A stretch of 64,000 nt of DNA from a virus (IMGVR_UViG_3300035670_000069:1-64000); one strand, 5' to 3'. Positions 1 through 64,000 are shown, numbered from the stretch's first letter. Notes: a model not told the origin generated them from the letters alone. A program made the numbers and translations.

Positions 1-60
1 GTAAACTTAACCACAGCAGATAAATTTCATATGTGGTTTATGTATGAATGTGTTGATTAA
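1..60 (+). CDS. 3' end of an upstream gene (partial)
   Basis: Frame 1 is open from base 1 (VNLTTADKFHMWFMYECVD) to TAA at 58-60, just before the next promoter. Confidence 0.55.
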   Translation, partial: VNLTTADKFHMWFMYECVD

Positions 61-80
61 TAATCTGAGATAATACGTTC

Positions 81-800
81 ATGGCAGTTTCTAAATCTAT
101 GGACTTTCCTGGCAAAAAGAAAAACTATGCATCTCAGGTTGTACAATCACAACAAACAACAGTTGATCAATCTGCAACATACATACCAGTTCCAGGGCCA
201 CAAGGCCCACAGGGACCTCAAGGACCACAAGGGGTACCAGGACCAAGGGGAGATAAAGGAAAAGACGGGGAGAGAGGCCCAAAAGGCGAAAGAGGCACAC
301 CTGGTAAAGATGGTCTAAGTTCTTTATCATCTTCTGGACAACAGGCTGGCTGGGGAGCATACTATAACTCAAACAAAAAATCTATCAGACTTGGAATTGA
401 TAAAGGCGACGAGGGATGGGTAAATATTTGGGTAGATTCAAATCCTAAAAATGAAAAATTTTTGCCAAAAGAAGCAACCAGCCTTTGGAATGAAAACCAA
501 AGAATGCTTAATTTTCATGGTATTAACATAGGCTCTCAAATATTTGTTACATATAACTTTGAACTTACTACATATAATAATAATACAGAGGTTTGGATTA
601 GAACATTTTTTCCTAAATCTGCCATCGATATTTCTCAGCATGTAGGATCATTAAAATATCAATATACCTACAATATGAACGTTACTCAGCACTTCTTCAT
701 AGAAAATGAAGATATGTGGAAAAATGGTGCGGTACCTCAAATCAGAACAGACTATGATGCAGATGTAATAATCAATTCTATACACGTATCTGTGATATAA
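81..800 (+). CDS. Collagen-like (G-X-Y) virion fibre/minor structural protein
   Basis: 13 consecutive G-X-Y triplets (GPQGPQGPQGPQGVPGPRGDK...) at about 195-311, followed by a beta-rich C-terminal domain. Confidence 0.75.
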   Translation: MAVSKSMDFPGKKKNYASQVVQSQQTTVDQSATYIPVPGPQGPQGPQGPQGVPGPRGDKGKDGERGPKGERGTPGKDGLSSLSSSGQQAGWGAYYNSNKKSIRLGIDKGDEGWVNIWVDSNPKNEKFLPKEATSLWNENQRMLNFHGINIGSQIFVTYNFELTTYNNNTEVWIRTFFPKSAIDISQHVGSLKYQYTYNMNVTQHFFIENEDMWKNGAVPQIRTDYDADVIINSIHVSVI

Positions 801-816
801 TTTACACGGAGGAATT

Positions 817-1233
817 ATGGCATTTCCAGGAACATTAAATATTTCGTATTACAAGGGTGACACCTATGAATTTCGTATATACCCTAAAACAGCAGATGGA
901 GATGTTTTTGATTTAACTCCATATGTAGGCGGAGATTATGATGATGATAACGATCCAGGAACTCCAGTTGTAGATGCCGACGCTGTCGTGTTTTCTTTTT
1001 CAGAAACTAGAGGAGAGCCAGATCCTCATAAATGTTTTGCTGAAATTTCAGATGATAAGACATACATAACTTGTGTAATCAGACCAGAAGACTCTCAGTA
1101 TTTAGATGCTGGAACAACATATGTTTACGATGTTCAAATTTTTAAACCAGCAGGTGATGGAATAACATATCCAACAATACATACATTGCTTACTGGTAAT
1201 ATAACTGTTACTGGGCAGGTATCTCAGTGGTAG
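817..1233 (+). CDS. Putative structural protein, BppU-N-like adaptor; paralog of 8036..8449
   Basis: YKGDTYEFRIY...YVYDVQI...LLTGNITV pattern; GGAGG RBS; tail-fibre context. Confidence 0.5.
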   Translation: MAFPGTLNISYYKGDTYEFRIYPKTADGDVFDLTPYVGGDYDDDNDPGTPVVDADAVVFSFSETRGEPDPHKCFAEISDDKTYITCVIRPEDSQYLDAGTTYVYDVQIFKPAGDGITYPTIHTLLTGNITVTGQVSQW

Positions 1234-1799
1234 ATGTAATTTTATCTAGTGATGACTTAGTTGTTCTTGGTGGGCCAGAATCTGTTAATGTTGAAGTAGA
1301 TTTCGGACCACAAGGTGATCGTGGAAGTTTAATTTTTGTGGGTAATGGAAAGCCAGATCTAGTTGATATTGGACAAACTCCAAATGTATTTGATCTTTAT
1401 ATAAATTTGCTTACAACCGATGATGAATATTTAATGATGTATCAATATGTTGAGGTATTAGGAACATTACAATGGCAAACTCTAACTAAATTAATTCCCA
1501 ATACATATGTTACAAATCAGAATATTGATTTTGATACCGCCAACTATTGCCATATTCCTATTGCATCAATAGTAGATCCATCTTATGTAGGAAGCACTGA
1601 TGCTTCTAACTTTAGTGTTCAGGTAACTTTTGGAACATCTGCAGGGTATCCAATTGTAAGTTCAATTAAAACAGAAGTAGTTACTCTTAGCAGTATTGAA
1701 AATTTAAAAATAACATTCTATGCCAAGGAATTTGATGGTACTAACTGGATCGATATAAGCGGTTCTAGAACAGCCAACCTTCATATTTCGGTGGTATAA
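1227..1799 (+). CDS. Hypothetical virion structural protein
   Basis: 190-aa ORF overlapping the upstream stop; short GPQGDRG motif. Confidence 0.55.
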   Translation: MVDVILSSDDLVVLGGPESVNVEVDFGPQGDRGSLIFVGNGKPDLVDIGQTPNVFDLYINLLTTDDEYLMMYQYVEVLGTLQWQTLTKLIPNTYVTNQNIDFDTANYCHIPIASIVDPSYVGSTDASNFSVQVTFGTSAGYPIVSSIKTEVVTLSSIENLKITFYAKEFDGTNWIDISGSRTANLHISVV

Positions 1800-1816
1800 T
1801 CAAAGGGGTGATGTAA

Positions 1817-2458
1817 GTGGCAGTTGAAGACATTGGTAGTTTATGGAATACCAAGCAGCCAGGATATGAAGATGCTGCAGATATTCAGGCAGCCCTAAAA
1901 GCATTCCTTTACGGTAGTTACGATTATGACCAAACAAATACAGACCCAACACAACTTCCAAACCCATCTCTTGCAAAACACCTACAGGGTTTAGACGACA
2001 GGATTACAGATCAAGAAACATTAGGAATAGGATCTGACTATCTTACCCTTTCAGAAATTGCAGCAATAGTATCCCCAGAAGACGGATATATTGCTATGGC
2101 ATCTGACTCTAATGGCGGAGCAGTTGAATCTTTATATGCCTCCGCATTTTACACAAATGAAGCCCCAACAACAGACATTGTAGATGGAGTTCTTTGGGTA
2201 GATAAAGATTCTGAAGCATTAGATACATATGTTTATGATGCAACAGACGAAGAATGGGTAAGAATTAATGATCTTAAGAATGTCATTCAGGCAAAGGGTG
2301 ATATACTTATCGGCAGTTCTGCAAGCAATATAGACAATTTGGCGATTGGTTCAAATGGAACTGTATTGACAGCAGATGACACTCAGCCACTTGGAGTCAA
2401 ATGGCAACAAGTAGATACTGAGTCTATTATAATTTCATCCGTGATGGGTGCGTATTAG
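1817..2458 (+). CDS. Minor tail/fibre protein
   Basis: APT..DGVLWVD and AKGDILIG...LAIGSNGTVLTAD..QPLGVKW segments typical of phage fibres. Confidence 0.6.
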   Translation: MAVEDIGSLWNTKQPGYEDAADIQAALKAFLYGSYDYDQTNTDPTQLPNPSLAKHLQGLDDRITDQETLGIGSDYLTLSEIAAIVSPEDGYIAMASDSNGGAVESLYASAFYTNEAPTTDIVDGVLWVDKDSEALDTYVYDATDEEWVRINDLKNVIQAKGDILIGSSASNIDNLAIGSNGTVLTADDTQPLGVKWQQVDTESIIISSVMGAY

Positions 2459-2466
2459 GAGGAGAT

Positions 2467-2769
2467 ATGGCTACTACACCAAAATTAATGTATCGTGGAG
2501 CAGCAGCACTTACTGACACAACACTTTACACTGTGCCAGCAGATACAACTGCTATCGTAACAGATATTGTTGTGACAAACACTGACTCTACAGCAGCAAC
2601 ATTTACTATAAAGTTTGATACTGTAGAAGTTCTTTCTGGCGCTACCCTCGCTGCAAACAGTACTGCTACTTTTGAATTAAAGCAGGTACTAGAAGCAGCC
2701 GATGTAGTTTCTGGACTAGCATCTGCAACTACTGTTAAACTTCATATAAGCGGAGTTGAGATTGCATGA
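2467..2769 (+). CDS. Small beta-sandwich structural/fibre-associated protein
   Basis: TTLYTVPA.TTAIV..IVVTN...HISGVEI pattern; AGGAGG RBS. Confidence 0.55.
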   Translation: MATTPKLMYRGAAALTDTTLYTVPADTTAIVTDIVVTNTDSTAATFTIKFDTVEVLSGATLAANSTATFELKQVLEAADVVSGLASATTVKLHISGVEIA

Positions 2770-3284
2770 GTTATTCTGTATACCCTCCAGAAGAACAGGC
2801 ATCTGCAGTAACAGATAATTGGCAATTAATTGCTTCTAGTACACCAACTACTGGAACTACCGTTACATTTTCTGGAATAGCAACTGATTGGCGTAAACTT
2901 TGGATTTTGACACACGATCCAGTTTCTTTAAGTACTGGGGGAAATACATATATTCGTACAAACACTTTGAGCAATCCAACAGACTATGCATGGCTTGGTC
3001 CTAGTGGAACCAGTTCATTTAGATATAATGATGAAACTGGAATTTATAATTATACTGCAGCAACAGGCGCTAGTGCTATTTTTAATGTTTATATAACAAA
3101 CCCTTCTTCATCATTACCATTTGCAACTTTTGAAGGTGCGGGTTCTGCAGGTACTGGAGGAGATTCTTATCAACGAGGATGGATTAAAAATTTAACTTCA
3201 CCAGTTACACAAATTGATATTATAACAACAACTGGGTATAACGCAAGTAATACTGGTTCATTTAAGTTATATGGGAGCCTATAA
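2766..3284 (+). CDS. Putative tail-fibre tip/receptor-binding protein
   Basis: WQLIAS...VTFSGI...ITQIDI...GSFKLYG layout typical of fibre-tip domains; ATGA-coupled to the upstream gene. Confidence 0.5.
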   Translation: MSYSVYPPEEQASAVTDNWQLIASSTPTTGTTVTFSGIATDWRKLWILTHDPVSLSTGGNTYIRTNTLSNPTDYAWLGPSGTSSFRYNDETGIYNYTAATGASAIFNVYITNPSSSLPFATFEGAGSAGTGGDSYQRGWIKNLTSPVTQIDIITTTGYNASNTGSFKLYGSL

Positions 3285-3286
3285 AT

Positions 3287-3910
3287 ATGTCAACAGTTAG
3301 TTCAACCAGTAAAGTAGCATACATGTATGACCAAGCGTCAGATACTTGGTATGCTGTTGCTGGTACGGCTAACACAAATGTTGCATATACTTGGAATGCT
3401 GCTCACACTTTTGGATCTATCGTAACTGTTAATGATGTTATTAGAGCAAAAGGTGGAGTAAATAGATTTCAAAACCCTACCGCCAGAGATACAGTAATTC
3501 CTTCTCCAGTTAAGGGTACTGTATGTTTTGTTGAGCAAACAGACGGCGGTACTGATATAAACCAAGTTCAAATTTATAATGGTACATCATGGGTAGGAAT
3601 GTTAGATACAACTACTCTTAATAATCAGACATCTGACTATACCCTGGTTTTGGGGGATGCTGGAAAAACAATTACAGTTGATTCTACAATAGATAGAACA
3701 ATTACTATTCCAAGCAATGCTTCTGTACCCTTCGCAATTGGACAAAGACTTGATATTATTCGTATGAACACTGGCAACGTAACTATTGGCGGTACACCAA
3801 CTATTCTTAGTAAAAATTCTAACAAGAAAATTGCTGCGAGGTATTCTGGAGCAACTCTTATCAAAACTGATACAGATACCTGGGTACTTATTGGCGATTT
3901 GACGGCGTAG
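3287..3910 (+). CDS. Tail fibre/adaptor protein
   Basis: C-terminal ~100 aa (NNQTSDYTLVLGD...IPSNASVPFAIG...KTDTDTWVLIGDLTA) is homologous to the C-terminus of 11414..13015. Confidence 0.65.
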   Translation: MSTVSSTSKVAYMYDQASDTWYAVAGTANTNVAYTWNAAHTFGSIVTVNDVIRAKGGVNRFQNPTARDTVIPSPVKGTVCFVEQTDGGTDINQVQIYNGTSWVGMLDTTTLNNQTSDYTLVLGDAGKTITVDSTIDRTITIPSNASVPFAIGQRLDIIRMNTGNVTIGGTPTILSKNSNKKIAARYSGATLIKTDTDTWVLIGDLTA

Positions 3911-3918
3911 GTGATCCC

Positions 3919-5466
3919 ATGCTTGGATGGCTTGGAAAATGGGCGGGATCCAAAGGAATGGGAAAAATCCCAGACCTTGAAGGCTTATCTAGAGCAGATG
4001 CAAGAAACGCAATTATAAATGCTGGATTTAGTTTAGGTAATGAAACTGTAAGAGGAAATAGTCAGGGAGCAACATCTTCTAATAATGGTAAGGCTAAGGG
4101 AAGAGTTGATACAAACGAATTACTTGATTACGAATCTCAGATAGATTTTGAATACTACTCTTGGGTTGATGAACAAAATACTCAAAATACTCAAAATACT
4201 CAGAACACAGTAAACACTGTAAATACTGTTGATACCGTAAACACTGTAAATACTGTTAATACAGTAAACACCGTAAACACTGTTGACACAGTACCAACAT
4301 GTCAATATAGTTATGGAGAATGGACATCGTTAGGTACAAGAGTAGAACAGACTTGCAATGGATCCATGCTAACTGTTACAAGCGGTCAAGCAGAGGCAAG
4401 ATTTTTGGTTGATTCTGGAAATAATCTTGTTTTATTCCCACCAGAGGGATGCGGTCCTGCAGTTGAGACTAGATGGATAGGTACTCCAGAAACTACCACA
4501 ACGGAAGATTGTTATTACTGTACATGTGAGGTTGATACAGTTAATACAGTAAACACGGTTGATACCGTTGATACAGTAACCACTGTTAACACTGTTAACA
4601 CTGTTAACACTGTAGATTCTGGCCCTGGATATTGTAGATCAGAAGTTAAGCAGGATGGAATTGGTGCATGTAGTTCTGGACTTGCAACTTATACAGTTTG
4701 TTATTCTAATTCAGACTTTACTGGAAGTGTAACTTATTCAGAATGGACTGAATGCTATGAGTCAGGTGTAAATACACAAAATACAGTTAATACTGTTAAT
4801 ACAGTTAATACTGTTAATACAGTTGATACTGTTAATACAGTTGATACTGTTAATACAGTTGATACAGTAAATACTGTTGTTAATATTCAAGATACCGTTG
4901 ATACTGTTAATACGGTAAACACAGTTGACACAGTTAATACAGTAAATACTCCATGCGGACAAGAATGGTATAACTTTACTGGAAATCTTACAGAATGCTG
5001 TGGTTTGGGAGAAAGAGATCAATTAATAGATTGTAATGGAGTAGTTCTTGAAACTGTTATTAGTTGTATTGATACATGTCAAAATACACAAAATACTCAA
5101 AACACCCAAAACACTCAAAACACCCAAAATACAGTTGATACTCAAAACACCCAAAATACAGTTGATACTCAAAACACCCAAAATACAGTTGATACTCAAA
5201 ACACCCAAAACACCCAAAATACCCAAAATACAGTTGATACTCAAAACACCCAAAATACAGTTGATACTCAAAACACCCAAAACACCCAAAATACAGTTGA
5301 TACTTTTGTTAATATTCAGGATACAGTTGATACCCAAAACACACAAAATACAGTTGATACTGTAGATACTCAAAATACAGTTGATACTCAAAATACCCAA
5401 AATACTCCATGCGATTCTTGTTGTCAGATAGGCTGTGTCACCGTTGGATCGAATTGTGCCTGTTAG
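3919..5466 (+). CDS. PASTA-domain protein with [N/D]T[V/Q] tripeptide repeats and Cys-rich modules (putative adhesin)
   Basis: IPDLEGLSRADARNAIINAGFSLG matches the start of a PASTA domain; four repeat blocks alternate with modules of 6, 4, 6 and 6 Cys. Confidence 0.7.
   Translation: MLGWLGKWAGSKGMGKIPDLEGLSRADARNAIINAGFSLGNETVRGNSQGATSSNNGKAKGRVDTNELLDYESQIDFEYYSWVDEQNTQNTQNTQNTVNTVNTVDTVNTVNTVNTVNTVNTVDTVPTCQYSYGEWTSLGTRVEQTCNGSMLTVTSGQAEARFLVDSGNNLVLFPPEGCGPAVETRWIGTPETTTTEDCYYCTCEVDTVNTVNTVDTVDTVTTVNTVNTVNTVDSGPGYCRSEVKQDGIGACSSGLATYTVCYSNSDFTGSVTYSEWTECYESGVNTQNTVNTVNTVNTVNTVDTVNTVDTVNTVDTVNTVVNIQDTVDTVNTVNTVDTVNTVNTPCGQEWYNFTGNLTECCGLGERDQLIDCNGVVLETVISCIDTCQNTQNTQNTQNTQNTQNTVDTQNTQNTVDTQNTQNTVDTQNTQNTQNTQNTVDTQNTQNTVDTQNTQNTQNTVDTFVNIQDTVDTQNTQNTVDTVDTQNTVDTQNTQNTPCDSCCQIGCVTVGSNCAC
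4177..5406 (+). repeat. 9-bp-unit coding tandem repeats in four blocks (4177-4293, 4534-4614, 4771-4950, 5083-5406)
   Basis: aatacagtt/gatactcaa/aacacccaa units; the 27-mer aatacagttgatactcaaaacacccaa is repeated perfectly from 5128. Confidence 0.95.
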
Positions 5467-5493
5467 TATGATATACTTAAATAAGGAGAAAAA

Positions 5494-5691
5494 ATGATAA
5501 CTTTTGCAATTATTGTAGATAATGAGGTTGCTTCAACGCTTGTTATTACTGATGAAAATGAATCTTTGGACCAAACACAAAGACTTGCTGCTGCCCTTAG
5601 ATCAGACTTTACTATATTAGAAACAGAAAACCATAATGTTAAGCCTGGTTGGACCTGGGATGGAACTAATTTTGTAGAACCTTTGGAGTAG
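5494..5691 (+). CDS. Small fibre-associated protein
   Basis: FAIIVDNEV...PGWTWDGTNF motif common next to tail fibres; AAGGAG RBS. Confidence 0.6.
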   Translation: MITFAIIVDNEVASTLVITDENESLDQTQRLAAALRSDFTILETENHNVKPGWTWDGTNFVEPLE

Positions 5692-5694
5692 TTT

Positions 5695-6222
5695 GTGTCT
5701 GAAGAACTATCTGCTTGGCAAAAATATAAACTTCAACAAAAACAATCTATAAGTAAAAGCATTATAACTGGATATACAAAACTAGTTTATGGAACAAAAA
5801 TATTAATGGCTGATGGTACTTATAAAAAAGTTGAAGATATCTATATTGGAGATTCTATAAAAACTTTATCTATTAAAGATGCAGATTTTCCTTTTACTTT
5901 TCAACAATTAGGAGATTTTAATTTTTCTTCTTCAAAAGTTTATAATACAGTTCATAAAAAAGAAACCTTTACTCATAATATTTATAATCAATATTTTACA
6001 AGCACGTCTACCCTGCTGACTTTAAGGGATAGTCATCTAATTAAAGTTTTTGCATCTGATATTAAGTTACATGATAAAGTTTTAAACAATGAGGCAGATT
6101 TTGTTTCTATAGAAAAAATAGTTACAAATAATTTAAACATAGATTCAGTATCTTTAGATATTTATCCAGATAAAATATTTTTTACAGAACATCTTGCTAT
6201 TTTTTGTGAGGGTATAAAATGA
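5695..6222 (+). CDS. Stand-alone degenerate Hint (intein-like) domain protein
   Basis: LVYGTKILMADGTYKKVEDIYIGD (block A-like) and LDIYPDKIFFTE (block F/G-like); the catalytic C/S1, block-B His and terminal HN are missing. Confidence 0.65.
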   Translation: MSEELSAWQKYKLQQKQSISKSIITGYTKLVYGTKILMADGTYKKVEDIYIGDSIKTLSIKDADFPFTFQQLGDFNFSSSKVYNTVHKKETFTHNIYNQYFTSTSTLLTLRDSHLIKVFASDIKLHDKVLNNEADFVSIEKIVTNNLNIDSVSLDIYPDKIFFTEHLAIFCEGIK

Positions 6223-6821
6223 ATAAAAAAATACTAGACGACAGAATAGTAGAATATACAGGATTACTAAACAATCCAGATAAAATAATTAATGATATAT
6301 ATGATGTATGCAAAAAATATAGTTTAAAATTTGCAGAAAGTACAATTAATAATTATCAAATAGACAAAGACAAAGTGTCATCTACAGCCTTCTGGTTACA
6401 TGCTTCTCCAAAAGATATAGAAATTTCAACAACATTTCCAAATGAAAAATTTGAAATAAATTCTTATATAGATAAAGAAGTTTCTGAAGCAGTTTTTGAT
6501 TATATTGATAATTACGATGTTAAAATAAAGCAAAAAGAAAGATGGGGTATGGTTAGATATGAGAAAGATCAGTTTATTACTTGGCATCAAGATGGACCAG
6601 ATCCAAAAGATAACCCTAATGGAAGAAAACTTTCTTTTGTTTTATATTTAAATGATAATTATGAAAATGGTGGAATTCAGTTTAGAGATTATATTGGAGG
6701 AGAGGAATATAAACCAACTGCTGGGAGTTTATTAATATTCCCCTCCTACCCTCAATATTCACATAGAGTTATTCCTGTGAGTTCTGGAACAAAATATGTC
6801 AATATTTCTTTTGCTATTTAG
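6219..6821 (+). CDS. 2OG-Fe(II) oxygenase, prolyl-4-hydroxylase-like
   Basis: WHQD...RKLSFVLYLNDNYENGGIQF...GSLLIFPS..YSHRVIPVSSGTKY (HxD...H...K). Confidence 0.9.
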   Translation: MNKKILDDRIVEYTGLLNNPDKIINDIYDVCKKYSLKFAESTINNYQIDKDKVSSTAFWLHASPKDIEISTTFPNEKFEINSYIDKEVSEAVFDYIDNYDVKIKQKERWGMVRYEKDQFITWHQDGPDPKDNPNGRKLSFVLYLNDNYENGGIQFRDYIGGEEYKPTAGSLLIFPSYPQYSHRVIPVSSGTKYVNISFAI

Positions 6822-7396
6822 TTAGGAAATTTTTCTAACCACTCCCTAGTTCTAGGGGTAATTCCTTTCCAAGAACTCCAGTTTTCTCCTCCTTGAGACA
6901 TATGAAATGCAATTTCTGCATTAACAACTGGATTAAACAAGTCTGCATTGTGATCTAGGTCATATTTTTTACGACGATCAGGACCAAGCATTCCAATCAT
7001 ATTAATTTGAAAAATACCATACGAACTGTCTCCAGTTCTGGAATTTCCATTGAATGCAAATGGCCTACCATTACTTTCTTTTTTAGCAATAGCCCATGCC
7101 TCCTTGAGACTTTGTCCCTTAAAGCCCACTAACCTAAGTAATTCTTTAAGGTCCTTATCAGATAGAGATGTAGCGTTTTCATATTTTTCTAACTGATCTT
7201 CTTTAGCCTTAGAAACGACTTCGGCCACTTCCGTGGCCTTTAGTGATTCCTCAAGCAGGACAACAACCTGTTCAGGCTGTTTAGTGTCCTCTAATCGGTT
7301 TTCAGAAGCATTGGCAATATTTGAGTAAACCCCAAACATAGCCAATATGCTGAGTGTACCAATGATGTTCCTATTATTATTCATAAAGTTAATCAT
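6818..7396 (-). CDS. Secreted lytic transglycosylase/lysozyme-like (SLT fold) protein
   Basis: AIAKKESNG (catalytic Glu), SYGIFQIN, LFNPVVNA, NWSSW; hydrophobic N-terminus ending A-N-A. Start moved to 7396 on the basis of an AAGGAGGA RBS. Confidence 0.85.
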   Translation of the reverse strand: MINFMNNNRNIIGTLSILAMFGVYSNIANASENRLEDTKQPEQVVVLLEESLKATEVAEVVSKAKEDQLEKYENATSLSDKDLKELLRLVGFKGQSLKEAWAIAKKESNGRPFAFNGNSRTGDSSYGIFQINMIGMLGPDRRKKYDLDHNADLFNPVVNAEIAFHMSQGGENWSSWKGITPRTREWLEKFPN

Positions 7397-7450
7397 AGTT
7401 TCCTCCTTAGAAACGAAAAACACCTTGTTTAAGGGTGTTTAACATTTCTT

Positions 7451-7493
7451 AGTATAACACAATTTGGGAAGGATAGTCAAATAGTGATATAAT
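7451..7493. promoter_or_regulatory. Divergent sigma70-type promoters
   Basis: Minus strand: TTGACT (7475-80), 18 bp, then TGTTATACT. Plus strand: TGATATAAT (7485-93), 8 nt before ATG 7502. Confidence 0.7.
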
Positions 7494-7501
7494 TATTTTC
7501 T

Positions 7502-8017
7502 ATGGCTGAGATAACTAATAATTATGGTTTAACATATCCAGAATCAACAGATTCTGTTAATGTACATAATGATATTAAAAAATTAGCAGATGATGTTGAT
7601 GATGCTATTTCTTCTCTTGATGCCTCAAATGTGAGGGTAAAAGTAATTAATAATTCAGGATCAAGTATAGGTGCAGCAAAACCAGTATATGCTGTAGGAC
7701 ATACAAATAATAAAACACAAATAGAATTATTTACATCAGATTTATCAGATAATTATCCAATTCTTGGTTTGACAAAAACATCATTAGATGATGGAGATAG
7801 TGGAGAAGTTGTTGTTGCTGGCGTTTTAACAAATGTAAATACAAGTAGTTTTTCTGTAGGAGAATTATTATATGTGGATGCTTATGGTGCCCTTACAACT
7901 ACCGTCACAGGTGGCGCAATAGGAATTGTTGCAGTGGCAGACGCATCAACTGGAGTAATTGTTATTCAGGCAAAGGGTAACGGCACTTGGGGAGCACTCA
8001 AGGCTGGCCTTGCTTAA
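7502..8017 (+). CDS. Minor structural protein (fibre/capsid-cement-like)
   Basis: TNNYGLTYPE.TDSVNVH.DIKKLA N-terminal anchor; GEVVVAGVLTNVNTSSFSVGELLYV domain. Confidence 0.55.
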   Translation: MAEITNNYGLTYPESTDSVNVHNDIKKLADDVDDAISSLDASNVRVKVINNSGSSIGAAKPVYAVGHTNNKTQIELFTSDLSDNYPILGLTKTSLDDGDSGEVVVAGVLTNVNTSSFSVGELLYVDAYGALTTTVTGGAIGIVAVADASTGVIVIQAKGNGTWGALKAGLA

Positions 8018-8035
8018 TTATGGTATAATCACATT

Positions 8036-8449
8036 ATGGCAACAGCAAGAAATCTGTCTCAGGGAAAATATAATGTTGGAAATACTCCACCAGTAATTGT
8101 TTGGACTGTTGTTCGTGGAGACACAGCATCCTTTAGAGTATATGCAACAGATGATGCAAGAGAGCCATTAAACATTCCAGATTATACAATTACAATGGAA
8201 ATTAAAAGACCAAATGCAGAGGCTGATCTTGGACTAGGAACAGATGCTGCCACAATTATATTAACCTTAAACCCAGAACCAGATTCAGATGATGAGGCTG
8301 GAGAGTTTACTGTCTCATTAACAGCAGAACAATCTGCCCAACTTGAAACGGGAGATATTTTCGATATTGAACTTCGAAGCGCAGGAAACGCCCTTGTTTG
8401 GACGGTAGCGCAAGGAAGCATGAAAATAATTGAAGATATTACACTTTAA
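8036..8449 (+). CDS. Putative structural adaptor; paralog of 817..1233
   Basis: VVRGDTASFRVY...FDIEL...VWTVAQGSM pattern. Confidence 0.5.
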   Translation: MATARNLSQGKYNVGNTPPVIVWTVVRGDTASFRVYATDDAREPLNIPDYTITMEIKRPNAEADLGLGTDAATIILTLNPEPDSDDEAGEFTVSLTAEQSAQLETGDIFDIELRSAGNALVWTVAQGSMKIIEDITL

Positions 8450-8670
8450 TGGCAAGTGTAAAAATAGTAGAGAAAAAGAAAAAGAATCTTAAAGCAATTA
8501 ATGCAATCTCATATGCAATTATAAATGTTTCGCATAATACAAGGACGGTAAAGATAGAAGAAGTATTACCGTTTAGAGTTAAGTTTACAAATATAGGTAT
8601 ACCAAATCTAATTTCTTCTGCCCCTGGAATTGGCGTTGCAGTTATTGGATTTAATAACTATATCCTGTAA
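8449..8670 (+). CDS. Hypothetical protein
   Basis: TAATG-coupled; ends PGIGVAVIGFNNYIL. Confidence 0.55.
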   Translation: MASVKIVEKKKKNLKAINAISYAIINVSHNTRTVKIEEVLPFRVKFTNIGIPNLISSAPGIGVAVIGFNNYIL

Positions 8671-8701
8671 AAAAATATAAAAAAGGAGTTATAATAACGA
8701 C

Positions 8702-9148
8702 ATGGCCAAAATATCAATTGCTGCAGTAAAAAGCAAATTTCAGACGGGTGATCGTCCTTCTCAAGAAGACTATGAAGATTTAATTGATACCCTTGCAGGT
8801 GCGGGTAATGATCTAGGAACAACAGGTAATAACGAAAATACAATTTCAGGGATTGAAAATGTTACAGTAATTGATAACTTTGATGCAACTGAATGGCGTA
8901 TGGTTAAATATCTTGTTTCTATAGCAAAGACTACAAATGGCGATAATAAATTTTATGCAACAGAATTGACCATATTGGTGGACGGTTCAAATGTGAACGT
9001 TTCAGAATATGGCACAATAGACAACGATGGGAATATTGGCACCATTAGTGTCTCTAGGACAGGAGATACAGTTGCTTTAACTGTTACTCCAGATCCAGTA
9101 ATTAAGCCAGTCACAGTTCGTTATGCACGAATTGGACTTAAGGCATAA
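8702..9148 (+). CDS. Virion structural protein
   Basis: KSKFQTGDRPSQEDYEDLIDT N-terminus; the C-domain resembles the C-terminus of 9163..10866. Confidence 0.6.
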   Translation: MAKISIAAVKSKFQTGDRPSQEDYEDLIDTLAGAGNDLGTTGNNENTISGIENVTVIDNFDATEWRMVKYLVSIAKTTNGDNKFYATELTILVDGSNVNVSEYGTIDNDGNIGTISVSRTGDTVALTVTPDPVIKPVTVRYARIGLKA

Positions 9149-9162
9149 AAGGAGATAAATAA

Positions 9163-10866
9163 ATGGCAACAGTAACAAAAGACTTTAAGGTAAAGAATGG
9201 TCTTATTGTTGAAGGCACAACAGGTACCATCGACGGACAAGACATTCTTACTAAGAAGCAAGATGACCAAAACTATATTATTGGTCTTATTGGCGGTTCT
9301 TCAGATTCCGCTAACACACCAAACACAGTCGTAAAGCGTGATGCTAATGGCGACTTTGCTGCGGGAGTAATAACAGCAGACCTAACTGGTGATGTAACTG
9401 GTAATGCAGATACAGCAACAGCACTTGAGACTGCTCGTACAATTTCTTTGGCTGGAGATGTAACAGGTTCTGTATCTTTTGATGGTACAGCAAATATAAG
9501 CATTACAGCAACAATCGATGGCTCTTTTGCAACAGATGCAGAAGTTGCTACAGCAAAGTCTGAAGCAATTGCAGATGCAGAAGATTATACAGATGGCCGT
9601 GAGACTGCTATCACAACTGCTTATCAGGCTTATGCTGATCAAGCAGAGACAGATGCAGTTGCATCTGCTGGTTCTTACACAGATGCTCGTGAAATTGCAA
9701 TTACCTCAGCATATGAGGCTTATGCAGATCAGGCTGAAGTAGATGCTAAGGCATATACAGATACTCGTGAAACCGCAATTACTTCTGCTTACCAAGCATA
9801 TGCTGACCAAGCAGAAACAGATGCTATTGCTTCTGCTAATTCTTACACAGATACAGCAGTTGCAAACCTTGTAGATTCTGCTCCAGCAACTCTTGATACC
9901 CTCAACGAGTTGGCAGCAGCACTTCAGGACAATCCAGACATTATTGGTGACCTTCAGACAATTGCTGCAGGAAAGCAAGATACATTAACTGCTGGTGCAA
10001 ACATTGACATTACAGGTGCAACAATATCTGTAACAGGTTTGACATCTGCAGAAATCTCTGACTTTGATGCACAGGCAGTAACAGCAAACACAGGTCTATG
10101 GGATGCTTCAGGTTCAGCATCAGCAGCACAGGCTGCAGCAGAATCTTATGCAGATGGCCTTGCTGTTAATTATGATGCAGCAGGTTCTGCTTCAGCAGCC
10201 CAAGCAGCAGCAATCGCAGCAGCAGAATCATATGCTGATGGTCTTGATGGAGCAACAAATACTCGTATTGATAACCTAACAACAACAGATGTTGCTGAGG
10301 GTACAAACCAGTATTACACAACTGCTCGTGCTCAAGGTGATGCAGCATCACTACTTACAGGTGCTACATTAACAAACATTCAGATCACTGGTGACGGAAA
10401 TGGTCTTACAATTACCGCAGAAAATGGTGTTGCAGACTCTGATACAGATGATCTTGTTGAAGGCTCAACAAACCTTTACTTCACAGATGCTCGTGCAGTA
10501 TCTGCTCTTGAAGCAGTAGTTCCAAACTTTGAAGCAGTAGAAATTGACTCACTTGCAAAGCAGGTAGCAGCAACAGTTTCTGTCCCAACTGCCTCAACAG
10601 TTACAGGATTCTCATGGGCAGCAGCAGACTACAGAACTGCAAAGTTCTTGGTTAAGACTGCTTATGGAACACACACAGATGTAGCAGAAGTTCTTTTGAC
10701 TCTTGATACATCAGATAATATTGCTATCACAGAATACGCAATGGTAGGCACAAATGGGTCTGCTATGACAATTTCTGCAGATGTTTCTGCTGGAGATGTC
10801 CGTCTTCGTGTAGCAACCGTCAACAATAACTCAACAGTTACTGTTGTAGGTACACTTTTAGCATAA
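9163..10866 (+). CDS. Long tail fibre protein
   Basis: DFKVKNGL N-terminus, GNADTATALETARTISLAGDVTGSVSFDG, three YTD.RE.AIT.AY.AYADQAE repeats, LVDSAPATLDTLNELAAAL, EGSTNLYFT. Confidence 0.8.
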   Translation: MATVTKDFKVKNGLIVEGTTGTIDGQDILTKKQDDQNYIIGLIGGSSDSANTPNTVVKRDANGDFAAGVITADLTGDVTGNADTATALETARTISLAGDVTGSVSFDGTANISITATIDGSFATDAEVATAKSEAIADAEDYTDGRETAITTAYQAYADQAETDAVASAGSYTDAREIAITSAYEAYADQAEVDAKAYTDTRETAITSAYQAYADQAETDAIASANSYTDTAVANLVDSAPATLDTLNELAAALQDNPDIIGDLQTIAAGKQDTLTAGANIDITGATISVTGLTSAEISDFDAQAVTANTGLWDASGSASAAQAAAESYADGLAVNYDAAGSASAAQAAAIAAAESYADGLDGATNTRIDNLTTTDVAEGTNQYYTTARAQGDAASLLTGATLTNIQITGDGNGLTITAENGVADSDTDDLVEGSTNLYFTDARAVSALEAVVPNFEAVEIDSLAKQVAATVSVPTASTVTGFSWAAADYRTAKFLVKTAYGTHTDVAEVLLTLDTSDNIAITEYAMVGTNGSAMTISADVSAGDVRLRVATVNNNSTVTVVGTLLA

Positions 10867-10896
10867 CAAAATAAATAAAAGAGGGAGTGGTAGATC

Positions 10897-11352
10897 TTGG
10901 CAACAGTAGATAAAGATTTCAAGGTCAAAAATGGGCTAGTCGTCACTAATGGCGGTAGTTTCGGAGGATCTGTAGTTGTAGGAGAACCTACACTTGACAC
11001 GCATGCTGCTACTAAGGCCTATGTGGATTCACTAGCAAGCGGTATGGTTGTTGGATCTACCGCTCCCGAATCACCAGAAAATGGAGATTTATGGTTTGAT
11101 ACATTGACAGAAAGAGTTAATGTATATTATGGTGGCTCATGGCTTACCATAGCGTCAATTGATGACACCCTAACATTACGGGATCACATTCATGATACTT
11201 CAATTGATGGAAATGGACTAATAGTTTCTACCTTCATAAGTGGAGGTAGTTTTAATGACCCACAAGGAACGCCAGTAGATGGCGGTACTGCAACAACCTC
11301 ATCATGGGAAAATACTTATGATGGCGGGGTAGCAACAGATAACTTCAACTAA
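10897..11352 (+). CDS. Short fibre protein
   Basis: Same MATV.KDFKVKNGL start as the upstream gene; HAATKAYVD; P.NGDLWFD. Confidence 0.7.
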   Translation: MATVDKDFKVKNGLVVTNGGSFGGSVVVGEPTLDTHAATKAYVDSLASGMVVGSTAPESPENGDLWFDTLTERVNVYYGGSWLTIASIDDTLTLRDHIHDTSIDGNGLIVSTFISGGSFNDPQGTPVDGGTATTSSWENTYDGGVATDNFN

Positions 11353-11413
11353 AAATTGATGTTATAATTAGATCGAAAAACTGGTAGAAATACCATAAGG
11401 AGAGAATAAAAAT

Positions 11414-13015
11414 ATGGCAACAAGAATGCAACAGCGCAGAGGGACTGCAGCACAATGGACAGATGCAGATCCAATTTTAGCAGCAGGAGAAATCGGATTT
11501 GAGACCGACACTGGTAAATTTAAGATTGGTAATGGTACCTCTGAATGGTCTGCTCTCTCCTACTTTACAGACTCACAAGATTTTGATACAACAGATTTTG
11601 TTTTAAATGCACAAAAAGGAATTGCTAATGGTGTGGCAACACTAAATGGTAACGGGCATGTTCCCATTAGCCAATTAGGCGCACTTATTGATAATGCACC
11701 AGAAGCATTAAACACATTAAATGAATTGGCGACAGCAATAACTGATTTAGAAACAAGTCTTACAGCACAAATAACATCACAAATAGACACTAATATTACG
11801 GCTCATAGACAAGATACTACAGATGTTCATGGAATTGCAGATACATCAGAACTTGCCACACAAGGATATGTTGATACTACATCAAGTAATGCGGTAAGCA
11901 CACATAATGATTTAACAACAAACGTTCATGGTATTGACGATACGACAGATCTTGCAACACAAACCTACGTAGGCACTTCAATATCTACTTCCATAACTAC
12001 ACATAATGAGTTAACTGAAAATGTACATGGTATAGCAAACACAGGCCTATTAGCAACTTCAGATGATGTTTCTACTTCAGTAACTGCACATAATGACACG
12101 ACATCAAATGTACATGGTATAGCAGATACAACACAACTAGAAACAACAAGTGGCGCACAAGACAAAGCAAACGCAGCACAGGCTGCAGCAGAAGCAACAG
12201 CATCGTCAGACGCTACAACTAAAGCAAACGCAGCACAGACTGCAGCAGAAGCAACAGCAAGCACTGCTTTAGATAACCACAATTTAGATACAACAAACGT
12301 ACATGGTATTGCAGATACAGCAGACCTTGTTCTTACAAATGATGCTCGTTTGTCTGACGAAAGAACACCACTTGATTCTTCTGTAACAGATGCAAAGATC
12401 AATGGAACTCTTTCTCAGTCATCAATTACAAATCTTACAACAGATCTTGCTGCAAAGGCTCCTCTTGAGTCCCCAGCATTAACTGGAACACCAACTGCTC
12501 CAACAGCAACTGCTGGAGATAATAGCACTCAAGTTGCTACAACAGCATATGTTGATTCAGCAGTTACAGCACTTGTTGATTCAGCACCAGGAGCACTAGA
12601 CACTCTTAATGAGTTGGCTGCTGCGCTTGGAGATGACGCAAACTTCTCAACAACTGTTACAAACAGCCTTGCTTTGAAGTTAGAACAGTCAGATCTTGAT
12701 AGTGCAACATATTACACATTTAATGCTCAAACAGCAAGTTATACTCTTGCATTAACAGATTCAACAAATATGGTTACAGTAAATTCTGGTTCAGGAACAA
12801 CAGTAACAGTTCCACCAAATTCTTCAGTAGCCTTCCCAATCGGAACATATATTGATATTTTCCAATTAGGTGCGGGACAAGTAACAATCGCAGAAGGTTC
12901 TGGAGTTACAATTTATGCAACACCAGGAAAGAAACTTCGTACACAATACTCAGGTGGATCTCTTGTTAAAAGAGATACAGATACCTGGTATTTGACAGGC
13001 GATATCGTAGCATAA
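11414..13015 (+). CDS. Tail fibre with Mtd-N/hyaluronidase-like shoulder domain
   Basis: RMQQRRGTAAQW...LAAGEIGFETDTGKFKIGNG; five H-x7-HGI repeats; SPALTGTPTAPT; C-terminal TDTW.L.GD adaptor domain. Confidence 0.85.
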   Translation: MATRMQQRRGTAAQWTDADPILAAGEIGFETDTGKFKIGNGTSEWSALSYFTDSQDFDTTDFVLNAQKGIANGVATLNGNGHVPISQLGALIDNAPEALNTLNELATAITDLETSLTAQITSQIDTNITAHRQDTTDVHGIADTSELATQGYVDTTSSNAVSTHNDLTTNVHGIDDTTDLATQTYVGTSISTSITTHNELTENVHGIANTGLLATSDDVSTSVTAHNDTTSNVHGIADTTQLETTSGAQDKANAAQAAAEATASSDATTKANAAQTAAEATASTALDNHNLDTTNVHGIADTADLVLTNDARLSDERTPLDSSVTDAKINGTLSQSSITNLTTDLAAKAPLESPALTGTPTAPTATAGDNSTQVATTAYVDSAVTALVDSAPGALDTLNELAAALGDDANFSTTVTNSLALKLEQSDLDSATYYTFNAQTASYTLALTDSTNMVTVNSGSGTTVTVPPNSSVAFPIGTYIDIFQLGAGQVTIAEGSGVTIYATPGKKLRTQYSGGSLVKRDTDTWYLTGDIVA

Positions 13016-13044
13016 TTAAATTAAGTTAAAAGGAGAAGATAGAT

Positions 13045-14433
13045 ATGCCAATAAGAGGTAAAGGTGGTAAGGGTAGAGGTGGACGTTCTAAAACACGTCG
13101 TGAAGGAACAGTTCCAGGAGTACCAACTGGCGTAACTGCCACAGATGTTGGAACAAACCGTCCATATAATAACGGTGCAGTAACTGTAACATTTACAGCA
13201 GCATCAGACGGATCAACTCCAGCAACATCTTATACAGCATCAGGATTCTGTAGCGTACATAATACAACACATACAGTAACTGGGGCATCTTCTCCATTAA
13301 CTATAACTGGCTTTGGCTCTGGTGTATCAACAACGATTACCGTAAAGGCAAACAACCAATACGGCTCATCTGCTGATTCTTCACCATCTTCATCTGTTAC
13401 CGTAACAACTGTACCAGCCACACCTTCTGCACCTTCCGCATCTTCTCCTTCAGCAGGAACAGATAGCGTATCATGGTCAGCGCCAGCAAACGGTGGTAAG
13501 GCTATTACAAATTATTACTGGACATCATCAGATAGTAAGAGTGGAAATACAACATCTACATCTGTAAGCGTTGCTCAAGAACAGGGAACTGCTCAAACAT
13601 ATAATGTTCGTGCAGATAATGCTAACGGTTCTTCTGGAACGTCAGCAAACTCGGGATCTGTTACTACAACATTTTCTTTTACTCCGTTTAGCGTGTTCTC
13701 GTTCTCACCATTCGGCGTGTTCTCGTTCTCACCATTCGGTGTGTTCTCGTTCTCACCATTTGGTTTCTCACCATTCGGCGTGTTCTCGTTCTCACCATTC
13801 GGTGTGTTCTCGTTCTCACCATTTGGTTTCTCACCATTCAGTTTCTCACCATTTGGTTTCTCACCATTTGGTTTCTCACCATTCAGTTTCTCACCATTTG
13901 GTTTTTCACCATTTGGTTTCTCACCATTCGCTCCACTCTTTGGACCAAGAATTTATTCATTGTCTCCACATACAAAAGTAAGAATGGCTGATGGAACCTT
14001 AAAAGAGGCACAAGATATTGTTTTAGGAGATGAACTAATGTCTGTGATTCTTCCAGGACTTGGTGATGTATTTACAACAGAAAGTCTTGCTGCATGGTCT
14101 ACATCCGAAGATATTTCAGATTTAAATACTGTTTCAACAACTGTAAATAGAATCAAAACTCATACATCTGAGACTCTTCATATAATTAATGGAGATTCTT
14201 TCTCTCCTAGCCACCTTGTTTTAGTAAAAACAGATAATGATGTTTCTATGAAAAAAGTTTCTGACATTGTAGAAACAGATTTCGTTTGGTCTCAAGGGCA
14301 GTGGAATGAAATTACTACATTAGAAGTAATAGAATATCAAAATAATGTTATTAATATTAACTGCGAACCATATGATATTTTCTTTACAGAAAATGCCCTA
14401 ACCCACGATGGCGCCGAATACTATAACAATTAA
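13045..14433 (+). CDS. FN3-domain protein with FSPF repeat tract and C-terminal Hint (intein-like) domain
   Basis: Two FN3-like units (VPGVPTGVTAT...; VSWSAPANGGKAITNY...YNVRADNANG), 13 FSPF copies, then SLSPHTKVRMADG...SPSH...NCEPYDIFFTENALTHD. Confidence 0.8.
   Translation: MPIRGKGGKGRGGRSKTRREGTVPGVPTGVTATDVGTNRPYNNGAVTVTFTAASDGSTPATSYTASGFCSVHNTTHTVTGASSPLTITGFGSGVSTTITVKANNQYGSSADSSPSSSVTVTTVPATPSAPSASSPSAGTDSVSWSAPANGGKAITNYYWTSSDSKSGNTTSTSVSVAQEQGTAQTYNVRADNANGSSGTSANSGSVTTTFSFTPFSVFSFSPFGVFSFSPFGVFSFSPFGFSPFGVFSFSPFGVFSFSPFGFSPFSFSPFGFSPFGFSPFSFSPFGFSPFGFSPFAPLFGPRIYSLSPHTKVRMADGTLKEAQDIVLGDELMSVILPGLGDVFTTESLAAWSTSEDISDLNTVSTTVNRIKTHTSETLHIINGDSFSPSHLVLVKTDNDVSMKKVSDIVETDFVWSQGQWNEITTLEVIEYQNNVININCEPYDIFFTENALTHDGAEYYNN
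13672..13929 (+). repeat. 15/24-bp coding tandem repeat (FSPFG / VFSFSPFG)
   Basis: The ttctcaccatt core recurs; one FTPF plus 13 FSPF in 86 aa. Confidence 0.95.
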
Positions 14434-14446
14434 TAAATAGGAAAAT

Positions 14447-14478
14447 AGCCCCCTATAGCAGGGGGCTTTTTCTTTTTT
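14447..14478 (+). terminator. Intrinsic terminator
   Basis: AGCCCCCT-atagc-AGGGGGCT stem followed by a T-rich run. Confidence 0.85.
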
Positions 14479-14507
14479 GTGGTATACTTAATAAAGATAG
14501 GAGAATT

Positions 14508-15164
14508 ATGGATTATAACAATATACCCAAAAGCGTTAGTAAATCTACCAAACCTCATAAATTTTTTGAAAGAACTTTGAACAATAATTTAAATATTTTG
14601 TCATCTGAACTACATGATAGATATGAAAAAATAGAACAGGCAAAATTAATTGGAGTTACTCCTGTGGGCGAAGATGAACTATGGAAGTCTTCAAATAGCG
14701 TTTCTACTATGAAATGGAGACAGTATAATGTTTTTCAATTTCATTCAGTTGGAATATATGATTTATTCAAATCTGTACGAGAAATGACTGTTGAAGCCTG
14801 TGATTATTATAATTTAGATTTTGAAAAACAAAAATATATGATACAAGGATGGTTTAATATTAATTATTCAAAAAGGGGAAAGTTAGATTGGCATGATCAT
14901 GGCCCCCACGGCGCTCCTAATTTTCATGGGTATTATTGTGTAAAAGCAGAACCATCTATAACTTATTATAAAGTATTTGATAAAGATATAGAAAATCATA
15001 ATATAAATAATCGTGCAATTCTTTCAGAAATGGGACATCCCCATGCACAGGCTGACTGGGATTGGGATGGTCCAAGAATTACTATTGCATACGACATTAT
15101 CCCATTGAGAGATTTGTTAATGCATGCCAAAGATCAAGAACAGCATTGGATACCACTGGCATGA
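14508..15164 (+). CDS. Putative 2OG-Fe(II) oxygenase (HxH type, TIGR02466-like)
   Basis: GWFNIN...WHDHG...FHGYYCV...GHPH...RITIAYDI. Confidence 0.7.
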   Translation: MDYNNIPKSVSKSTKPHKFFERTLNNNLNILSSELHDRYEKIEQAKLIGVTPVGEDELWKSSNSVSTMKWRQYNVFQFHSVGIYDLFKSVREMTVEACDYYNLDFEKQKYMIQGWFNINYSKRGKLDWHDHGPHGAPNFHGYYCVKAEPSITYYKVFDKDIENHNINNRAILSEMGHPHAQADWDWDGPRITIAYDIIPLRDLLMHAKDQEQHWIPLA

Positions 15165-15805
15165 TAGCAATGAAACCACCTCATAAATTTTTTGAAAGAT
15201 ATTTAGACAATAATTTAGATGAACTTTATAATTATTTAGAAGATCAACTAGATTTATTGATTTCTGGAAAATTGGTAGAAATTGATTCTGAAATTTTGTC
15301 AAAATTTAATAAATACAATGGTGCACCAACTCAACTAGGCATGCACTATAATATTTTTAATTTTGAAAATAAATTTATAAAAAATTTACAAAATGCATTA
15401 AGAGATGCGGTAAAAGAAGCATGCGAGTATTATGGTCACGATTATGAATCAATGAAATATATGATACATGGTTGGTATAACTATGATCCAAAAACTATGG
15501 ATGGTTCTTCTGGAGTCAACCCACTAAAAAATGATAAATTTTATCACGATCATATGGGCGGAGAAGGCGCCCCAGTTTATCATGGTTATTATTGTGTAAA
15601 TGCAGAGCCATCAATAACATACTATAAAATAAATAACGAAATTGATTTTGAAAATCATAATAAAAATAATCGAGCAATAGTTTCTGAAACTGGACATCCC
15701 CACGGAAGAGATGATTGGTATCAAGATAAGCCAAGAATTACTATTGCCTACGATATTATTCCAACATCTCACTATACGTTTGATAGTTTATGGATTGATT
15801 TATGA
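15161..15805 (+). CDS. Putative 2OG-Fe(II) oxygenase; paralog of 14508..15164
   Basis: PHKFFER.L.NNL, YHDH, YHGYYCVNAEPSITYYK, GHPH, RITIAYDII. Start placed at the ATGA overlap (15161). Confidence 0.7.
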   Translation: MIAMKPPHKFFERYLDNNLDELYNYLEDQLDLLISGKLVEIDSEILSKFNKYNGAPTQLGMHYNIFNFENKFIKNLQNALRDAVKEACEYYGHDYESMKYMIHGWYNYDPKTMDGSSGVNPLKNDKFYHDHMGGEGAPVYHGYYCVNAEPSITYYKINNEIDFENHNKNNRAIVSETGHPHGRDDWYQDKPRITIAYDIIPTSHYTFDSLWIDL

Positions 15806-15933
15806 AAAAATTTTTGTGCTTTGTTTTGGGGCATAAAAAAGAAACAAAAGAATGTCCAATTACAGGTGCTAAACAAATTATATGTTTGAGATGTTTTCCC
15901 CAAAAGCATTCATCTAGAATGAGTTTTAATTAA
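15802..15933 (+). CDS. Small Cys/His protein (DUF1660-like, putative Zn-binding), 43 aa
   Basis: Read by hand: MKKFLCFVLGHKKETKECPITGAKQIICLRCFPQKHSSRMSFN; ATGA-coupled. Confidence 0.65.
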   Translation: MKKFLCFVLGHKKETKECPITGAKQIICLRCFPQKHSSRMSFN

Positions 15934-15956
15934 GTATAAACTTAAAGAATAACATT

Positions 15957-15989
15957 AGAGTTTTGCAAAACTAAAAACTCTGGTATACT
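15957..15989 (+). promoter_or_regulatory. nrdJ promoter with palindromic operator candidate
   Basis: Perfect palindrome AGTTTTGCAAAACT (15959-72) upstream of TGGTATACT (15981-89). Confidence 0.55.
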
Positions 15990-16021
15990 TAAACAATAAC
16001 AGTTTTTAAAGGAGCAAATCG

Positions 16022-18052
16022 ATGTCAGATTTTTTTAGTTTTCGTTTGTCTGAAGAATTCGTAAATGAGTATAAAACAAAAGAGGCGCCATTCGGTTTTT
16101 CAGACGCAGGTGGCAATTCATTGGGAGAGATTACATTTATTCGTACCTACTCTCGTATGAAAGAAGATGGAACTAAAGAAAGATGGTATGAGGTTTGTCG
16201 TCGTGTAATCGAGGGCATGTATTCAGCACAAAAGAATCATGCAAAAGAAAACAGGCTACCGTGGAATGATTATAAGGCTCAATCATCAGCAAAAGAAGCA
16301 TATGATCGTTTGTTTAATTTAAAATGGACACCACCAGGAAGAGGATTGTGGTCTTTTGGCACTGCTCTGACAATGGAAAAGAAAAATTCTGCAGCACTAC
16401 AAAATTGTGCCATGGTTTCTACAAAAGACATAGACAGAAATGATCCAGGACAACTATTTGGCTGGGTAATGGATGCCCTTATGATGGGCGTGGGCGTAGG
16501 CTTTGATACTTTGGGCGGGGAGAAAAATTTACCTATTTATGACCCTACGGAGCCAGCACAAATATATGAAATACCAGATACCCGTGAAGGTTGGGTTGAA
16601 TCTGTTAGATTATTAATTAATTCATTTTTAAAGCCCAACATGTATATTCAAGAGTTTAATTATGATCTTATTAGGCCCCTAGGCGCCCCTATAAAGGGCT
16701 TTGGAGGCACTGCAAGCGGTCCTGCACCACTTATACAACTACATAAGCAGATTAGGTCTGTAATAGGCGGTAGGGCTGGAGAAACACTAGACTCAAGAGC
16801 AATCGTAGATATCGTAAACCTTATTGGTACCTGCGTAGTGTCAGGAAATGTTAGACGATCTGCTACCCTGGCTTTAGGCGGAGCAGAAGACAAAGATTTT
16901 ATGAATTTAAAAAATGCTGAAGTTTTTCCTGAGCGTAATTCTTTTGATCCAGAAAATCCAGGGTGGGCATGGATGTCTAATAACTCCATTTCTGCGACGG
17001 TAGGTACAAAGTATGAAGACTATGTAGACCTAATAGTAAACAATGGAGAGCCAGGATTCATTTGGCTTGATGTGGCTAGAAACTATGGTCGTTTGGCTGA
17101 TCCAAAGGATGGTAAAGATTATCGTGTCATGGGCTTTAATCCATGTGCAGAGCAACCATTGGAGTCATACGAATTGTGTACTTTGGTTGAAGTGCACTTA
17201 AATCGTCATGAGTCTAAAGAAGACTTTTTACGTACATTAAAGTTTGCATATTTGTATGGCAAGACGGTAACGCTAATTCCTACACACTGGCAACAGACAA
17301 ATGGAATCATGCAGCGTAATCGTCGTATCGGAACATCTCTTACAGGTATTGCTTCATTCTCAGACAAATTTGGCTTGCCTGTTGTGAGAGAATGGATGGA
17401 CGAAGGATACAAGACTATCCGTAAATATGATCATTCATACTCAGAATGGTTATGTGTTCGTGAATCCATTAGAGTCACAACTGTTAAGCCATCAGGGTCT
17501 GTATCAATTCTTTCTGGCGCAACGCCAGGAGTTCACTGGGCACCAGGCGGAGATTATTTCTTAAGAGCAATTAGATTTGGAAATACTGACCCAATGATTC
17601 ATTTATTTAAGGCTGCTGGATATAAGATAGAAGATGATCTTGTATCTGCGAATACAACTGTCGTATATTTCCCAGTGCATTCTGGACATCCAAGATCTGA
17701 AAAAGATGTTACCTTATTTGAAAAGATTGCGCTTGCTGCTACTGCTCAGAAATATTGGTCTGATAATGGCGTTTCTGTAACGCTTTCATTTGACAAAGAA
17801 ACTGAAGCAAAGCATGTTGCGCCTGCGCTCCACATGTACGAAGGACAACTAAAGGCTGTTTCATTTTTACCAATGGGCAATACTGTCTATCCACAGCAGC
17901 CATATACTCAGATTACTGAAGAAGAGTATAATAGTTATATCGGCCAGATTAAAAAGATCGATTGGTCTGCTATTTATGATGGCGCCGAGAATTTGGAGGC
18001 ACAGGGAGAGATGTATTGTACAACTGATTCTTGTGAAATAAAGATAGGATAA
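16022..18052 (+). CDS. nrdJ: Class II (B12-dependent, RTPR-type) ribonucleotide reductase
   Basis: PPGRGLW, LQNCA, GNVRRSA, NPCAEQ.L...LCTL, TTVKPSG, C-terminal CTTDSC. Confidence 0.95.
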   Translation: MSDFFSFRLSEEFVNEYKTKEAPFGFSDAGGNSLGEITFIRTYSRMKEDGTKERWYEVCRRVIEGMYSAQKNHAKENRLPWNDYKAQSSAKEAYDRLFNLKWTPPGRGLWSFGTALTMEKKNSAALQNCAMVSTKDIDRNDPGQLFGWVMDALMMGVGVGFDTLGGEKNLPIYDPTEPAQIYEIPDTREGWVESVRLLINSFLKPNMYIQEFNYDLIRPLGAPIKGFGGTASGPAPLIQLHKQIRSVIGGRAGETLDSRAIVDIVNLIGTCVVSGNVRRSATLALGGAEDKDFMNLKNAEVFPERNSFDPENPGWAWMSNNSISATVGTKYEDYVDLIVNNGEPGFIWLDVARNYGRLADPKDGKDYRVMGFNPCAEQPLESYELCTLVEVHLNRHESKEDFLRTLKFAYLYGKTVTLIPTHWQQTNGIMQRNRRIGTSLTGIASFSDKFGLPVVREWMDEGYKTIRKYDHSYSEWLCVRESIRVTTVKPSGSVSILSGATPGVHWAPGGDYFLRAIRFGNTDPMIHLFKAAGYKIEDDLVSANTTVVYFPVHSGHPRSEKDVTLFEKIALAATAQKYWSDNGVSVTLSFDKETEAKHVAPALHMYEGQLKAVSFLPMGNTVYPQQPYTQITEEEYNSYIGQIKKIDWSAIYDGAENLEAQGEMYCTTDSCEIKIG

Positions 18053-18054
18053 TT

Positions 18055-18663
18055 ATGAATATTGTAGAAAATTTTATTAGCGAAGAAGATGTTAAAGTAA
18101 TACAAGAATATATAAAAACTATTAAATTTAACACTAAGGAAGATCATGATCCACTACATGATAAATTATTTAGCATAGAAAATAATCATTTTGATATTCA
18201 CACAAGAGGAGAAATGCCAGATCATATCCTTGAAATTTTTTCAAAATATTCAAAAGGATTTTATAAAATTGTACAAGATTTAAATGAAGAAGAATATCAT
18301 CCTCCAATGTTTTCTAAGCACTACATACTAAGGTATAAGGAGGGCGCTAATTCTCCAGTTCATCATAATGAAGATTCAAAGCCGAAGGGCACGTATGGGT
18401 CAATCATTGTTTGGCAAAACGCAGACTCTGGAGGAGAAATAACATTCCCTTATTTAGAAAAAACAATTAAAACAAATCCAGGAGATTTAGTTTTCTTTGA
18501 AGAATTAGAATTAAATTCTCGTGGAATTTCAGACATACTTTCTGGCAACATGTTTATTTCTGAAGCCTGGATGGGTAAAAAGGGACAACTTTGGATGGAA
18601 AACAGAACCACATATGAAGAAGTTAACTGGGACGATTGGGAAATAAAAGGATTTCATGAATAA
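18055..18663 (+). CDS. 2OG-Fe(II) oxygenase-fold protein with degenerate active site
   Basis: GGEITFP...PGDLVFF scaffold, but HHNE in place of HxD and no distal His/Arg. Confidence 0.6.
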   Translation: MNIVENFISEEDVKVIQEYIKTIKFNTKEDHDPLHDKLFSIENNHFDIHTRGEMPDHILEIFSKYSKGFYKIVQDLNEEEYHPPMFSKHYILRYKEGANSPVHHNEDSKPKGTYGSIIVWQNADSGGEITFPYLEKTIKTNPGDLVFFEELELNSRGISDILSGNMFISEAWMGKKGQLWMENRTTYEEVNWDDWEIKGFHE

Positions 18664-19165
18664 TCTTGTTAAACATATTCCAAATTTTATGAATGCAACA
18701 GATGCTGTAAACGTTTATTTATATGCAAAAGATAATGATTCTTTATTTACAGAATACGGGAATAACGAAAAAGAGTTTACTTTTCATGCTAGTTTTACAG
18801 ATGAAGATATTAAAAATATTTTAAATGAATATGGGAAAAATGTTTGGAATTTTGTTTCTGAAAATTATAACGGAGAATTTGCTCAATATGACAATTCAAA
18901 AACACATATTGCCAAATTTACAGAGGGATACGGAATGCATGAGCATTTTGATTCAACAAAACCAAACGATATAGCAACGTTAATTTATATTAATGACAAC
19001 TATGATGGAGGAGACATTTATTTCCCAGAACTTGGAATTTCTATTAAACCAGGCATAGGAGATTTAGTTTGTTTTCCAGATACACCAGACTTTGTCCATG
19101 GAGTAAAGCCAATTACAAATGGCATAAGATATACGTCTCCAAGATGGATAACACGGCTGGTATGA
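18656..19165 (+). CDS. 2OG-Fe(II) oxygenase (P4H-like)
   Basis: EHFD...LIYINDNYDGGDIYFP...GDLVCFP...VHGVKPITNGIRY. Confidence 0.9.
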   Translation: MNNLVKHIPNFMNATDAVNVYLYAKDNDSLFTEYGNNEKEFTFHASFTDEDIKNILNEYGKNVWNFVSENYNGEFAQYDNSKTHIAKFTEGYGMHEHFDSTKPNDIATLIYINDNYDGGDIYFPELGISIKPGIGDLVCFPDTPDFVHGVKPITNGIRYTSPRWITRLV

Positions 19166-19180
19166 TAAAATATACCCATA

Positions 19181-22100
19181 ATGTCTAGTCCTTCTAATCT
19201 ATATGCTGAAAAAATATATGCGGAACATCCGCAGTTTTTGTGGGCACTAGATGATCAGGCTGATTATGTATCATTAATATCTGAATCAAACAGAGACATG
19301 TCTTTATGGTCAATAGATAATGGATCATCTATTGAAACAGAAGAACTTTTAGATGCACCTTTTCCAGACAGTATAATTAACAAGGTTACGCCAACAGCAG
19401 TATTATCAGAAACATTTTCTATGACTCTGGTAAGTCCAGAAATAATCAATGTAGATAATTTAAATCAAATTCTTAAAACATTTTCTATAGGATCCTATTT
19501 TTATACTGCAAGCCCATATGCCTTAAGTATTGATATTGGATATAGATATTATGATGATGCTCTAGAAACATATGTTGATGTTTTAAAGACATATGACGCA
19601 TCATTAAAGGATAGATGGTATTTTCTTTCAGAAACTTTTAGACCTCAATTTGAAAACTCTATAATAAGACTGATTATTAAAATAAATTACTTGGGTACAT
19701 CAGAAGAATTATCAGATTATATATTTTATATTAACGGAGTAACCATAGGTCAATGGGCAGAAGAATTTCAATCAAGTTCTCTAGGCGTTACGCCAATAAC
19801 CATTCCATCTAATATTGCATTAGAAAGTTCAGATGTTGTGCAAGCGTCAGCATATGGATTATCTGAAGATTTTGGATATTATCTAATAAAAGATAATTCT
19901 TTGACCGCTAAAAATTTTGGAGTTCCAATGGTTTTTGGATCTCAGAATGTAACTAAGTTATACGACAACGAAAACAAGCCAAGCGTAATAGTGCCCTCTA
20001 ATGGCATGTTGTCTAATGGCGGAAGATATCAAGAATTTACTTTAGAGTTTTGGTTAAGAACAAATAATTCTTCCTCAGTATCAAAAAGATTAGTTGGGCC
20101 AATTGGGTCTACAGACGGTATTTATCTAGACGGACCATTTTTAATATTAAAAATTAACAACGAATATTCTTCTTATTATGTAGGGCAATGGGAAAGGCCA
20201 ATGCTAATTCATTGGAGGTATTCCACAAACTTATCTACAGTGCTTTTAAATGGAGAAGAGATTATAAATTTAATTTTAGATAGTTCGGCCTTGTCCTTGC
20301 CAGAAAAATTAAATGAACTTGATAAAGATCAAGACTGGATAGGCTTTTATGCTTATACAGATATTCAGCCAGTAGAGTTAGACTGTGTGGCAATTTATCC
20401 ATACCTTGTCCCGTCCTTGGTTGCAAAAAGAAGGTTTGTATATGGTCAAGGCGTTCAGTATCCAGAGAACCTAAACTCATCTTATGGTGGAAGCACAGTA
20501 TTGTTTGATTATGCTTTTGCAGATTATACAAAAAATTATAACTATCCAGATTTAGGTTCATGGAGTCAAGCATCATTAGACAATGTTGTTGTTGAAGATA
20601 ACTACCTAAAGTCTCCAGCATTTTCTACTCCAGAAATATTTATAGATGATGTTACTAAAACACAATCTGATCTATTTACAGACTGTGCAGTAATTCAAAA
20701 TGAAGAATCATTGTTCTTAGATCTTAGGCCTTCTGGAGATTGGGATAATGTTAATTCGTATTTATATTTTAATAATTTTGCTATAGACGGACAAGTTCCT
20801 CATGCTTTTTATGGGTTATTTAAAAAATCATCAGTATATCTAGGTACAGAAGTGCTCATAAGGCTAGAGGATCAATCATCTAATTACTTTTCTATAGAAA
20901 TTGTTGGAAATGACATTCATTATATTCTTAAATATGGAGAAGAAAGTCCAATTATTATATATGAGGCCTTGTCTATTCCAGATGATGAAATTTTTGCCGT
21001 AGGTGTTGAAATAGATGTCTTCAGAGATTACTTTGGAAATGATGTAACTTCATTTTTTACAAACCCTAATCTTTCTATGTATGTTGGTGGAACAAAAGAA
21101 TTTACAAAAACATTTACTGGTAATATATATAAAATAGGCCTTTCTTCTGAAAAAAATGTAAAAGACATTTCAAATCTTTTCAATTTATTTGGAGTGCCAA
21201 AAGATTATGAAAATATATTTAATTTGTATGGCCCAACAATTGATTATGATGGCGGAGACGCAGATCAAGAGTTTTGGCAATATGTTCTTGACGGAGGATC
21301 TCATTCCGCATTTTTAACAAGCCAACTTTCAGGTCATAACCCAAGTTGTGGAATAACTCCTAAAAATTATTTTGACAGTTTTTATTTAGATGTTGATATT
21401 CGAGGATCTTGGAAAGACTACATTCCATTGTCATATTTTGGGCAGTATATAACTGACGAGTATGGAGACAGTAAGTTTGGTCTAGACTTTATACAGTTTA
21501 ATATAAATTATCCAGCACCAACAAAATTTAAAGAAACAGAATCTATCAGTGAAGATGGATGGCTTTATTCCGAACTTGCAGCAGAATATTCTTATCCAGT
21601 TCAAAGAACCTATGAAGCATTAGACAATTATCTTTATACTGGATATGTTGATTATCAAGACTTAGCAGAAAAATCTATTAAAACTTATTCTTATGATACC
21701 TCAGATGCAATTCTAAAAACATATATTACTTTTGAATATTTAGAAACTGGGGCAAATGCAACTAATGGATTTTTTGCAAACACACAATATGTTCCCAAAA
21801 ATGGCGTAATTTCTCCAGGGGACGAATGGATAAATACAAAATATGAAGTTGTAGACAATATAATTATTTATCCACCTAAGGGTGCTGACTTTAATGATCT
21901 TGCCATAGTCGTGCATTTAGAGTTTGAGGTAGATGGAATTAAATATCAGCCAGTAAAGATCAAAAATCTACAGTTAGCATCTCAAGCATTTAATTACAAC
22001 ACAGCAAACAATGTTGGTACCAGATTTGGTACTAATGTTTATCCATATGTTAACAATGGATATTATTATAATTATAAAGCAAAAAATCCTTTCACCATAT

Positions 22101-22870
22101 ACAAGGGGTCATCACCTTACTTATATCTGACAAGATACTCAGGGCTAGAAATGCGGGGAGACTATGATCCACTTATTAATCGTGGAGTAGCCATACCAGT
22201 TAATTCAAGCAAAACACAGAATTACGAAGTTATGGCAATGCAATCTTTGATTAGATTTAATGGAGACTTTTTCCCATATGCACCAACAAAGGTTATGCAA
22301 ATAAATGCAAAAAATAAAGTTATTAAATTTTATATGGTAGCAAATCATCCAACTGGCAAAAGGGCAAAAATATATGCAATAGATGGAAACACTGGTGCAT
22401 TATATGATGGTATTGTATTTTATCTAAATGGACAAATTGTTAAGGAGCCTATATTAAATATTAATGAATGGGCGATGCTAGGCATAGGCTTCCCAAGTAT
22501 TTTAAACTTTAAGTCATACGCTGGATCTATTATGATAAATGGTCCTATTATTTTTAATAGCCTATCTTATTATCAGACTACAAATCTTCAGGCAATTCAG
22601 TCTGTAACGAAAAGACCATGGGCAAGGGTAAAGTTTGCCCTAGAAGGACTGTTTGATTGGGAATACTGGAATCAATATTATTTATGGCAAGGGGTACTGG
22701 TTCAGTCGTCAGTTAGTTATTATGGAGTAAATCCGTCTGATCTTTATAAGGCCTATACAGGAACAAATAAAATAATTATTGATGATGACCGTGTTTTTAG
22801 TATTCAGGAGTACGAATACTCAGTATTTAAAGACCTGCTATGGCAATCACAAATATCAGACCCAGTATAA
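19181..22870 (+). CDS. Large minor tail/virion protein, probable ConA/LamG-like domain
   Basis: 1229 aa; YAEKIYAEHP..LWALDD start; EFTLEFWL; beta-rich composition. Confidence 0.6.
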   Translation: MSSPSNLYAEKIYAEHPQFLWALDDQADYVSLISESNRDMSLWSIDNGSSIETEELLDAPFPDSIINKVTPTAVLSETFSMTLVSPEIINVDNLNQILKTFSIGSYFYTASPYALSIDIGYRYYDDALETYVDVLKTYDASLKDRWYFLSETFRPQFENSIIRLIIKINYLGTSEELSDYIFYINGVTIGQWAEEFQSSSLGVTPITIPSNIALESSDVVQASAYGLSEDFGYYLIKDNSLTAKNFGVPMVFGSQNVTKLYDNENKPSVIVPSNGMLSNGGRYQEFTLEFWLRTNNSSSVSKRLVGPIGSTDGIYLDGPFLILKINNEYSSYYVGQWERPMLIHWRYSTNLSTVLLNGEEIINLILDSSALSLPEKLNELDKDQDWIGFYAYTDIQPVELDCVAIYPYLVPSLVAKRRFVYGQGVQYPENLNSSYGGSTVLFDYAFADYTKNYNYPDLGSWSQASLDNVVVEDNYLKSPAFSTPEIFIDDVTKTQSDLFTDCAVIQNEESLFLDLRPSGDWDNVNSYLYFNNFAIDGQVPHAFYGLFKKSSVYLGTEVLIRLEDQSSNYFSIEIVGNDIHYILKYGEESPIIIYEALSIPDDEIFAVGVEIDVFRDYFGNDVTSFFTNPNLSMYVGGTKEFTKTFTGNIYKIGLSSEKNVKDISNLFNLFGVPKDYENIFNLYGPTIDYDGGDADQEFWQYVLDGGSHSAFLTSQLSGHNPSCGITPKNYFDSFYLDVDIRGSWKDYIPLSYFGQYITDEYGDSKFGLDFIQFNINYPAPTKFKETESISEDGWLYSELAAEYSYPVQRTYEALDNYLYTGYVDYQDLAEKSIKTYSYDTSDAILKTYITFEYLETGANATNGFFANTQYVPKNGVISPGDEWINTKYEVVDNIIIYPPKGADFNDLAIVVHLEFEVDGIKYQPVKIKNLQLASQAFNYNTANNVGTRFGTNVYPYVNNGYYYNYKAKNPFTIYKGSSPYLYLTRYSGLEMRGDYDPLINRGVAIPVNSSKTQNYEVMAMQSLIRFNGDFFPYAPTKVMQINAKNKVIKFYMVANHPTGKRAKIYAIDGNTGALYDGIVFYLNGQIVKEPILNINEWAMLGIGFPSILNFKSYAGSIMINGPIIFNSLSYYQTTNLQAIQSVTKRPWARVKFALEGLFDWEYWNQYYLWQGVLVQSSVSYYGVNPSDLYKAYTGTNKIIIDDDRVFSIQEYEYSVFKDLLWQSQISDPV

Positions 22871-22888
22871 TATGGTATACTATTGGTA

Positions 22889-23257
22889 ATGAAAAAGAAA
22901 AATCCTAACCAAATTGGTAAGTCAAAGATTAAAGTCATCGATAAGATGTACGACTGGGGCATATATGTCTGGAAAAAACAAAATGGAAAGTGGTTTACAG
23001 ACGGCCAGGGCAACGTATTAAATATACCTTCCATGAAGGGCGATATATCAAAAATAGCAGAATTAAAGAAAGTGGCAGCCCATTATGGCGAGCCAGATGG
23101 AGAGGCTGTATTTTTTGCAGGGCTTAACAGAGTAAGTGATGAAGAGTATGCAGAGCAAAAACAAAGAATGGCAGAAGGACTTATTCCAAATATGAATGAT
23201 CTTGGAGCCGTACATGCAGCACAGCAAACAATTAAAAAATATGGAGTTGAAGACTAA
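22889..23257 (+). CDS. Hypothetical protein upstream of portal
   Basis: ATG 7 nt after TGGTATACT; TAATG-coupled to the portal gene. Confidence 0.65.
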   Translation: MKKKNPNQIGKSKIKVIDKMYDWGIYVWKKQNGKWFTDGQGNVLNIPSMKGDISKIAELKKVAAHYGEPDGEAVFFAGLNRVSDEEYAEQKQRMAEGLIPNMNDLGAVHAAQQTIKKYGVED

Positions 23258-24840
23258 TGTCAGATAGTCAAGAGTTTACTATAGGTGCTAGAATAGATGA
23301 TCTTTTTAATCCATTAGATCAATTTAAAAACGAAGATCCATTTAACAAACCATGGTCAGAACTAAAATCATATTCTGGAATGGACAATAATTTTAAAAGA
23401 CGCACATCTAGGTTAGTAGAAAAGGCAATGCCTAATGATCCTACTCAGGGATATCTTGATAGTGCTAGGGCAGAGCAGCACGGTATTGGTGATGCAAAGT
23501 CAAAAGAAATTAATCCAGGAACCGTATATCGTAACGGGTATGGATTATTTGATGTAATTACTCCACCATGGAATGTTTACGAACTTGCAAATTATTATGA
23601 TACATCTTTTGCTAATCATGCTGCAATTGATGCAAAGGTAGAAAACATTGTTGGCCTAGGGTATGACTTTGAAGTTTCTCCAAGTACAATGCTTCGTTTA
23701 GAATCTAATAAAGATTCTGGGCAGGTAGAAAGAGCAAGGAATAGAATTGAACGTGCAAAAATTGAAATGCACGAGTGGATAGAATCATTAAATGATGATG
23801 ATTCTTTTACAACAACAATGATGAAGGTTTATACAGATGTTCAGGCAGTTGGAAATGGATATCTTGAAATAGGAAGAACTACTCGTGGTGAGATAGGATA
23901 TATTGGACATATACCAGCAACTACAATGCGTGTTCGTAGACTACGTGATGGATATGTTCAAATTATAGGACAAAAGGTTGTTTATTTTAGAAATTTTGGA
24001 GCAAAGAATGCTAATCCAGTTACCTCTGATCCAAGACCTAATGAAATCATACACTTTAAACAGTATTCGCCTTTAAATACTTTTTATGGTGTTCCAGATA
24101 TAATGTCGGCAATAAACTCGCTCCATGGAGACCAGTTAGCGTCACAATATAATATTGACTACTTTAGCAATAAGGCTGTCCCTCGTTATGTTGTGACACT
24201 AAAGGGTGCACGACTTTCTGCAGATGCCGAAGATAAGATGTTTAGATTTTTGCAAACGGGACTCAAAGGACAATCTCATAGAACTCTATATATTCCTCTT
24301 CCAGGAGATAGCGATACAAACAAAGTTGACTTTAAGATGGAGCCAATTGAAAATGGAGTACAAGAGGGATCCTTTGAAAAGTATCGTAAGCAAAATAGAG
24401 ATGATATTTTAATAGCACATCAAGTTCCGTTGTCAAAGATAGGTGGAGGAGATTCTGGGGCTATTGCAGCAGCATTGGCCCAAGATCGCACCTTTAAAGA
24501 GCAGGTAGCACGTCCAGCCCAAAAAGAATTAGAAAAAATATTAAATAAGATTGTTAAAGAAAAAACAGATGTACTTGTTTTAAAGTTTAAAGAACTCACC
24601 CTGACCGATGAAATAGCACAATCTCAAATTTTGGAAAGATATGTTAAGACTCAAGTAATGCTTCCAAATGAGGCTAGATCAATCTTGGGTCTTCCACAAA
24701 GGGAGGGGGGAGATGAGCCTTTCCAGCCTAAGCCAGATGTAGAGAGGGCAAGGGACGGAGAACGAACGAATAATCAGTCCGATGGGGCAGCCACAATTAG
24801 TGGAAGAAATCCAAAAGGCGAGGGTAGATCTACTCCATAG
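23257..24840 (+). CDS. Portal protein (HK97-like)
   Basis: GNGYLEI.R, HIPATTMR, EIIHFK..SP...YGVP, YFSNKAVP, ILIAHQVP, PNEARSILGL. Confidence 0.93.
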   Translation: MSDSQEFTIGARIDDLFNPLDQFKNEDPFNKPWSELKSYSGMDNNFKRRTSRLVEKAMPNDPTQGYLDSARAEQHGIGDAKSKEINPGTVYRNGYGLFDVITPPWNVYELANYYDTSFANHAAIDAKVENIVGLGYDFEVSPSTMLRLESNKDSGQVERARNRIERAKIEMHEWIESLNDDDSFTTTMMKVYTDVQAVGNGYLEIGRTTRGEIGYIGHIPATTMRVRRLRDGYVQIIGQKVVYFRNFGAKNANPVTSDPRPNEIIHFKQYSPLNTFYGVPDIMSAINSLHGDQLASQYNIDYFSNKAVPRYVVTLKGARLSADAEDKMFRFLQTGLKGQSHRTLYIPLPGDSDTNKVDFKMEPIENGVQEGSFEKYRKQNRDDILIAHQVPLSKIGGGDSGAIAAALAQDRTFKEQVARPAQKELEKILNKIVKEKTDVLVLKFKELTLTDEIAQSQILERYVKTQVMLPNEARSILGLPQREGGDEPFQPKPDVERARDGERTNNQSDGAATISGRNPKGEGRSTP

Positions 24841-24883
24841 TTATCCACAAGTTTATTCACAGTTTATTAACATTTGTGTAAAA
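24841..24883. promoter_or_regulatory. Cluster of DnaA-box-like 9-mers
   Basis: TTATCCACA 24841-49, TTATTCACA 24853-61, TTATTAACA 24864-72, and inverted TTTTACACA 24875-83 (consensus TTWTNCACA). Confidence 0.65.
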
Positions 24884-24906
24884 AAGGCTCTATAATATAT
24901 ACTAGT

Positions 24907-26214
24907 ATGACTATATCTAAGGCCCATTGGGATACCGATGGCGAATCAGTAAGGCTTTCCCTTCCATTTGCGAAGGTTGATAAGGAGAGACGTATCGTCT
25001 CAGGTTTTGCGTCACTTGATAACGTTGACAAGCAGGGAGATATAGTAACAGCAGAGGCTTCAATGAAAGCCTTTTCTGCTTTCCGTGGAAATATTCGTGA
25101 AATGCACCAGCCATCTGCTGTAGGCAAAATGGTTTCTTTTAAACAAGATCGTTATTTTGATACAGAAACTAAAAAGTTTTATAATGGCGTTTTTGTTTCA
25201 GCATATGTTTCAAAGGGTGCACAAGATGCATGGGAAAAAGTTTTGGATGGCACATACACAGGATTTTCTATTGGCGGTAGAATGAATAAGTGGGATGACG
25301 GATATGATGAGAAATCAGATTCCACAATTAGAATTATTAAAGATTATGATCTTGTTGAGTTGAGTCTTGTAGATTCCCCAGCAAATCAATTTGCAAATAT
25401 TATGCAAGTAGAAAAGGTAGATGGCAATGTTGTCGTAAAAGGACAAGATGTCGAATTAGAAAATGTTTTTTATGATGCAGAATCTGGAATCGTAATGGTT
25501 TCAGATCAAGAAACAGTTGCAAGTCCAGTTACTGGAAATGAAATGAAAAATATAGGTTTCGTTGAAAAAGAAGACAACGAAAAAATGGATATAGTCAAAT
25601 TCTTAGTAGATAGTGCTAAAGGCATTAATACTTCTAAGATAACGAAGGAGGTAAATCCTATGACAGAAGAAACAGCAGTTGTTGAAGAAACAACAGAAGT
25701 TACAAAGTCAGAAGAAATCGCTCCAGAGGCAGATGCCGTAGTTGAGGCTCCTGTTGCAGAAGAAGTTGCTGAAAAGTCTGATGAGACTCCAGCAGCAGAA
25801 GAAGTTGCCAAGGCAGAAGAAACTGTTGAGGCTCCTGCAGTAGAAGTTACTACAGAAGTATCTAAGTCAGATGAAGCAATTGTTGACGCAGTTGCTGAAA
25901 TCAAGAACACAATTACATCAGCCTTTAGCGATCTAGTTGAAACTGTTAAGTCTTTGCAGGCAGAAGTAGAAATGCTTAAGTCTTCAAAGGTTGATACAGA
26001 CGCAGTAAAAAGTTCTCTTGAAGCAGTCGCCAAAGACATTGCTGCTACAACAGAACAAGTTAATAAGTTTGGAAAGCGTGTTGACGCAGTAGAAGCAGAT
26101 ACAGCATTCCGAAAGTCTGGCGATCTAGGCGAGATCGTGCAGGAGCAACCAGAAATGGTTGAAAAATCCCTATGGGGCGGACGTTTCCTCAAAACAGCCG
26201 ACTTATTTAATTAA
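24907..26214 (+). CDS. Prohead protease fused to scaffold domain
   Basis: RIVSGFAS..NVDKQGD, IREMH, GFSIGG, LVELSLVDSPAN; acidic/coiled-coil C-terminal half. Confidence 0.92.
   Translation: MTISKAHWDTDGESVRLSLPFAKVDKERRIVSGFASLDNVDKQGDIVTAEASMKAFSAFRGNIREMHQPSAVGKMVSFKQDRYFDTETKKFYNGVFVSAYVSKGAQDAWEKVLDGTYTGFSIGGRMNKWDDGYDEKSDSTIRIIKDYDLVELSLVDSPANQFANIMQVEKVDGNVVVKGQDVELENVFYDAESGIVMVSDQETVASPVTGNEMKNIGFVEKEDNEKMDIVKFLVDSAKGINTSKITKEVNPMTEETAVVEETTEVTKSEEIAPEADAVVEAPVAEEVAEKSDETPAAEEVAKAEETVEAPAVEVTTEVSKSDEAIVDAVAEIKNTITSAFSDLVETVKSLQAEVEMLKSSKVDTDAVKSSLEAVAKDIAATTEQVNKFGKRVDAVEADTAFRKSGDLGEIVQEQPEMVEKSLWGGRFLKTADLFN
25660..26214 (+). CDS. Putative nested scaffolding protein (internal in-frame start)
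   Basis: AAGGAGGT (25645-52) lies 7 nt before an in-frame ATG at the start of the E/A/V-rich region. Confidence 0.6.
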   Translation: MTEETAVVEETTEVTKSEEIAPEADAVVEAPVAEEVAEKSDETPAAEEVAKAEETVEAPAVEVTTEVSKSDEAIVDAVAEIKNTITSAFSDLVETVKSLQAEVEMLKSSKVDTDAVKSSLEAVAKDIAATTEQVNKFGKRVDAVEADTAFRKSGDLGEIVQEQPEMVEKSLWGGRFLKTADLFN

Positions 26215-26237
26215 GTAATCACTTAGGAGGTGACAAT

Positions 26238-27365
26238 ATGTCGGAAGAGATTAAGAAAAACCAGCCAGGAGAATCTGGCGAACTAGGCGGAACCGCACCT
26301 GGTCTATACCAGGGACAAGGCGCTTTCGCTTCAGGTGGTATTGGTGGTGTTACAGATCCAGGTGCAGATACACTTGGAAACATCCCTAATGCGAACTTTG
26401 GTGTTACATCTGGTCCAAATGCCGTAAATCCTTCGGGTGATGCTGCAAGCGGAATCCTACGCCCTGAACAGGCACGTCGTTTTATTGACTACGTTTGGGA
26501 TGCTACCGTTCTCGCCCAAGATGGTCGTCGTGTGACGATGAGAGCAAACACTATGGAACTTGAGAAAGTTAACGTTGGTGAGCGTGTTATCCGTGCTGCT
26601 TCACAAGCACTCGGTGACTACACAAACACTGGCGCTACCTTCTCTAAGGTAGAACTTACAACCAAGAAACTACGTCTTGATTGGGAAGTATCTGCAGAAG
26701 CACTAGAAGACAATGTCGAGGGGGCTGCATTAGAAGATCATCTCGTACGCTTGATGACAAATGCATTCGCTAACGATATTGAAGATCTTGCGATCAATGG
26801 TGACGGTACAACTGCACCATTCTTGTCCATCATGGACGGCTTCGTAAAGAAGGAAACAGCAGGCAACTCTCATGAAGCAGTCGTTACTGTTGCTGATAAT
26901 GCATGGACTCCAGAGGTAATGCAGGATATTATCCTTGCAATGCCACGTAAGTATCGTGCAATCAAGAACAACCTTAAGTTCTACGCAGGTACAGATGCCT
27001 TCGCAGGTATCGTAAAGAATAACGGAACACTTGCTGATGCAGTTGCTGAAGCATTCAGTGGCCGTGTTTCTGGTACCTCTGCAAACCGTCAAGCATACCT
27101 TGATGGTGGAGCACAGACATTCGGTGGAGCACGTACAACACGTGTTCTAGGTATCGATGTACAAGAAGTTCCTTACTATCCAGATGGATTTGTCGATTTG
27201 ACATTCCCTCAGAACCGTGTATGGGGCTTCCAGCGTGATATCGTTGTAAACCGTGAATACGTAGCGAAGAAGGACACAATTGAATACACTGTATTCGTCC
27301 GCTTCGGTATTCAATGGGAAGAAGAAGACGCTATTGCATACGCTGATGCTGCTTCAGATTCATAA
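26238..27365 (+). CDS. Major capsid protein (HK97 fold)
   Basis: GILRPEQARRFID, VELTTKKLRLDWEVS.EALEDN, FANDIEDLAINGD; follows the protease; strong RBS. Confidence 0.93.
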   Translation: MSEEIKKNQPGESGELGGTAPGLYQGQGAFASGGIGGVTDPGADTLGNIPNANFGVTSGPNAVNPSGDAASGILRPEQARRFIDYVWDATVLAQDGRRVTMRANTMELEKVNVGERVIRAASQALGDYTNTGATFSKVELTTKKLRLDWEVSAEALEDNVEGAALEDHLVRLMTNAFANDIEDLAINGDGTTAPFLSIMDGFVKKETAGNSHEAVVTVADNAWTPEVMQDIILAMPRKYRAIKNNLKFYAGTDAFAGIVKNNGTLADAVAEAFSGRVSGTSANRQAYLDGGAQTFGGARTTRVLGIDVQEVPYYPDGFVDLTFPQNRVWGFQRDIVVNREYVAKKDTIEYTVFVRFGIQWEEEDAIAYADAASDS

Positions 27366-27382
27366 TCTGAATTAGTACCTTT

Positions 27383-27423
27383 GAGAGGGGGAAGGGGTTA
27401 ATCTCCTCCCCCTCTTATCTTTA
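27383..27423 (+). terminator. Probable terminator after the capsid gene
   Basis: GAGAGGGGGAAGGGG-ttaa-TCTCCTCCCCCTCTT hairpin. Confidence 0.7.
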
Positions 27424-27460
27424 GTATTCTGTTATAATAGTTCACATAGGAGGTTAAATA

Positions 27461-27952
27461 ATGGAAGAAAATACTTTTAATAATGAAATGCCAGCAGAAG
27501 ATTTTATTGCTCCAGAAGTTACTGTAGAAGCACCATGGGCTGAAGAGCCAGTTGTTGAGGCTCCTATGCCTGAAACTAAGGTGGAAGAAGTTGCTGCAGA
27601 AAATAATATTGAGGCTGTAATATCTGAGGCTGCAGAGCCAGTCGATGCAATTACTACATCTGATTTTAGCAAGTCTTCGTCTGACACAGTTCAGGCTGTA
27701 GGCTCTATTGTAAATGGAGTAATTGGTGTTGCAGAAACTCCAAGAGTGGCCAAGAAAACTGTTGCTCCTTCAAAGAAAAAGAAGGAAAATACAGTTGCCG
27801 TATATTCAACTAAAAATGTAAGTTGGAATGGAGTTGGTAAGGTTAGCAGAGGATATAATATTGTTACTGCAGAACAAGCAGAGCAATGGAAGACTCGTGA
27901 TCACATACGAATCGCTACACCAGAAGAGGTAGCCAGGGAGTTTGGTCGCTAA
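27461..27952 (+). CDS. Hypothetical acidic protein (head module)
   Basis: AGGAGG RBS, own TGTTATAAT promoter; E/A/P-rich N-half. Confidence 0.65.
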   Translation: MEENTFNNEMPAEDFIAPEVTVEAPWAEEPVVEAPMPETKVEEVAAENNIEAVISEAAEPVDAITTSDFSKSSSDTVQAVGSIVNGVIGVAETPRVAKKTVAPSKKKKENTVAVYSTKNVSWNGVGKVSRGYNIVTAEQAEQWKTRDHIRIATPEEVAREFGR

Positions 27953-28831
27953 ATGCAAATTCTTAGAGTTCCGCCATATGATTTATCCGTAACACTAGAT
28001 GTTTCTGAAGCATCTACTGAATACGACTACGTTATTGTAGATATGGCGGATCTCTCTGAATCAACTGGAACAATAGTATCAAGTTCTGAAAGCAAGGTAG
28101 AAATACCTTTATCATCTGAATATGATACAGAATATAAAATAACTGTAGATGGATCTGATACATATATTGATGTAGTAAGACCATATGTAGATCCAAACGA
28201 GCATGGAACAACTGCAAGCGAAATTGCAGCATACGCAGCAAATGAAGAATTAGCCAGAGCAATCATTGACTCTGTTTGCGATGTAGATTTTTATTTTAAA
28301 AAGAGAATAATTGAAACAACAGGTCTTGGGGTAGATTATTTACCAATATGGGTAGATGCACTAGACGTTATTAAGGTTTATGAAAATAATGTACTACTTT
28401 ATGATGCAAGTGATTTAGAAAATTCTGTTAGCGAATTTGAAATTATTGCAGACAAATCTGCTATTACAATGACATATAGCGATGCAATTAATAGAGATGA
28501 GTCTGCTCGTATTTTGCTACCCGCTTCACCAACAGATATTGCAGAACTAGATTATTCTGCACGAGGATTTCCCAAGGGATGGGATTATAGAATTACATTA
28601 GAGGTTGGATATCACAAAGTCCCTGCAGATATCAAGAGGGCAGCAGAATTATTAATTCATGATATTGATTGTGGTAAATTAGATTACTATAAGCGTTATA
28701 TTAATTCATATAATACAGATCAGTTTAGAGTTCAATTTGATAAGGCAGTATTTGAAGGTACTGGCAATTTGATTGTAGATAAAATCCTTGATAAGTACCG
28801 CAAACCGATTGAGTTCGTTGGAGTACTGTAA
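27953..28831 (+). CDS. Head-to-tail adaptor
   Basis: ARAIID, FPKG.DY..., VPADIKRAAELLI, TGNLIVDKILDKY; position in the module. Confidence 0.75.
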   Translation: MQILRVPPYDLSVTLDVSEASTEYDYVIVDMADLSESTGTIVSSSESKVEIPLSSEYDTEYKITVDGSDTYIDVVRPYVDPNEHGTTASEIAAYAANEELARAIIDSVCDVDFYFKKRIIETTGLGVDYLPIWVDALDVIKVYENNVLLYDASDLENSVSEFEIIADKSAITMTYSDAINRDESARILLPASPTDIAELDYSARGFPKGWDYRITLEVGYHKVPADIKRAAELLIHDIDCGKLDYYKRYINSYNTDQFRVQFDKAVFEGTGNLIVDKILDKYRKPIEFVGVL

Positions 28832-29280
28832 TGGCTATATGCGAAACTACAGACTTCGCATTTCCTATGCAAGCAGATGTATATCATCCAATTGTTGAAC
28901 AAGGGCCGTATGGCAACATCAAAAAGACTTGGGTTTTAGATAGAACTATTGCTTGTTCTTTTTCTCCAGCAGGATCTGCTTTTAAAGAAGAAGTAACTCC
29001 AAACGTAAACATAACACAAGAAAAGATATTATTAGGTCGTGTCAGAACTGATATTAGGGTGTCTAGCGAAGAAGCCAATAATTCAATTACAAACGTTATT
29101 ATTACAAACATTAAAGATAAAAATTGTAATGAGGTTTATTTAGAAACGGTTGGTCCACGTGCTGGTAAATCAACCATATTTGAAATAGCAACTCAGGACC
29201 CATTTGTTGGACCATTTGGAAATGTTGAATATTATAATGTTGTTATACGTAGGTCAGAAAATCAGGCAAGTGATATATGA
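28831..29280 (+). CDS. Putative head closure/stopper protein
   Basis: Synteny; QGPYGNIKKTW. Confidence 0.55.
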   Translation: MAICETTDFAFPMQADVYHPIVEQGPYGNIKKTWVLDRTIACSFSPAGSAFKEEVTPNVNITQEKILLGRVRTDIRVSSEEANNSITNVIITNIKDKNCNEVYLETVGPRAGKSTIFEIATQDPFVGPFGNVEYYNVVIRRSENQASDI

Positions 29281-29951
29281 TAGCCGTAAAACTAGATAGC
29301 AATTTATTCAGAAAAGAAATGAATAACATTATTAATTATTCTACAGGCTTTCTTGATGGAGTTCAAAAGGGAAAGAAAGTATTTCTTGATAACCTAGGAA
29401 GAGATACTATTGAATTGCTTAAACAATATATTGATTCAAGCGCCAGAGTTAGCCCACAAACTTTGCATCATGTTTATGAATGGTATCAGGTTGGAAGTCC
29501 AGATGCAAGATTATTTGATATAGACTATACATTGAGTGGCCTTGGTCTTTCTTTTAGATCTTCATTTAGGCAATCTTCATCTGTTAAAGATGGATCTAGA
29601 GAACCCTTTTACAATAAAGCAATTATTATGGAACAGGGTCAGCCAGTTATTATTAAACCAAAAAATGCACAGGCTTTAAGATTTGAGGTAGATGGAGAAG
29701 AGGTATTTACTAGACAACCCGTTGTAGTTAATAATCCTGGTGGCGCAACAGAGCGTGGCTTTGAAAAGGTATTTGATTCATTCTTTAGTAGATATTTTAA
29801 GCAAACATTTTTACGTAAAAGCGGTATGCTAAAAGATTTTGAAAATCCAGTTGCATATAAAAAGAATCTTAAATCAGGTGCTAAACTTGGCAGAGGCAAG
29901 GGTATCGAAACAGGATATCGTTGGATTGCTAATATAAAGGCGGTTAAATAA
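29277..29951 (+). CDS. Putative neck/tail-completion protein
   Basis: Synteny; IIIKPKNAQALRFEVDGEEVF...V.NPG motif. Confidence 0.55.
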   Translation: MIAVKLDSNLFRKEMNNIINYSTGFLDGVQKGKKVFLDNLGRDTIELLKQYIDSSARVSPQTLHHVYEWYQVGSPDARLFDIDYTLSGLGLSFRSSFRQSSSVKDGSREPFYNKAIIMEQGQPVIIKPKNAQALRFEVDGEEVFTRQPVVVNNPGGATERGFEKVFDSFFSRYFKQTFLRKSGMLKDFENPVAYKKNLKSGAKLGRGKGIETGYRWIANIKAVK

Positions 29952-30556
29952 TGACTTATGCAGAATTATATGGCCCAAATGCATCATCAATTAATACACC
30001 AGTGCTTTGGATAAACAAATATCTTGAAGAAAAAATTCCAGAACTATCTGGGCTTGGAAATTTTCCATTTTTTCCTTCTACTCCATCAACAATAAATGAT
30101 TTAACTGAATACTTTAACAGCAGCACAATAGGGGCAGCAGCAACATGGGATAGATTAATAAAAATGAGAAGATCTGCATTTCCACATATAAAGTGTGAAC
30201 AGGTTATGTATTATTTTTATGCACAGGGGTCAAACCCAATAGAGACTATGATTCATATACAAGAAACAGTGCTAAGGCTATTAGATAGAGGAGACGAGTC
30301 TGCTCGTGAAATAAACAACTGGGCAATGAACAGGCAAATTAGAATTGACAACAATACTGTATTTGACAATCAATTTTATTTTCATGATTTTAAAATATAT
30401 CAGTTAGAAGAGACTAGGGATATTATAGATTTTGGCACCGCACGTACATACGGGGGAAATAAGATTATTATAGATTATGACTACCATCAATCCAAAGACC
30501 TTACAAATCAAGATTGGCAGCCAGAACCCAAGGCAGCAACCAAGTTAATAATTTAA
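29951..30556 (+). CDS. Putative tail terminator protein
   Basis: Position immediately before the major tail gene. Confidence 0.45.
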   Translation: MTYAELYGPNASSINTPVLWINKYLEEKIPELSGLGNFPFFPSTPSTINDLTEYFNSSTIGAAATWDRLIKMRRSAFPHIKCEQVMYYFYAQGSNPIETMIHIQETVLRLLDRGDESAREINNWAMNRQIRIDNNTVFDNQFYFHDFKIYQLEETRDIIDFGTARTYGGNKIIIDYDYHQSKDLTNQDWQPEPKAATKLII

Positions 30557-30625
30557 TAAAAGGCTGTATACTTATACTGAGGAAACACGCCTTTTTATTC
30601 TATAGAAAAAAAAGAGGTGAAATAA

Positions 30626-31258
30626 ATGGCTCTAGGTAATAGTAATAATATTATCGTCGGTGCAGCCCAGGTCTTCGTTTACGATGGACCTTTGGCAGTG
30701 GGTGGAAACCCAACACCAGAAGAAGGAGAAGCCTATGTAACCACACTTGAGGGTACAACAGGCTTTGACAGTATTGGTTACACTATGAATGGTTTGGAAC
30801 TCGTTTTCCAGCCAGACTTTGGTGAAGTTCAAGTTGACCAGATTCTTGACGTTGCTAAGTTATATAAGCAAGGTATGCAGGTAAACCTAAATACCACTTT
30901 TGCTGAAGCAACTTTAGAAAACTTAATTATCGCAGTAGCAGCAAACGCTGAGACTGATCTTACTGGTGACAAAACAACTACAACAGGCCAAGTATTCAAC
31001 ATGAAGTCAGGCTCTCTAGGCGAATGCCCAGTTGAGCGTGGTCTTGTTGCTGTTGGTCCTGGAACTGGCGATTGCGAAGAGGGTTCCAACTTGGAACGTA
31101 TCTATGTCGCATATCGTGCACTCTCGATTGAAAATGTGACTGTTTCTGCAAAGCGTGATGAGGCTACAATGTTTGAAGTTTCATTCCGTCTACTTCCAGA
31201 AGATAGCACAGGCTCTTATGGTAAGATCATTGATCGTACTGTAACTACCACACCATAA
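30626..31258 (+). CDS. Major tail tube protein
   Basis: NIIVGAA, GYTMNGLEL..QPDFGEVQVDQ, TTFAEATLENL, FEVSFRLLP. Confidence 0.85.
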   Translation: MALGNSNNIIVGAAQVFVYDGPLAVGGNPTPEEGEAYVTTLEGTTGFDSIGYTMNGLELVFQPDFGEVQVDQILDVAKLYKQGMQVNLNTTFAEATLENLIIAVAANAETDLTGDKTTTTGQVFNMKSGSLGECPVERGLVAVGPGTGDCEEGSNLERIYVAYRALSIENVTVSAKRDEATMFEVSFRLLPEDSTGSYGKIIDRTVTTTP

Positions 31259-31271
31259 TACAACTTAATAA

Positions 31272-31317
31272 AAACAGAAGGCTCAGTCATATTTGAAAAG
31301 GCTGGGCCTTTCTGTTT
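31272..31317 (+). terminator. Hairpin/terminator after the major tail gene
   Basis: AAACAGAAGGCTCAGTC...GGCTGGGCCTTTCTGTTT. Confidence 0.7.
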
Positions 31318-31331
31318 GCTATAATTGTTTA

Positions 31332-32015
31332 ATGGCTAAAAATGTATACGAAGTTGGATATATAGAAACATTATCTGGAGATGTAATTGAAATCTCCCCG
31401 CTTAAAATAAAATACATGAAGCAATTTATGGACAAATTTGAGCAGGTAAAAAGTGCAAAAGATAATGACGAATCTATAGATATTTTAATTGAATGCTCAG
31501 TTATAGCAATGAAACAATTTAGGCCAGGAAAATATAAAACAAAAGAAGATTTAGAACTAGACTTTGACATGCAAAGTTTATATAAGATATTAGAGTATTG
31601 CGCTGATGTAAAAATAAAAGATAATGAAGAGAAAGAATCATCAATAAAAACAAAAGATGACGGGTCTAGTTGGGAGACCATGGACTTGCCTAAATTAGAG
31701 GCTGAAGTATTTATGACTGGAATCTGGAAAAATTTTGAGGAACTTGAAGAGTCCATATCTATGCCAGAACTAGTATTATTGTTATCAACAAAAAGAGATT
31801 TAGACTATGATAATAAAAAATTTAATGCAGCATTACAGGGCGTAGATTTAGATAAACAGTCAAATAAAAATAATGCCTGGGAAGATATGAAGGCCAGGGT
31901 ATTTAGCAAGGGTAGGGCCACAGATTCTAAGGATATATTAGCACTACAAGGTATAAATGCTCAACAGGCAGGGTTTGGAATAGGCATGGGCATTGACTAC
32001 GAAAAGATAAATTAA
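31332..32015 (+). CDS. Tail assembly chaperone, long (G-T-like) form
   Basis: N-half is homologous to 32064..32399; C-half has GIWKNFEELEESISMPEL; ATG 6 nt after TGCTATAAT. Confidence 0.7.
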   Translation: MAKNVYEVGYIETLSGDVIEISPLKIKYMKQFMDKFEQVKSAKDNDESIDILIECSVIAMKQFRPGKYKTKEDLELDFDMQSLYKILEYCADVKIKDNEEKESSIKTKDDGSSWETMDLPKLEAEVFMTGIWKNFEELEESISMPELVLLLSTKRDLDYDNKKFNAALQGVDLDKQSNKNNAWEDMKARVFSKGRATDSKDILALQGINAQQAGFGIGMGIDYEKIN

Positions 32016-32063
32016 TAAAGTTCCAGTGTGATATAATTGGAAAAGTCGATAACGGAGGAATAA

Positions 32064-32399
32064 ATGACGACAACAGTACATGAAAAGCAAACAGTATCCT
32101 TGATGGATGGCACAGAAATACAACTTAAGCCACTTAATATTGCTCTGCTTCGTAAGTTTATGAAGAACTTTGAAAAGATTCAAAAGGTAGCAGACGATAA
32201 TGATAAGTCAATGACTGTCCTTATGGAATGCGTACAAATTGCTATGCAGCAATACAAGCCAGACTTGGCGGGGGATCTAGAAAAGTTAGAAAACAATATT
32301 GATCTTCCAACAGTCTATAAAATTGTGGATGTTGCATCAGGTATTAAATTAGGAGAAGATAACCCTCTTGGCAATCCTCTCGTAAATGTAAATGCCTAA
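32064..32399 (+). CDS. Tail assembly chaperone, short (G-like) form
   Basis: Directly upstream of the tape measure gene; GGAGG RBS. Confidence 0.7.
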   Translation: MTTTVHEKQTVSLMDGTEIQLKPLNIALLRKFMKNFEKIQKVADDNDKSMTVLMECVQIAMQQYKPDLAGDLEKLENNIDLPTVYKIVDVASGIKLGEDNPLGNPLVNVNA

Positions 32400-32424
32400 T
32401 TAAATAAAAAAGAGGTGGAAATGA

Positions 32425-35400
32425 ATGGCAGATGTTAATGCTAATATTAGCGTTAATATTGACACGTCTGCAGCGCTATCAGAGTTAAAAAATTTACAGC
32501 GTCAAATATCAAATTTCCATAACTCTATTGCAAAGTCTAGCGCTTCTGCAGCGATAGCACAAAGAAATCTGCAGCAGGGGTTCGTCGATTCAATAAATTC
32601 AACGGGACAGTTTGCTGCCCGTATACAAACAATCCGAACCTCTGCTGAATCTTTTACTAATTCTCTTGAGAAGAATAAGTTCTCAATGCGAGAATACTTT
32701 AGATATGGCATTGCATCTTCTAAGATGTTTGGCAAGGTATTTAAAACCGAATTTGATACTATAAATAAAGTTGCCATAGAAAGAACAAGAAAACTTCAAA
32801 CCCAGTATATAAAAATGGGTCGTGATGCTAATGGAGCAATGAAGGCAATTGCCGTAACACCTCTTGCTCTTGATATGGAAGATTTAGCAACAAAGACTAT
32901 GATTGCTGCACAAAAACAGCAACTATTTAATCAACTTTTATCACAAGGCAGCACCAACTTAATTAATTTTGGTAAGAACACTCAGTGGGCTGGACGACAG
33001 TTAATGGTTGGTTTTACCCTTCCACTATCTGTATTTGGCAGCACAGCATCCAAGGTCTTTATGGATCTTGAGATGGAAATGATTAGGTTTAAGCGTGTTT
33101 ATGGAGATTTGTTTACCATAGACGAAGAGACTGATGCTAATATGCAAAGCATCAGAGGTTTGGCTCAAGAGTTCACAAGATATGGCGTTACAGTACAAGA
33201 AACTCTTGCAACAGCAGCAGATGCAGCAGCAGCAGGTTTTAGTGGAACAAAACTTGAAGCAACAGTAAGACAAGCAACTCGACTTTCTGTACTTGGTGAA
33301 GTTGAAAGGCAAGAGGCGTTTAAGGCTACTATCGCACTACAAACAGCATTTAAATTAAATAATAATGAATTGGCAGACTCTATTAACTTTTTGAACGCAG
33401 TTGAAAACCAATCTGTTGTTAGCCTTCAAAATTTAACTGATGCTATACCAAGAGTTGCTCCTATTATTAAAGGACTTGGCGGAGACGTTAGAGATCTTTC
33501 CGTATTTCTTGCTGCTATGCAAGAAGGTGGTGTAGATGCAGTATCTGCAGCAAATGGTTTGAAATCAGCGCTTGCTTCTATTATTAACCCAACTAAAGTT
33601 GCAAAAGAAATGCTTAATAGTGCGGGTATTGATATTAAAAATATTGTAGACAGAAATGTTGGCAATCTAATGCGTACTGTATTAGATCTTGGAGACGCAC
33701 TAAAAACACTGACTCCATTAGCAAGACAAAAAATACTTGAGCAATTATTTGGTAAGTTCCAGTTTGCTAGAGTCGGAGCATTGTTTGAAAATATAGCAAA
33801 AGAAGGATCTCAGGCTCAACGCACCATGGAACTTATGCAGATGTCTGCACAAGATCTTGCACAACTTGCAAATAAAGAATTGGCTGCCATTGAAGAAAGT
33901 TCTGCTACAAAATTTAAGGCTGCTGTTGAAGAATTAAGAGCAGCAATTGCACCAATGGGAGAACTATTCCTTGAAATTGTTACTCCAGTTCTTAAGGCAA
34001 TAACTTCATTGGTTGAAAGATTTAATAATCTATCAGACAATAGCAAGAAAACAATAGGTACTATTATTACAATATTGGGTGGAGTAGCCCCAATTGTTCT
34101 TATGCTTGTCGGTTTATTTGCTAACTTTGCTGGTAACTTAATGAAGTTTTTTGGCATACTAAGAAATGGATATTTAAAACTAACTGGTCAATCTAAATAT
34201 CTTGGAGAGCAAACTAATTATTTGACCAGCGAGCAAATGGAGGCAGAGGCTGTTGCTTCTTCTCTTGATCAGGTACACGCAAGACTAACACAAAGATTTA
34301 CATCAGAAGCAGAGGCATTATTTGCTTTAACTAATGCATATCGACAAGCATCAGAAGCAGCAAGAAGATTTGCAATTAATAACCCTGGCATGATGAATCC
34401 ACAAGGGCCAATGCGTAAATATAATAAGGGTGTCAGCATAGTTCCAGGTAGTGGCAATAGAGATACAGTTCCCACAATGCTAACCCCTGGAGAATCTGTA
34501 ATTCCAGCAGATATGACCAAGAAATATGGCGGTCTTATTCAGAGTATGATTTCCGATAATATTCCAGGATTTAAAAAAGGCGTTGCTGGAGTTGGTACTG
34601 GTGCAACAATAGGAACTGTACTAGGAGGAACTTTTCAGCAAAGAAGATTCTCTCCTGTAGCAATGATGGCACCAGGTAATTATGCTGGTGGATTTGGTAT
34701 GGATCCAGAATGGCTTGCTTTAAATGAAGAAGCAAAGGCATCTTTTGCATCTGCATTAAGAACTGCAGCAATGGCAGAGGCTGGAATTAGACAAACTAAA
34801 GATAATTATCAAAATTTCTGGTCTGGTCTTAATCCAGTATTAGACGGAATATTTGATATTTTTGCACAAGGAATAACTCCTGATGTAAAAAATGTTGCAG
34901 ATGTTGGACAATCTCAATATCCATTAATGATAAATCATATTGATCAATTAGAAAGCAATCTTGCAATTAGTGCAGATGTTGCAGAACAATTACGTAACTC
35001 ATTAAGAAAATTAGTTGTACCTTTAGAGTCTGATTTAACTCAACAGGATGTTAGAAGAGCAGAGATAGCAGTAGATGATTTAGGCGAGGCATATGTTAAA
35101 AGAGCATCATACGAAAGATCTGGAACAACTCTAAAACCACAGGTTGTAAGAAATTTTCCAAGAGAATTAGAGATGCGAGGATTGCTTCCTCCAACATATG
35201 AAGATTATACGTTTGCACACATACCACAAGCAATGTCTTCTGAAGTAACAATTCCTCCATATTTGAGAAAGAAATCTGGAACTGGTAATCCTGCAGAACT
35301 TGCTTTAATGGAACAAATAAGTTCTGGAGCAGTTATAAAAGAAGGATATCAAATAGGTGTTAATTTAGGTAAAGAATATAAGGCTGGAGTAGAAAAAAGT

Positions 35401-38400
35401 GGGGCACAGGATATATATTTAGAAACTCGTGACAGACAAAGCCCCCATAGATTAGCGCCACAAGATGGAAAAGATGATGCTATTGCTTATACTAGTGCAA
35501 GAGATCAAGAATTAAAGAGGGCTGCCTCTAATTATGTTCAAACAGATTCTGGCTTATTAGTTCCACCTGGAACTCCAACTGGAGGAGGGACAACTTCTGG
35601 CAGTTCTCCAGTATTCCTAGGCATGCCAGGTGTAAGACAAAAAGAATCACTTGGACAAAGAATGCGAGGAAAGTATTCTGCACTATCAGACAGAATGGCT
35701 AACACTAGAGCAAGTATGCAACCAATGATGAATAAGTTTAATGGCGCTGCTATGGCTTTGACAAGTGTCGGTATTGCTGCTTCTATGATACCTGGTCCAT
35801 TTGGTCAAATAGCACAACAGGCAATGCCAGTTATTATGGGTATTCAGGGATTAGCAATGGCACTTCCAATGCTAATGACTCCAATGGGTGCTGCTGTAGG
35901 AATTGTTGCAGCAGTAGCAGCAGGGTTTTATTTAGTTAATAAAGCACAGAAAGATTATGTAAAGAGCGTAAAAGAAAATGCAGAGAAAGAGGCAAAGATA
36001 AGACAAGGATCCGCAGACTCTGTAAGGTCATACTCTGAATTTTTGGGAGAAGGCGGTACTCCAAGTCAAAGACAATTTAATCGTCGTGGAGATACAAGAT
36101 TTATTAGTGCTGAAAATGCCAAGTTGGCAAAGTTTAGAGAGTATTACGAAGGTGTTGGCAAAGAGTCTGCTGAAGTTATTAAGTTTTCAGCAACGAAGGG
36201 AAGCGCTGAAGCATTAGCAGCAACTGCACAAGATATAGCAAATAGAGTTTCTGTATTTGGACTAGATCCAAAAGACATTGCTGCAAACATTAAGGCTGCT
36301 GCAGAACTTTCTGGGGTAAATGAATTAGAACTTAAGGCTAAATTACAAGAACTTCTTGCTCCCAATGGACAAGATATTCTTACTACTCCATTGACTATTG
36401 AGGCAAGAATAAAGTTTTTATCTAAAAGTTTAACTAAAGACTTGAAGGGTATAGAGTCTCAAATATCTTCTTTGACTGGAACACAAGTTGCTGGCTTTGG
36501 CACTAGGATGCTAAGAAGTCTTGGAACCGCATACTTGGGAACAAAAGACAAAACAGGTGATGAACAAAAAGCCTTTGAACAAGACCAAAAAGCAATGGCA
36601 TTAATTCAAAACCAGTTAGATGTTTCTTTTACAAAATCATCTGAGGCTCTTGCAATGTTGAATGCCCAATATGTAGATGGAGCAATAAACGCTAAAGAAT
36701 ACAATGCTCAGCATATGGCAATTATGCAATCATTTGATGAATTATCAGAAAGTACTAATTCTTATCTAGAAAAACTAAAAGAAATTGATCCAACAGGCAA
36801 GTATGCAGCAGATGCAATGTCTGATATTGCAGACAATGTCTTGGCGCCATTTGTAAAGGCAAATAAAAAAGTTGGGGGGCAGATAAAAGAAATAATAACA
36901 TCTTTGCCAACCGAAGTACAAACAAATGTTTTGGTAAATCTTTCAAGAGGAAGTTTAACTCCTACAGATATATTGCAAATGGATTTATTGTTAGAGCAAA
37001 TGCAAGGAAAAACAGTAGAGCAAAAATATCAATTTATAGCCGATCTTCCCTCTTTGTCTAAAAACTTAAAAGCAATAATGAATCTTCATATTGCATATGA
37101 GGAACTAACTGCAGCAGAAAGAGTTAAAATACAGGCAATGGCAAATTGGACCATTGGACAAATGATTACAATGGAACAGGCAAGAGCAAACAATGCATAC
37201 TTAAATGCTAAGGATAAGGTTGATAAATTAGAGGCAAGAATTAAGAAAATGAATCGTGTTACCAAAGATTCTCCAGAACTTGATGGAACTACTGATATAA
37301 CAGAAGACGGGTCTGGCTCAGATCCATATGCATTCTTAGACCCATTGCTTTCTAGATTAAAGCAGGTACGAAAAGAATCAATAAATGCTGCTGGTGGCGT
37401 AGAATATTTTGTTAAACTATTAAGCAAGGACATGAAGGGCTTCAAGGGCATGGACCAAATGCTTCGTGCTGCTGGAGCAACTCAAGGATTTATTGATATT
37501 GTAAATGGACTTGATTCAGATCAACTTAAATTATTTGGCGACAGACTGTATAAGATTAAAGATGGCAAGATTATATTTGGTGATCTTGGTAAGGCAATTC
37601 AAAGATTTACTAAAGAGGTAGAACTTGGCAATTTCCAAGATCAAATGCAACAAACAATTGTAGATGCAGAAAATCAATATAAAGCGTATGTTAAGTTACG
37701 TGCTGCAGGCTTAAGTGCTTCTAAGACATTAGAGATTTTAGCAGAACAAGGACTTGCAGCAGCAATTGCAGCAGAAAGTGTTGATAGTGTTGACTTTAAA
37801 AACTTTATTGCGGGTGCAAAAAAGAGCACAGAAGAAACAAAAAAATTAGCAAAAGAACTTAAGGCTTTAAGATTTGAAGCAGAGCAAGAACAGGAAACTG
37901 AAGCAGATAAGATAGATGATTTCTTTGCATATGAAGAAGCCAGAATTAAATTAGAAAAATATCGCCAGTTTGTTGAAAAACAAGGAATGTCTCCTGCAGA
38001 CTTTGAAAGAAATAGAATTAAGCCTGCTGAAAAAGCAGTTGAAGCAGCACAAGATGCTGTAGATGCAATACAAGATCAAATAGATGCAGAACAAGAATTT
38101 ATTGATCAATACAATCGTGGAATAGAACTCATTGGTAGACAAGAGGATATAATTAATGAAGAGTATGATAAACGAAATGAAGCAATAGATCAACAGATAA
38201 ATGCTTTAGATAAAGTTCAGCAATTAAATCAAAATATTGCAGAAAATCAAAAGAGACAAACAACTCTTGCAGATGCCTTAAGCACTGGTGATATCGCTGC
38301 TGCAGCACAAATTGCACAAGAGATGAGATCTGCCTCTGCACAGCAATCTATTGAAGCACAAAAGGCTGCTCTTGAGGAACAAAAGAATAGATTAGAACTA

Positions 38401-39486
38401 GAAAGACTTGCTAAAATTAAAGCATTACAAGTTAGTATTAATGGGGTACTTTATACAAGAGATCAACTAAATGCTCTTATAACTGAAAAAGAAGATAAAA
38501 TTTATGAAATTCAAAATACAACATTAAAAGATGCAGAAAAAATAGTTGTAGAAAAACAAAATGAACTTAAGGTTTTAGAGGATATTCTTAGAACATATGA
38601 AGAAGATTTGTCTGCTGCAATTGCAAATATTAAAACAGAGTCTGGTTTGACAAAAACAGAATGGGAACTTATTAGAGATGCTGTAAATGCTACAAATGAT
38701 TATTTTGATACCATGGTTCTTGATTTGGATGCTATTGCTACAGGAACATTGAATATTGCATCAGCATGGGATGCTGTAACTGCTGCAATTAATGCTGCTA
38801 TTGCTGCTCAGGCTGCTTTTGCTGCAGGCGCAGGCGCAGGCGGAGGCGGAGGCGGAGGCGGTGGAGGCGGAGGCGGTGGAGGCGGAGGCGGCTCACAGGT
38901 TGTTATGACTAGTGTTGGGGGTACTGAATTTACTGCCGATCAAGTTAAAGATCAAATAAAAACTCTTACAGATTTAAGAGAAACAACAAAAGTTGGTACT
39001 GGAATTAACTTCTTGCTAAAAGAGAATATAGATGAATTAACTGATGCCTTAAAAAATCCAAAAACAGGACCAAATGTTGTTGATGAACAAACAAAACGTG
39101 CTGCCATGGCTGCAGCAACCGTAGCCTCAAATGCTTCTAAGCCTACATTCGGCGGTGGCGGTGGAAGGTATGGAATGCTATTTGAATCTAAGGGTGGATT
39201 TATTAAGCCTAAATATTTAGCAGCAGGAGGATTTGCAAGGGGATCCGACAAGATACCAGCAATGCTTACCCCTGGAGAATTTGTAATGAATAAATATGCT
39301 GTTCAATCTTATGGCCTAGATAAAATGAAGGCTATTAATTCTGGAGAATACAATGGCGACAGCATGTATAATTATAATCTAACGGTTAACGTAAAGTCTG
39401 ACGCTAATCCAAATGAAATTGCAAATACTGTCATGGGTCAACTACGACAGATTGAGTCTAAGAGATTGAGGAGGGATAAAATCTAA
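32425..39486 (+). CDS. Tape measure protein
   Basis: 2353 aa, helical and Ala-rich; TP901-type core; two D.VP.MLTPGE.V motifs; hydrophobic segments. Confidence 0.95.
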   Translation: MADVNANISVNIDTSAALSELKNLQRQISNFHNSIAKSSASAAIAQRNLQQGFVDSINSTGQFAARIQTIRTSAESFTNSLEKNKFSMREYFRYGIASSKMFGKVFKTEFDTINKVAIERTRKLQTQYIKMGRDANGAMKAIAVTPLALDMEDLATKTMIAAQKQQLFNQLLSQGSTNLINFGKNTQWAGRQLMVGFTLPLSVFGSTASKVFMDLEMEMIRFKRVYGDLFTIDEETDANMQSIRGLAQEFTRYGVTVQETLATAADAAAAGFSGTKLEATVRQATRLSVLGEVERQEAFKATIALQTAFKLNNNELADSINFLNAVENQSVVSLQNLTDAIPRVAPIIKGLGGDVRDLSVFLAAMQEGGVDAVSAANGLKSALASIINPTKVAKEMLNSAGIDIKNIVDRNVGNLMRTVLDLGDALKTLTPLARQKILEQLFGKFQFARVGALFENIAKEGSQAQRTMELMQMSAQDLAQLANKELAAIEESSATKFKAAVEELRAAIAPMGELFLEIVTPVLKAITSLVERFNNLSDNSKKTIGTIITILGGVAPIVLMLVGLFANFAGNLMKFFGILRNGYLKLTGQSKYLGEQTNYLTSEQMEAEAVASSLDQVHARLTQRFTSEAEALFALTNAYRQASEAARRFAINNPGMMNPQGPMRKYNKGVSIVPGSGNRDTVPTMLTPGESVIPADMTKKYGGLIQSMISDNIPGFKKGVAGVGTGATIGTVLGGTFQQRRFSPVAMMAPGNYAGGFGMDPEWLALNEEAKASFASALRTAAMAEAGIRQTKDNYQNFWSGLNPVLDGIFDIFAQGITPDVKNVADVGQSQYPLMINHIDQLESNLAISADVAEQLRNSLRKLVVPLESDLTQQDVRRAEIAVDDLGEAYVKRASYERSGTTLKPQVVRNFPRELEMRGLLPPTYEDYTFAHIPQAMSSEVTIPPYLRKKSGTGNPAELALMEQISSGAVIKEGYQIGVNLGKEYKAGVEKSGAQDIYLETRDRQSPHRLAPQDGKDDAIAYTSARDQELKRAASNYVQTDSGLLVPPGTPTGGGTTSGSSPVFLGMPGVRQKESLGQRMRGKYSALSDRMANTRASMQPMMNKFNGAAMALTSVGIAASMIPGPFGQIAQQAMPVIMGIQGLAMALPMLMTPMGAAVGIVAAVAAGFYLVNKAQKDYVKSVKENAEKEAKIRQGSADSVRSYSEFLGEGGTPSQRQFNRRGDTRFISAENAKLAKFREYYEGVGKESAEVIKFSATKGSAEALAATAQDIANRVSVFGLDPKDIAANIKAAAELSGVNELELKAKLQELLAPNGQDILTTPLTIEARIKFLSKSLTKDLKGIESQISSLTGTQVAGFGTRMLRSLGTAYLGTKDKTGDEQKAFEQDQKAMALIQNQLDVSFTKSSEALAMLNAQYVDGAINAKEYNAQHMAIMQSFDELSESTNSYLEKLKEIDPTGKYAADAMSDIADNVLAPFVKANKKVGGQIKEIITSLPTEVQTNVLVNLSRGSLTPTDILQMDLLLEQMQGKTVEQKYQFIADLPSLSKNLKAIMNLHIAYEELTAAERVKIQAMANWTIGQMITMEQARANNAYLNAKDKVDKLEARIKKMNRVTKDSPELDGTTDITEDGSGSDPYAFLDPLLSRLKQVRKESINAAGGVEYFVKLLSKDMKGFKGMDQMLRAAGATQGFIDIVNGLDSDQLKLFGDRLYKIKDGKIIFGDLGKAIQRFTKEVELGNFQDQMQQTIVDAENQYKAYVKLRAAGLSASKTLEILAEQGLAAAIAAESVDSVDFKNFIAGAKKSTEETKKLAKELKALRFEAEQEQETEADKIDDFFAYEEARIKLEKYRQFVEKQGMSPADFERNRIKPAEKAVEAAQDAVDAIQDQIDAEQEFIDQYNRGIELIGRQEDIINEEYDKRNEAIDQQINALDKVQQLNQNIAENQKRQTTLADALSTGDIAAAAQIAQEMRSASAQQSIEAQKAALEEQKNRLELERLAKIKALQVSINGVLYTRDQLNALITEKEDKIYEIQNTTLKDAEKIVVEKQNELKVLEDILRTYEEDLSAAIANIKTESGLTKTEWELIRDAVNATNDYFDTMVLDLDAIATGTLNIASAWDAVTAAINAAIAAQAAFAAGAGAGGGGGGGGGGGGGGGGGGSQVVMTSVGGTEFTADQVKDQIKTLTDLRETTKVGTGINFLLKENIDELTDALKNPKTGPNVVDEQTKRAAMAAATVASNASKPTFGGGGGRYGMLFESKGGFIKPKYLAAGGFARGSDKIPAMLTPGEFVMNKYAVQSYGLDKMKAINSGEYNGDSMYNYNLTVNVKSDANPNEIANTVMGQLRQIESKRLRRDKI
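38839..38892 (+). repeat. (GGCGGA/GGT) microsatellite encoding 18 Gly
   Basis: Read directly from the sequence. Confidence 0.9.
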
Positions 39487-40127
39487 TGTCAACAGCAGAT
39501 TATATGCTTGGTAGAAAGAAATATCAAAGGCCACAGGCCATGCTTTGGTCTGATAATTCTGGAACACTTGTTGATGGGTTATATGTTCCAAATGGTCTAG
39601 AGGTAGGCCAAGATGTTGGTTCAGAAACCGATGAATCTTTATATAATCAATTTTTAATATTATCTGACAACAATAGATCTCCTATTGATATTTCTCCAAC
39701 AAGAATTGAAAAAAGAGAACGAATGATTAATGGTCGTATGCGTTCATACCATATTGCTGACAAACTTACTATTAGTACATCATGGGAAATGCTACCATCT
39801 AGATCATATTATACTGTTCCAGAATTTAACGCAACAACTGGAATATCACCTCATGCTGGAGACAATAGCCTTGAATATACTACAGACGGAGGAGCAGGCG
39901 GAGTAGAGTTGTTAGATTGGTATGAAAATCATCAAGGTCCATTCTGGGTATATATGGCATATGATAAGTATTCTAATTTTGGAAAAGACTCAAATGCATA
40001 TGCACATTTATCTCAGTATAATCAATTGGTTCAAATGTATTTCGCTGATTTTAATTACTCCGTTGTAAAGCGAGGCGGTAGTAATTTCGACTTCTGGAAC
40101 ATATCAGTAACACTGGAAGAGGTATAA
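39486..40127 (+). CDS. Putative distal tail protein
   Basis: First gene after the TMP; RMINGRMRSYHIADK, WNISVTLEEV. Confidence 0.6.
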   Translation: MSTADYMLGRKKYQRPQAMLWSDNSGTLVDGLYVPNGLEVGQDVGSETDESLYNQFLILSDNNRSPIDISPTRIEKRERMINGRMRSYHIADKLTISTSWEMLPSRSYYTVPEFNATTGISPHAGDNSLEYTTDGGAGGVELLDWYENHQGPFWVYMAYDKYSNFGKDSNAYAHLSQYNQLVQMYFADFNYSVVKRGGSNFDFWNISVTLEEV

Positions 40128-43100
40128 TGTTTCAGAACGAAGATTTAAAATCTCATCTAGAATCATCTAGTACAGTAAAAACACAAGCAGCAATTATTGC
40201 TGAGTGGAATATGAATACTGCAGACAATATATTTAAAATAGGTAACTATAGATATAGGCCTACTGCTTCAAACAATACTGAAGACCCAGATTTTAAATAT
40301 AAGATTATTCCAAATACATTCGATGTAAATGATGTGGGAAATTTTTATACTGGAGCAACAGACTCAGATGTAAAAATAGACGGTGGAATAAATCCAGTAG
40401 ATAATGAGCAACCATGGTTTTTATTGTCACAAAACCAAAAAAACAAAATGCTTTATTCTTTAGAGGATTGTTTTAAGCGTTTTAGACCAAGGTCGGGAAT
40501 TAATAAGGCAGTTGCTATGCCAGGTAGAAAATTACATCACTCAAATCTAAATATGTCAAACAGACCACGATACTATATGGCAGATAAGAACGATAACTTC
40601 AAATATTGGACCTCATATAGAAAAGAGTCTGGAGAAGAAAGGGGCATAGCAAATATACCTCTTAATGGCCAACATTACATTAAAGATGCCTGCCCATTTG
40701 TTGTGTATGAAAACGAAGTCCCTGCTAACAGAGTTGTAATTAAAATGCAAACAAATGTTGGGTCTATTGATCTTGGCCCATTCTCAAATGCTTCTGGATC
40801 ATTTTCTGATCCTTTGTATGGAGATGAAAATAGAACCGTACCATCAAAATGGAAGATTCAACATTTAAAAGGCAATAACTGGGTTGATGTTATTAGTTTT
40901 AATTCTTCTTCACGCAGAAGTAACGGAACACAAATTATTAAAAATGATGGATATGTAGAATTGGCTTATGGGCTAAAGGTTCCAGACAAATATAAAGATA
41001 TTTTTATTAGAGCAGAAGAATATAATAATGAATCATTTTTACCAGAAAAAGCAATTAATGGATATGCTTATTTAATAAAAGAAAACGATAACGATCTTGG
41101 GGTTTATCATATTTGGGTAGATGGGACTTGGCAAACCTTTGTTCCAGAATATGGCTGGTATCTTGAAGAAGAAACAGTTACAAGATTAACTAACTTTGTA
41201 ACAGATTTAACAGACCCCATTAGTTTTACATCACCAACTGATGGAAGTAATATATTCAGAGAGTTTGAAAAAATCAGGGGAGTCAGGGTAGTTGTTGAAA
41301 CTATGAACAAAGTAAACTCTACTTTTGATCTAATAGAAATATCTCCAAGGCTAGTTGTTGATATATCAGAAAAGGCTGTATCTTTTAATGTACAAAAAAT
41401 AGCATCAGATCTTGGAACTAGTGGTTTGCCAGTTGGACAACTTTTGGCATCTATCGGAAGTCTTGATATTTTTGATTATGACGATGCGTTTAACGATAAT
41501 AATACTGGAAGCCTTGTAAATAATTACTTATCAAATAATATACAATTTAAGTTTTATGATGTTGTAGTAAATGTAGACGGATATGATTATTTGATTCCAT
41601 TAAAAACTTTATACTCTGAAGGTTTTCCACAATATACGCCAGGAGAAAGAAGGGTTACTCTTGAATTAAGAGATCTATATTTTTATTTTGAATCAATAAA
41701 GGCTCCAGAGATGCTGGTTACAAATGTATCATTGAGTTATGCTATATCACTTTTGCTAGACTCTGTAGGTTTTTCAAATTATACTTTCAAAAGAATTGAT
41801 CAAGAAAAAGAATTAATAATTCCATTTTTCTATATAGCACCAGATAAAACTGTGGCAGACATATTAAACGATTTAGCGGTATCAACACAAACTGCAATGT
41901 TTTTTGATGAGTATAATAATTTTGTAATGATGAGTAAAAACTACATGATGCCATCAAATGGCGAAAGAGATGTAGACTTTACGCTATACGGAACAAATGA
42001 CTTTGTGGATTCTGGTGTTATTGAAAATCAAAATGCAAATGTTAAACTTACAAACATTATAGACATTGCCTCTACAGACAAAAATATTTTTAACGACGGC
42101 AAAATCAATTATACAAATAGATATATTCAAAGATCATACGGCAGTTTAAAGCAAGCCACAATGATAGATAATGAGGCTGCTGCTAAAAACTGGATATATA
42201 AACCAGCACTGCTTTGGGAGATAACTGGAGATCAATCTCTTAGGTCTATAAATGAAGAAACGTCAACTCAGTCTAAATATAGTTTATCGGCTATACCATT
42301 AAATTCTGATATATCAGCAAATGTTCCGTCAGTTGTAAATAATCAACTAATAAACAACGTCATAGATTTGGGAGAGGCTGTTTATTGGCTTGGAAGACAT
42401 GCTGGATATTTTTATGCCAACGGAGAAATTATTAGGTTTGATGCTATTCAATACAATATTCCAGGAGCGGAAAAAACAATTATTAGAGAAGAATCAAATG
42501 GAACATCAACATTTACAACCGAAATATCTGGGGCAATTGGAAATGTATGGATAAGTAGTAATCAAGAGTACCAATATTATATGTCTAAACTTCCTTTTAA
42601 TGGAAAGATATATCCAACTGGACTAGTTAGAATTTATACAGAGCCAAAATATGAGGAGATTGATGGAATCACCATTATGAAAAATGGCGAGGTAGCACGA
42701 CATGGTCGTGGACAATTCTCTACTCCAGTATTAGAACACAAGGCTGGACTAAACAGTTATTGGTCTAATAACTCTTATATTCGAGGTATGGAGATGGAGT
42801 CTAAGCATATTTTTGGATTAATTGATGGAGATATCCTAGACAATACAGATATTGCTGAACTATCATTAACAACTAATGCAGCAGGAATAAGCAACACAAG
42901 AGCAAGAGAAAATGTAAGAACTGGTGTAATAAAAAACTTTTTGTCAACCTCATATACAAATGAAGTTCAGAATAATACCATAAAGTCAACACAGACTGGA
43001 TCAGTTCAGGCTTCTGCCCTTGTAATGAGTGGTCCGTCTTTTAGTACGACAGAAACTCCGATAGACTTTGTTTCATATCAGTATAAAGCGCTTGACAATA

Positions 43101-44536
43101 AGTTTAAGCATTTTGGAACTAGGATGAGAATTATTGGAAAGGTAGAGTCTAGCGAGACAAGAGGTCAAACTGCAATCAATGCAACGCCTTATTACGTTTT
43201 ATCTGGTTCACAACCCAATCAAAGTTTAAATATATCTGGAGGCTCTGGCGGAATTGCTGTGATGGTTAATCCAGATACAAACGTTGGTTATTACTTTGAA
43301 ATTATAGCCCTAACAGAAAGAAATGTTAGTGAATACTCTACAGAAGCAGACATACTTCATAATATAGTTTTTTATAAAATTTATGCTGACTCATCTGGAA
43401 ATGCCATACCAATAAAACTTTGGGGCGGATTGGGAAATATAATTGTTGACGACGGAAAGTTTACTGGACAATATAGATTTGTAGGAGAAGAGAATCCAAC
43501 AGTTTATGATCTTGCCGTTGAGTACCAAGACATAGGATCAACAAGAAGATTCTATCTTTATATAAATAACAAACTTATAGAGGTGGTAGATGATACCAGT
43601 CCATTACCAATCTATAATAATATGGCCCTGTTTGTTCGTGGCGGATCTAAGTGTATGTTTGAAAACGTTTATGCATTAACAAATAACTATAGTCAAAATA
43701 CTGTTTTTGCTTTAGATACTCCAGTAGCAGCAGCCTTTGGAGACGATGAAATTAATGCAAATGAATCGTTTAGAAAATATGCAATGAGTGGAGTTGTTCA
43801 GTCAACATATCTTGCGGGGTTAAGTACCAATCAGCCACCAAAATTTAATATGTATTTTGAAGAGTTTGGAACAATTATGAGAGAGGCTGCGTACTTAAAG
43901 GTAAGATATGACAAAGCCTATCCAGCATTATATGCACAGATATCTCCAACATTTAACAGAATAAAGGGCTATGTTGTTTCTGGATTTAGAGCAGGATCTT
44001 ACGGTGCAGAATTTTTAATATTTAATTCTACTGATACAACTCTTAATTTAGACGAAACGAGCGGTAACTATTTAAGAATTCAAGGAATTACATTTACACA
44101 ACAATCAACAAATGAGTTAAGTGTTGATAATTATTTTGCTAAAAATAGCAACTTTTCTGATCCAGAAATTAGCAAGAGCGGAATTATAATTTCTCCACTT
44201 AGGGCACAGAAGGATTATGATAAAATCAAAACAAGCAGACTGACTTACGGTAAAAAAGAATTTGTCATAGATCCACAATACATTCAAACAGAGGATGATG
44301 CAAAAGACCTAATGTCATGGATTATTCAAAAAGTAATGAGGCCAAGAAAAAATGTGGGTGTTTCAATATTTAGCACACCCATTATCCAGTTGGGAGACAT
44401 AGTAAATATTGTTTATAAAAATGAATTAGAGCAAAATGTTATAGCGCCAGAAACATCAAACTTTGTGGTATATAATATAGAATATTCTAGGGATATAGGT
44501 GGACCTAACATGACCCTATATTTGAGTGAGGTATAA
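40127..44536 (+). CDS. Large tail tip/baseplate hub protein
   Basis: 1469 aa; LNDLAVSTQTAMFFDEYNNF; P.IQLGDIV C-terminus; synteny. Confidence 0.7.
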   Translation: MFQNEDLKSHLESSSTVKTQAAIIAEWNMNTADNIFKIGNYRYRPTASNNTEDPDFKYKIIPNTFDVNDVGNFYTGATDSDVKIDGGINPVDNEQPWFLLSQNQKNKMLYSLEDCFKRFRPRSGINKAVAMPGRKLHHSNLNMSNRPRYYMADKNDNFKYWTSYRKESGEERGIANIPLNGQHYIKDACPFVVYENEVPANRVVIKMQTNVGSIDLGPFSNASGSFSDPLYGDENRTVPSKWKIQHLKGNNWVDVISFNSSSRRSNGTQIIKNDGYVELAYGLKVPDKYKDIFIRAEEYNNESFLPEKAINGYAYLIKENDNDLGVYHIWVDGTWQTFVPEYGWYLEEETVTRLTNFVTDLTDPISFTSPTDGSNIFREFEKIRGVRVVVETMNKVNSTFDLIEISPRLVVDISEKAVSFNVQKIASDLGTSGLPVGQLLASIGSLDIFDYDDAFNDNNTGSLVNNYLSNNIQFKFYDVVVNVDGYDYLIPLKTLYSEGFPQYTPGERRVTLELRDLYFYFESIKAPEMLVTNVSLSYAISLLLDSVGFSNYTFKRIDQEKELIIPFFYIAPDKTVADILNDLAVSTQTAMFFDEYNNFVMMSKNYMMPSNGERDVDFTLYGTNDFVDSGVIENQNANVKLTNIIDIASTDKNIFNDGKINYTNRYIQRSYGSLKQATMIDNEAAAKNWIYKPALLWEITGDQSLRSINEETSTQSKYSLSAIPLNSDISANVPSVVNNQLINNVIDLGEAVYWLGRHAGYFYANGEIIRFDAIQYNIPGAEKTIIREESNGTSTFTTEISGAIGNVWISSNQEYQYYMSKLPFNGKIYPTGLVRIYTEPKYEEIDGITIMKNGEVARHGRGQFSTPVLEHKAGLNSYWSNNSYIRGMEMESKHIFGLIDGDILDNTDIAELSLTTNAAGISNTRARENVRTGVIKNFLSTSYTNEVQNNTIKSTQTGSVQASALVMSGPSFSTTETPIDFVSYQYKALDNKFKHFGTRMRIIGKVESSETRGQTAINATPYYVLSGSQPNQSLNISGGSGGIAVMVNPDTNVGYYFEIIALTERNVSEYSTEADILHNIVFYKIYADSSGNAIPIKLWGGLGNIIVDDGKFTGQYRFVGEENPTVYDLAVEYQDIGSTRRFYLYINNKLIEVVDDTSPLPIYNNMALFVRGGSKCMFENVYALTNNYSQNTVFALDTPVAAAFGDDEINANESFRKYAMSGVVQSTYLAGLSTNQPPKFNMYFEEFGTIMREAAYLKVRYDKAYPALYAQISPTFNRIKGYVVSGFRAGSYGAEFLIFNSTDTTLNLDETSGNYLRIQGITFTQQSTNELSVDNYFAKNSNFSDPEISKSGIIISPLRAQKDYDKIKTSRLTYGKKEFVIDPQYIQTEDDAKDLMSWIIQKVMRPRKNVGVSIFSTPIIQLGDIVNIVYKNELEQNVIAPETSNFVVYNIEYSRDIGGPNMTLYLSEV

Positions 44537-44537
44537 A

Positions 44538-45041
44538 ATGGCAGAAGTAAATGCAACACCTAATCTACCAAGGCTAGTAATCCCAGAGTCCGTAGAAGTA
44601 AAAAATGTAAAGCCAGCAACCCCAGATGTAATTTTGTTTGATGATGAGTCTGTTCCAATTGAGGTAATGACTGACCTTATATTTGAAAATATTGGAGGGC
44701 AGGAATTAATAAATATCGTAAGATCAGATATAGTAAATGGACAAGATGTAATATATCAGCCAATCAAGAATTTAAGTAGTGTATATTTTCAGTATAACCC
44801 ACAAAATATATTAGGTCTTCAGGATATAGATTTTAATTATTTTAAAAAGTTTCCTATTAATTTTGCAAACAAGGTGCCAGAATGCGGAACTGGGCCAGAC
44901 TGTTCTATAGTATATATTGACTCAGAAACGGGTAATTTGATAATAAATGTAGTGAATATGGCAAACGACGAACAGGTAGAGGTTTCAATAATAGCAGACG
45001 GGGCAGTGTTAGATGATACAATATACGAGGTGAATTTATGA
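44538..45041 (+). CDS. Hypothetical tail-module protein
   Basis: ATG after GAGGT RBS; synteny. Confidence 0.55.
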   Translation: MAEVNATPNLPRLVIPESVEVKNVKPATPDVILFDDESVPIEVMTDLIFENIGGQELINIVRSDIVNGQDVIYQPIKNLSSVYFQYNPQNILGLQDIDFNYFKKFPINFANKVPECGTGPDCSIVYIDSETGNLIINVVNMANDEQVEVSIIADGAVLDDTIYEVNL

Positions 45042-46156
45042 TAACTAATACAGGCAAAAGCATATTGGCAAAGTACTTAATTGGTCAGGCACCAGCATAT
45101 GCCTCATATGTTGCCGTAGGCTGTGGAGCAAAACCTTTAGCAACAAATGAAGAATTTGGAGACTATTCTGATAAAGAAACTTTAGATTTTGAAATGTTTC
45201 GAGTGCCAATTACATCTAGAGGATATGTAAATGATGCTGGAGTAAATAAAATTGTTTTAACTGCAGAGTTGCCAACAGATGAAAGGTATGAGATTTCTGA
45301 AGTAGGTATTTATTCTGCGGGAGCAAACCCATCTGCTGGAGCATACGATAGCCGTTCTCTGTTTGCCTTTACTGTAAATGAAAATTGGGAATATCACACG
45401 GAGGATACAGCAGTTGCCCTTCCAATCATATACGAACCATTGGACGGTGTTTTAGAGGATGGAAATATAAACCAAACAGATTTAGTATTTCAAACAAATT
45501 CAGACAATAGATTATTTACTAATACAGATAGAATTGCAAGATACGAACGTGCTAGATTTTTTAATAACATTGTAATGATGCGAGGAGATACATCAGAACT
45601 TAATGTATCTGGTGATCATTTAGAAATAGGAACAAATACAAACCACATTCATCTGCTTGGAACTGGATTAGACTTTAATAAAAATGCTCCAACAGATCAA
45701 ATGAAGTTAGCATTTAATATTATAAATAAAGATCCAGACCCCTCAATAGTTCCTGACGAAGTAAGAATTTTGTTAGAATTTGCAGAAAGTGATTCTCCAG
45801 GAACTGGGGAGTGGGCAAGGTTTGAAGTTATTATGGCAGCAGAAGATTATGATTTTGCTAATAATAGATATTATGTAATAACAAAAGAACTTCAAGAATT
45901 GTATAAAAGCACAGGCTTTACCTGGAACAATGTAAGTATTATAAAAATATACACAACAATAATTAATGGCGGTGTGGCCTCAGAGGATTTTTATATTGGG
46001 CTAGATGCAATTAGATTTGAAAATGTTTCTACAACAAATCCAGTATATGGATTAACTGGATATACAGTATTAAAAAATACAAATGCAGAAACTATTGTTA
46101 AGGCAGCAAATACAACAAACTATATAGAGTTTAGATTTGCGATGGATGTGCAATAG
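45038..46156 (+). CDS. Minor tail protein
   Basis: MITNTGK.ILAKYL...YVAVGCG...LDFEMFRVPI...ISEVGIYS, a fibre-collar-like N-terminus. Confidence 0.6.
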   Translation: MITNTGKSILAKYLIGQAPAYASYVAVGCGAKPLATNEEFGDYSDKETLDFEMFRVPITSRGYVNDAGVNKIVLTAELPTDERYEISEVGIYSAGANPSAGAYDSRSLFAFTVNENWEYHTEDTAVALPIIYEPLDGVLEDGNINQTDLVFQTNSDNRLFTNTDRIARYERARFFNNIVMMRGDTSELNVSGDHLEIGTNTNHIHLLGTGLDFNKNAPTDQMKLAFNIINKDPDPSIVPDEVRILLEFAESDSPGTGEWARFEVIMAAEDYDFANNRYYVITKELQELYKSTGFTWNNVSIIKIYTTIINGGVASEDFYIGLDAIRFENVSTTNPVYGLTGYTVLKNTNAETIVKAANTTNYIEFRFAMDVQ

Positions 46157-46596
46157 TGGCAACACCAGATCGTGGAATAAAAAAAATAATTATTCCTAAG
46201 TCTAGCCTACCTGGATTTTTTGGGGAAAATAAGCAATATATTTTGAGATATAGATTTGTGTCAGAAGATAAAAATAGGACCTCACATTGGTCTCCTGTTT
46301 ATAAGATTATTGCCGAAGATACTCCAACAGAAATTTTAAATAGTATTATTATAGATACTTCTAATAGAGTTGTTAATTTAGCGTGGGAGCCACAAGAAAA
46401 TTTACAGGAATACTTTATTTATGTACAGTGGAATAGCGGAGATTGGCAATATTATGCAAAAACATCTCAAACAAATTACTCTATAGTTTATGGAGTAGAT
46501 AAAGAATACATAAATGTTGCAGTCCAAACAAACACTATCCCGCTTGAAAGATTTTCAAATGCTACATTATTTGAAAATGAGGGAAGTCTGATATAA
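46156..46596 (+). CDS. Hypothetical tail-module protein (FN3-like)
   Basis: YILRYRFVSEDKNRTSHWSP, VNLAWE. Confidence 0.5.
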   Translation: MATPDRGIKKIIIPKSSLPGFFGENKQYILRYRFVSEDKNRTSHWSPVYKIIAEDTPTEILNSIIIDTSNRVVNLAWEPQENLQEYFIYVQWNSGDWQYYAKTSQTNYSIVYGVDKEYINVAVQTNTIPLERFSNATLFENEGSLI

Positions 46597-46612
46597 TTAG
46601 ACAGGAGGAATT

Positions 46613-47056
46613 ATGGCAAAAATACCATTACCAGAACTAGGTCAACCAATAGATGTTTCTTATATCTATCAAATAGTAAACGCTATTAATGAGGTGTCTG
46701 TGCAGGTTTCTCCAGCCATCTATAAGTATGTTACAGTTGACGTCCCTAATGGCGTACAACAAAGCGCAAAGGCCTCAGAGACCCGTTTTATAGGCGGGTA
46801 TGTAGATGTAGTCAAAAGTTCGAACCAAAGCGTAGGAAGCCAACAAGCATTTACCTATAATTTTCCAGCAGATTTTAAGTTTGTTCCAATAGTAACTGCA
46901 ACCCCAGTTAATATCGGCGGAACAGAGGCTGGTAAAAATGTTTCAGTTGTATTGAAATCAGTAACGACATCAAAGGTAGATGGAGTGGTAAACTTTAATT
47001 CTGGCGGAGATGTTTCAATCGGCGTTAATATAATTATCGTCGGCATACCTAATTAA
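46613..47056 (+). CDS. Small fibre/H-type-lectin-like tail protein
   Basis: FTYNFPADFKFVPIVTATP...VTTS...VNIIIVG. Confidence 0.5.
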   Translation: MAKIPLPELGQPIDVSYIYQIVNAINEVSVQVSPAIYKYVTVDVPNGVQQSAKASETRFIGGYVDVVKSSNQSVGSQQAFTYNFPADFKFVPIVTATPVNIGGTEAGKNVSVVLKSVTTSKVDGVVNFNSGGDVSIGVNIIIVGIPN

Positions 47057-47247
47057 TGATCAAGTGCAAAAAATGCAAAAGAAATATGATGGTAGACAGG
47101 GTTTATACATCGATATCTCATTTAGAAATTTATTGTTTGACTTGTGGCTCAAGGAGGTTTTTTCATCCACCCTCAGATTCGGAGGAAGGTAGATGGCTAC
47201 TCGTAAAGGAAATAAAACGATCGAAGAGTACAACAGCGCCCCTGTAA
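47056..47247 (+). CDS. Zinc-ribbon protein
   Basis: CKKC...CLTCG. Confidence 0.65.
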   Translation: MIKCKKCKRNMMVDRVYTSISHLEIYCLTCGSRRFFHPPSDSEEGRWLLVKEIKRSKSTTAPL

Positions 47248-47735
47248 TTCCTGGTAATAAAAAAGTTTGGTTTTTGAACGGGGACTTAGTAAGAGTTCAT
47301 CATTTAAATAAATCTAATGGAATTATGTCTGTATATAATATTACAAAAGATCAGATTGAAAGTTGTTTAATAAACGATTTTAAAAATAAAAGAGAAAGAG
47401 CATACACTGTTGGAGAAACAGCAGACCTTGTTAACAGACATAAAAAATATATGCCATCATTAATGAAACGTGGAATTATACCATTTCCAACGGGATCACA
47501 AAAGGGCGGAGCAAGAGGTTGGCAAGTTAGATCTTATTATTCTGAGTCGCAAGTAAAAGACATACGTGATATACTGGCAACGTACCATATTGGTAGGCCA
47601 CGCAAAGATAAGTTAATAACAAATGATATAACGCCTACAAAGGCTGAGTTGACACGAAGAATGGGCGATGGTATACTTACATATACGAGAACTGAAGATG
47701 GTAGATTTATACCGATTTGGTCAGAATCAATTTAG
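47193..47735 (+). CDS. Putative DNA-binding protein (MerR/Xis-like HTH plus AT-hook-like GRPRK)
   Basis: AYTVGETADLVNRH...RGIIP...RSYYSESQV; IGRPRK. Confidence 0.6.
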   Translation: MATRKGNKTIEEYNSAPVIPGNKKVWFLNGDLVRVHHLNKSNGIMSVYNITKDQIESCLINDFKNKRERAYTVGETADLVNRHKKYMPSLMKRGIIPFPTGSQKGGARGWQVRSYYSESQVKDIRDILATYHIGRPRKDKLITNDITPTKAELTRRMGDGILTYTRTEDGRFIPIWSESI

Positions 47736-47749
47736 CAGAAGGGTATGAA

Positions 47750-47956
47750 ATGGAAGATACAAAAGTATCTGTAACACTTGGATATACACTTAATCTTGGA
47801 AACTTTCAATCGCTTAGATTAGATCTAGGCGTAACAGATTCAAAGCGTGATGGAGAAAATACAGATCAGGCCTTTGAACGTGTATACAAGTTTGTTGAAG
47901 AAAAACTAACTAACAAAATCACAGAAGCCAAAGCGGAACTAGAAGAAAGCGAATAG
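47750..47956 (+). CDS. Small phage protein of unknown function
   Basis: KVSVTLGYTLNLGNFQSLRLDLG; start moved to ATG 47750. Confidence 0.6.
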   Translation: MEDTKVSVTLGYTLNLGNFQSLRLDLGVTDSKRDGENTDQAFERVYKFVEEKLTNKITEAKAELEESE

Positions 47957-47957
47957 T

Positions 47958-48266
47958 GTGACCGATAAACAGAAGCGATTGGCTCTGTTAAGTAGGTTTG
48001 ATAAACACTATAAGTTTAAATTCGGACAGGCGCCAAAGTATAACAAGTGGGTAGAACAGTGGTCTGCTGATGCTTTAATAGAATCATATGGTCTCGATGG
48101 TTGTTATGAATTGTTAGAATATTATTTTGAAGTTACGGAAAATCCAACCTGGAATCATTTCTCATATATAGCACATGATATACTGGAAGCAATACAGGCA
48201 CAAAGCAAAGATTTAAAAGAAAGACTAGAGCGTAGACAGAAGGCAAAGGAATGGCTAAGTGAATAA
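47958..48266 (+). CDS. Hypothetical protein (possible helicase loader)
   Basis: Overlaps the dnaB start; function inferred from position only. Confidence 0.45.
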   Translation: MTDKQKRLALLSRFDKHYKFKFGQAPKYNKWVEQWSADALIESYGLDGCYELLEYYFEVTENPTWNHFSYIAHDILEAIQAQSKDLKERLERRQKAKEWLSE

Positions 48267-49485
48267 TACAGAGTCTAAGTTAATATCAGCCGTCCTTAAA
48301 GATAAGCAAGCACATGTAATGCTTCAGGCCAACGTCGATGGAATATTAAAAACTCACTTAGATGTATGGCAGTTTATTAGAAAATACTATGAGACTAATG
48401 GGACAGTTCCGCCAACAGATCTGGTGGTTGAAAAGTTTAGGGACTTTGAGCCAGCAGATGGTGTAGGTGCCACCAAACATCATCTTGAAGAGTTACAGTC
48501 TGAATATTTAGTAAATAGTTTAAAAGATATCATTCGTGCTGCAGCAACAGATGTTCAGGGTGGTTTGGGAGTAGAGGCGCTAGAGACATTAATTACTAAA
48601 ACTGCAGAATTAAGAAAAAATACTGCAGCAATTAGGGACATTGATGTAACAGATTTAGACTCTGCAATCGGGTATTTTGAAAATCTAAAAAAACAACAAG
48701 AGGCTGGTGCACTTGGAATTAAAACTGGCTTGCCAGGATTTGACAACTATTTACCATCTGGAATCATGCCAGGACAGTTAGGAGTTTTTCTTGCATATCC
48801 AGGCATAGGAAAGTCATGGCTGTCTCTCTATTTCGCCGTACAGGCTTGGAAACAGGGTCGTAGCCCAATGATCATAAGCCTTGAGATGTCTGAGGTTGAA
48901 GTTAGAAATCGTGTCTTTGCTATTATGGGCGAAGGAGTTTGGTCACATAGAAAATTAAGTGCTGGACAGATTGAACTAGATATGCTTAAGTCGTGGCACG
49001 AAAAACATGTTAAGGGTAAGCCAGAGTTTCATATTATATCTAATGATACAGGTGGAGACATTACTCCTTTAGTTTTAAGGGGAAAGATAGATCAATATAA
49101 ACCAGATTTTGTTATTGTAGATTACCTACAACTTATGTCTCCAAACCAAAAGTCTGATAATGAAACGATTAGAATGAAAAATTTATCTCGTGAACTAAAG
49201 TTAATGGCAATTTCAGAAGAAGTTCCTATTATTGCTATTTCTTCTGCTACTCCTGATGATGTAACTAAACTTGAAACCGTTCCAACTCTTGGTCAAACTG
49301 CATGGTCAAGACAGATTGCCTACGATGCTGACTGGGTATTAGCATTAGGTCGTGGCACAAATAGTGATATTATAGAGTGTGTTTTTAGAAAGAATCGTAA
49401 TGGTTTTATGGGAGAATTCTTAGTCCAGGCCGATTTTGATAAGGGATATTACAGATATAAAGATTATGAAGATAAGTCAGTATAA
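48259..49485 (+). CDS. dnaB: Replicative DnaB-like helicase
   Basis: AYPGIGKS Walker A, SLEMS, VIVDYLQLM, SRELKLMA, IAYDAD, KNRNG. Confidence 0.95.
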   Translation: MNNTESKLISAVLKDKQAHVMLQANVDGILKTHLDVWQFIRKYYETNGTVPPTDLVVEKFRDFEPADGVGATKHHLEELQSEYLVNSLKDIIRAAATDVQGGLGVEALETLITKTAELRKNTAAIRDIDVTDLDSAIGYFENLKKQQEAGALGIKTGLPGFDNYLPSGIMPGQLGVFLAYPGIGKSWLSLYFAVQAWKQGRSPMIISLEMSEVEVRNRVFAIMGEGVWSHRKLSAGQIELDMLKSWHEKHVKGKPEFHIISNDTGGDITPLVLRGKIDQYKPDFVIVDYLQLMSPNQKSDNETIRMKNLSRELKLMAISEEVPIIAISSATPDDVTKLETVPTLGQTAWSRQIAYDADWVLALGRGTNSDIIECVFRKNRNGFMGEFLVQADFDKGYYRYKDYEDKSV

Positions 49486-49493
49486 TATGTTCC

Positions 49494-49820
49494 ATGGAAA
49501 TGTATCAGCACAAGCCTATAAAAAGGTTTGGTTTGGATGGGGTAATTTATGATGACTCATCCATATATAGATTACAGCAAGAATATATTAGGCTTGTTGT
49601 TATGGAAATGCGTCTATCTGGATATGTTCCAAGACTTGACATTGATCCACAATTTACGATAGAATATAATGAGAATAAAAACACATATAACTTTACATTA
49701 AGCATATATGGAATATATACAGGGAGAAAAAAGAGCGAATGTATAATAGGGATAGACGGAACGAGACCAATATATACACAGCCAATCAAATTAAAAGAGT
49801 ACTCGCAGGATCTGGCATAA
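49494..49820 (+). CDS. Hypothetical protein
   Basis: 108-aa ORF between helicase and primase; TATAAT 7 nt upstream. Confidence 0.6.
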   Translation: MEMYQHKPIKRFGLDGVIYDDSSIYRLQQEYIRLVVMEMRLSGYVPRLDIDPQFTIEYNENKNTYNFTLSIYGIYTGRKKSECIIGIDGTRPIYTQPIKLKEYSQDLA

Positions 49821-50683
49821 CTGTTGAAAAAGAAACAGAGTCAGAGTATATAGTATTTTGTCCCTTTCATTCAAATCACAGAACCCCTGCTGGAGAAATA
49901 AATAAGTTTTCTGGATTATTTTTTTGTTTTTCATGTAGCAAAACTGCAGACCTAATTGAACTTGTCATGCATTTTTCTAATAGAACATATTTTGAATCTA
50001 TAAGATTTATTAAGAGTAAAGAGGTAGAGATAGATATAATTGCTGACATTTCTTCAAAGTTAAAAGATAAAGAAGAGTGGTCTGAATTTGATAGTAATAC
50101 AATTAATAGGCTATGCGATCAGGCAATACACAGTGCTAGGGCAGTTGATTATTTTAAGATTAGAAAAATCTCTTTAGACTCAATCAAAAACTTTAAACTT
50201 GGTTATTCAGAAACACAAGATATGGTAACTGTGCCAGTTCATAATCATGAGGGGGTATGTGTTGGATTTGTTGCAAGATCTATTGAGGGAAAAGATTTTA
50301 AGAATACTCCAGGTTTGCCAAAATCTAAAATATTATTTAATTTAAATCGTGTAAAAAATGCCAGCAGGGTCTATGTTGTAGAATCCTCTTTTGATGCTAT
50401 TAGGCTTGACCAAGTTGGTATGCCAGCAGTAGCAACTCTTGGCGCTAATATATCGTTAAAGCAAACTGATTTGCTTAAAAGGTACTTTAGTGATATAATA
50501 ATTATTGCTGATAATGATGAGGCTGGGGGTAACATGAAAGACAAAATAATCGAAAGATTAGGCTCAAGTGTTACTGTTGTAAATATAGACAAGCAGTACA
50601 AAGATATTGGCGATATGGAAGATAAGTCAATAAAAGAACTGGATTTACAGTTTGACAAATCAATAGTTTCCATGCTAAACTAG
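49739..50683 (+). CDS. dnaG: DNA primase (CHC2 zinc finger plus TOPRIM)
   Basis: CPFH...CFSC, VVESSFDA, ATLG, DNDEAG, KDIGD. Confidence 0.92.
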   Translation: MYNRDRRNETNIYTANQIKRVLAGSGITVEKETESEYIVFCPFHSNHRTPAGEINKFSGLFFCFSCSKTADLIELVMHFSNRTYFESIRFIKSKEVEIDIIADISSKLKDKEEWSEFDSNTINRLCDQAIHSARAVDYFKIRKISLDSIKNFKLGYSETQDMVTVPVHNHEGVCVGFVARSIEGKDFKNTPGLPKSKILFNLNRVKNASRVYVVESSFDAIRLDQVGMPAVATLGANISLKQTDLLKRYFSDIIIIADNDEAGGNMKDKIIERLGSSVTVVNIDKQYKDIGDMEDKSIKELDLQFDKSIVSMLN

Positions 50684-50702
50684 AAAAAACAAAGGAGAAA
50701 AA

Positions 50703-51362
50703 ATGAGCGTTATTAAAGGACTAAAGAATATCAATGCCTTGCTCGATAAGAAAAATGATGAAGGCGCACCAAAGGTAAAGTGGCTAAAGTTGGCAGATGG
50801 TCAGTCTGTAAAGATTAGATTCATCGAAGAATTAGACGAAGACTCTGCACACTACAATGCAGATCGTGGACTTGCTCTTGTTGTTAAAGAGCATACAAAT
50901 CCAAAAGATTATAAGCGTAAGGCTGTAGATACAATGGATGCTGAGGGTCGTGACTGGGCAGAGGAAATGTACCGAAAAGATCCAAAGGGAAATAGCGGAT
51001 GGCGTGGCCGTCTTCGTTTCTATTGCAACGTTTTGGTTGATGACGGAATTGAGTCACCATATGTGGCAATTTGGTCAATGGGTGTAAGTAAGCAATCAGC
51101 ATTTAATACTATTCGTGAATATGCACTTGAGACTGGAAGCATTTCTAATCTTCAGTGGAAGTTAAAGCGAAACGGTCAGGGAACAGAAACATCATATACC
51201 CTTATCCCATCTGCTCCAGACAAGGAGCCTTTTACATGGGAAGGTATTGAACCATATCCACTAGAGAAGGCATTACGTCGTGTGCCTTATGCAGAACAAG
51301 AAGCGTTCTATCTAGGATTTGATTCTCCATCTACTACATCAGCGACTAACATCGACTGGTAG
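50703..51362 (+). CDS. Putative single-stranded DNA-binding protein
   Basis: WLKLADGQSVKIRF, KLKRNGQGTETSYTLIP, flexible tail ending IDW; lies between primase and polymerase. Confidence 0.7.
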   Translation: MSVIKGLKNINALLDKKNDEGAPKVKWLKLADGQSVKIRFIEELDEDSAHYNADRGLALVVKEHTNPKDYKRKAVDTMDAEGRDWAEEMYRKDPKGNSGWRGRLRFYCNVLVDDGIESPYVAIWSMGVSKQSAFNTIREYALETGSISNLQWKLKRNGQGTETSYTLIPSAPDKEPFTWEGIEPYPLEKALRRVPYAEQEAFYLGFDSPSTTSATNIDW

Positions 51363-51365
51363 TAG

Positions 51366-54300
51366 ATGAACTACGTCCCATTACATTTACATACTCACTT
51401 TTCATTATTCGATGGTATTGGGTTGCCATCTGAATATGTTGAACGTGCTACAAAGTTGGGCATGCCTGCAATAGCGATTACTGATCATGGCTCACTTTCT
51501 GGTCATAGAGAAATGTATCGTGTTGCTAAATCTAATGGGATAAAGCCTATTCTTGGCATAGAAGGGTACATGTGCGAAGATAGATTTGATCAGCGAGATA
51601 AAGCAGATCGAACTACTCCACTTGATATGGTTTATAATCATATTATCCTTCTTGCCAAGAATAAACAGGGATTAGAAAATCTTAATAAATTAAATGAAAT
51701 AGCATGGACAGAAGGCTATTATAAAAAACCAAGAATAGATTTTGAGATTCTCTCAAAGTATAAAGAAGGAATTATTGTTTCATCTGCTTGCCCAAGTGGA
51801 ATTATTGCCAAGTCAATCGAACTTGGCGAACTTGGCATGGCAAAAAAATATATTAAATGGTTTAAAGAAGAGTTTGGCGATGACTATTACCTTGAGGTAA
51901 TGCCACACAATAATGAATCAATAAATAGTACCATATTACAACTAGCAGACGAGTTTAAGATTAAGCCTATAGTTACTCCAGACTGCCACCATGTTGATTC
52001 ATCACAAAAAGAAATACAAGAATTAAAATTAATTCTAAATACTTATTCTAATAAGATTCAAAAAGATGCTACATATGAGAAGTCGAAAAAGCAAGGGGAT
52101 CTAATGAAACGCCTTGACTATCTATATGGTGCAGATAGGCAAATGTCATTTAATAAGTTTGATATTCATTTGTTGTCATATGAAGAAATCCAGGCTGCTA
52201 TGGAAAAACAAGCAATTTTCAGAACAGATATTTACGAAAACACAATTGACCTTGCCAACAAGATTGAAGACTATGATATTAAAGATAATCTAAATCTATT
52301 ACCTGTTCAATACAAAAATCCAGACAAGCAATTGTCAGATCTTGCTTATCAAGGATTAAAAGATAAAGGCCTTGCAGATAATAAAGAATATATAGATAGG
52401 CTTGAAGAAGAACTAAAGGTTATCAAAGATAAAAAATTTGGTCCATACTTTCTTGTTGTTCAAAGTATGATATCTTGGGCTAAAAAAGAGGGGATTATGG
52501 TAGGCCCAGGCCGTGGATCGTCTGCTGGATCCTTGCTCTGCTACACCCTTGGAATTACAGATATTGATCCAATAGAGAACGGTCTTTTGTTTTTTCGATT
52601 TATTAACCCAGAGCGTAATGACTTTCCTGATATTGATACAGACATTCAAGATACACGTCGTGATGAAGTAAAAGACTACTTAATAAGACAGTACAAGCAT
52701 GTTGCTTCTATTGCAACATTTTTAGAATTTAAAGATAAAGGCGTAGTGCGAGATGTTGCTCGTGCTTTAAATATTCCATTGGCAGATGTTAACAAGGTTC
52801 TTAAGTTGGTTGACACTTGGGATGAATACTGCACTTCAAAAACAACTGCATGGTTTAGAGAGAAATATCCAGAGGTAGAACAATATGGAGAACAATTACG
52901 TGGTCGTATTAGAGGTACTGGCATACACGCTGCTGGTGTTGTCACTAGTAAAAATCCTATTTTTAGGTACGCACCGTTGGAGACACGCTCTTCTCCTGGT
53001 TCCGATGACCGCATACCTGTTGTGGCGGTGGACATGGAAGAGGCTGAAAAAATCGGGCTTATCAAGATAGATGCCCTTGGTCTTAAGACTCTTAGTGTTA
53101 TTAATGATACATTAAAAATTATTAAAGAAAGAGAGGGCACATCTATAGACTTGCTTAATATAGATATGTCTGATCAAAAGGTTTATCAAATGCTTTCAGA
53201 AGGATATACAAAGGGAGTCTTTCAGTGTGAAGCAACACCATATACCAACCTTTTGGTAAAGATGGGCGTAAAGAGTTTAGCAGAACTTTCAGCATCAAAT
53301 GCGCTTGTTCGTCCAGGAGCAATGAATACTATTGGGAAAGACTATATTGATCGTAAGCACGGCAGACAGGCGGTAAATTACCTTCATCAGACCATGAAGC
53401 CTTTCACAGAAGAAACATATGGGTGTATCCTATACCAAGAGCAGGTTATGCAGGCTTGCGTCGAGTTGGGAGGGATGTCTTGGTCTGAAGCCGATAAGGT
53501 TCGTAAGATTATTGGTAAAAAGAAAGATGCGAGAGAATTTGATGCGTTCCAGGAACAGTTTGTTAAAGGTGCTTCTAGGTTTATTAGTCCTAACCAGGCT
53601 CGTGATTTATGGCATGACTTTGAAGCGCATGCGGGATATTCGTTCAACAAGAGTCATGCGGTTGCTTATTCTACGCTCTCGTATTGGACGGCATGGCTAA
53701 AATACTATTATCCAATTGAGTTTATGTATTCACTATTAAAAAATGAAAAGGACAAAGATGCACGAACTGAATATCTTATTGAAGCGAAAAGAATGGGGAT
53801 TAGCATTAAACTACCTCATGTTAATGATTCGGATATTGATTTTAAGATTGAGGGTAAAGGTATTCGGTTTGGACTCTCAGGGATCAAGTTTATCTCTGAT
53901 AAGATTGCAGAACGATATATATCAGCACGACCTTTTAAGTCTTTTGAGGAACTTAGAGAGTTTACATTCACAAAAGGTAATGGAGTAAACAGCAGAGCCT
54001 TAGAAGCATTGAGACTTATAGGTGCTGCAACATTTCCAGATAATCCAAGAAATGATAATGAAATTAGAGATAATCTATATGAGTATCTAGGATTACCTGA
54101 ATTTACTCAAACTGTTCCATCACACTATCATGCATTTATTAATCCAGTAGAAGATTTCGAAGAAAAAGGTTCGTTTATTCTTATGGGTATGGTTAAGGGA
54201 ATTAAACGAGGCAAGGGTTGGTCTCGTGTAGAGATATTAGATAAGACTGGAAGCATAGGAGTATTTGATGAAGAGCAAACAACAATTGAGGCTGGACGAA

Positions 54301-54641
54301 GTTATATTGCACTCTGTTCTGATAATAGAATTGTTAGTGCTGTTCCTGTAGATGAAATAAAAGGATCAGACTCTGCCTTAATTAAATTCTTAAATTATAG
54401 AATGTTGCCATACAAAGACGATGAACTTTTTGTGGTATCATTTAAGCCTAGAATAACTAAAGCAGGAAAGAAGATGGCTTCATTAACATTAGCAGATACA
54501 TCAAGAGAACTTCATCCTGTAACTGTATTTCCTACAGCATTTGCTAAAGCATATATGAAAATTGAAGAGGGTAATGCATATAAATTTGAATTAGGAAAAA
54601 CAAAAGACGGAACTGTTATATTGGAGGATATAAATGTTTGA
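51366..54641 (+). CDS. dnaE: DNA polymerase III alpha subunit (family C)
   Basis: PHP motifs (HLHTHFS, TDHG, DCHH), GPGRGSSAGS, PDIDTD, GIHAAG, KIDALGL, YSFNKSHA. Confidence 0.97.
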   Translation: MNYVPLHLHTHFSLFDGIGLPSEYVERATKLGMPAIAITDHGSLSGHREMYRVAKSNGIKPILGIEGYMCEDRFDQRDKADRTTPLDMVYNHIILLAKNKQGLENLNKLNEIAWTEGYYKKPRIDFEILSKYKEGIIVSSACPSGIIAKSIELGELGMAKKYIKWFKEEFGDDYYLEVMPHNNESINSTILQLADEFKIKPIVTPDCHHVDSSQKEIQELKLILNTYSNKIQKDATYEKSKKQGDLMKRLDYLYGADRQMSFNKFDIHLLSYEEIQAAMEKQAIFRTDIYENTIDLANKIEDYDIKDNLNLLPVQYKNPDKQLSDLAYQGLKDKGLADNKEYIDRLEEELKVIKDKKFGPYFLVVQSMISWAKKEGIMVGPGRGSSAGSLLCYTLGITDIDPIENGLLFFRFINPERNDFPDIDTDIQDTRRDEVKDYLIRQYKHVASIATFLEFKDKGVVRDVARALNIPLADVNKVLKLVDTWDEYCTSKTTAWFREKYPEVEQYGEQLRGRIRGTGIHAAGVVTSKNPIFRYAPLETRSSPGSDDRIPVVAVDMEEAEKIGLIKIDALGLKTLSVINDTLKIIKEREGTSIDLLNIDMSDQKVYQMLSEGYTKGVFQCEATPYTNLLVKMGVKSLAELSASNALVRPGAMNTIGKDYIDRKHGRQAVNYLHQTMKPFTEETYGCILYQEQVMQACVELGGMSWSEADKVRKIIGKKKDAREFDAFQEQFVKGASRFISPNQARDLWHDFEAHAGYSFNKSHAVAYSTLSYWTAWLKYYYPIEFMYSLLKNEKDKDARTEYLIEAKRMGISIKLPHVNDSDIDFKIEGKGIRFGLSGIKFISDKIAERYISARPFKSFEELREFTFTKGNGVNSRALEALRLIGAATFPDNPRNDNEIRDNLYEYLGLPEFTQTVPSHYHAFINPVEDFEEKGSFILMGMVKGIKRGKGWSRVEILDKTGSIGVFDEEQTTIEAGRSYIALCSDNRIVSAVPVDEIKGSDSALIKFLNYRMLPYKDDELFVVSFKPRITKAGKKMASLTLADTSRELHPVTVFPTAFAKAYMKIEEGNAYKFELGKTKDGTVILEDINV

Positions 54642-54951
54642 TGAGTTGGCAGAAGAAATACATAAAAACGCTATAGATAAAGGATTTTGGGATAGAACTG
54701 TAGATCCAATTTTTATAGCAAAACAGATGATGATGATTGTTTCTGAGGTATCAGAGGCAATGGAAGCGCTTCGTAAGGAGATGGATCCAGAGCAAATATC
54801 AGATGAGTTTGCAGATATTCTTATCCGTACCTTAGATTTATACGCAGGCATAGCAGAAGCAGGGTATGTAACAAAATCATTAGACTATGCAGTAAAAGAA
54901 AAGATGGAGAAGAACTCTAAAAGACCAATGAGGCATGGGGTGAGATTCTAA
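54634..54951 (+). CDS. MazG-like nucleotide pyrophosphohydrolase
   Basis: SEVSEAMEA...DEFADILIR.LD. Confidence 0.85.
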   Translation: MFDELAEEIHKNAIDKGFWDRTVDPIFIAKQMMMIVSEVSEAMEALRKEMDPEQISDEFADILIRTLDLYAGIAEAGYVTKSLDYAVKEKMEKNSKRPMRHGVRF

Positions 54952-55964
54952 TGACAGTTTCAGTAGAAGATGTAATTGCTCAACTTAATCCAAAGTTAAG
55001 AAAAAGCATATTAGTTGGAGATGCTGTTCCTAAAACAGAGTATGCTCCAACGCCAAGTTATGGATTAAATAGAGCACTAAATGGTGGTCTTCCGTATGGA
55101 CGCCAAGTTCTTATTTGGGGAAGCAAATCTAGCGCAAAGTCTTCTCTATGTTTGCAAACAATAGGTCTCGCACAAAAAGAAGGAAAGATCTGCGCTTGGA
55201 TTGATGCAGAAATGTCTTATGACAAAGCATGGGCAGAAAGTCTTGGCGTTGACACCTCAAAGTTAATTGTTTCACAGGCAAGAACAATTAATGAGATGGT
55301 TGAGGTTGGGGTTAGTTTAATCGAGGCGGGAGTAGATATAATTGTTATTGATTCTATAACATCACTGCTTCCAGCGATATATTTTGAAAAAGATTCTGAT
55401 GAATTAAAGGCTCTTGAAAACACAAAACAGATTGGCGCAGAATCTAGAGATTTTAGTAATGCTTGGAAAATGCTTAACTATGCAAATAATAAAGTTAAGC
55501 CTACACTATTAATACTTATTTCTCAGTCTCGTAATAATATTAATGCAATGTATACTAGCCAGCAACCAACTGGTGGTCAGGCTACAAAGTTTTACTCATC
55601 TACAGTTGTTAAGTTGTTTTCTTCTGAATCAGATAACCAAGCCTTGAAGGGAAAGATATATGTTGGCGACAAGGCTATTGAAGAAAAGGTTGGAAGAAAA
55701 GTTAGATGGGAACTCCAGTTTAGTAAAACCAGTCCTGCCTTTCAGTCTGGTGAATATGATTTCTATTTTAGAGGCGATAACCTGGGCATCGATGGGGTCG
55801 CTGATCTTGTTGATACTGCTGAGTTAATGGGTATAGTTGAACGTACTGGCGCTTGGTATTTGCTTCCAGATGGCTCAAAGGTTCAGGGTAGAGAAGGATT
55901 TGTCAATAGAGTAAGAGAGGACCTTGATCTACAAGACATGATTAAGAACAAAATCAGTGGATAA
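54951..55964 (+). CDS. recA: RecA-family recombinase
   Basis: LNGGLPYGR, GSKSSAKS, AWIDAE, VIDSI, SQ.R, PTGG.A.KFYSS, GAWY. Confidence 0.93.
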   Translation: MTVSVEDVIAQLNPKLRKSILVGDAVPKTEYAPTPSYGLNRALNGGLPYGRQVLIWGSKSSAKSSLCLQTIGLAQKEGKICAWIDAEMSYDKAWAESLGVDTSKLIVSQARTINEMVEVGVSLIEAGVDIIVIDSITSLLPAIYFEKDSDELKALENTKQIGAESRDFSNAWKMLNYANNKVKPTLLILISQSRNNINAMYTSQQPTGGQATKFYSSTVVKLFSSESDNQALKGKIYVGDKAIEEKVGRKVRWELQFSKTSPAFQSGEYDFYFRGDNLGIDGVADLVDTAELMGIVERTGAWYLLPDGSKVQGREGFVNRVREDLDLQDMIKNKISG

Positions 55965-56142
55965 GTATACAATTTACGAAGGTCAGTTTCCTTGTAAAGT
56001 ATGTAAGAAAGAGGTTAGAACAATAAGACTGTATGCAAAAACTGGAATGGCTTCTTGGATGTGTCCAGACAAACATTTATCAGAGGTGTTATTATTTAAA
56101 GTAGGTTATAAAAAGAAGCAGGGCAATGAGCGAAAAGAGTGA
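55957..56142 (+). CDS. Small zinc-finger protein
   Basis: CKVC...CPDKH. Confidence 0.6.
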   Translation: MDKYTIYEGQFPCKVCKKEVRTIRLYAKTGMASWMCPDKHLSEVLLFKVGYKKKQGNERKE

Positions 56143-56425
56143 AAGTAAAAGATTAGGTGCTAGTCAGCATAAAAACTCTGGAAGAAATACCAAAAAGGGT
56201 GATGCTACTTGGCAAAACTTTACTGTAGATTTTAAAGAAGTCAAAAAATCATTTACCATTAATCAAGACATATGGGCAAAAGCAGTTACTGATGCAATTA
56301 AAAATAATAATGATCCAGCAGTAGTTTTAATTATTGGGGAGGGTAACAAAAAAATTAGACTTGCACTTTTAGAATTAGACTTATTAGAAAATATTTTGGG
56401 GTATAATAATGTATATGATAAATAA
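56126..56425 (+). CDS. PD-(D/E)xK Holliday-junction-resolvase-like nuclease
   Basis: E...LG...HKNSG...KGD...VDFKE..KSFTI. Confidence 0.7.
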   Translation: MSEKSESKRLGASQHKNSGRNTKKGDATWQNFTVDFKEVKKSFTINQDIWAKAVTDAIKNNNDPAVVLIIGEGNKKIRLALLELDLLENILGYNNVYDK

Positions 56426-57035
56426 TAAACTTAAAGATGTTTTTACGAAAAATGAAAGGGCTGAGATTTATTCCTCTATTAATAAAGAGTTGTCCTCAAG
56501 AGAAACTGTAGAGTGGGATGATGCCTCAATGGGGGGGACTCACAAAGAAAACCTTATAAGAATTAAAAGAAAAGGACTGGGCAGACTAGAGATTAACAAT
56601 CTTCCATTGCCAAATACAATTATTCAAAAAATATTTAGAATAAGCCAACAAATTTATCAGTTGGATGTTTCATACCCTAAAAATATAAGTGGAATTACCT
56701 ATGTAGAATATAATCCAAAATATGGAGAGCCAGTTTTAAATGTTCATAAAGATAACGGCACATGCGGATTAATATTAGACTATCAATTAGAATCTAATAC
56801 ATCCTGGGAATTCGGAGTAGAAAAAACGCTTTATACTCTAGAAGATAATGAATTAATTGCAATGTACCCAATAACTCATTATCATTGGAGACCAAAAAAG
56901 GTTTGGAACGAGGGCGAATATATAAAATTAATATTTTTTGAATTCTTTACTCCAAAATTAGAAAAGTTAGAAGATGAAAGTTTAAAAAATGAAATTATAA
57001 ACTTTTCAAAGGAGTACTTACAAAATGAATTATAA
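56415..57035 (+). CDS. Putative 2OG-Fe(II) oxygenase, tandem paralog 1
   Basis: NVHKD...DYQLESN..W...HYHWR. Confidence 0.7.
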   Translation: MINNKLKDVFTKNERAEIYSSINKELSSRETVEWDDASMGGTHKENLIRIKRKGLGRLEINNLPLPNTIIQKIFRISQQIYQLDVSYPKNISGITYVEYNPKYGEPVLNVHKDNGTCGLILDYQLESNTSWEFGVEKTLYTLEDNELIAMYPITHYHWRPKKVWNEGEYIKLIFFEFFTPKLEKLEDESLKNEIINFSKEYLQNEL

Positions 57036-57681
57036 TGAATTTAAAAAAGACTCTGGTTTTGTAGAAAATGAAAACTTTAATCCTATTATTGTTAAAGATA
57101 TTTTTTCTGCAGATCAAATTAAAAGAATATATGATGCAGTTAATAATACCAAAATTGAAAATACTCATTTACAAAAATGGGCAGGACACAGGGCTTGGGA
57201 TACAAAATTTGATAAAGATATTGAAGACTCTATAACTGAAAAAGCAAAAGAGCATTTTGGAGATAATATATCGCTGTGCGGAGACTATTCATTTGCAAGA
57301 TATTCTCCAAGTTACGGATATGTATGTAAATTATTTCCACATTATGATACAAGAGACTACCAAAGAATTACATTTGACATTCAGTTAAATGCCTCAGAAG
57401 AATGGGCTATTGTTGTTGAGGGCAATCGTTATGTTCTTGAAAACAATCAAGCCTTAATGTTTGCTGGAACACAGCAGATACATTGGCGAGAGAACAAGCA
57501 AATTAACCAGGAGGCTTCTATAGACATGATATTTTGTCATCTTCAGTATGTTCCAAACAAAGAAATAGAAAATGGGCAAAATGAAATTTTAACAAAAAGG
57601 GCTAACTTTTTAATAGAAGAAACAGGCATTTCAAATGAAGAAATTGAAATAGGGTATAATATACTAGGAGGCAAATTATGA
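57025..57681 (+). CDS. Putative 2OG-Fe(II) oxygenase, tandem paralog 2
   Basis: LFPHYD...TFDIQL...NQALMFAGTQQIHWR. Confidence 0.75.
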   Translation: MNYNEFKKDSGFVENENFNPIIVKDIFSADQIKRIYDAVNNTKIENTHLQKWAGHRAWDTKFDKDIEDSITEKAKEHFGDNISLCGDYSFARYSPSYGYVCKLFPHYDTRDYQRITFDIQLNASEEWAIVVEGNRYVLENNQALMFAGTQQIHWRENKQINQEASIDMIFCHLQYVPNKEIENGQNEILTKRANFLIEETGISNEEIEIGYNILGGKL

Positions 57682-58292
57682 AATATGATGAAATAAATAC
57701 AGTAGTTGAGCAAGTTTTTACCAGTGATGAAATTAGTGATATCTATAAGGCAATAGAGAATAATGTTGGGGGAGACTTTGTAAAAGTACATTCTCAAGCC
57801 AATACATTTATTTCTTTACCAGAAAATATATTAAATAAGGTTAGAGATAAATCAAGAGAACTTTCAGGAAATAACAATTTAGAAATAACCGAATATTGTC
57901 ATGCAAGATATAACAATGTTACAAGTAATTGTGGACAGTTTCATTTTAAGCCATCCTTGTTCCCACACTATGATGAAACATTTAAGCAGCCTAGATTTAC
58001 TTTTGACTATCAACTTAATTCAAATATAGACTGGGCTTTAGTTGTTGAACCAGATAAAGAGTTTATCTTAAAAGATAACGAGGCTCTAACATTTAGCGGG
58101 ACACATCAAATACATTGGAGAAAACCTACACATTTTGAAGATGATCAATATGTAGAGATGTTATTCTTTCATTTATCTGATCCAAACTCTGGACCCAAGG
58201 GCGAGGATGTAAATAAAATTATGAATGAAAAAGCAAATTATTATAAAGAAATATTTTATGCAAATGGTGGATTTAGTAATTTGGATAAATAA
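57678..58292 (+). CDS. Putative 2OG-Fe(II) oxygenase, tandem paralog 3
   Basis: LFPHYD...TFDYQLNSNIDW...FSGTHQIHWR. Confidence 0.75.
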   Translation: MKYDEINTVVEQVFTSDEISDIYKAIENNVGGDFVKVHSQANTFISLPENILNKVRDKSRELSGNNNLEITEYCHARYNNVTSNCGQFHFKPSLFPHYDETFKQPRFTFDYQLNSNIDWALVVEPDKEFILKDNEALTFSGTHQIHWRKPTHFEDDQYVEMLFFHLSDPNSGPKGEDVNKIMNEKANYYKEIFYANGGFSNLDK

Positions 58293-58954
58293 TGAAAAAA
58301 TCAGCATTTGAGTATAAATATTTAAATGGTTCAAAAAATTTTAAAAAGCAGGTTCCATTTTATATTGATAACTTTTTAACAAATCAAGAAATTGTTGATT
58401 TAAAAAAAGCAATATTGGATGGCAAGGACACGTCTGTAAATAAAAATGGGACAGATTATGTTAACTTTATTTGCCCAGATAGCATTGAAAAAAAATCAAC
58501 TGAAATAGGAAATGACGTATATGATTTAGAATTAAAACTTTTACATAAATCATATATTGCGTATAAATATAATTCTGAACAAGAAACAATTTTGTCTCCA
58601 CACATAGATAATACAGAAAATATAATTACTATAGATTATTGCTTAGATACAAATATAGATTGGCCTATAACTATATGTGATATAGATAATAATTTTGATT
58701 GTAATGATTTTTCTATAAGGCCAAACCAAGCACTAGTTTTTAGCGGAATAAATCAGGTTCATTGGAGGCCAAAAAGAATTTTTTCTGAGGGCGAATTTTG
58801 CGACATTGTTGTTTTATCATTATCTTCTATAGAAGCGGATATAGAAAAAGATAACAATTCCAAAGTAAATCATGTTTTAAAATATTTAGAAATAAACAAA
58901 AGACCAGAAATAATTGATGCTTTTAAAAAATATAATGGGGGTAGCCTTGGCTGA
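58292..58954 (+). CDS. Putative 2OG-Fe(II) oxygenase, tandem paralog 4
   Basis: LSPHID...IDYCLDTNIDW...FSGINQVHWRPKR. Confidence 0.75.
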   Translation: MKKSAFEYKYLNGSKNFKKQVPFYIDNFLTNQEIVDLKKAILDGKDTSVNKNGTDYVNFICPDSIEKKSTEIGNDVYDLELKLLHKSYIAYKYNSEQETILSPHIDNTENIITIDYCLDTNIDWPITICDIDNNFDCNDFSIRPNQALVFSGINQVHWRPKRIFSEGEFCDIVVLSLSSIEADIEKDNNSKVNHVLKYLEINKRPEIIDAFKKYNGGSLG

Positions 58955-59735
58955 ATTACACAAATACTTAACTGGGTTTGATCAATATAATAAGGATTTG
59001 CCATTTTATATTGATGATTTATTTTCAGAAGATCAGGCTACAAGAATTAAAAACTTGATAGAAAAAAATAGAAAAATTGAACCTTTTATAATTGGGGATA
59101 GAATTGAAGATGGTTATATTAGGACATCAACTTTTAGAAGTAGGTATCAGCCAAAAATTGCTAAAAATATGTCTAGAACATTGATTGAATTTGATATGCC
59201 AGAAGATTGTGAAAAACGACTAGATGAAATAGCAAAACCACTATATAAAGAAGATATAGCGCTATGTCATTGGAATTATATAGATTATAATTTAAAGTAT
59301 GGGTATGGAGACAACAGTCCAGCGCTTCCGCCACATTTAGATGCAGATGAAAATTTAGTAACAATAAATTATTGCCTTGACACTAATATAGAATGGGATT
59401 TGTATGTGGGGAACTGGAATGATACTGGGAATTTTACTAAATATACTTTGGGTGCAGGACAAACAATTGTATTTAGTGCTGTTAATCAAATTCACTGGAG
59501 ACCAAAACGTAAGTTTAAAGATGGTGAATTCTGTGAAATTATAAGCATGGATTATTGTAGACTAAGCAGTTATAGATTTACTGGAGAAAAAAATCCAATA
59601 GATCCAGAGCATTTTCCAGAAAAAAGAAAAGAATATTTGGATAAGTTACAGTCTAGGCCAGACATGATTTCTGCTTTTAATTTATGGAATTCCGAAGGAA
59701 TAAAAAATAACATACCTATAGAATCGATGGGATAA
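58947..59735 (+). CDS. Putative 2OG-Fe(II) oxygenase, tandem paralog 5
   Basis: LPPHLD...INYCLDTNIEW...FSAVNQIHWRPKR; probable TTG start after GGGGGT. Confidence 0.75.
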   Translation: MAELHKYLTGFDQYNKDLPFYIDDLFSEDQATRIKNLIEKNRKIEPFIIGDRIEDGYIRTSTFRSRYQPKIAKNMSRTLIEFDMPEDCEKRLDEIAKPLYKEDIALCHWNYIDYNLKYGYGDNSPALPPHLDADENLVTINYCLDTNIEWDLYVGNWNDTGNFTKYTLGAGQTIVFSAVNQIHWRPKRKFKDGEFCEIISMDYCRLSSYRFTGEKNPIDPEHFPEKRKEYLDKLQSRPDMISAFNLWNSEGIKNNIPIESMG

Positions 59736-60040
59736 TGGAAAATCAACAAACAACAATAGAAATGATTAATGGTTTATCTGAAATATCTGAGTATATGGAA
59801 GATGAAGAACTTACGTCAGCACTAACAACAATAGCAAAACTTATTTTAAAGCCAGACATTCCAATGAATGTAGCAACTCTTGAAATAGTTAGGCTTCAGG
59901 CAATTGCTGCAAAAATGTCACTAAAGGCTACGTGGATGGCTAATGTTGATAAAAGCAATAGGGGTAAAAAGAATATTTATTATACAGCAGCAGAGGCAAT
60001 TAATAATCTTGTATCTGCTCTTAAATACATCACTCGCTGA
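59735..60040 (+). CDS. Hypothetical helical protein
   Basis: TAATG-coupled 101-aa ORF. Confidence 0.6.
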   Translation: MENQQTTIEMINGLSEISEYMEDEELTSALTTIAKLILKPDIPMNVATLEIVRLQAIAAKMSLKATWMANVDKSNRGKKNIYYTAAEAINNLVSALKYITR

Positions 60041-60075
60041 TTTCTGATATAATAGTTAAAACTTAAAGGATACTT

Positions 60076-60936
60076 ATGACAAAAAACTTGTTAAAAGAAG
60101 TAATGATTAAAAAAGAAAAGAAGCCAGAAATTGTCAAGCATGAAGTGTTTGATGTAGAAGGAATGATTGAAAAAATACAGTCTGGATACCTTGTTGGGCG
60201 TGAGCCAAAACAAGAAAAAAAGAAAACCTTTGCTCCATCAACTTTGGCGTACGGCCAAGGAGAATGTCCTAGATATTGGTATTTAGCATTTGAAGGTGGA
60301 ATGTTTGAGAAAAATGACACACCATATGGCGTAGCCAATATGACTTCTGGAACATTATCTCATGACAGGATTCAGGATGCTATGCTTAAATCTGGCATAG
60401 CAAAATCTTTCTTGGATGAGAAAGAAACAGAAAAGCAGGGTAAAGAGGTTTATACTACAGAGTTTAAGGTTATAAATAATGATCCACCAATCTTTGGATA
60501 TGGCGATGCTATGATCCTGTGGAATGATGAAGAGATTGTTGGAGAAATTAAAACAATGCCTAATGATGCATTCGAATATTTTAAAACTGTACAAAAGCCT
60601 AAAAAGGGTCATGTTATTCAGTTATTAATATATATGAAGGTATTAGATAAAGCAAAAGGTGTTTTAATTTATGAAAATAAAAATAATCATGAATTATTAA
60701 CATTTCCAATACAAGTAAACAGTCACTATATTCGGTGGGTAAATCAAACATTTGACTGGTTGCGTGAGACAAGAAAGGCATGGGTTGACAAAACCTTGCC
60801 CAAGAAAAATTATAGATCTAATTCAAAGGTCTGTAAGGTATGTCCATTGCAACAGGCATGTGCTGATGCTGGGGACGGAACTATAAAAATCAAATCCCTG
60901 GAGCCACTAGAAGATGAAACATTGCCAATGGTGTGA
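60076..60936 (+). CDS. Cas4-like PD-(D/E)xK exonuclease
   Basis: PS.L..GECPR, GT..H..IQ, GYGD...GEIKT, QLLIY, CKVCP....C. Confidence 0.85.
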   Translation: MTKNLLKEVMIKKEKKPEIVKHEVFDVEGMIEKIQSGYLVGREPKQEKKKTFAPSTLAYGQGECPRYWYLAFEGGMFEKNDTPYGVANMTSGTLSHDRIQDAMLKSGIAKSFLDEKETEKQGKEVYTTEFKVINNDPPIFGYGDAMILWNDEEIVGEIKTMPNDAFEYFKTVQKPKKGHVIQLLIYMKVLDKAKGVLIYENKNNHELLTFPIQVNSHYIRWVNQTFDWLRETRKAWVDKTLPKKNYRSNSKVCKVCPLQQACADAGDGTIKIKSLEPLEDETLPMV

Positions 60937-61204
60937 TAAAGAGTTTGAATCAAAGATATCTTATCAGATCTATTGTTCTGAAGAATGCAGAGATGCTGCA
61001 ACTAAAGAAAAAATAGCACAAAGGTATATTCAAACAAGAAGGCAAAAACGAAAGGGAAAGCATAGGGTTTGCAAACAATGTGGAGAAAAATTGTCTATAT
61101 ATAATGACGATCCACTATGCGTTAAATGTAATATTCATCCAGGAGACGTAAAAAAAGCATTAAAAGAAATAAAAGGAATGACAAATGCTAAACGAAAAAA
61201 GTGA
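60914..61204 (+). CDS. Zinc-finger protein
   Basis: CQWC...YCSEEC...CKQC...CVKC. Confidence 0.7.
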   Translation: MKHCQWCDKEFESKISYQIYCSEECRDAATKEKIAQRYIQTRRQKRKGKHRVCKQCGEKLSIYNDDPLCVKCNIHPGDVKKALKEIKGMTNAKRKK

Positions 61205-61748
61205 AATATATAATATTTGTGCAATAGATGCAAGCACAAATAGTTTAGCCTTTGCTATTTATTCTCACGGCAAGTTAGCAAAATATGGAAAGATAAACTT
61301 TGAAGGCAAAGATGTATACGAAAAAATAATTGACGCATGCAAAAAATCTAAAGCACTGTTTACTTATTATAATTGCATGCAGGCTATAGTAATTGAGCAT
61401 ACTGTTTTTATGAATTCCCCCAAAACAGCAGCAGACCTAGCACTTGTTCAAGGTGCAATTCTTGGAGGTGCTGGTATGGCGGGGATTAATAAAATAGGCA
61501 AGGTCTCGCCAATAACCTGGCAAAGTTATCTGGGTAACAAAAAATTAACTAAAGAAGAACAATTACAGATAAGGTCCGCCAACCCAGGCAAATCTATTTC
61601 TTGGTATAAAACCTACGAAAGAGATTTTAGAAAGAAAAGAACCATCAAGTTATTAGATATTATTTATGATAAAAAAATAGATGACTATGACGTAGCAGAC
61701 GCCTGCGGTATAGGTCATTGGGCAGTCAATAATTTGGAGAAGGCATGA
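61185..61748 (+). CDS. RuvC-like resolvase
   Basis: AIDASTNS, IVIE, LALVQGAI, P.TW, DVADACGIG. Confidence 0.85.
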   Translation: MLNEKSEIYNICAIDASTNSLAFAIYSHGKLAKYGKINFEGKDVYEKIIDACKKSKALFTYYNCMQAIVIEHTVFMNSPKTAADLALVQGAILGGAGMAGINKIGKVSPITWQSYLGNKKLTKEEQLQIRSANPGKSISWYKTYERDFRKKRTIKLLDIIYDKKIDDYDVADACGIGHWAVNNLEKA

Positions 61749-61981
61749 ATAAGGCTGAACTTAAAGTAGAAATGTTGATGGAACATCTTTTGCTACAAAA
61801 TGCAATAGAGGTTGAGGGGTTTGACAAAAGCACTGGGGAGACGGTATACTCTATTACAGACAAACTAAAAGAGGTGGCCCCAGAAATGTATGCTGACTTA
61901 AACAAACAATTCACCGCTCACATGCTGGCCCTAATTGATGAGGGGCCAAAAACAATGAGGTGGAAAATAAATAATGCCTAA
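61745..61981 (+). CDS. Hypothetical protein
   Basis: ATGA-coupled 78-aa ORF. Confidence 0.6.
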   Translation: MNKAELKVEMLMEHLLLQNAIEVEGFDKSTGETVYSITDKLKEVAPEMYADLNKQFTAHMLALIDEGPKTMRWKINNA

Positions 61982-62129
61982 TAAATTTTATACTAACTCT
62001 GATTGGCTGCGTAAAAGATATGCTGTAGATAAAAGATCTCCACAAGATATTGCAAAAGAGTGTGGTGTATCCGTAGAAACAATATATGTATATTTGGCAA
62101 AATTTGGATTAAGGAAATCAAAGCGATGA
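61974..62129 (+). CDS. Small HTH DNA-binding protein, 51 aa (absent from the ORF track)
   Basis: Read by hand: MPNKFYTNSDWLRKRYAVDKRSPQDIAKECGVSVETIYVYLAKFGLRKSKR. Confidence 0.8.
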   Translation: MPNKFYTNSDWLRKRYAVDKRSPQDIAKECGVSVETIYVYLAKFGLRKSKR

Positions 62130-62371
62130 CAGAAAAATTTAATATTACAGTTGATCAGGTAAATCATCCAACTCATTACACCTCAGATCCTTCAGGTGTT
62201 GAGTGTATTCAAATTACAAGACATAGAAACTTTAATATAGGAAATGCCTTTAAATATCTTTGGAGAGCGGGATTAAAAAACCAAGACACTCAAATTGAAG
62301 ATTTAAAAAAGGCTATCTTTTATATTCAGGATGAAATTAAAAGACTAGAGGGCAGACATGTCAACGACTGA
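62126..62371 (+). CDS. DUF3310 family protein (T7 gp1.7 nucleotide-kinase-like)
   Basis: DQVNHPTHY....ECI...FNIGNAFKYLWRAG.K..EDLKKA.FY; start at the ATGA overlap 62126. Confidence 0.85.
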   Translation: MTEKFNITVDQVNHPTHYTSDPSGVECIQITRHRNFNIGNAFKYLWRAGLKNQDTQIEDLKKAIFYIQDEIKRLEGRHVND

Positions 62372-62894
62372 AGAAGACTTAACCAAACACTTAGATGAGA
62401 TTAACACCGTTGTTGGAGAATATCTAAAAGGTAATGACGCTACCAAAATATCTAAAGATCTTGCTATACCAAGAACCCGTGTAGTACAGCATATCAATGA
62501 GTGGAAAGTTATGGCCTCTGCCAATGATGCAATTCGTGCACGTGCAAAAGAAGCCCTTGCTGTTGCAGATACACATTATAATAAATTAATATCTAGATCA
62601 TACGAAGTAATTGACGAGGCATCTCTTACTAATAATCTAAGTGCTAAGACTGCAGCAATTAAATTAGTAATGGATATTGAATCTAAAAGAATTGATATGT
62701 TACAAAAGGCAGGTTTGTTAGAGAACAAAGAACTGGCAGAAGAAATGCTGCAAATAGAAAAGAAGCAAGATATTCTCATGGGTATTTTAAAAGATATAGC
62801 ATCAGAATATCCTCAAATACGTGATGAGATTATGCGTAGGCTATCTGATATTTCTAAAAAGGATGAAGTGATTACAATTGTCCATGATGTTTGA
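62358..62894 (+). CDS. Putative terminase small subunit
   Basis: N-terminal HTH (YLKG..ATKISKDLAIPR), helical body, overlaps the TerL start. Confidence 0.55.
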   Translation: MSTTEEDLTKHLDEINTVVGEYLKGNDATKISKDLAIPRTRVVQHINEWKVMASANDAIRARAKEALAVADTHYNKLISRSYEVIDEASLTNNLSAKTAAIKLVMDIESKRIDMLQKAGLLENKELAEEMLQIEKKQDILMGILKDIASEYPQIRDEIMRRLSDISKKDEVITIVHDV

Positions 62895-64000
62895 TGATTT
62901 TTTAGAGGCCCTTGCTGATAATCATTTTGAAGAAACTCCAGTAGATGCAAAAACTTTTGTTGAGTCTCCAGATTATTTGGGACAGCCAGCACTTTCTGAT
63001 ATTCAATACGACATTGTAGAAGCAATGAGTCAAATTTATCGCAAAGAAGATCTTCAAACAATTATGGGAGAAGAGGAAGGAGCAAGATATTATGAAAAAT
63101 ACACAAAGAACGAAATTATTCTTCAACTTGGGAAGGGCAGTGGGAAGGACTTTACCTCTACTGTTGCCTGCTCTTATATTGTATATAAGTTATTATGTCT
63201 TAAAGACCCTGCAAGATATTTCGGAAAACCAAGTGGAGATGCAATAGATCTTATCAATGTTGCTATTAATGCACAGCAGGCTAAGAATGTTTTCTTTAAA
63301 GGCTTTAAATCAAAAATAGAAAGATCACCTTGGTTCGCTGGCAAGTATGAAGCAAAGGTAGATTCTATTAGTTTTGACAAATCAATTACAGTTTATTCTG
63401 GACACTCAGAAAGAGAGTCTCATGAGGGCCTTAATCTTTTATTAGCAGTTCTTGACGAGATTTCTGGTTTTGCATCAGAGGTGGCAACAGGAAATGAACA
63501 AGGAAAGACTGCTGACAATATCTATAAAGCATTTCGTGGATCAGTTGACTCTCGCTTCCCTGATCTTGGCAAAGTAGTTCTTCTTTCGTTCCCAAGATAT
63601 AACGGAGACTTTATTTCTGAGCGGTACGAATCAGTAATTGCAGATAAAGAAGTTATAAGCAAAACACATAGGTTTATTATTAATCCATTATTACCAGAGG
63701 ATGATAAAGATAATTGGTTTGATATTGCTTGGGATGAAGATCATATTAAATCATATAAATACCCTGGAGTATTTGCATTAAAAAGACCAACATGGGAAGT
63801 TAATCCTACAAGAAAAATTGATGATTTTAAGATTGCCTTTATGACTGACCTTGGAGATGCAATGATGCGTTTTGCTTGTGTGCCAACATATGCTTCTGAT
63901 GCATTTTTTAAGCAGGCTGACAAAGTAAGGGCATGTATGACTATTAGAAATCCTCTTGATGCCTTTAGAAGATTTGAGGAAAACTTTAAGCCAGACCCAG
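62887..64000 (+). CDS. terL: Terminase large subunit (partial, runs off the window)
   Basis: Read by hand: MFDDFLEAL...LQLGKGSGKD (Walker A), NVAINAQQAKNVFF, AVLDEISGF (Walker B), VVLLSFPR, PTWEVNP. Confidence 0.92.
   Translation, partial: MFDDFLEALADNHFEETPVDAKTFVESPDYLGQPALSDIQYDIVEAMSQIYRKEDLQTIMGEEEGARYYEKYTKNEIILQLGKGSGKDFTSTVACSYIVYKLLCLKDPARYFGKPSGDAIDLINVAINAQQAKNVFFKGFKSKIERSPWFAGKYEAKVDSISFDKSITVYSGHSERESHEGLNLLLAVLDEISGFASEVATGNEQGKTADNIYKAFRGSVDSRFPDLGKVVLLSFPRYNGDFISERYESVIADKEVISKTHRFIINPLLPEDDKDNWFDIAWDEDHIKSYKYPGVFALKRPTWEVNPTRKIDDFKIAFMTDLGDAMMRFACVPTYASDAFFKQADKVRACMTIRNPLDAFRRFEENFKPDP

Follow-up and report, generated by a model that had tools for sequence, protein, structure and literature searches.

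Phage tailspikes and fibres can bear C-terminal intramolecular chaperone domains (Peptidase_S74, e.g., in K1F endosialidase and T5 pb1), and the fibre genes of many phages are followed by genes coding for chaperones. Viral collagen occurs along with prolyl hydroxylases, e.g., the P4H of PBCV-1 and L230 of mimivirus. Conjugation carried out by the BIL domains of BUBL is an established chemistry. BIL domains are divided into A-type and B-type (Amitai et al. 2003, as summarised in PMC7765530); according to PMC7765530, they reside in hypervariable regions of non-conserved proteins, and the addition of cholesterol by Hedgehog proteins is established.

The window considered here is a stretch of viral DNA of 64,000 nucleotides, for which the original prediction proposed a twice-repeated cassette (fibre, peptide-repeat protein, Hint domain, 2OG-Fe(II) oxygenases) operating as a single system for processing and modification of virion appendages. 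Every ORF was found at the predicted coordinates and the fibre–adhesin pair recurs at both loci, but the oxygenase family differs between the loci, with a similarity reaching E 6e-4 only. The sequence evidence supports a repeated unit of two genes, namely a fibre gene ending in the conserved domain fibC and, directly downstream, a gene coding for a modular protein. The reading that both units form a host-recognition module in a freshwater phage of Actinobacteria (~109 kb), with Hint autoprocessing, a relic hintA and an uncoupled oxygenase island, is given a probability of about 60%; the assignment of the host is supported by the presence of whiB in the phage genome. The features of the two loci are listed below.

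3287-3910, plus strand: fibA, short fibre of 207 aa; the fibC domain makes up the last ~100 aa (about 3614-3907)
3919-5466, plus strand: repA, adhesin-like; N-terminal PASTA, then Cys modules, triplet repeats of the form [N/D]T[V/Q] in four blocks, and a tail rich in Cys; without Hint
5469-5477, plus strand: extended -10-like motif TGATATACT(TAA), a consensus match, preceding the unit of the ORF at 5494, hintA and oxyA
5494-5691, plus strand: small ORF of 65 aa, the first gene past the promoter-like motif; weak match to PHROG 14370
5695-6222, plus strand: hintA, stand-alone Hint-like protein paralogous to the repB Hint
6219-6821, plus strand: oxyA, 2OG-Fe(II) oxygenase of a P4H-type Pfam family, with a start codon overlapping the stop of hintA (ATGA)
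11414-13015, plus strand: fibB, tail fibre of 533 aa; Mtd_N N-terminus, fibC at the end (about 12716-13012)
13045-13671, plus strand: N-terminal part of repB; basic N-peptide and FN3 domains
13672-13956, plus strand: FSPFG aromatic repeat tract of repB and a short linker ending ...GPRIY (-1 residue)
13957-14433, plus strand: C-terminal Hint/BIL domain of repB; Ser305 at +1, block B SPSH, block F Asp, His-Asp end, then 7 residues
14447-14478, plus strand: strong terminator-like hairpin of intrinsic type immediately after the repB stop; hairpin at 14447-14467 with 8-9 bp, 6 of them GC, then a T-run
14480-14488, plus strand: extended -10-like motif TGGTATACT(TAA), a consensus match, preceding oxyB1
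14508-15164, plus strand: oxyB1, double-stranded beta-helix of the 2OG-oxygenase fold, with no Pfam match
15161-15805, plus strand: oxyB2, paralogue of oxyB1

The fibre C-termini are paralogous, as had been predicted (44% identity over 99 aa, E 3e-22); fibA matches the PHROG tail and minor tail protein families, and fibB carries Mtd_N (E 8.7e-15) and matches many PHROG tail-fibre families. The fibC domain forms the end of "minor tail proteins" in 251 cultured-phage records, and in cultured phages the fibC-ending protein has another gene immediately after it, e.g., PhiJL001 gp88 with three LamG lectin domains. Related viral contigs yielded 27 non-redundant fibC-to-adhesin pairs with heads of FN3 or PASTA type, 24 of them with a Hint domain; fibC occupies position -1 in 21/36 non-redundant Hint genes and occurs almost nowhere else. 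Judging from these sequences, this pair of genes is widespread among related phages. The predicted swappable nature of the units was borne out as well: close relatives exchange heads (PASTA, FN3, LamG), repeat types and the state of Hint (Cys-type, Ser-type or none).

With Pfam alone, PASTA, FN3, Hint and the oxygenases at 14508 and 15161 were left unconfirmed. The PASTA-type N-terminus of repA was recognised by profile comparison with PknB PASTA (E 3e-11), and the FN3 domains of repB by a profile of 20 homologues matching titin, fibronectin and chitinase FnIII with E down to 8e-28. The repeat tracts of both proteins are underlain by tandem repeats in the DNA, as anticipated, with periods of 9/27 nt in repA and 15/24/63 nt in repB (90-100% matches in the latter). 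The second gene starts 8-30 nt after the first, in what would be a common transcription unit, and its product is described as adhesin-like: behind a short basic N-peptide come binding domains that can be exchanged (PASTA at locus A, FN3 at locus B and, in some relatives, LamG), then low-complexity repeats and, in the ancestral form, a Hint/BIL domain for autoprocessing at the C-terminus. The fibC domain, i.e., the last ~100 residues of the first-gene fibre, may serve as its docking site; solely from gene order and domain content, we infer that the adhesin would be a virion component docked there.

The original prediction regarded the two Hint regions as paralogous, in agreement with 29% identity over 146 aa (E 6e-7) between hintA and repB. 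The AF2 model of the repB Hint (pLDDT 89; residues 305-462 of the 462-aa protein) resembles BIL and intein structures: its best Foldseek match in PDB is BIL2 of the Tetrahymena BUBL locus (6y75, E 4e-8), and other matches include the Ssp DnaB intein 1mi8, the C. thermocellum BIL 2lwy and Hedgehog 1at0. A horseshoe beta fold, the Ser305 nucleophile at +1 and block B S-P-S-H place the domain in the Hint superfamily. A profile search returned 383 relatives with recurring matches to Pfam Hint families, fn3 and PASTA; in 105 of the 119 full-length matches, no more than 20 aa separate the Hint from the C-terminus (family median 7), and in most cases low-complexity sequence precedes it. Of 111 members, 51 have Ser and 43 have Cys at +1, and 109 retain the block-B His. 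The terminal residue of the repB Hint is Asp, not Asn, and many relatives have Phe or Tyr in place of the penultimate His; such C-terminal chemistry is atypical and counts against the cleavage reading.

The Hint-less relatives L012 and L015 end in ...GRGARIY*, sharing RIY with the ...GPRIY|S junction of repB. Since these proteins stop at the RIY that precedes Ser305, self-cleavage at locus B is supported, and the fused Hint probably releases the repeat protein. Mechanistically, an N-to-O acyl shift at Ser305 would be assisted by the block-B His and the block-F Asp; resolution of the ester would free a mature adhesin ending ...GPRIY, the 158-aa Hint being discarded. The predicted release through Hint is therefore retained as probable for locus B with its intact residues, but not for locus A.

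The Hint at locus A is a separate ORF. The four catalytic columns, compared over the 111 family members, contain Lys at +1, Ser in block B, Lys in block F and a Phe-Cys end in hintA, vs S/C, H, D and H-N/D in the family; having lost all four catalytic residues, hintA looks like a dead relic, and the predicted Hint processing is not supported at this locus. A word-indexed search of 5.8 billion proteins found only its own cluster. In contig L111, the orthologous locus comprises a fibA-like gene followed by a repA orthologue with PASTA, Cys modules, TP repeats and a fused intact Hint (Cys1...HNK), consistent with a Hint that has split off as its own ORF in locus A. Still, hintA and oxyA share the ATGA overlap and a common promoter-like motif, so a retained function of hintA alongside oxyA is possible; going by the residues, hintA would be either a relic or a re-purposed protein.

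The phage Hints are similar to BIL domains in their mini-intein size, the absence of an endonuclease, and their occurrence in hypervariable surface-type proteins, as well as in the N-terminal Cys/Ser nucleophile and block-B His, with autocleavage expected over splicing. By motif, one phage subclass has a His-Asn end (as in A-type) and another lacks a canonical C-terminal motif (as in B-type). In contrast to BIL domains, the phage domain is found at the very C-terminal end of proteins encoded right after tail-fibre genes, and the subclass with Ser...[H/F/Y]-Asp hardly occurs outside viral contigs. The likeness to Hedgehog (Hog) lies in a C-terminal Hint predicted to cleave at its own N-terminus and to free a functional N-terminal protein; unlike Hedgehog, the repB Hint has a Ser rather than Cys nucleophile, has no sterol-recognition region, and possesses Hint-less relatives. 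As in Peptidase_S74 proteins, a phage host-recognition protein would carry at its C-terminus a domain that removes itself once its job is done, so that release in repB may be an analogue of the self-cleaving chaperone domains of phage fibres operating with BIL chemistry; the Ser-Lys dyad protease and the Hint acyl shift, however, are unrelated in both fold and chemistry, and a Pfam search of the region gave no S74 match. Several assignments of the repB Hint were rejected: a splicing intein, in view of a His-Asp-Gly end where His-Asn and a Cys/Ser/Thr C-extein residue would be expected, the only 7 residues after it, and a host protein that is hypervariable rather than conserved; a Hedgehog/Hog domain, in view of the missing adduct (sterol) recognition region and the stop codon within 7 residues; and a PT-HINT of polymorphic toxins, there being no toxin domain C-terminal to the Hint. 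PT-HINT Pfam matches in 13 relatives are attributed to the shared fold.

The oxygenases have genuine 2OG-oxygenase folds and are probably real enzymes. The predicted oxyA was recovered as 2OG-FeII_Oxy_3 (PF13640; E 8.6e-14, 52.7 bits vs a curated cut-off of 27), with H-Q-D and a later His visible in the translation and seven paralogues elsewhere in the genome. The products at 14508 and 15161 are paralogues, as foreseen (48% identity, E 7e-57); the AF2 model of oxyB1 (pLDDT 93) matches 2OG-oxygenase folds and thereby favours the predicted assignment, the top Foldseek matches being 3bvc, 2rg4, bacterial P4H 4iw3, PHD2 and FtmOx1 (TM about 0.55-0.65). Near-invariant residues of the oxyB family, which matched no Pfam family, are W-H-D-H ... 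G-H-P-H ... R, with H-D-H in place of the HxD of the canonical HxD/E...H iron triad; 1102 oxyB1 clusters were found in metagenomes. A collagen-like fibre is encoded at 81-800 in the window. Like PBCV-1 and mimivirus, the phage combines P4H-like 2OG oxygenases with Pro-rich repetitive structural proteins, this fibre included; the difference is that its oxygenase genes number at least 10, represent two or more families, are spread over 108 kb and lie mostly away from structural genes.

A promoter-like motif follows each repeat gene, as had been noticed (TGnTATACT at 5469 and 14480, a consensus match); its TGnTATACTTAA subtype, common with the 5469 motif, is also found at 14480, 15981 (RNR) and 47669. 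In locus B, oxyB1 is set apart from repB by a terminator and the new promoter-like motif, and the oxygenases sit in a variable enzyme island upstream of the ribonucleotide reductase (RNR) gene. This island would be transcribed separately and begin where the fibre module stops.

Could the enzymes and the adhesins nevertheless form one processing and tailoring system, in which the oxygenases hydroxylate the repeats (Pro in FSPFG; Asn/Asp/Thr in NTV) and Hint releases or ligates them? Both Hint genes precede oxygenases, an arrangement with a chance of about 0.004-0.01 if 10-16 of the ~150 genes encode such enzymes, although this adjacency is less improbable than apparent because at least 10 oxygenase genes are scattered in the genome. 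The predicted enrichment beside Hint genes does exist at positions +1 to +5 downstream (18/34 at +2 vs a 15% background; 0/179 upstream), and hintA overlaps oxyA. The expected co-variation of repeat type with oxygenases is visible in raw counts: Pro-containing repeats go with an adjacent oxygenase and GAF repeats without Pro go with none, 23/5 against 3/11 (odds ratio 17, p=4e-4). L110 represents a second independent GAF case, its sister L094 having FSPFG and oxyB; the oxygenase slot of relatives may hold an Asp/Asn hydroxylase or sulfotransferase-like gene, or, in some relatives with GAF repeats, a GNAT-like gene. On the tree, however, the association comes down to four independent contrasts and is not significant (sign test p=1). 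Pro repeats persist in L035 and L045, basal in an oxygenase-free clade; L072, L086 and L093 have oxygenases without Pro repeats; Pro-repeat copies in L039, L043 and L048 have no oxygenase in the next five genes; and no oxygenase was found near the module in the neighbourhood of that one clade or in cultured phages with the fibC module. The same oxygenases also follow Hint-less adhesins, the two loci differ in oxygenase family, hintA is catalytically dead, and the terminator and promoter-like motif split repB from oxyB1. A single tailoring system is hence considered unlikely, and the predicted tailoring by adjacent oxygenases is not supported. Nor is the RiPP-like logic invoked along with it: the "precursors" are multidomain proteins of 462 and 515 aa (repB and repA) in place of short leader-and-core peptides, and no RiPP Pfam family was found in the region.

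A Hedgehog- or BUBL-like conjugation, in which the Tyr304 ester would be resolved not by water but by another nucleophile, such as a fibre or capsid Lys or a small molecule, so that the adhesin C-terminus becomes covalently tethered, draws on the BUBL structural match, the extreme C-terminal Hint following an unstructured tract, and the established precedents mentioned above. Yet the nucleophile is not indicated by fold similarity, only 7 residues and no adduct-recognition region (sterol-type or other) follow the repB Hint, other relatives end in a Cys-rich tail, and the Hint-less adhesins with the RIY end cannot form an activated ester, being encoded without any Hint; this outcome is quite improbable. 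The Hint might instead be a selfish or neutral BIL-like passenger spreading by recombination at the repeats and excising itself harmlessly, of no use to the fibre, with hintA as a decaying copy. The alternation of Cys-type, Ser-type and absent Hints among close relatives with common N-terminal parts, the degeneracy of hintA and the hypervariable context typical of BIL domains would fit. On the other hand, no homing endonuclease or other mobility function is evident; the Ser-type clade, with 211 relatives in viral contigs vs 1 hit in 185,579 prokaryote genomes and conserved catalytic residues, indicates purifying selection in phages; and the Hint part and the remainder of repB have equal GC3, so the Hint is not a recent foreign insert. 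A passenger is accordingly held to be very doubtful. Less probable still is a role of the gene after each fibre as an assembly chaperone for fibC, discarded post-assembly: it agrees with the strict adjacency to fibre genes and with the common position of phage chaperone genes, but not with proteins of 260-940 aa bearing extracellular binding domains (PASTA, FN3, LamG, CBM, PKD), which sets them apart from the small chaperones described for fibres to date.

A host-recognition module made up of a fibC-ending fibre and its adhesin remains the preferred reading, and the Hint-ended adhesin module of phages looks undescribed. A further, rather improbable scenario is that the P4H-like oxygenases hydroxylate Pro (or Asn/Asp/Thr) of the repeats and the Hint-generated ester then attaches the modified tract. 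If it were true, the phage would encode post-translational tailoring of its own host-recognition appendage, and the repeat type and the enzyme set would co-evolve, Pro repeats occurring with oxygenases and GAF repeats without them.

The window covers the first 64 kb of a 108,556-bp IMG/VR viral contig rated complete by CheckV, for which a megablast search found no near relative among cultured phages; nearly all of its genes lie on the + strand. Its capsid protein is approximately 43% identical to the capsids of large Streptomyces phages, and a WhiB-family gene (PF02467, E 3.5e-12) resides beyond the window, at 83050-83223 of the contig; together with the PASTA domain of repA, these features point to an actinobacterial host. 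The region studied is situated between the fibre-like genes and a gene for a ribonucleotide reductase (RNR), as listed below.

Gene layout of the region (genes of loci A and B on the + strand unless stated otherwise)
81-13015, fibre-like genes
81-800, collagen-like tail-fibre protein with GPQ, GVP and GTP triplets
3287-3910, fibA, short fibre of locus A
3919-5466, repA, PASTA-type adhesin-like gene
5494-5691, small ORF
5695-6222, hintA, stand-alone Hint gene
6219-6821, oxyA, oxygenase gene overlapping hintA by ATGA
6818-7423, - strand, SLT/lysozyme-like gene with a hydrophobic N-terminus, directly after oxyA; the sole minus-strand gene in the fibre module
11414-13015, fibB, long fibre of locus B
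13045-14433, repB, FN3-type adhesin-like gene (Hint at 13957-14433)
14447-14478, terminator-like strong hairpin and T-run after the repB stop
14508-15164, oxyB1, oxygenase gene
15161-15805, oxyB2, oxygenase gene
16022, class-II-like RNR gene, followed by two more oxygenase-like genes, a gene for a 1229-aa protein, and the portal, protease and capsid genes
5469, 14480, 15981 and 47669, extended -10-like subtype TGnTATACTTAA, before the hintA/oxyA unit (5494), oxyB1, the RNR gene and one further gene, respectively

The original prediction had combined fibre, repeat protein, Hint and oxygenases into a single system for processing and tailoring. All the ORFs it named are present; fibA and fibB match over their final ~100 residues (44% identity, E 3e-22), hintA is paralogous to the C-terminus of repB (29% over 146 aa, E 6e-7), and both repeat tracts are underlain by near-perfect tandem DNA repeats. 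Pfam passes brought only two regions above the thresholds, oxyA (2OG-FeII_Oxy_3) and the fibB N-terminus (Mtd_N), with sub-threshold matches in the PASTA and Hint regions and nothing in FN3 or in the products of oxyB1 and oxyB2, which are 48% identical to each other. Separate profile and model tests of each domain indicate that the domain calls were right: a profile of the FN3-type N-termini matches titin and fibronectin (E 8e-28), that of the PASTA-type N-termini matches PknB PASTA (E 3e-11), the AlphaFold model of the repB C-terminus (pLDDT 89) matches bacterial intein-like (BIL) domains, mini-inteins and Hedgehog, and the oxyB1 model (pLDDT 93) matches the 2OG-oxygenase folds 3bvc, 2rg4, P4H and PHD2.

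The extent of the repeated unit was assessed in IMG/VR loci collected with oxyB1 (23 loci) and with Ser-type Hint seeds (211 relatives, 78 loci fetched); a related-locus search with the repB Hint alone found none. A fibre ending in the conserved domain shared by fibA and fibB, hereafter fibC, directly precedes 21 of the 36 non-redundant Hint genes and occurs almost nowhere else in those loci. The gene following fibC is built alike in all 27 non-redundant pairs, with a Hint in 24 of them. It starts with a basic N-peptide (MAxxKKxGKKS..NDFL or MxxxxxGxRGIRKVxVPNL), continues with FN3 or PASTA domains (LamG-like in one locus, L012), and carries a low-complexity tract of FSPFG, FTPFG, FFPP, GAF, GFSHY, TP or other repeats. 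At the level of sequence comparison, these loci show that the really repeated unit is a strict two-gene module of a fibC-ending fibre and the adjoining adhesin-like gene; locus A (short fibre, PASTA type) and locus B (long fibre, FN3 type) are both instances of it. In 251 cultured-phage records, mostly of Gordonia phages, fibC ends “minor tail proteins”, with another gene directly after. In PhiJL001, it ends gp87, and the next gene, gp88, has three LamG lectin domains, while in Gordonia phage Nubi, fibC is a stand-alone 118-aa “minor tail protein” (gp36) followed by a 198-aa unknown (gp37). We infer from this arrangement that fibC would serve as a docking domain and the downstream protein as an exchangeable adhesin. 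A complex prediction with three fibC copies and the repB N-terminus scored 0.03, counting neither for nor against docking, and the fibC profile found no relative among solved structures. Four sequencing runs gave only fragmentary contigs; an RNA-library contig spanning the fibB/repB junction and a DNA contig linking 13914 to 14364 are both too weak for use. Certain other phages (L042 and L048) carry two Hint-ended adhesin genes ~4 kb apart; one adhesin of these pairs, of 914-944 aa, has a ~35-aa extension after the Hint, ending in QEWKLSQENPPA.

A Hint profile run against 1.84 billion representatives yielded 383 relatives; gene contexts were read from the IMG/VR loci. Of the 119 full-length matches, 105 have the domain no more than 20 residues from the C-terminus (median 7). 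Low-complexity sequence usually precedes it, and Pfam recognized fn3 in 18 and PASTA in 17 of 89 family members, along with several Hint families. The catalytic columns fall into two classes, Cys1 / His / His-Asn (n = 40) and Ser1 / His / [His, Phe or Tyr]-Asp (n about 45). The catalytic set of repB is intact and belongs to the Ser class: Ser305, S-P-S-H, the block-F Asp and His-Asp, with seven residues to the end. Since only one match, on a 10-kb MAG contig, was found in 185,579 prokaryote genomes, the Ser-type clade is a phage clade. Among close relatives whose N-terminal parts are the same, some have the other Hint class and some no Hint. Two Hint-less adhesins (L012 and L015) end in FTPGRGARIY followed by the stop, and the repB junction reads GPRIY/SLSPHTKV, RIY being common to both. 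From this natural deletion series, the strongest evidence available, we read the Tyr304-Ser305 bond as the putative cut site, at which the mature repB would end. Hint chemistry is established as an N-to-O acyl shift followed by ester resolution (PMC7765530), and the repB Hint would accordingly be expected to undergo the shift at Ser305 and then resolve the ester.

Locus A has an orthologous locus in another contig, L111, where a fibA-like gene is followed by a single 398-aa ORF that combines a PASTA domain, Cys modules and TP repeats with an intact Cys1...HNK Hint fused to them. HintA has one Lys at +1 and another in place of the block-F Asp, a Ser instead of the block-B His, and Phe-Cys where the family has His-Asn/Asp; no other family member deviates at all four catalytic positions, and a word-indexed search returned its own cluster only. 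Compared with L111, the Hint of locus A has been split off and inactivated, so release or ligation of the repeat protein by way of the Hint, as proposed, cannot apply there. RepA now terminates in a Cys-rich tail, a feature it has in common with the adhesin of another locus (L016). Between the fused-Hint adhesin and the oxyA-like gene, L111 also carries a DUF6171 Cys-rich small protein (218-475, - strand), to which the 65-aa ORF upstream of hintA is unrelated.

The oxygenases are genuine in fold, though their specific link to the repeat proteins is weakened by several findings. Genes of the PF13640 type, at least eight of them, and two of the oxyB type are scattered over 108 kb of the genome, a count that leaves out five tandem paralogues at 56409-59735 (23-32% mutual identity) with no match to Pfam or to oxygenase profiles. 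The oxygenase families differ between loci A and B. At locus B, the hairpin after repB and the TGnTATACTTAA motif upstream of 14508 separate the genes; TGnTATAAT precedes ~20 other genes, fibre genes included, and the two subtypes may represent two promoter classes. Between adhesin and RNR, relatives carry a variable island of 0-5 oxygenases, in some cases along with an Asp/Asn hydroxylase, a gene resembling a sulfotransferase or a GNAT, or unknowns, and in cultured phages with the fibC module, this slot holds lysis genes. In favour of a link, oxygenases occur upstream of Hint genes in 0/179 cases and downstream in 8/38 (+1) and 18/34 (+2), the background being 15%, and hintA and oxyA overlap by ATGA. 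Examples of the other genes between adhesin and oxyB genes are a sulfotransferase-like gene (L003, 5343-6077) and an Asp/Asn beta-hydroxylase (L018, 7221-7829; PF05118, E 2e-12). A 237-249-aa family frequent between adhesin and RNR showed weak DUF6065 matches only; hhalign did not relate it to oxyB, and the PDB held no relative of it. The import of Hint and oxygenases as a foreign AT-rich island was also considered: overall GC is 0.25-0.33 vs. 0.38-0.44, but GC3 is alike (0.17-0.21; slightly lower, 0.10-0.14, only in hintA and oxyA), hence the gap stems from amino-acid composition and this origin was rejected.

The proposed co-variation of repeat type with oxygenases was suggested by raw counts, where 23 of 28 cases with Pro-containing repeats have a nearby oxygenase and 11 of 14 with Pro-free repeats lack one (odds ratio 17, p = 4e-4), but not by tree-based contrasts. 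Apart from a separate case (L110, sister to L094), the GAF group without oxygenases is in essence a single clade; the basal members of the clade, L035 and L045, keep Pro repeats and lack oxygenases. The tree affords only four independent contrasts, and the sign test is non-significant. These results speak neither for nor against tailoring of the repeat proteins by adjacent oxygenases, which seems unlikely. As a substrate for P4H-like enzymes, the collagen-like fibre (81-800) is just as plausible. In the Pro-free GAF-repeat clade, the post-adhesin slot of L096 (8484-10149) holds three genes, of 169 aa (weakly GNAT-like), 137 aa and 237 aa (DUF6065-like), and no oxygenases, a layout common to L056, L081, L089, L098 and L100.

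Phage fibres are known for C-terminal domains that cleave themselves off. Full-text literature searches for Hint/BIL in phage fibres turned up nothing beyond terminase inteins and BIL or toxin systems of bacteria, and no description of Hint/BIL as a self-cleaving fibre-type C-terminus was found in the searchable literature. We interpret the system as a probable recruitment of BIL-type autoprocessing to the C-terminal end of modular phage adhesins, including a Ser...Asp subclass restricted to phages, whose chemistry may serve protein engineering. The module is common in freshwater phages, as the 211 IMG/VR relatives of the Ser-type Hint alone attest, and these phages probably infect abundant low-GC Actinobacteria. 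It constitutes a natural collection of receptor-binding heads (PASTA, FN3, LamG) that are exchangeable on one putative docking domain, and offers a concrete, cheap way to find out if virion proteins are modified by the numerous orphan 2OG oxygenases that aquatic phages encode.
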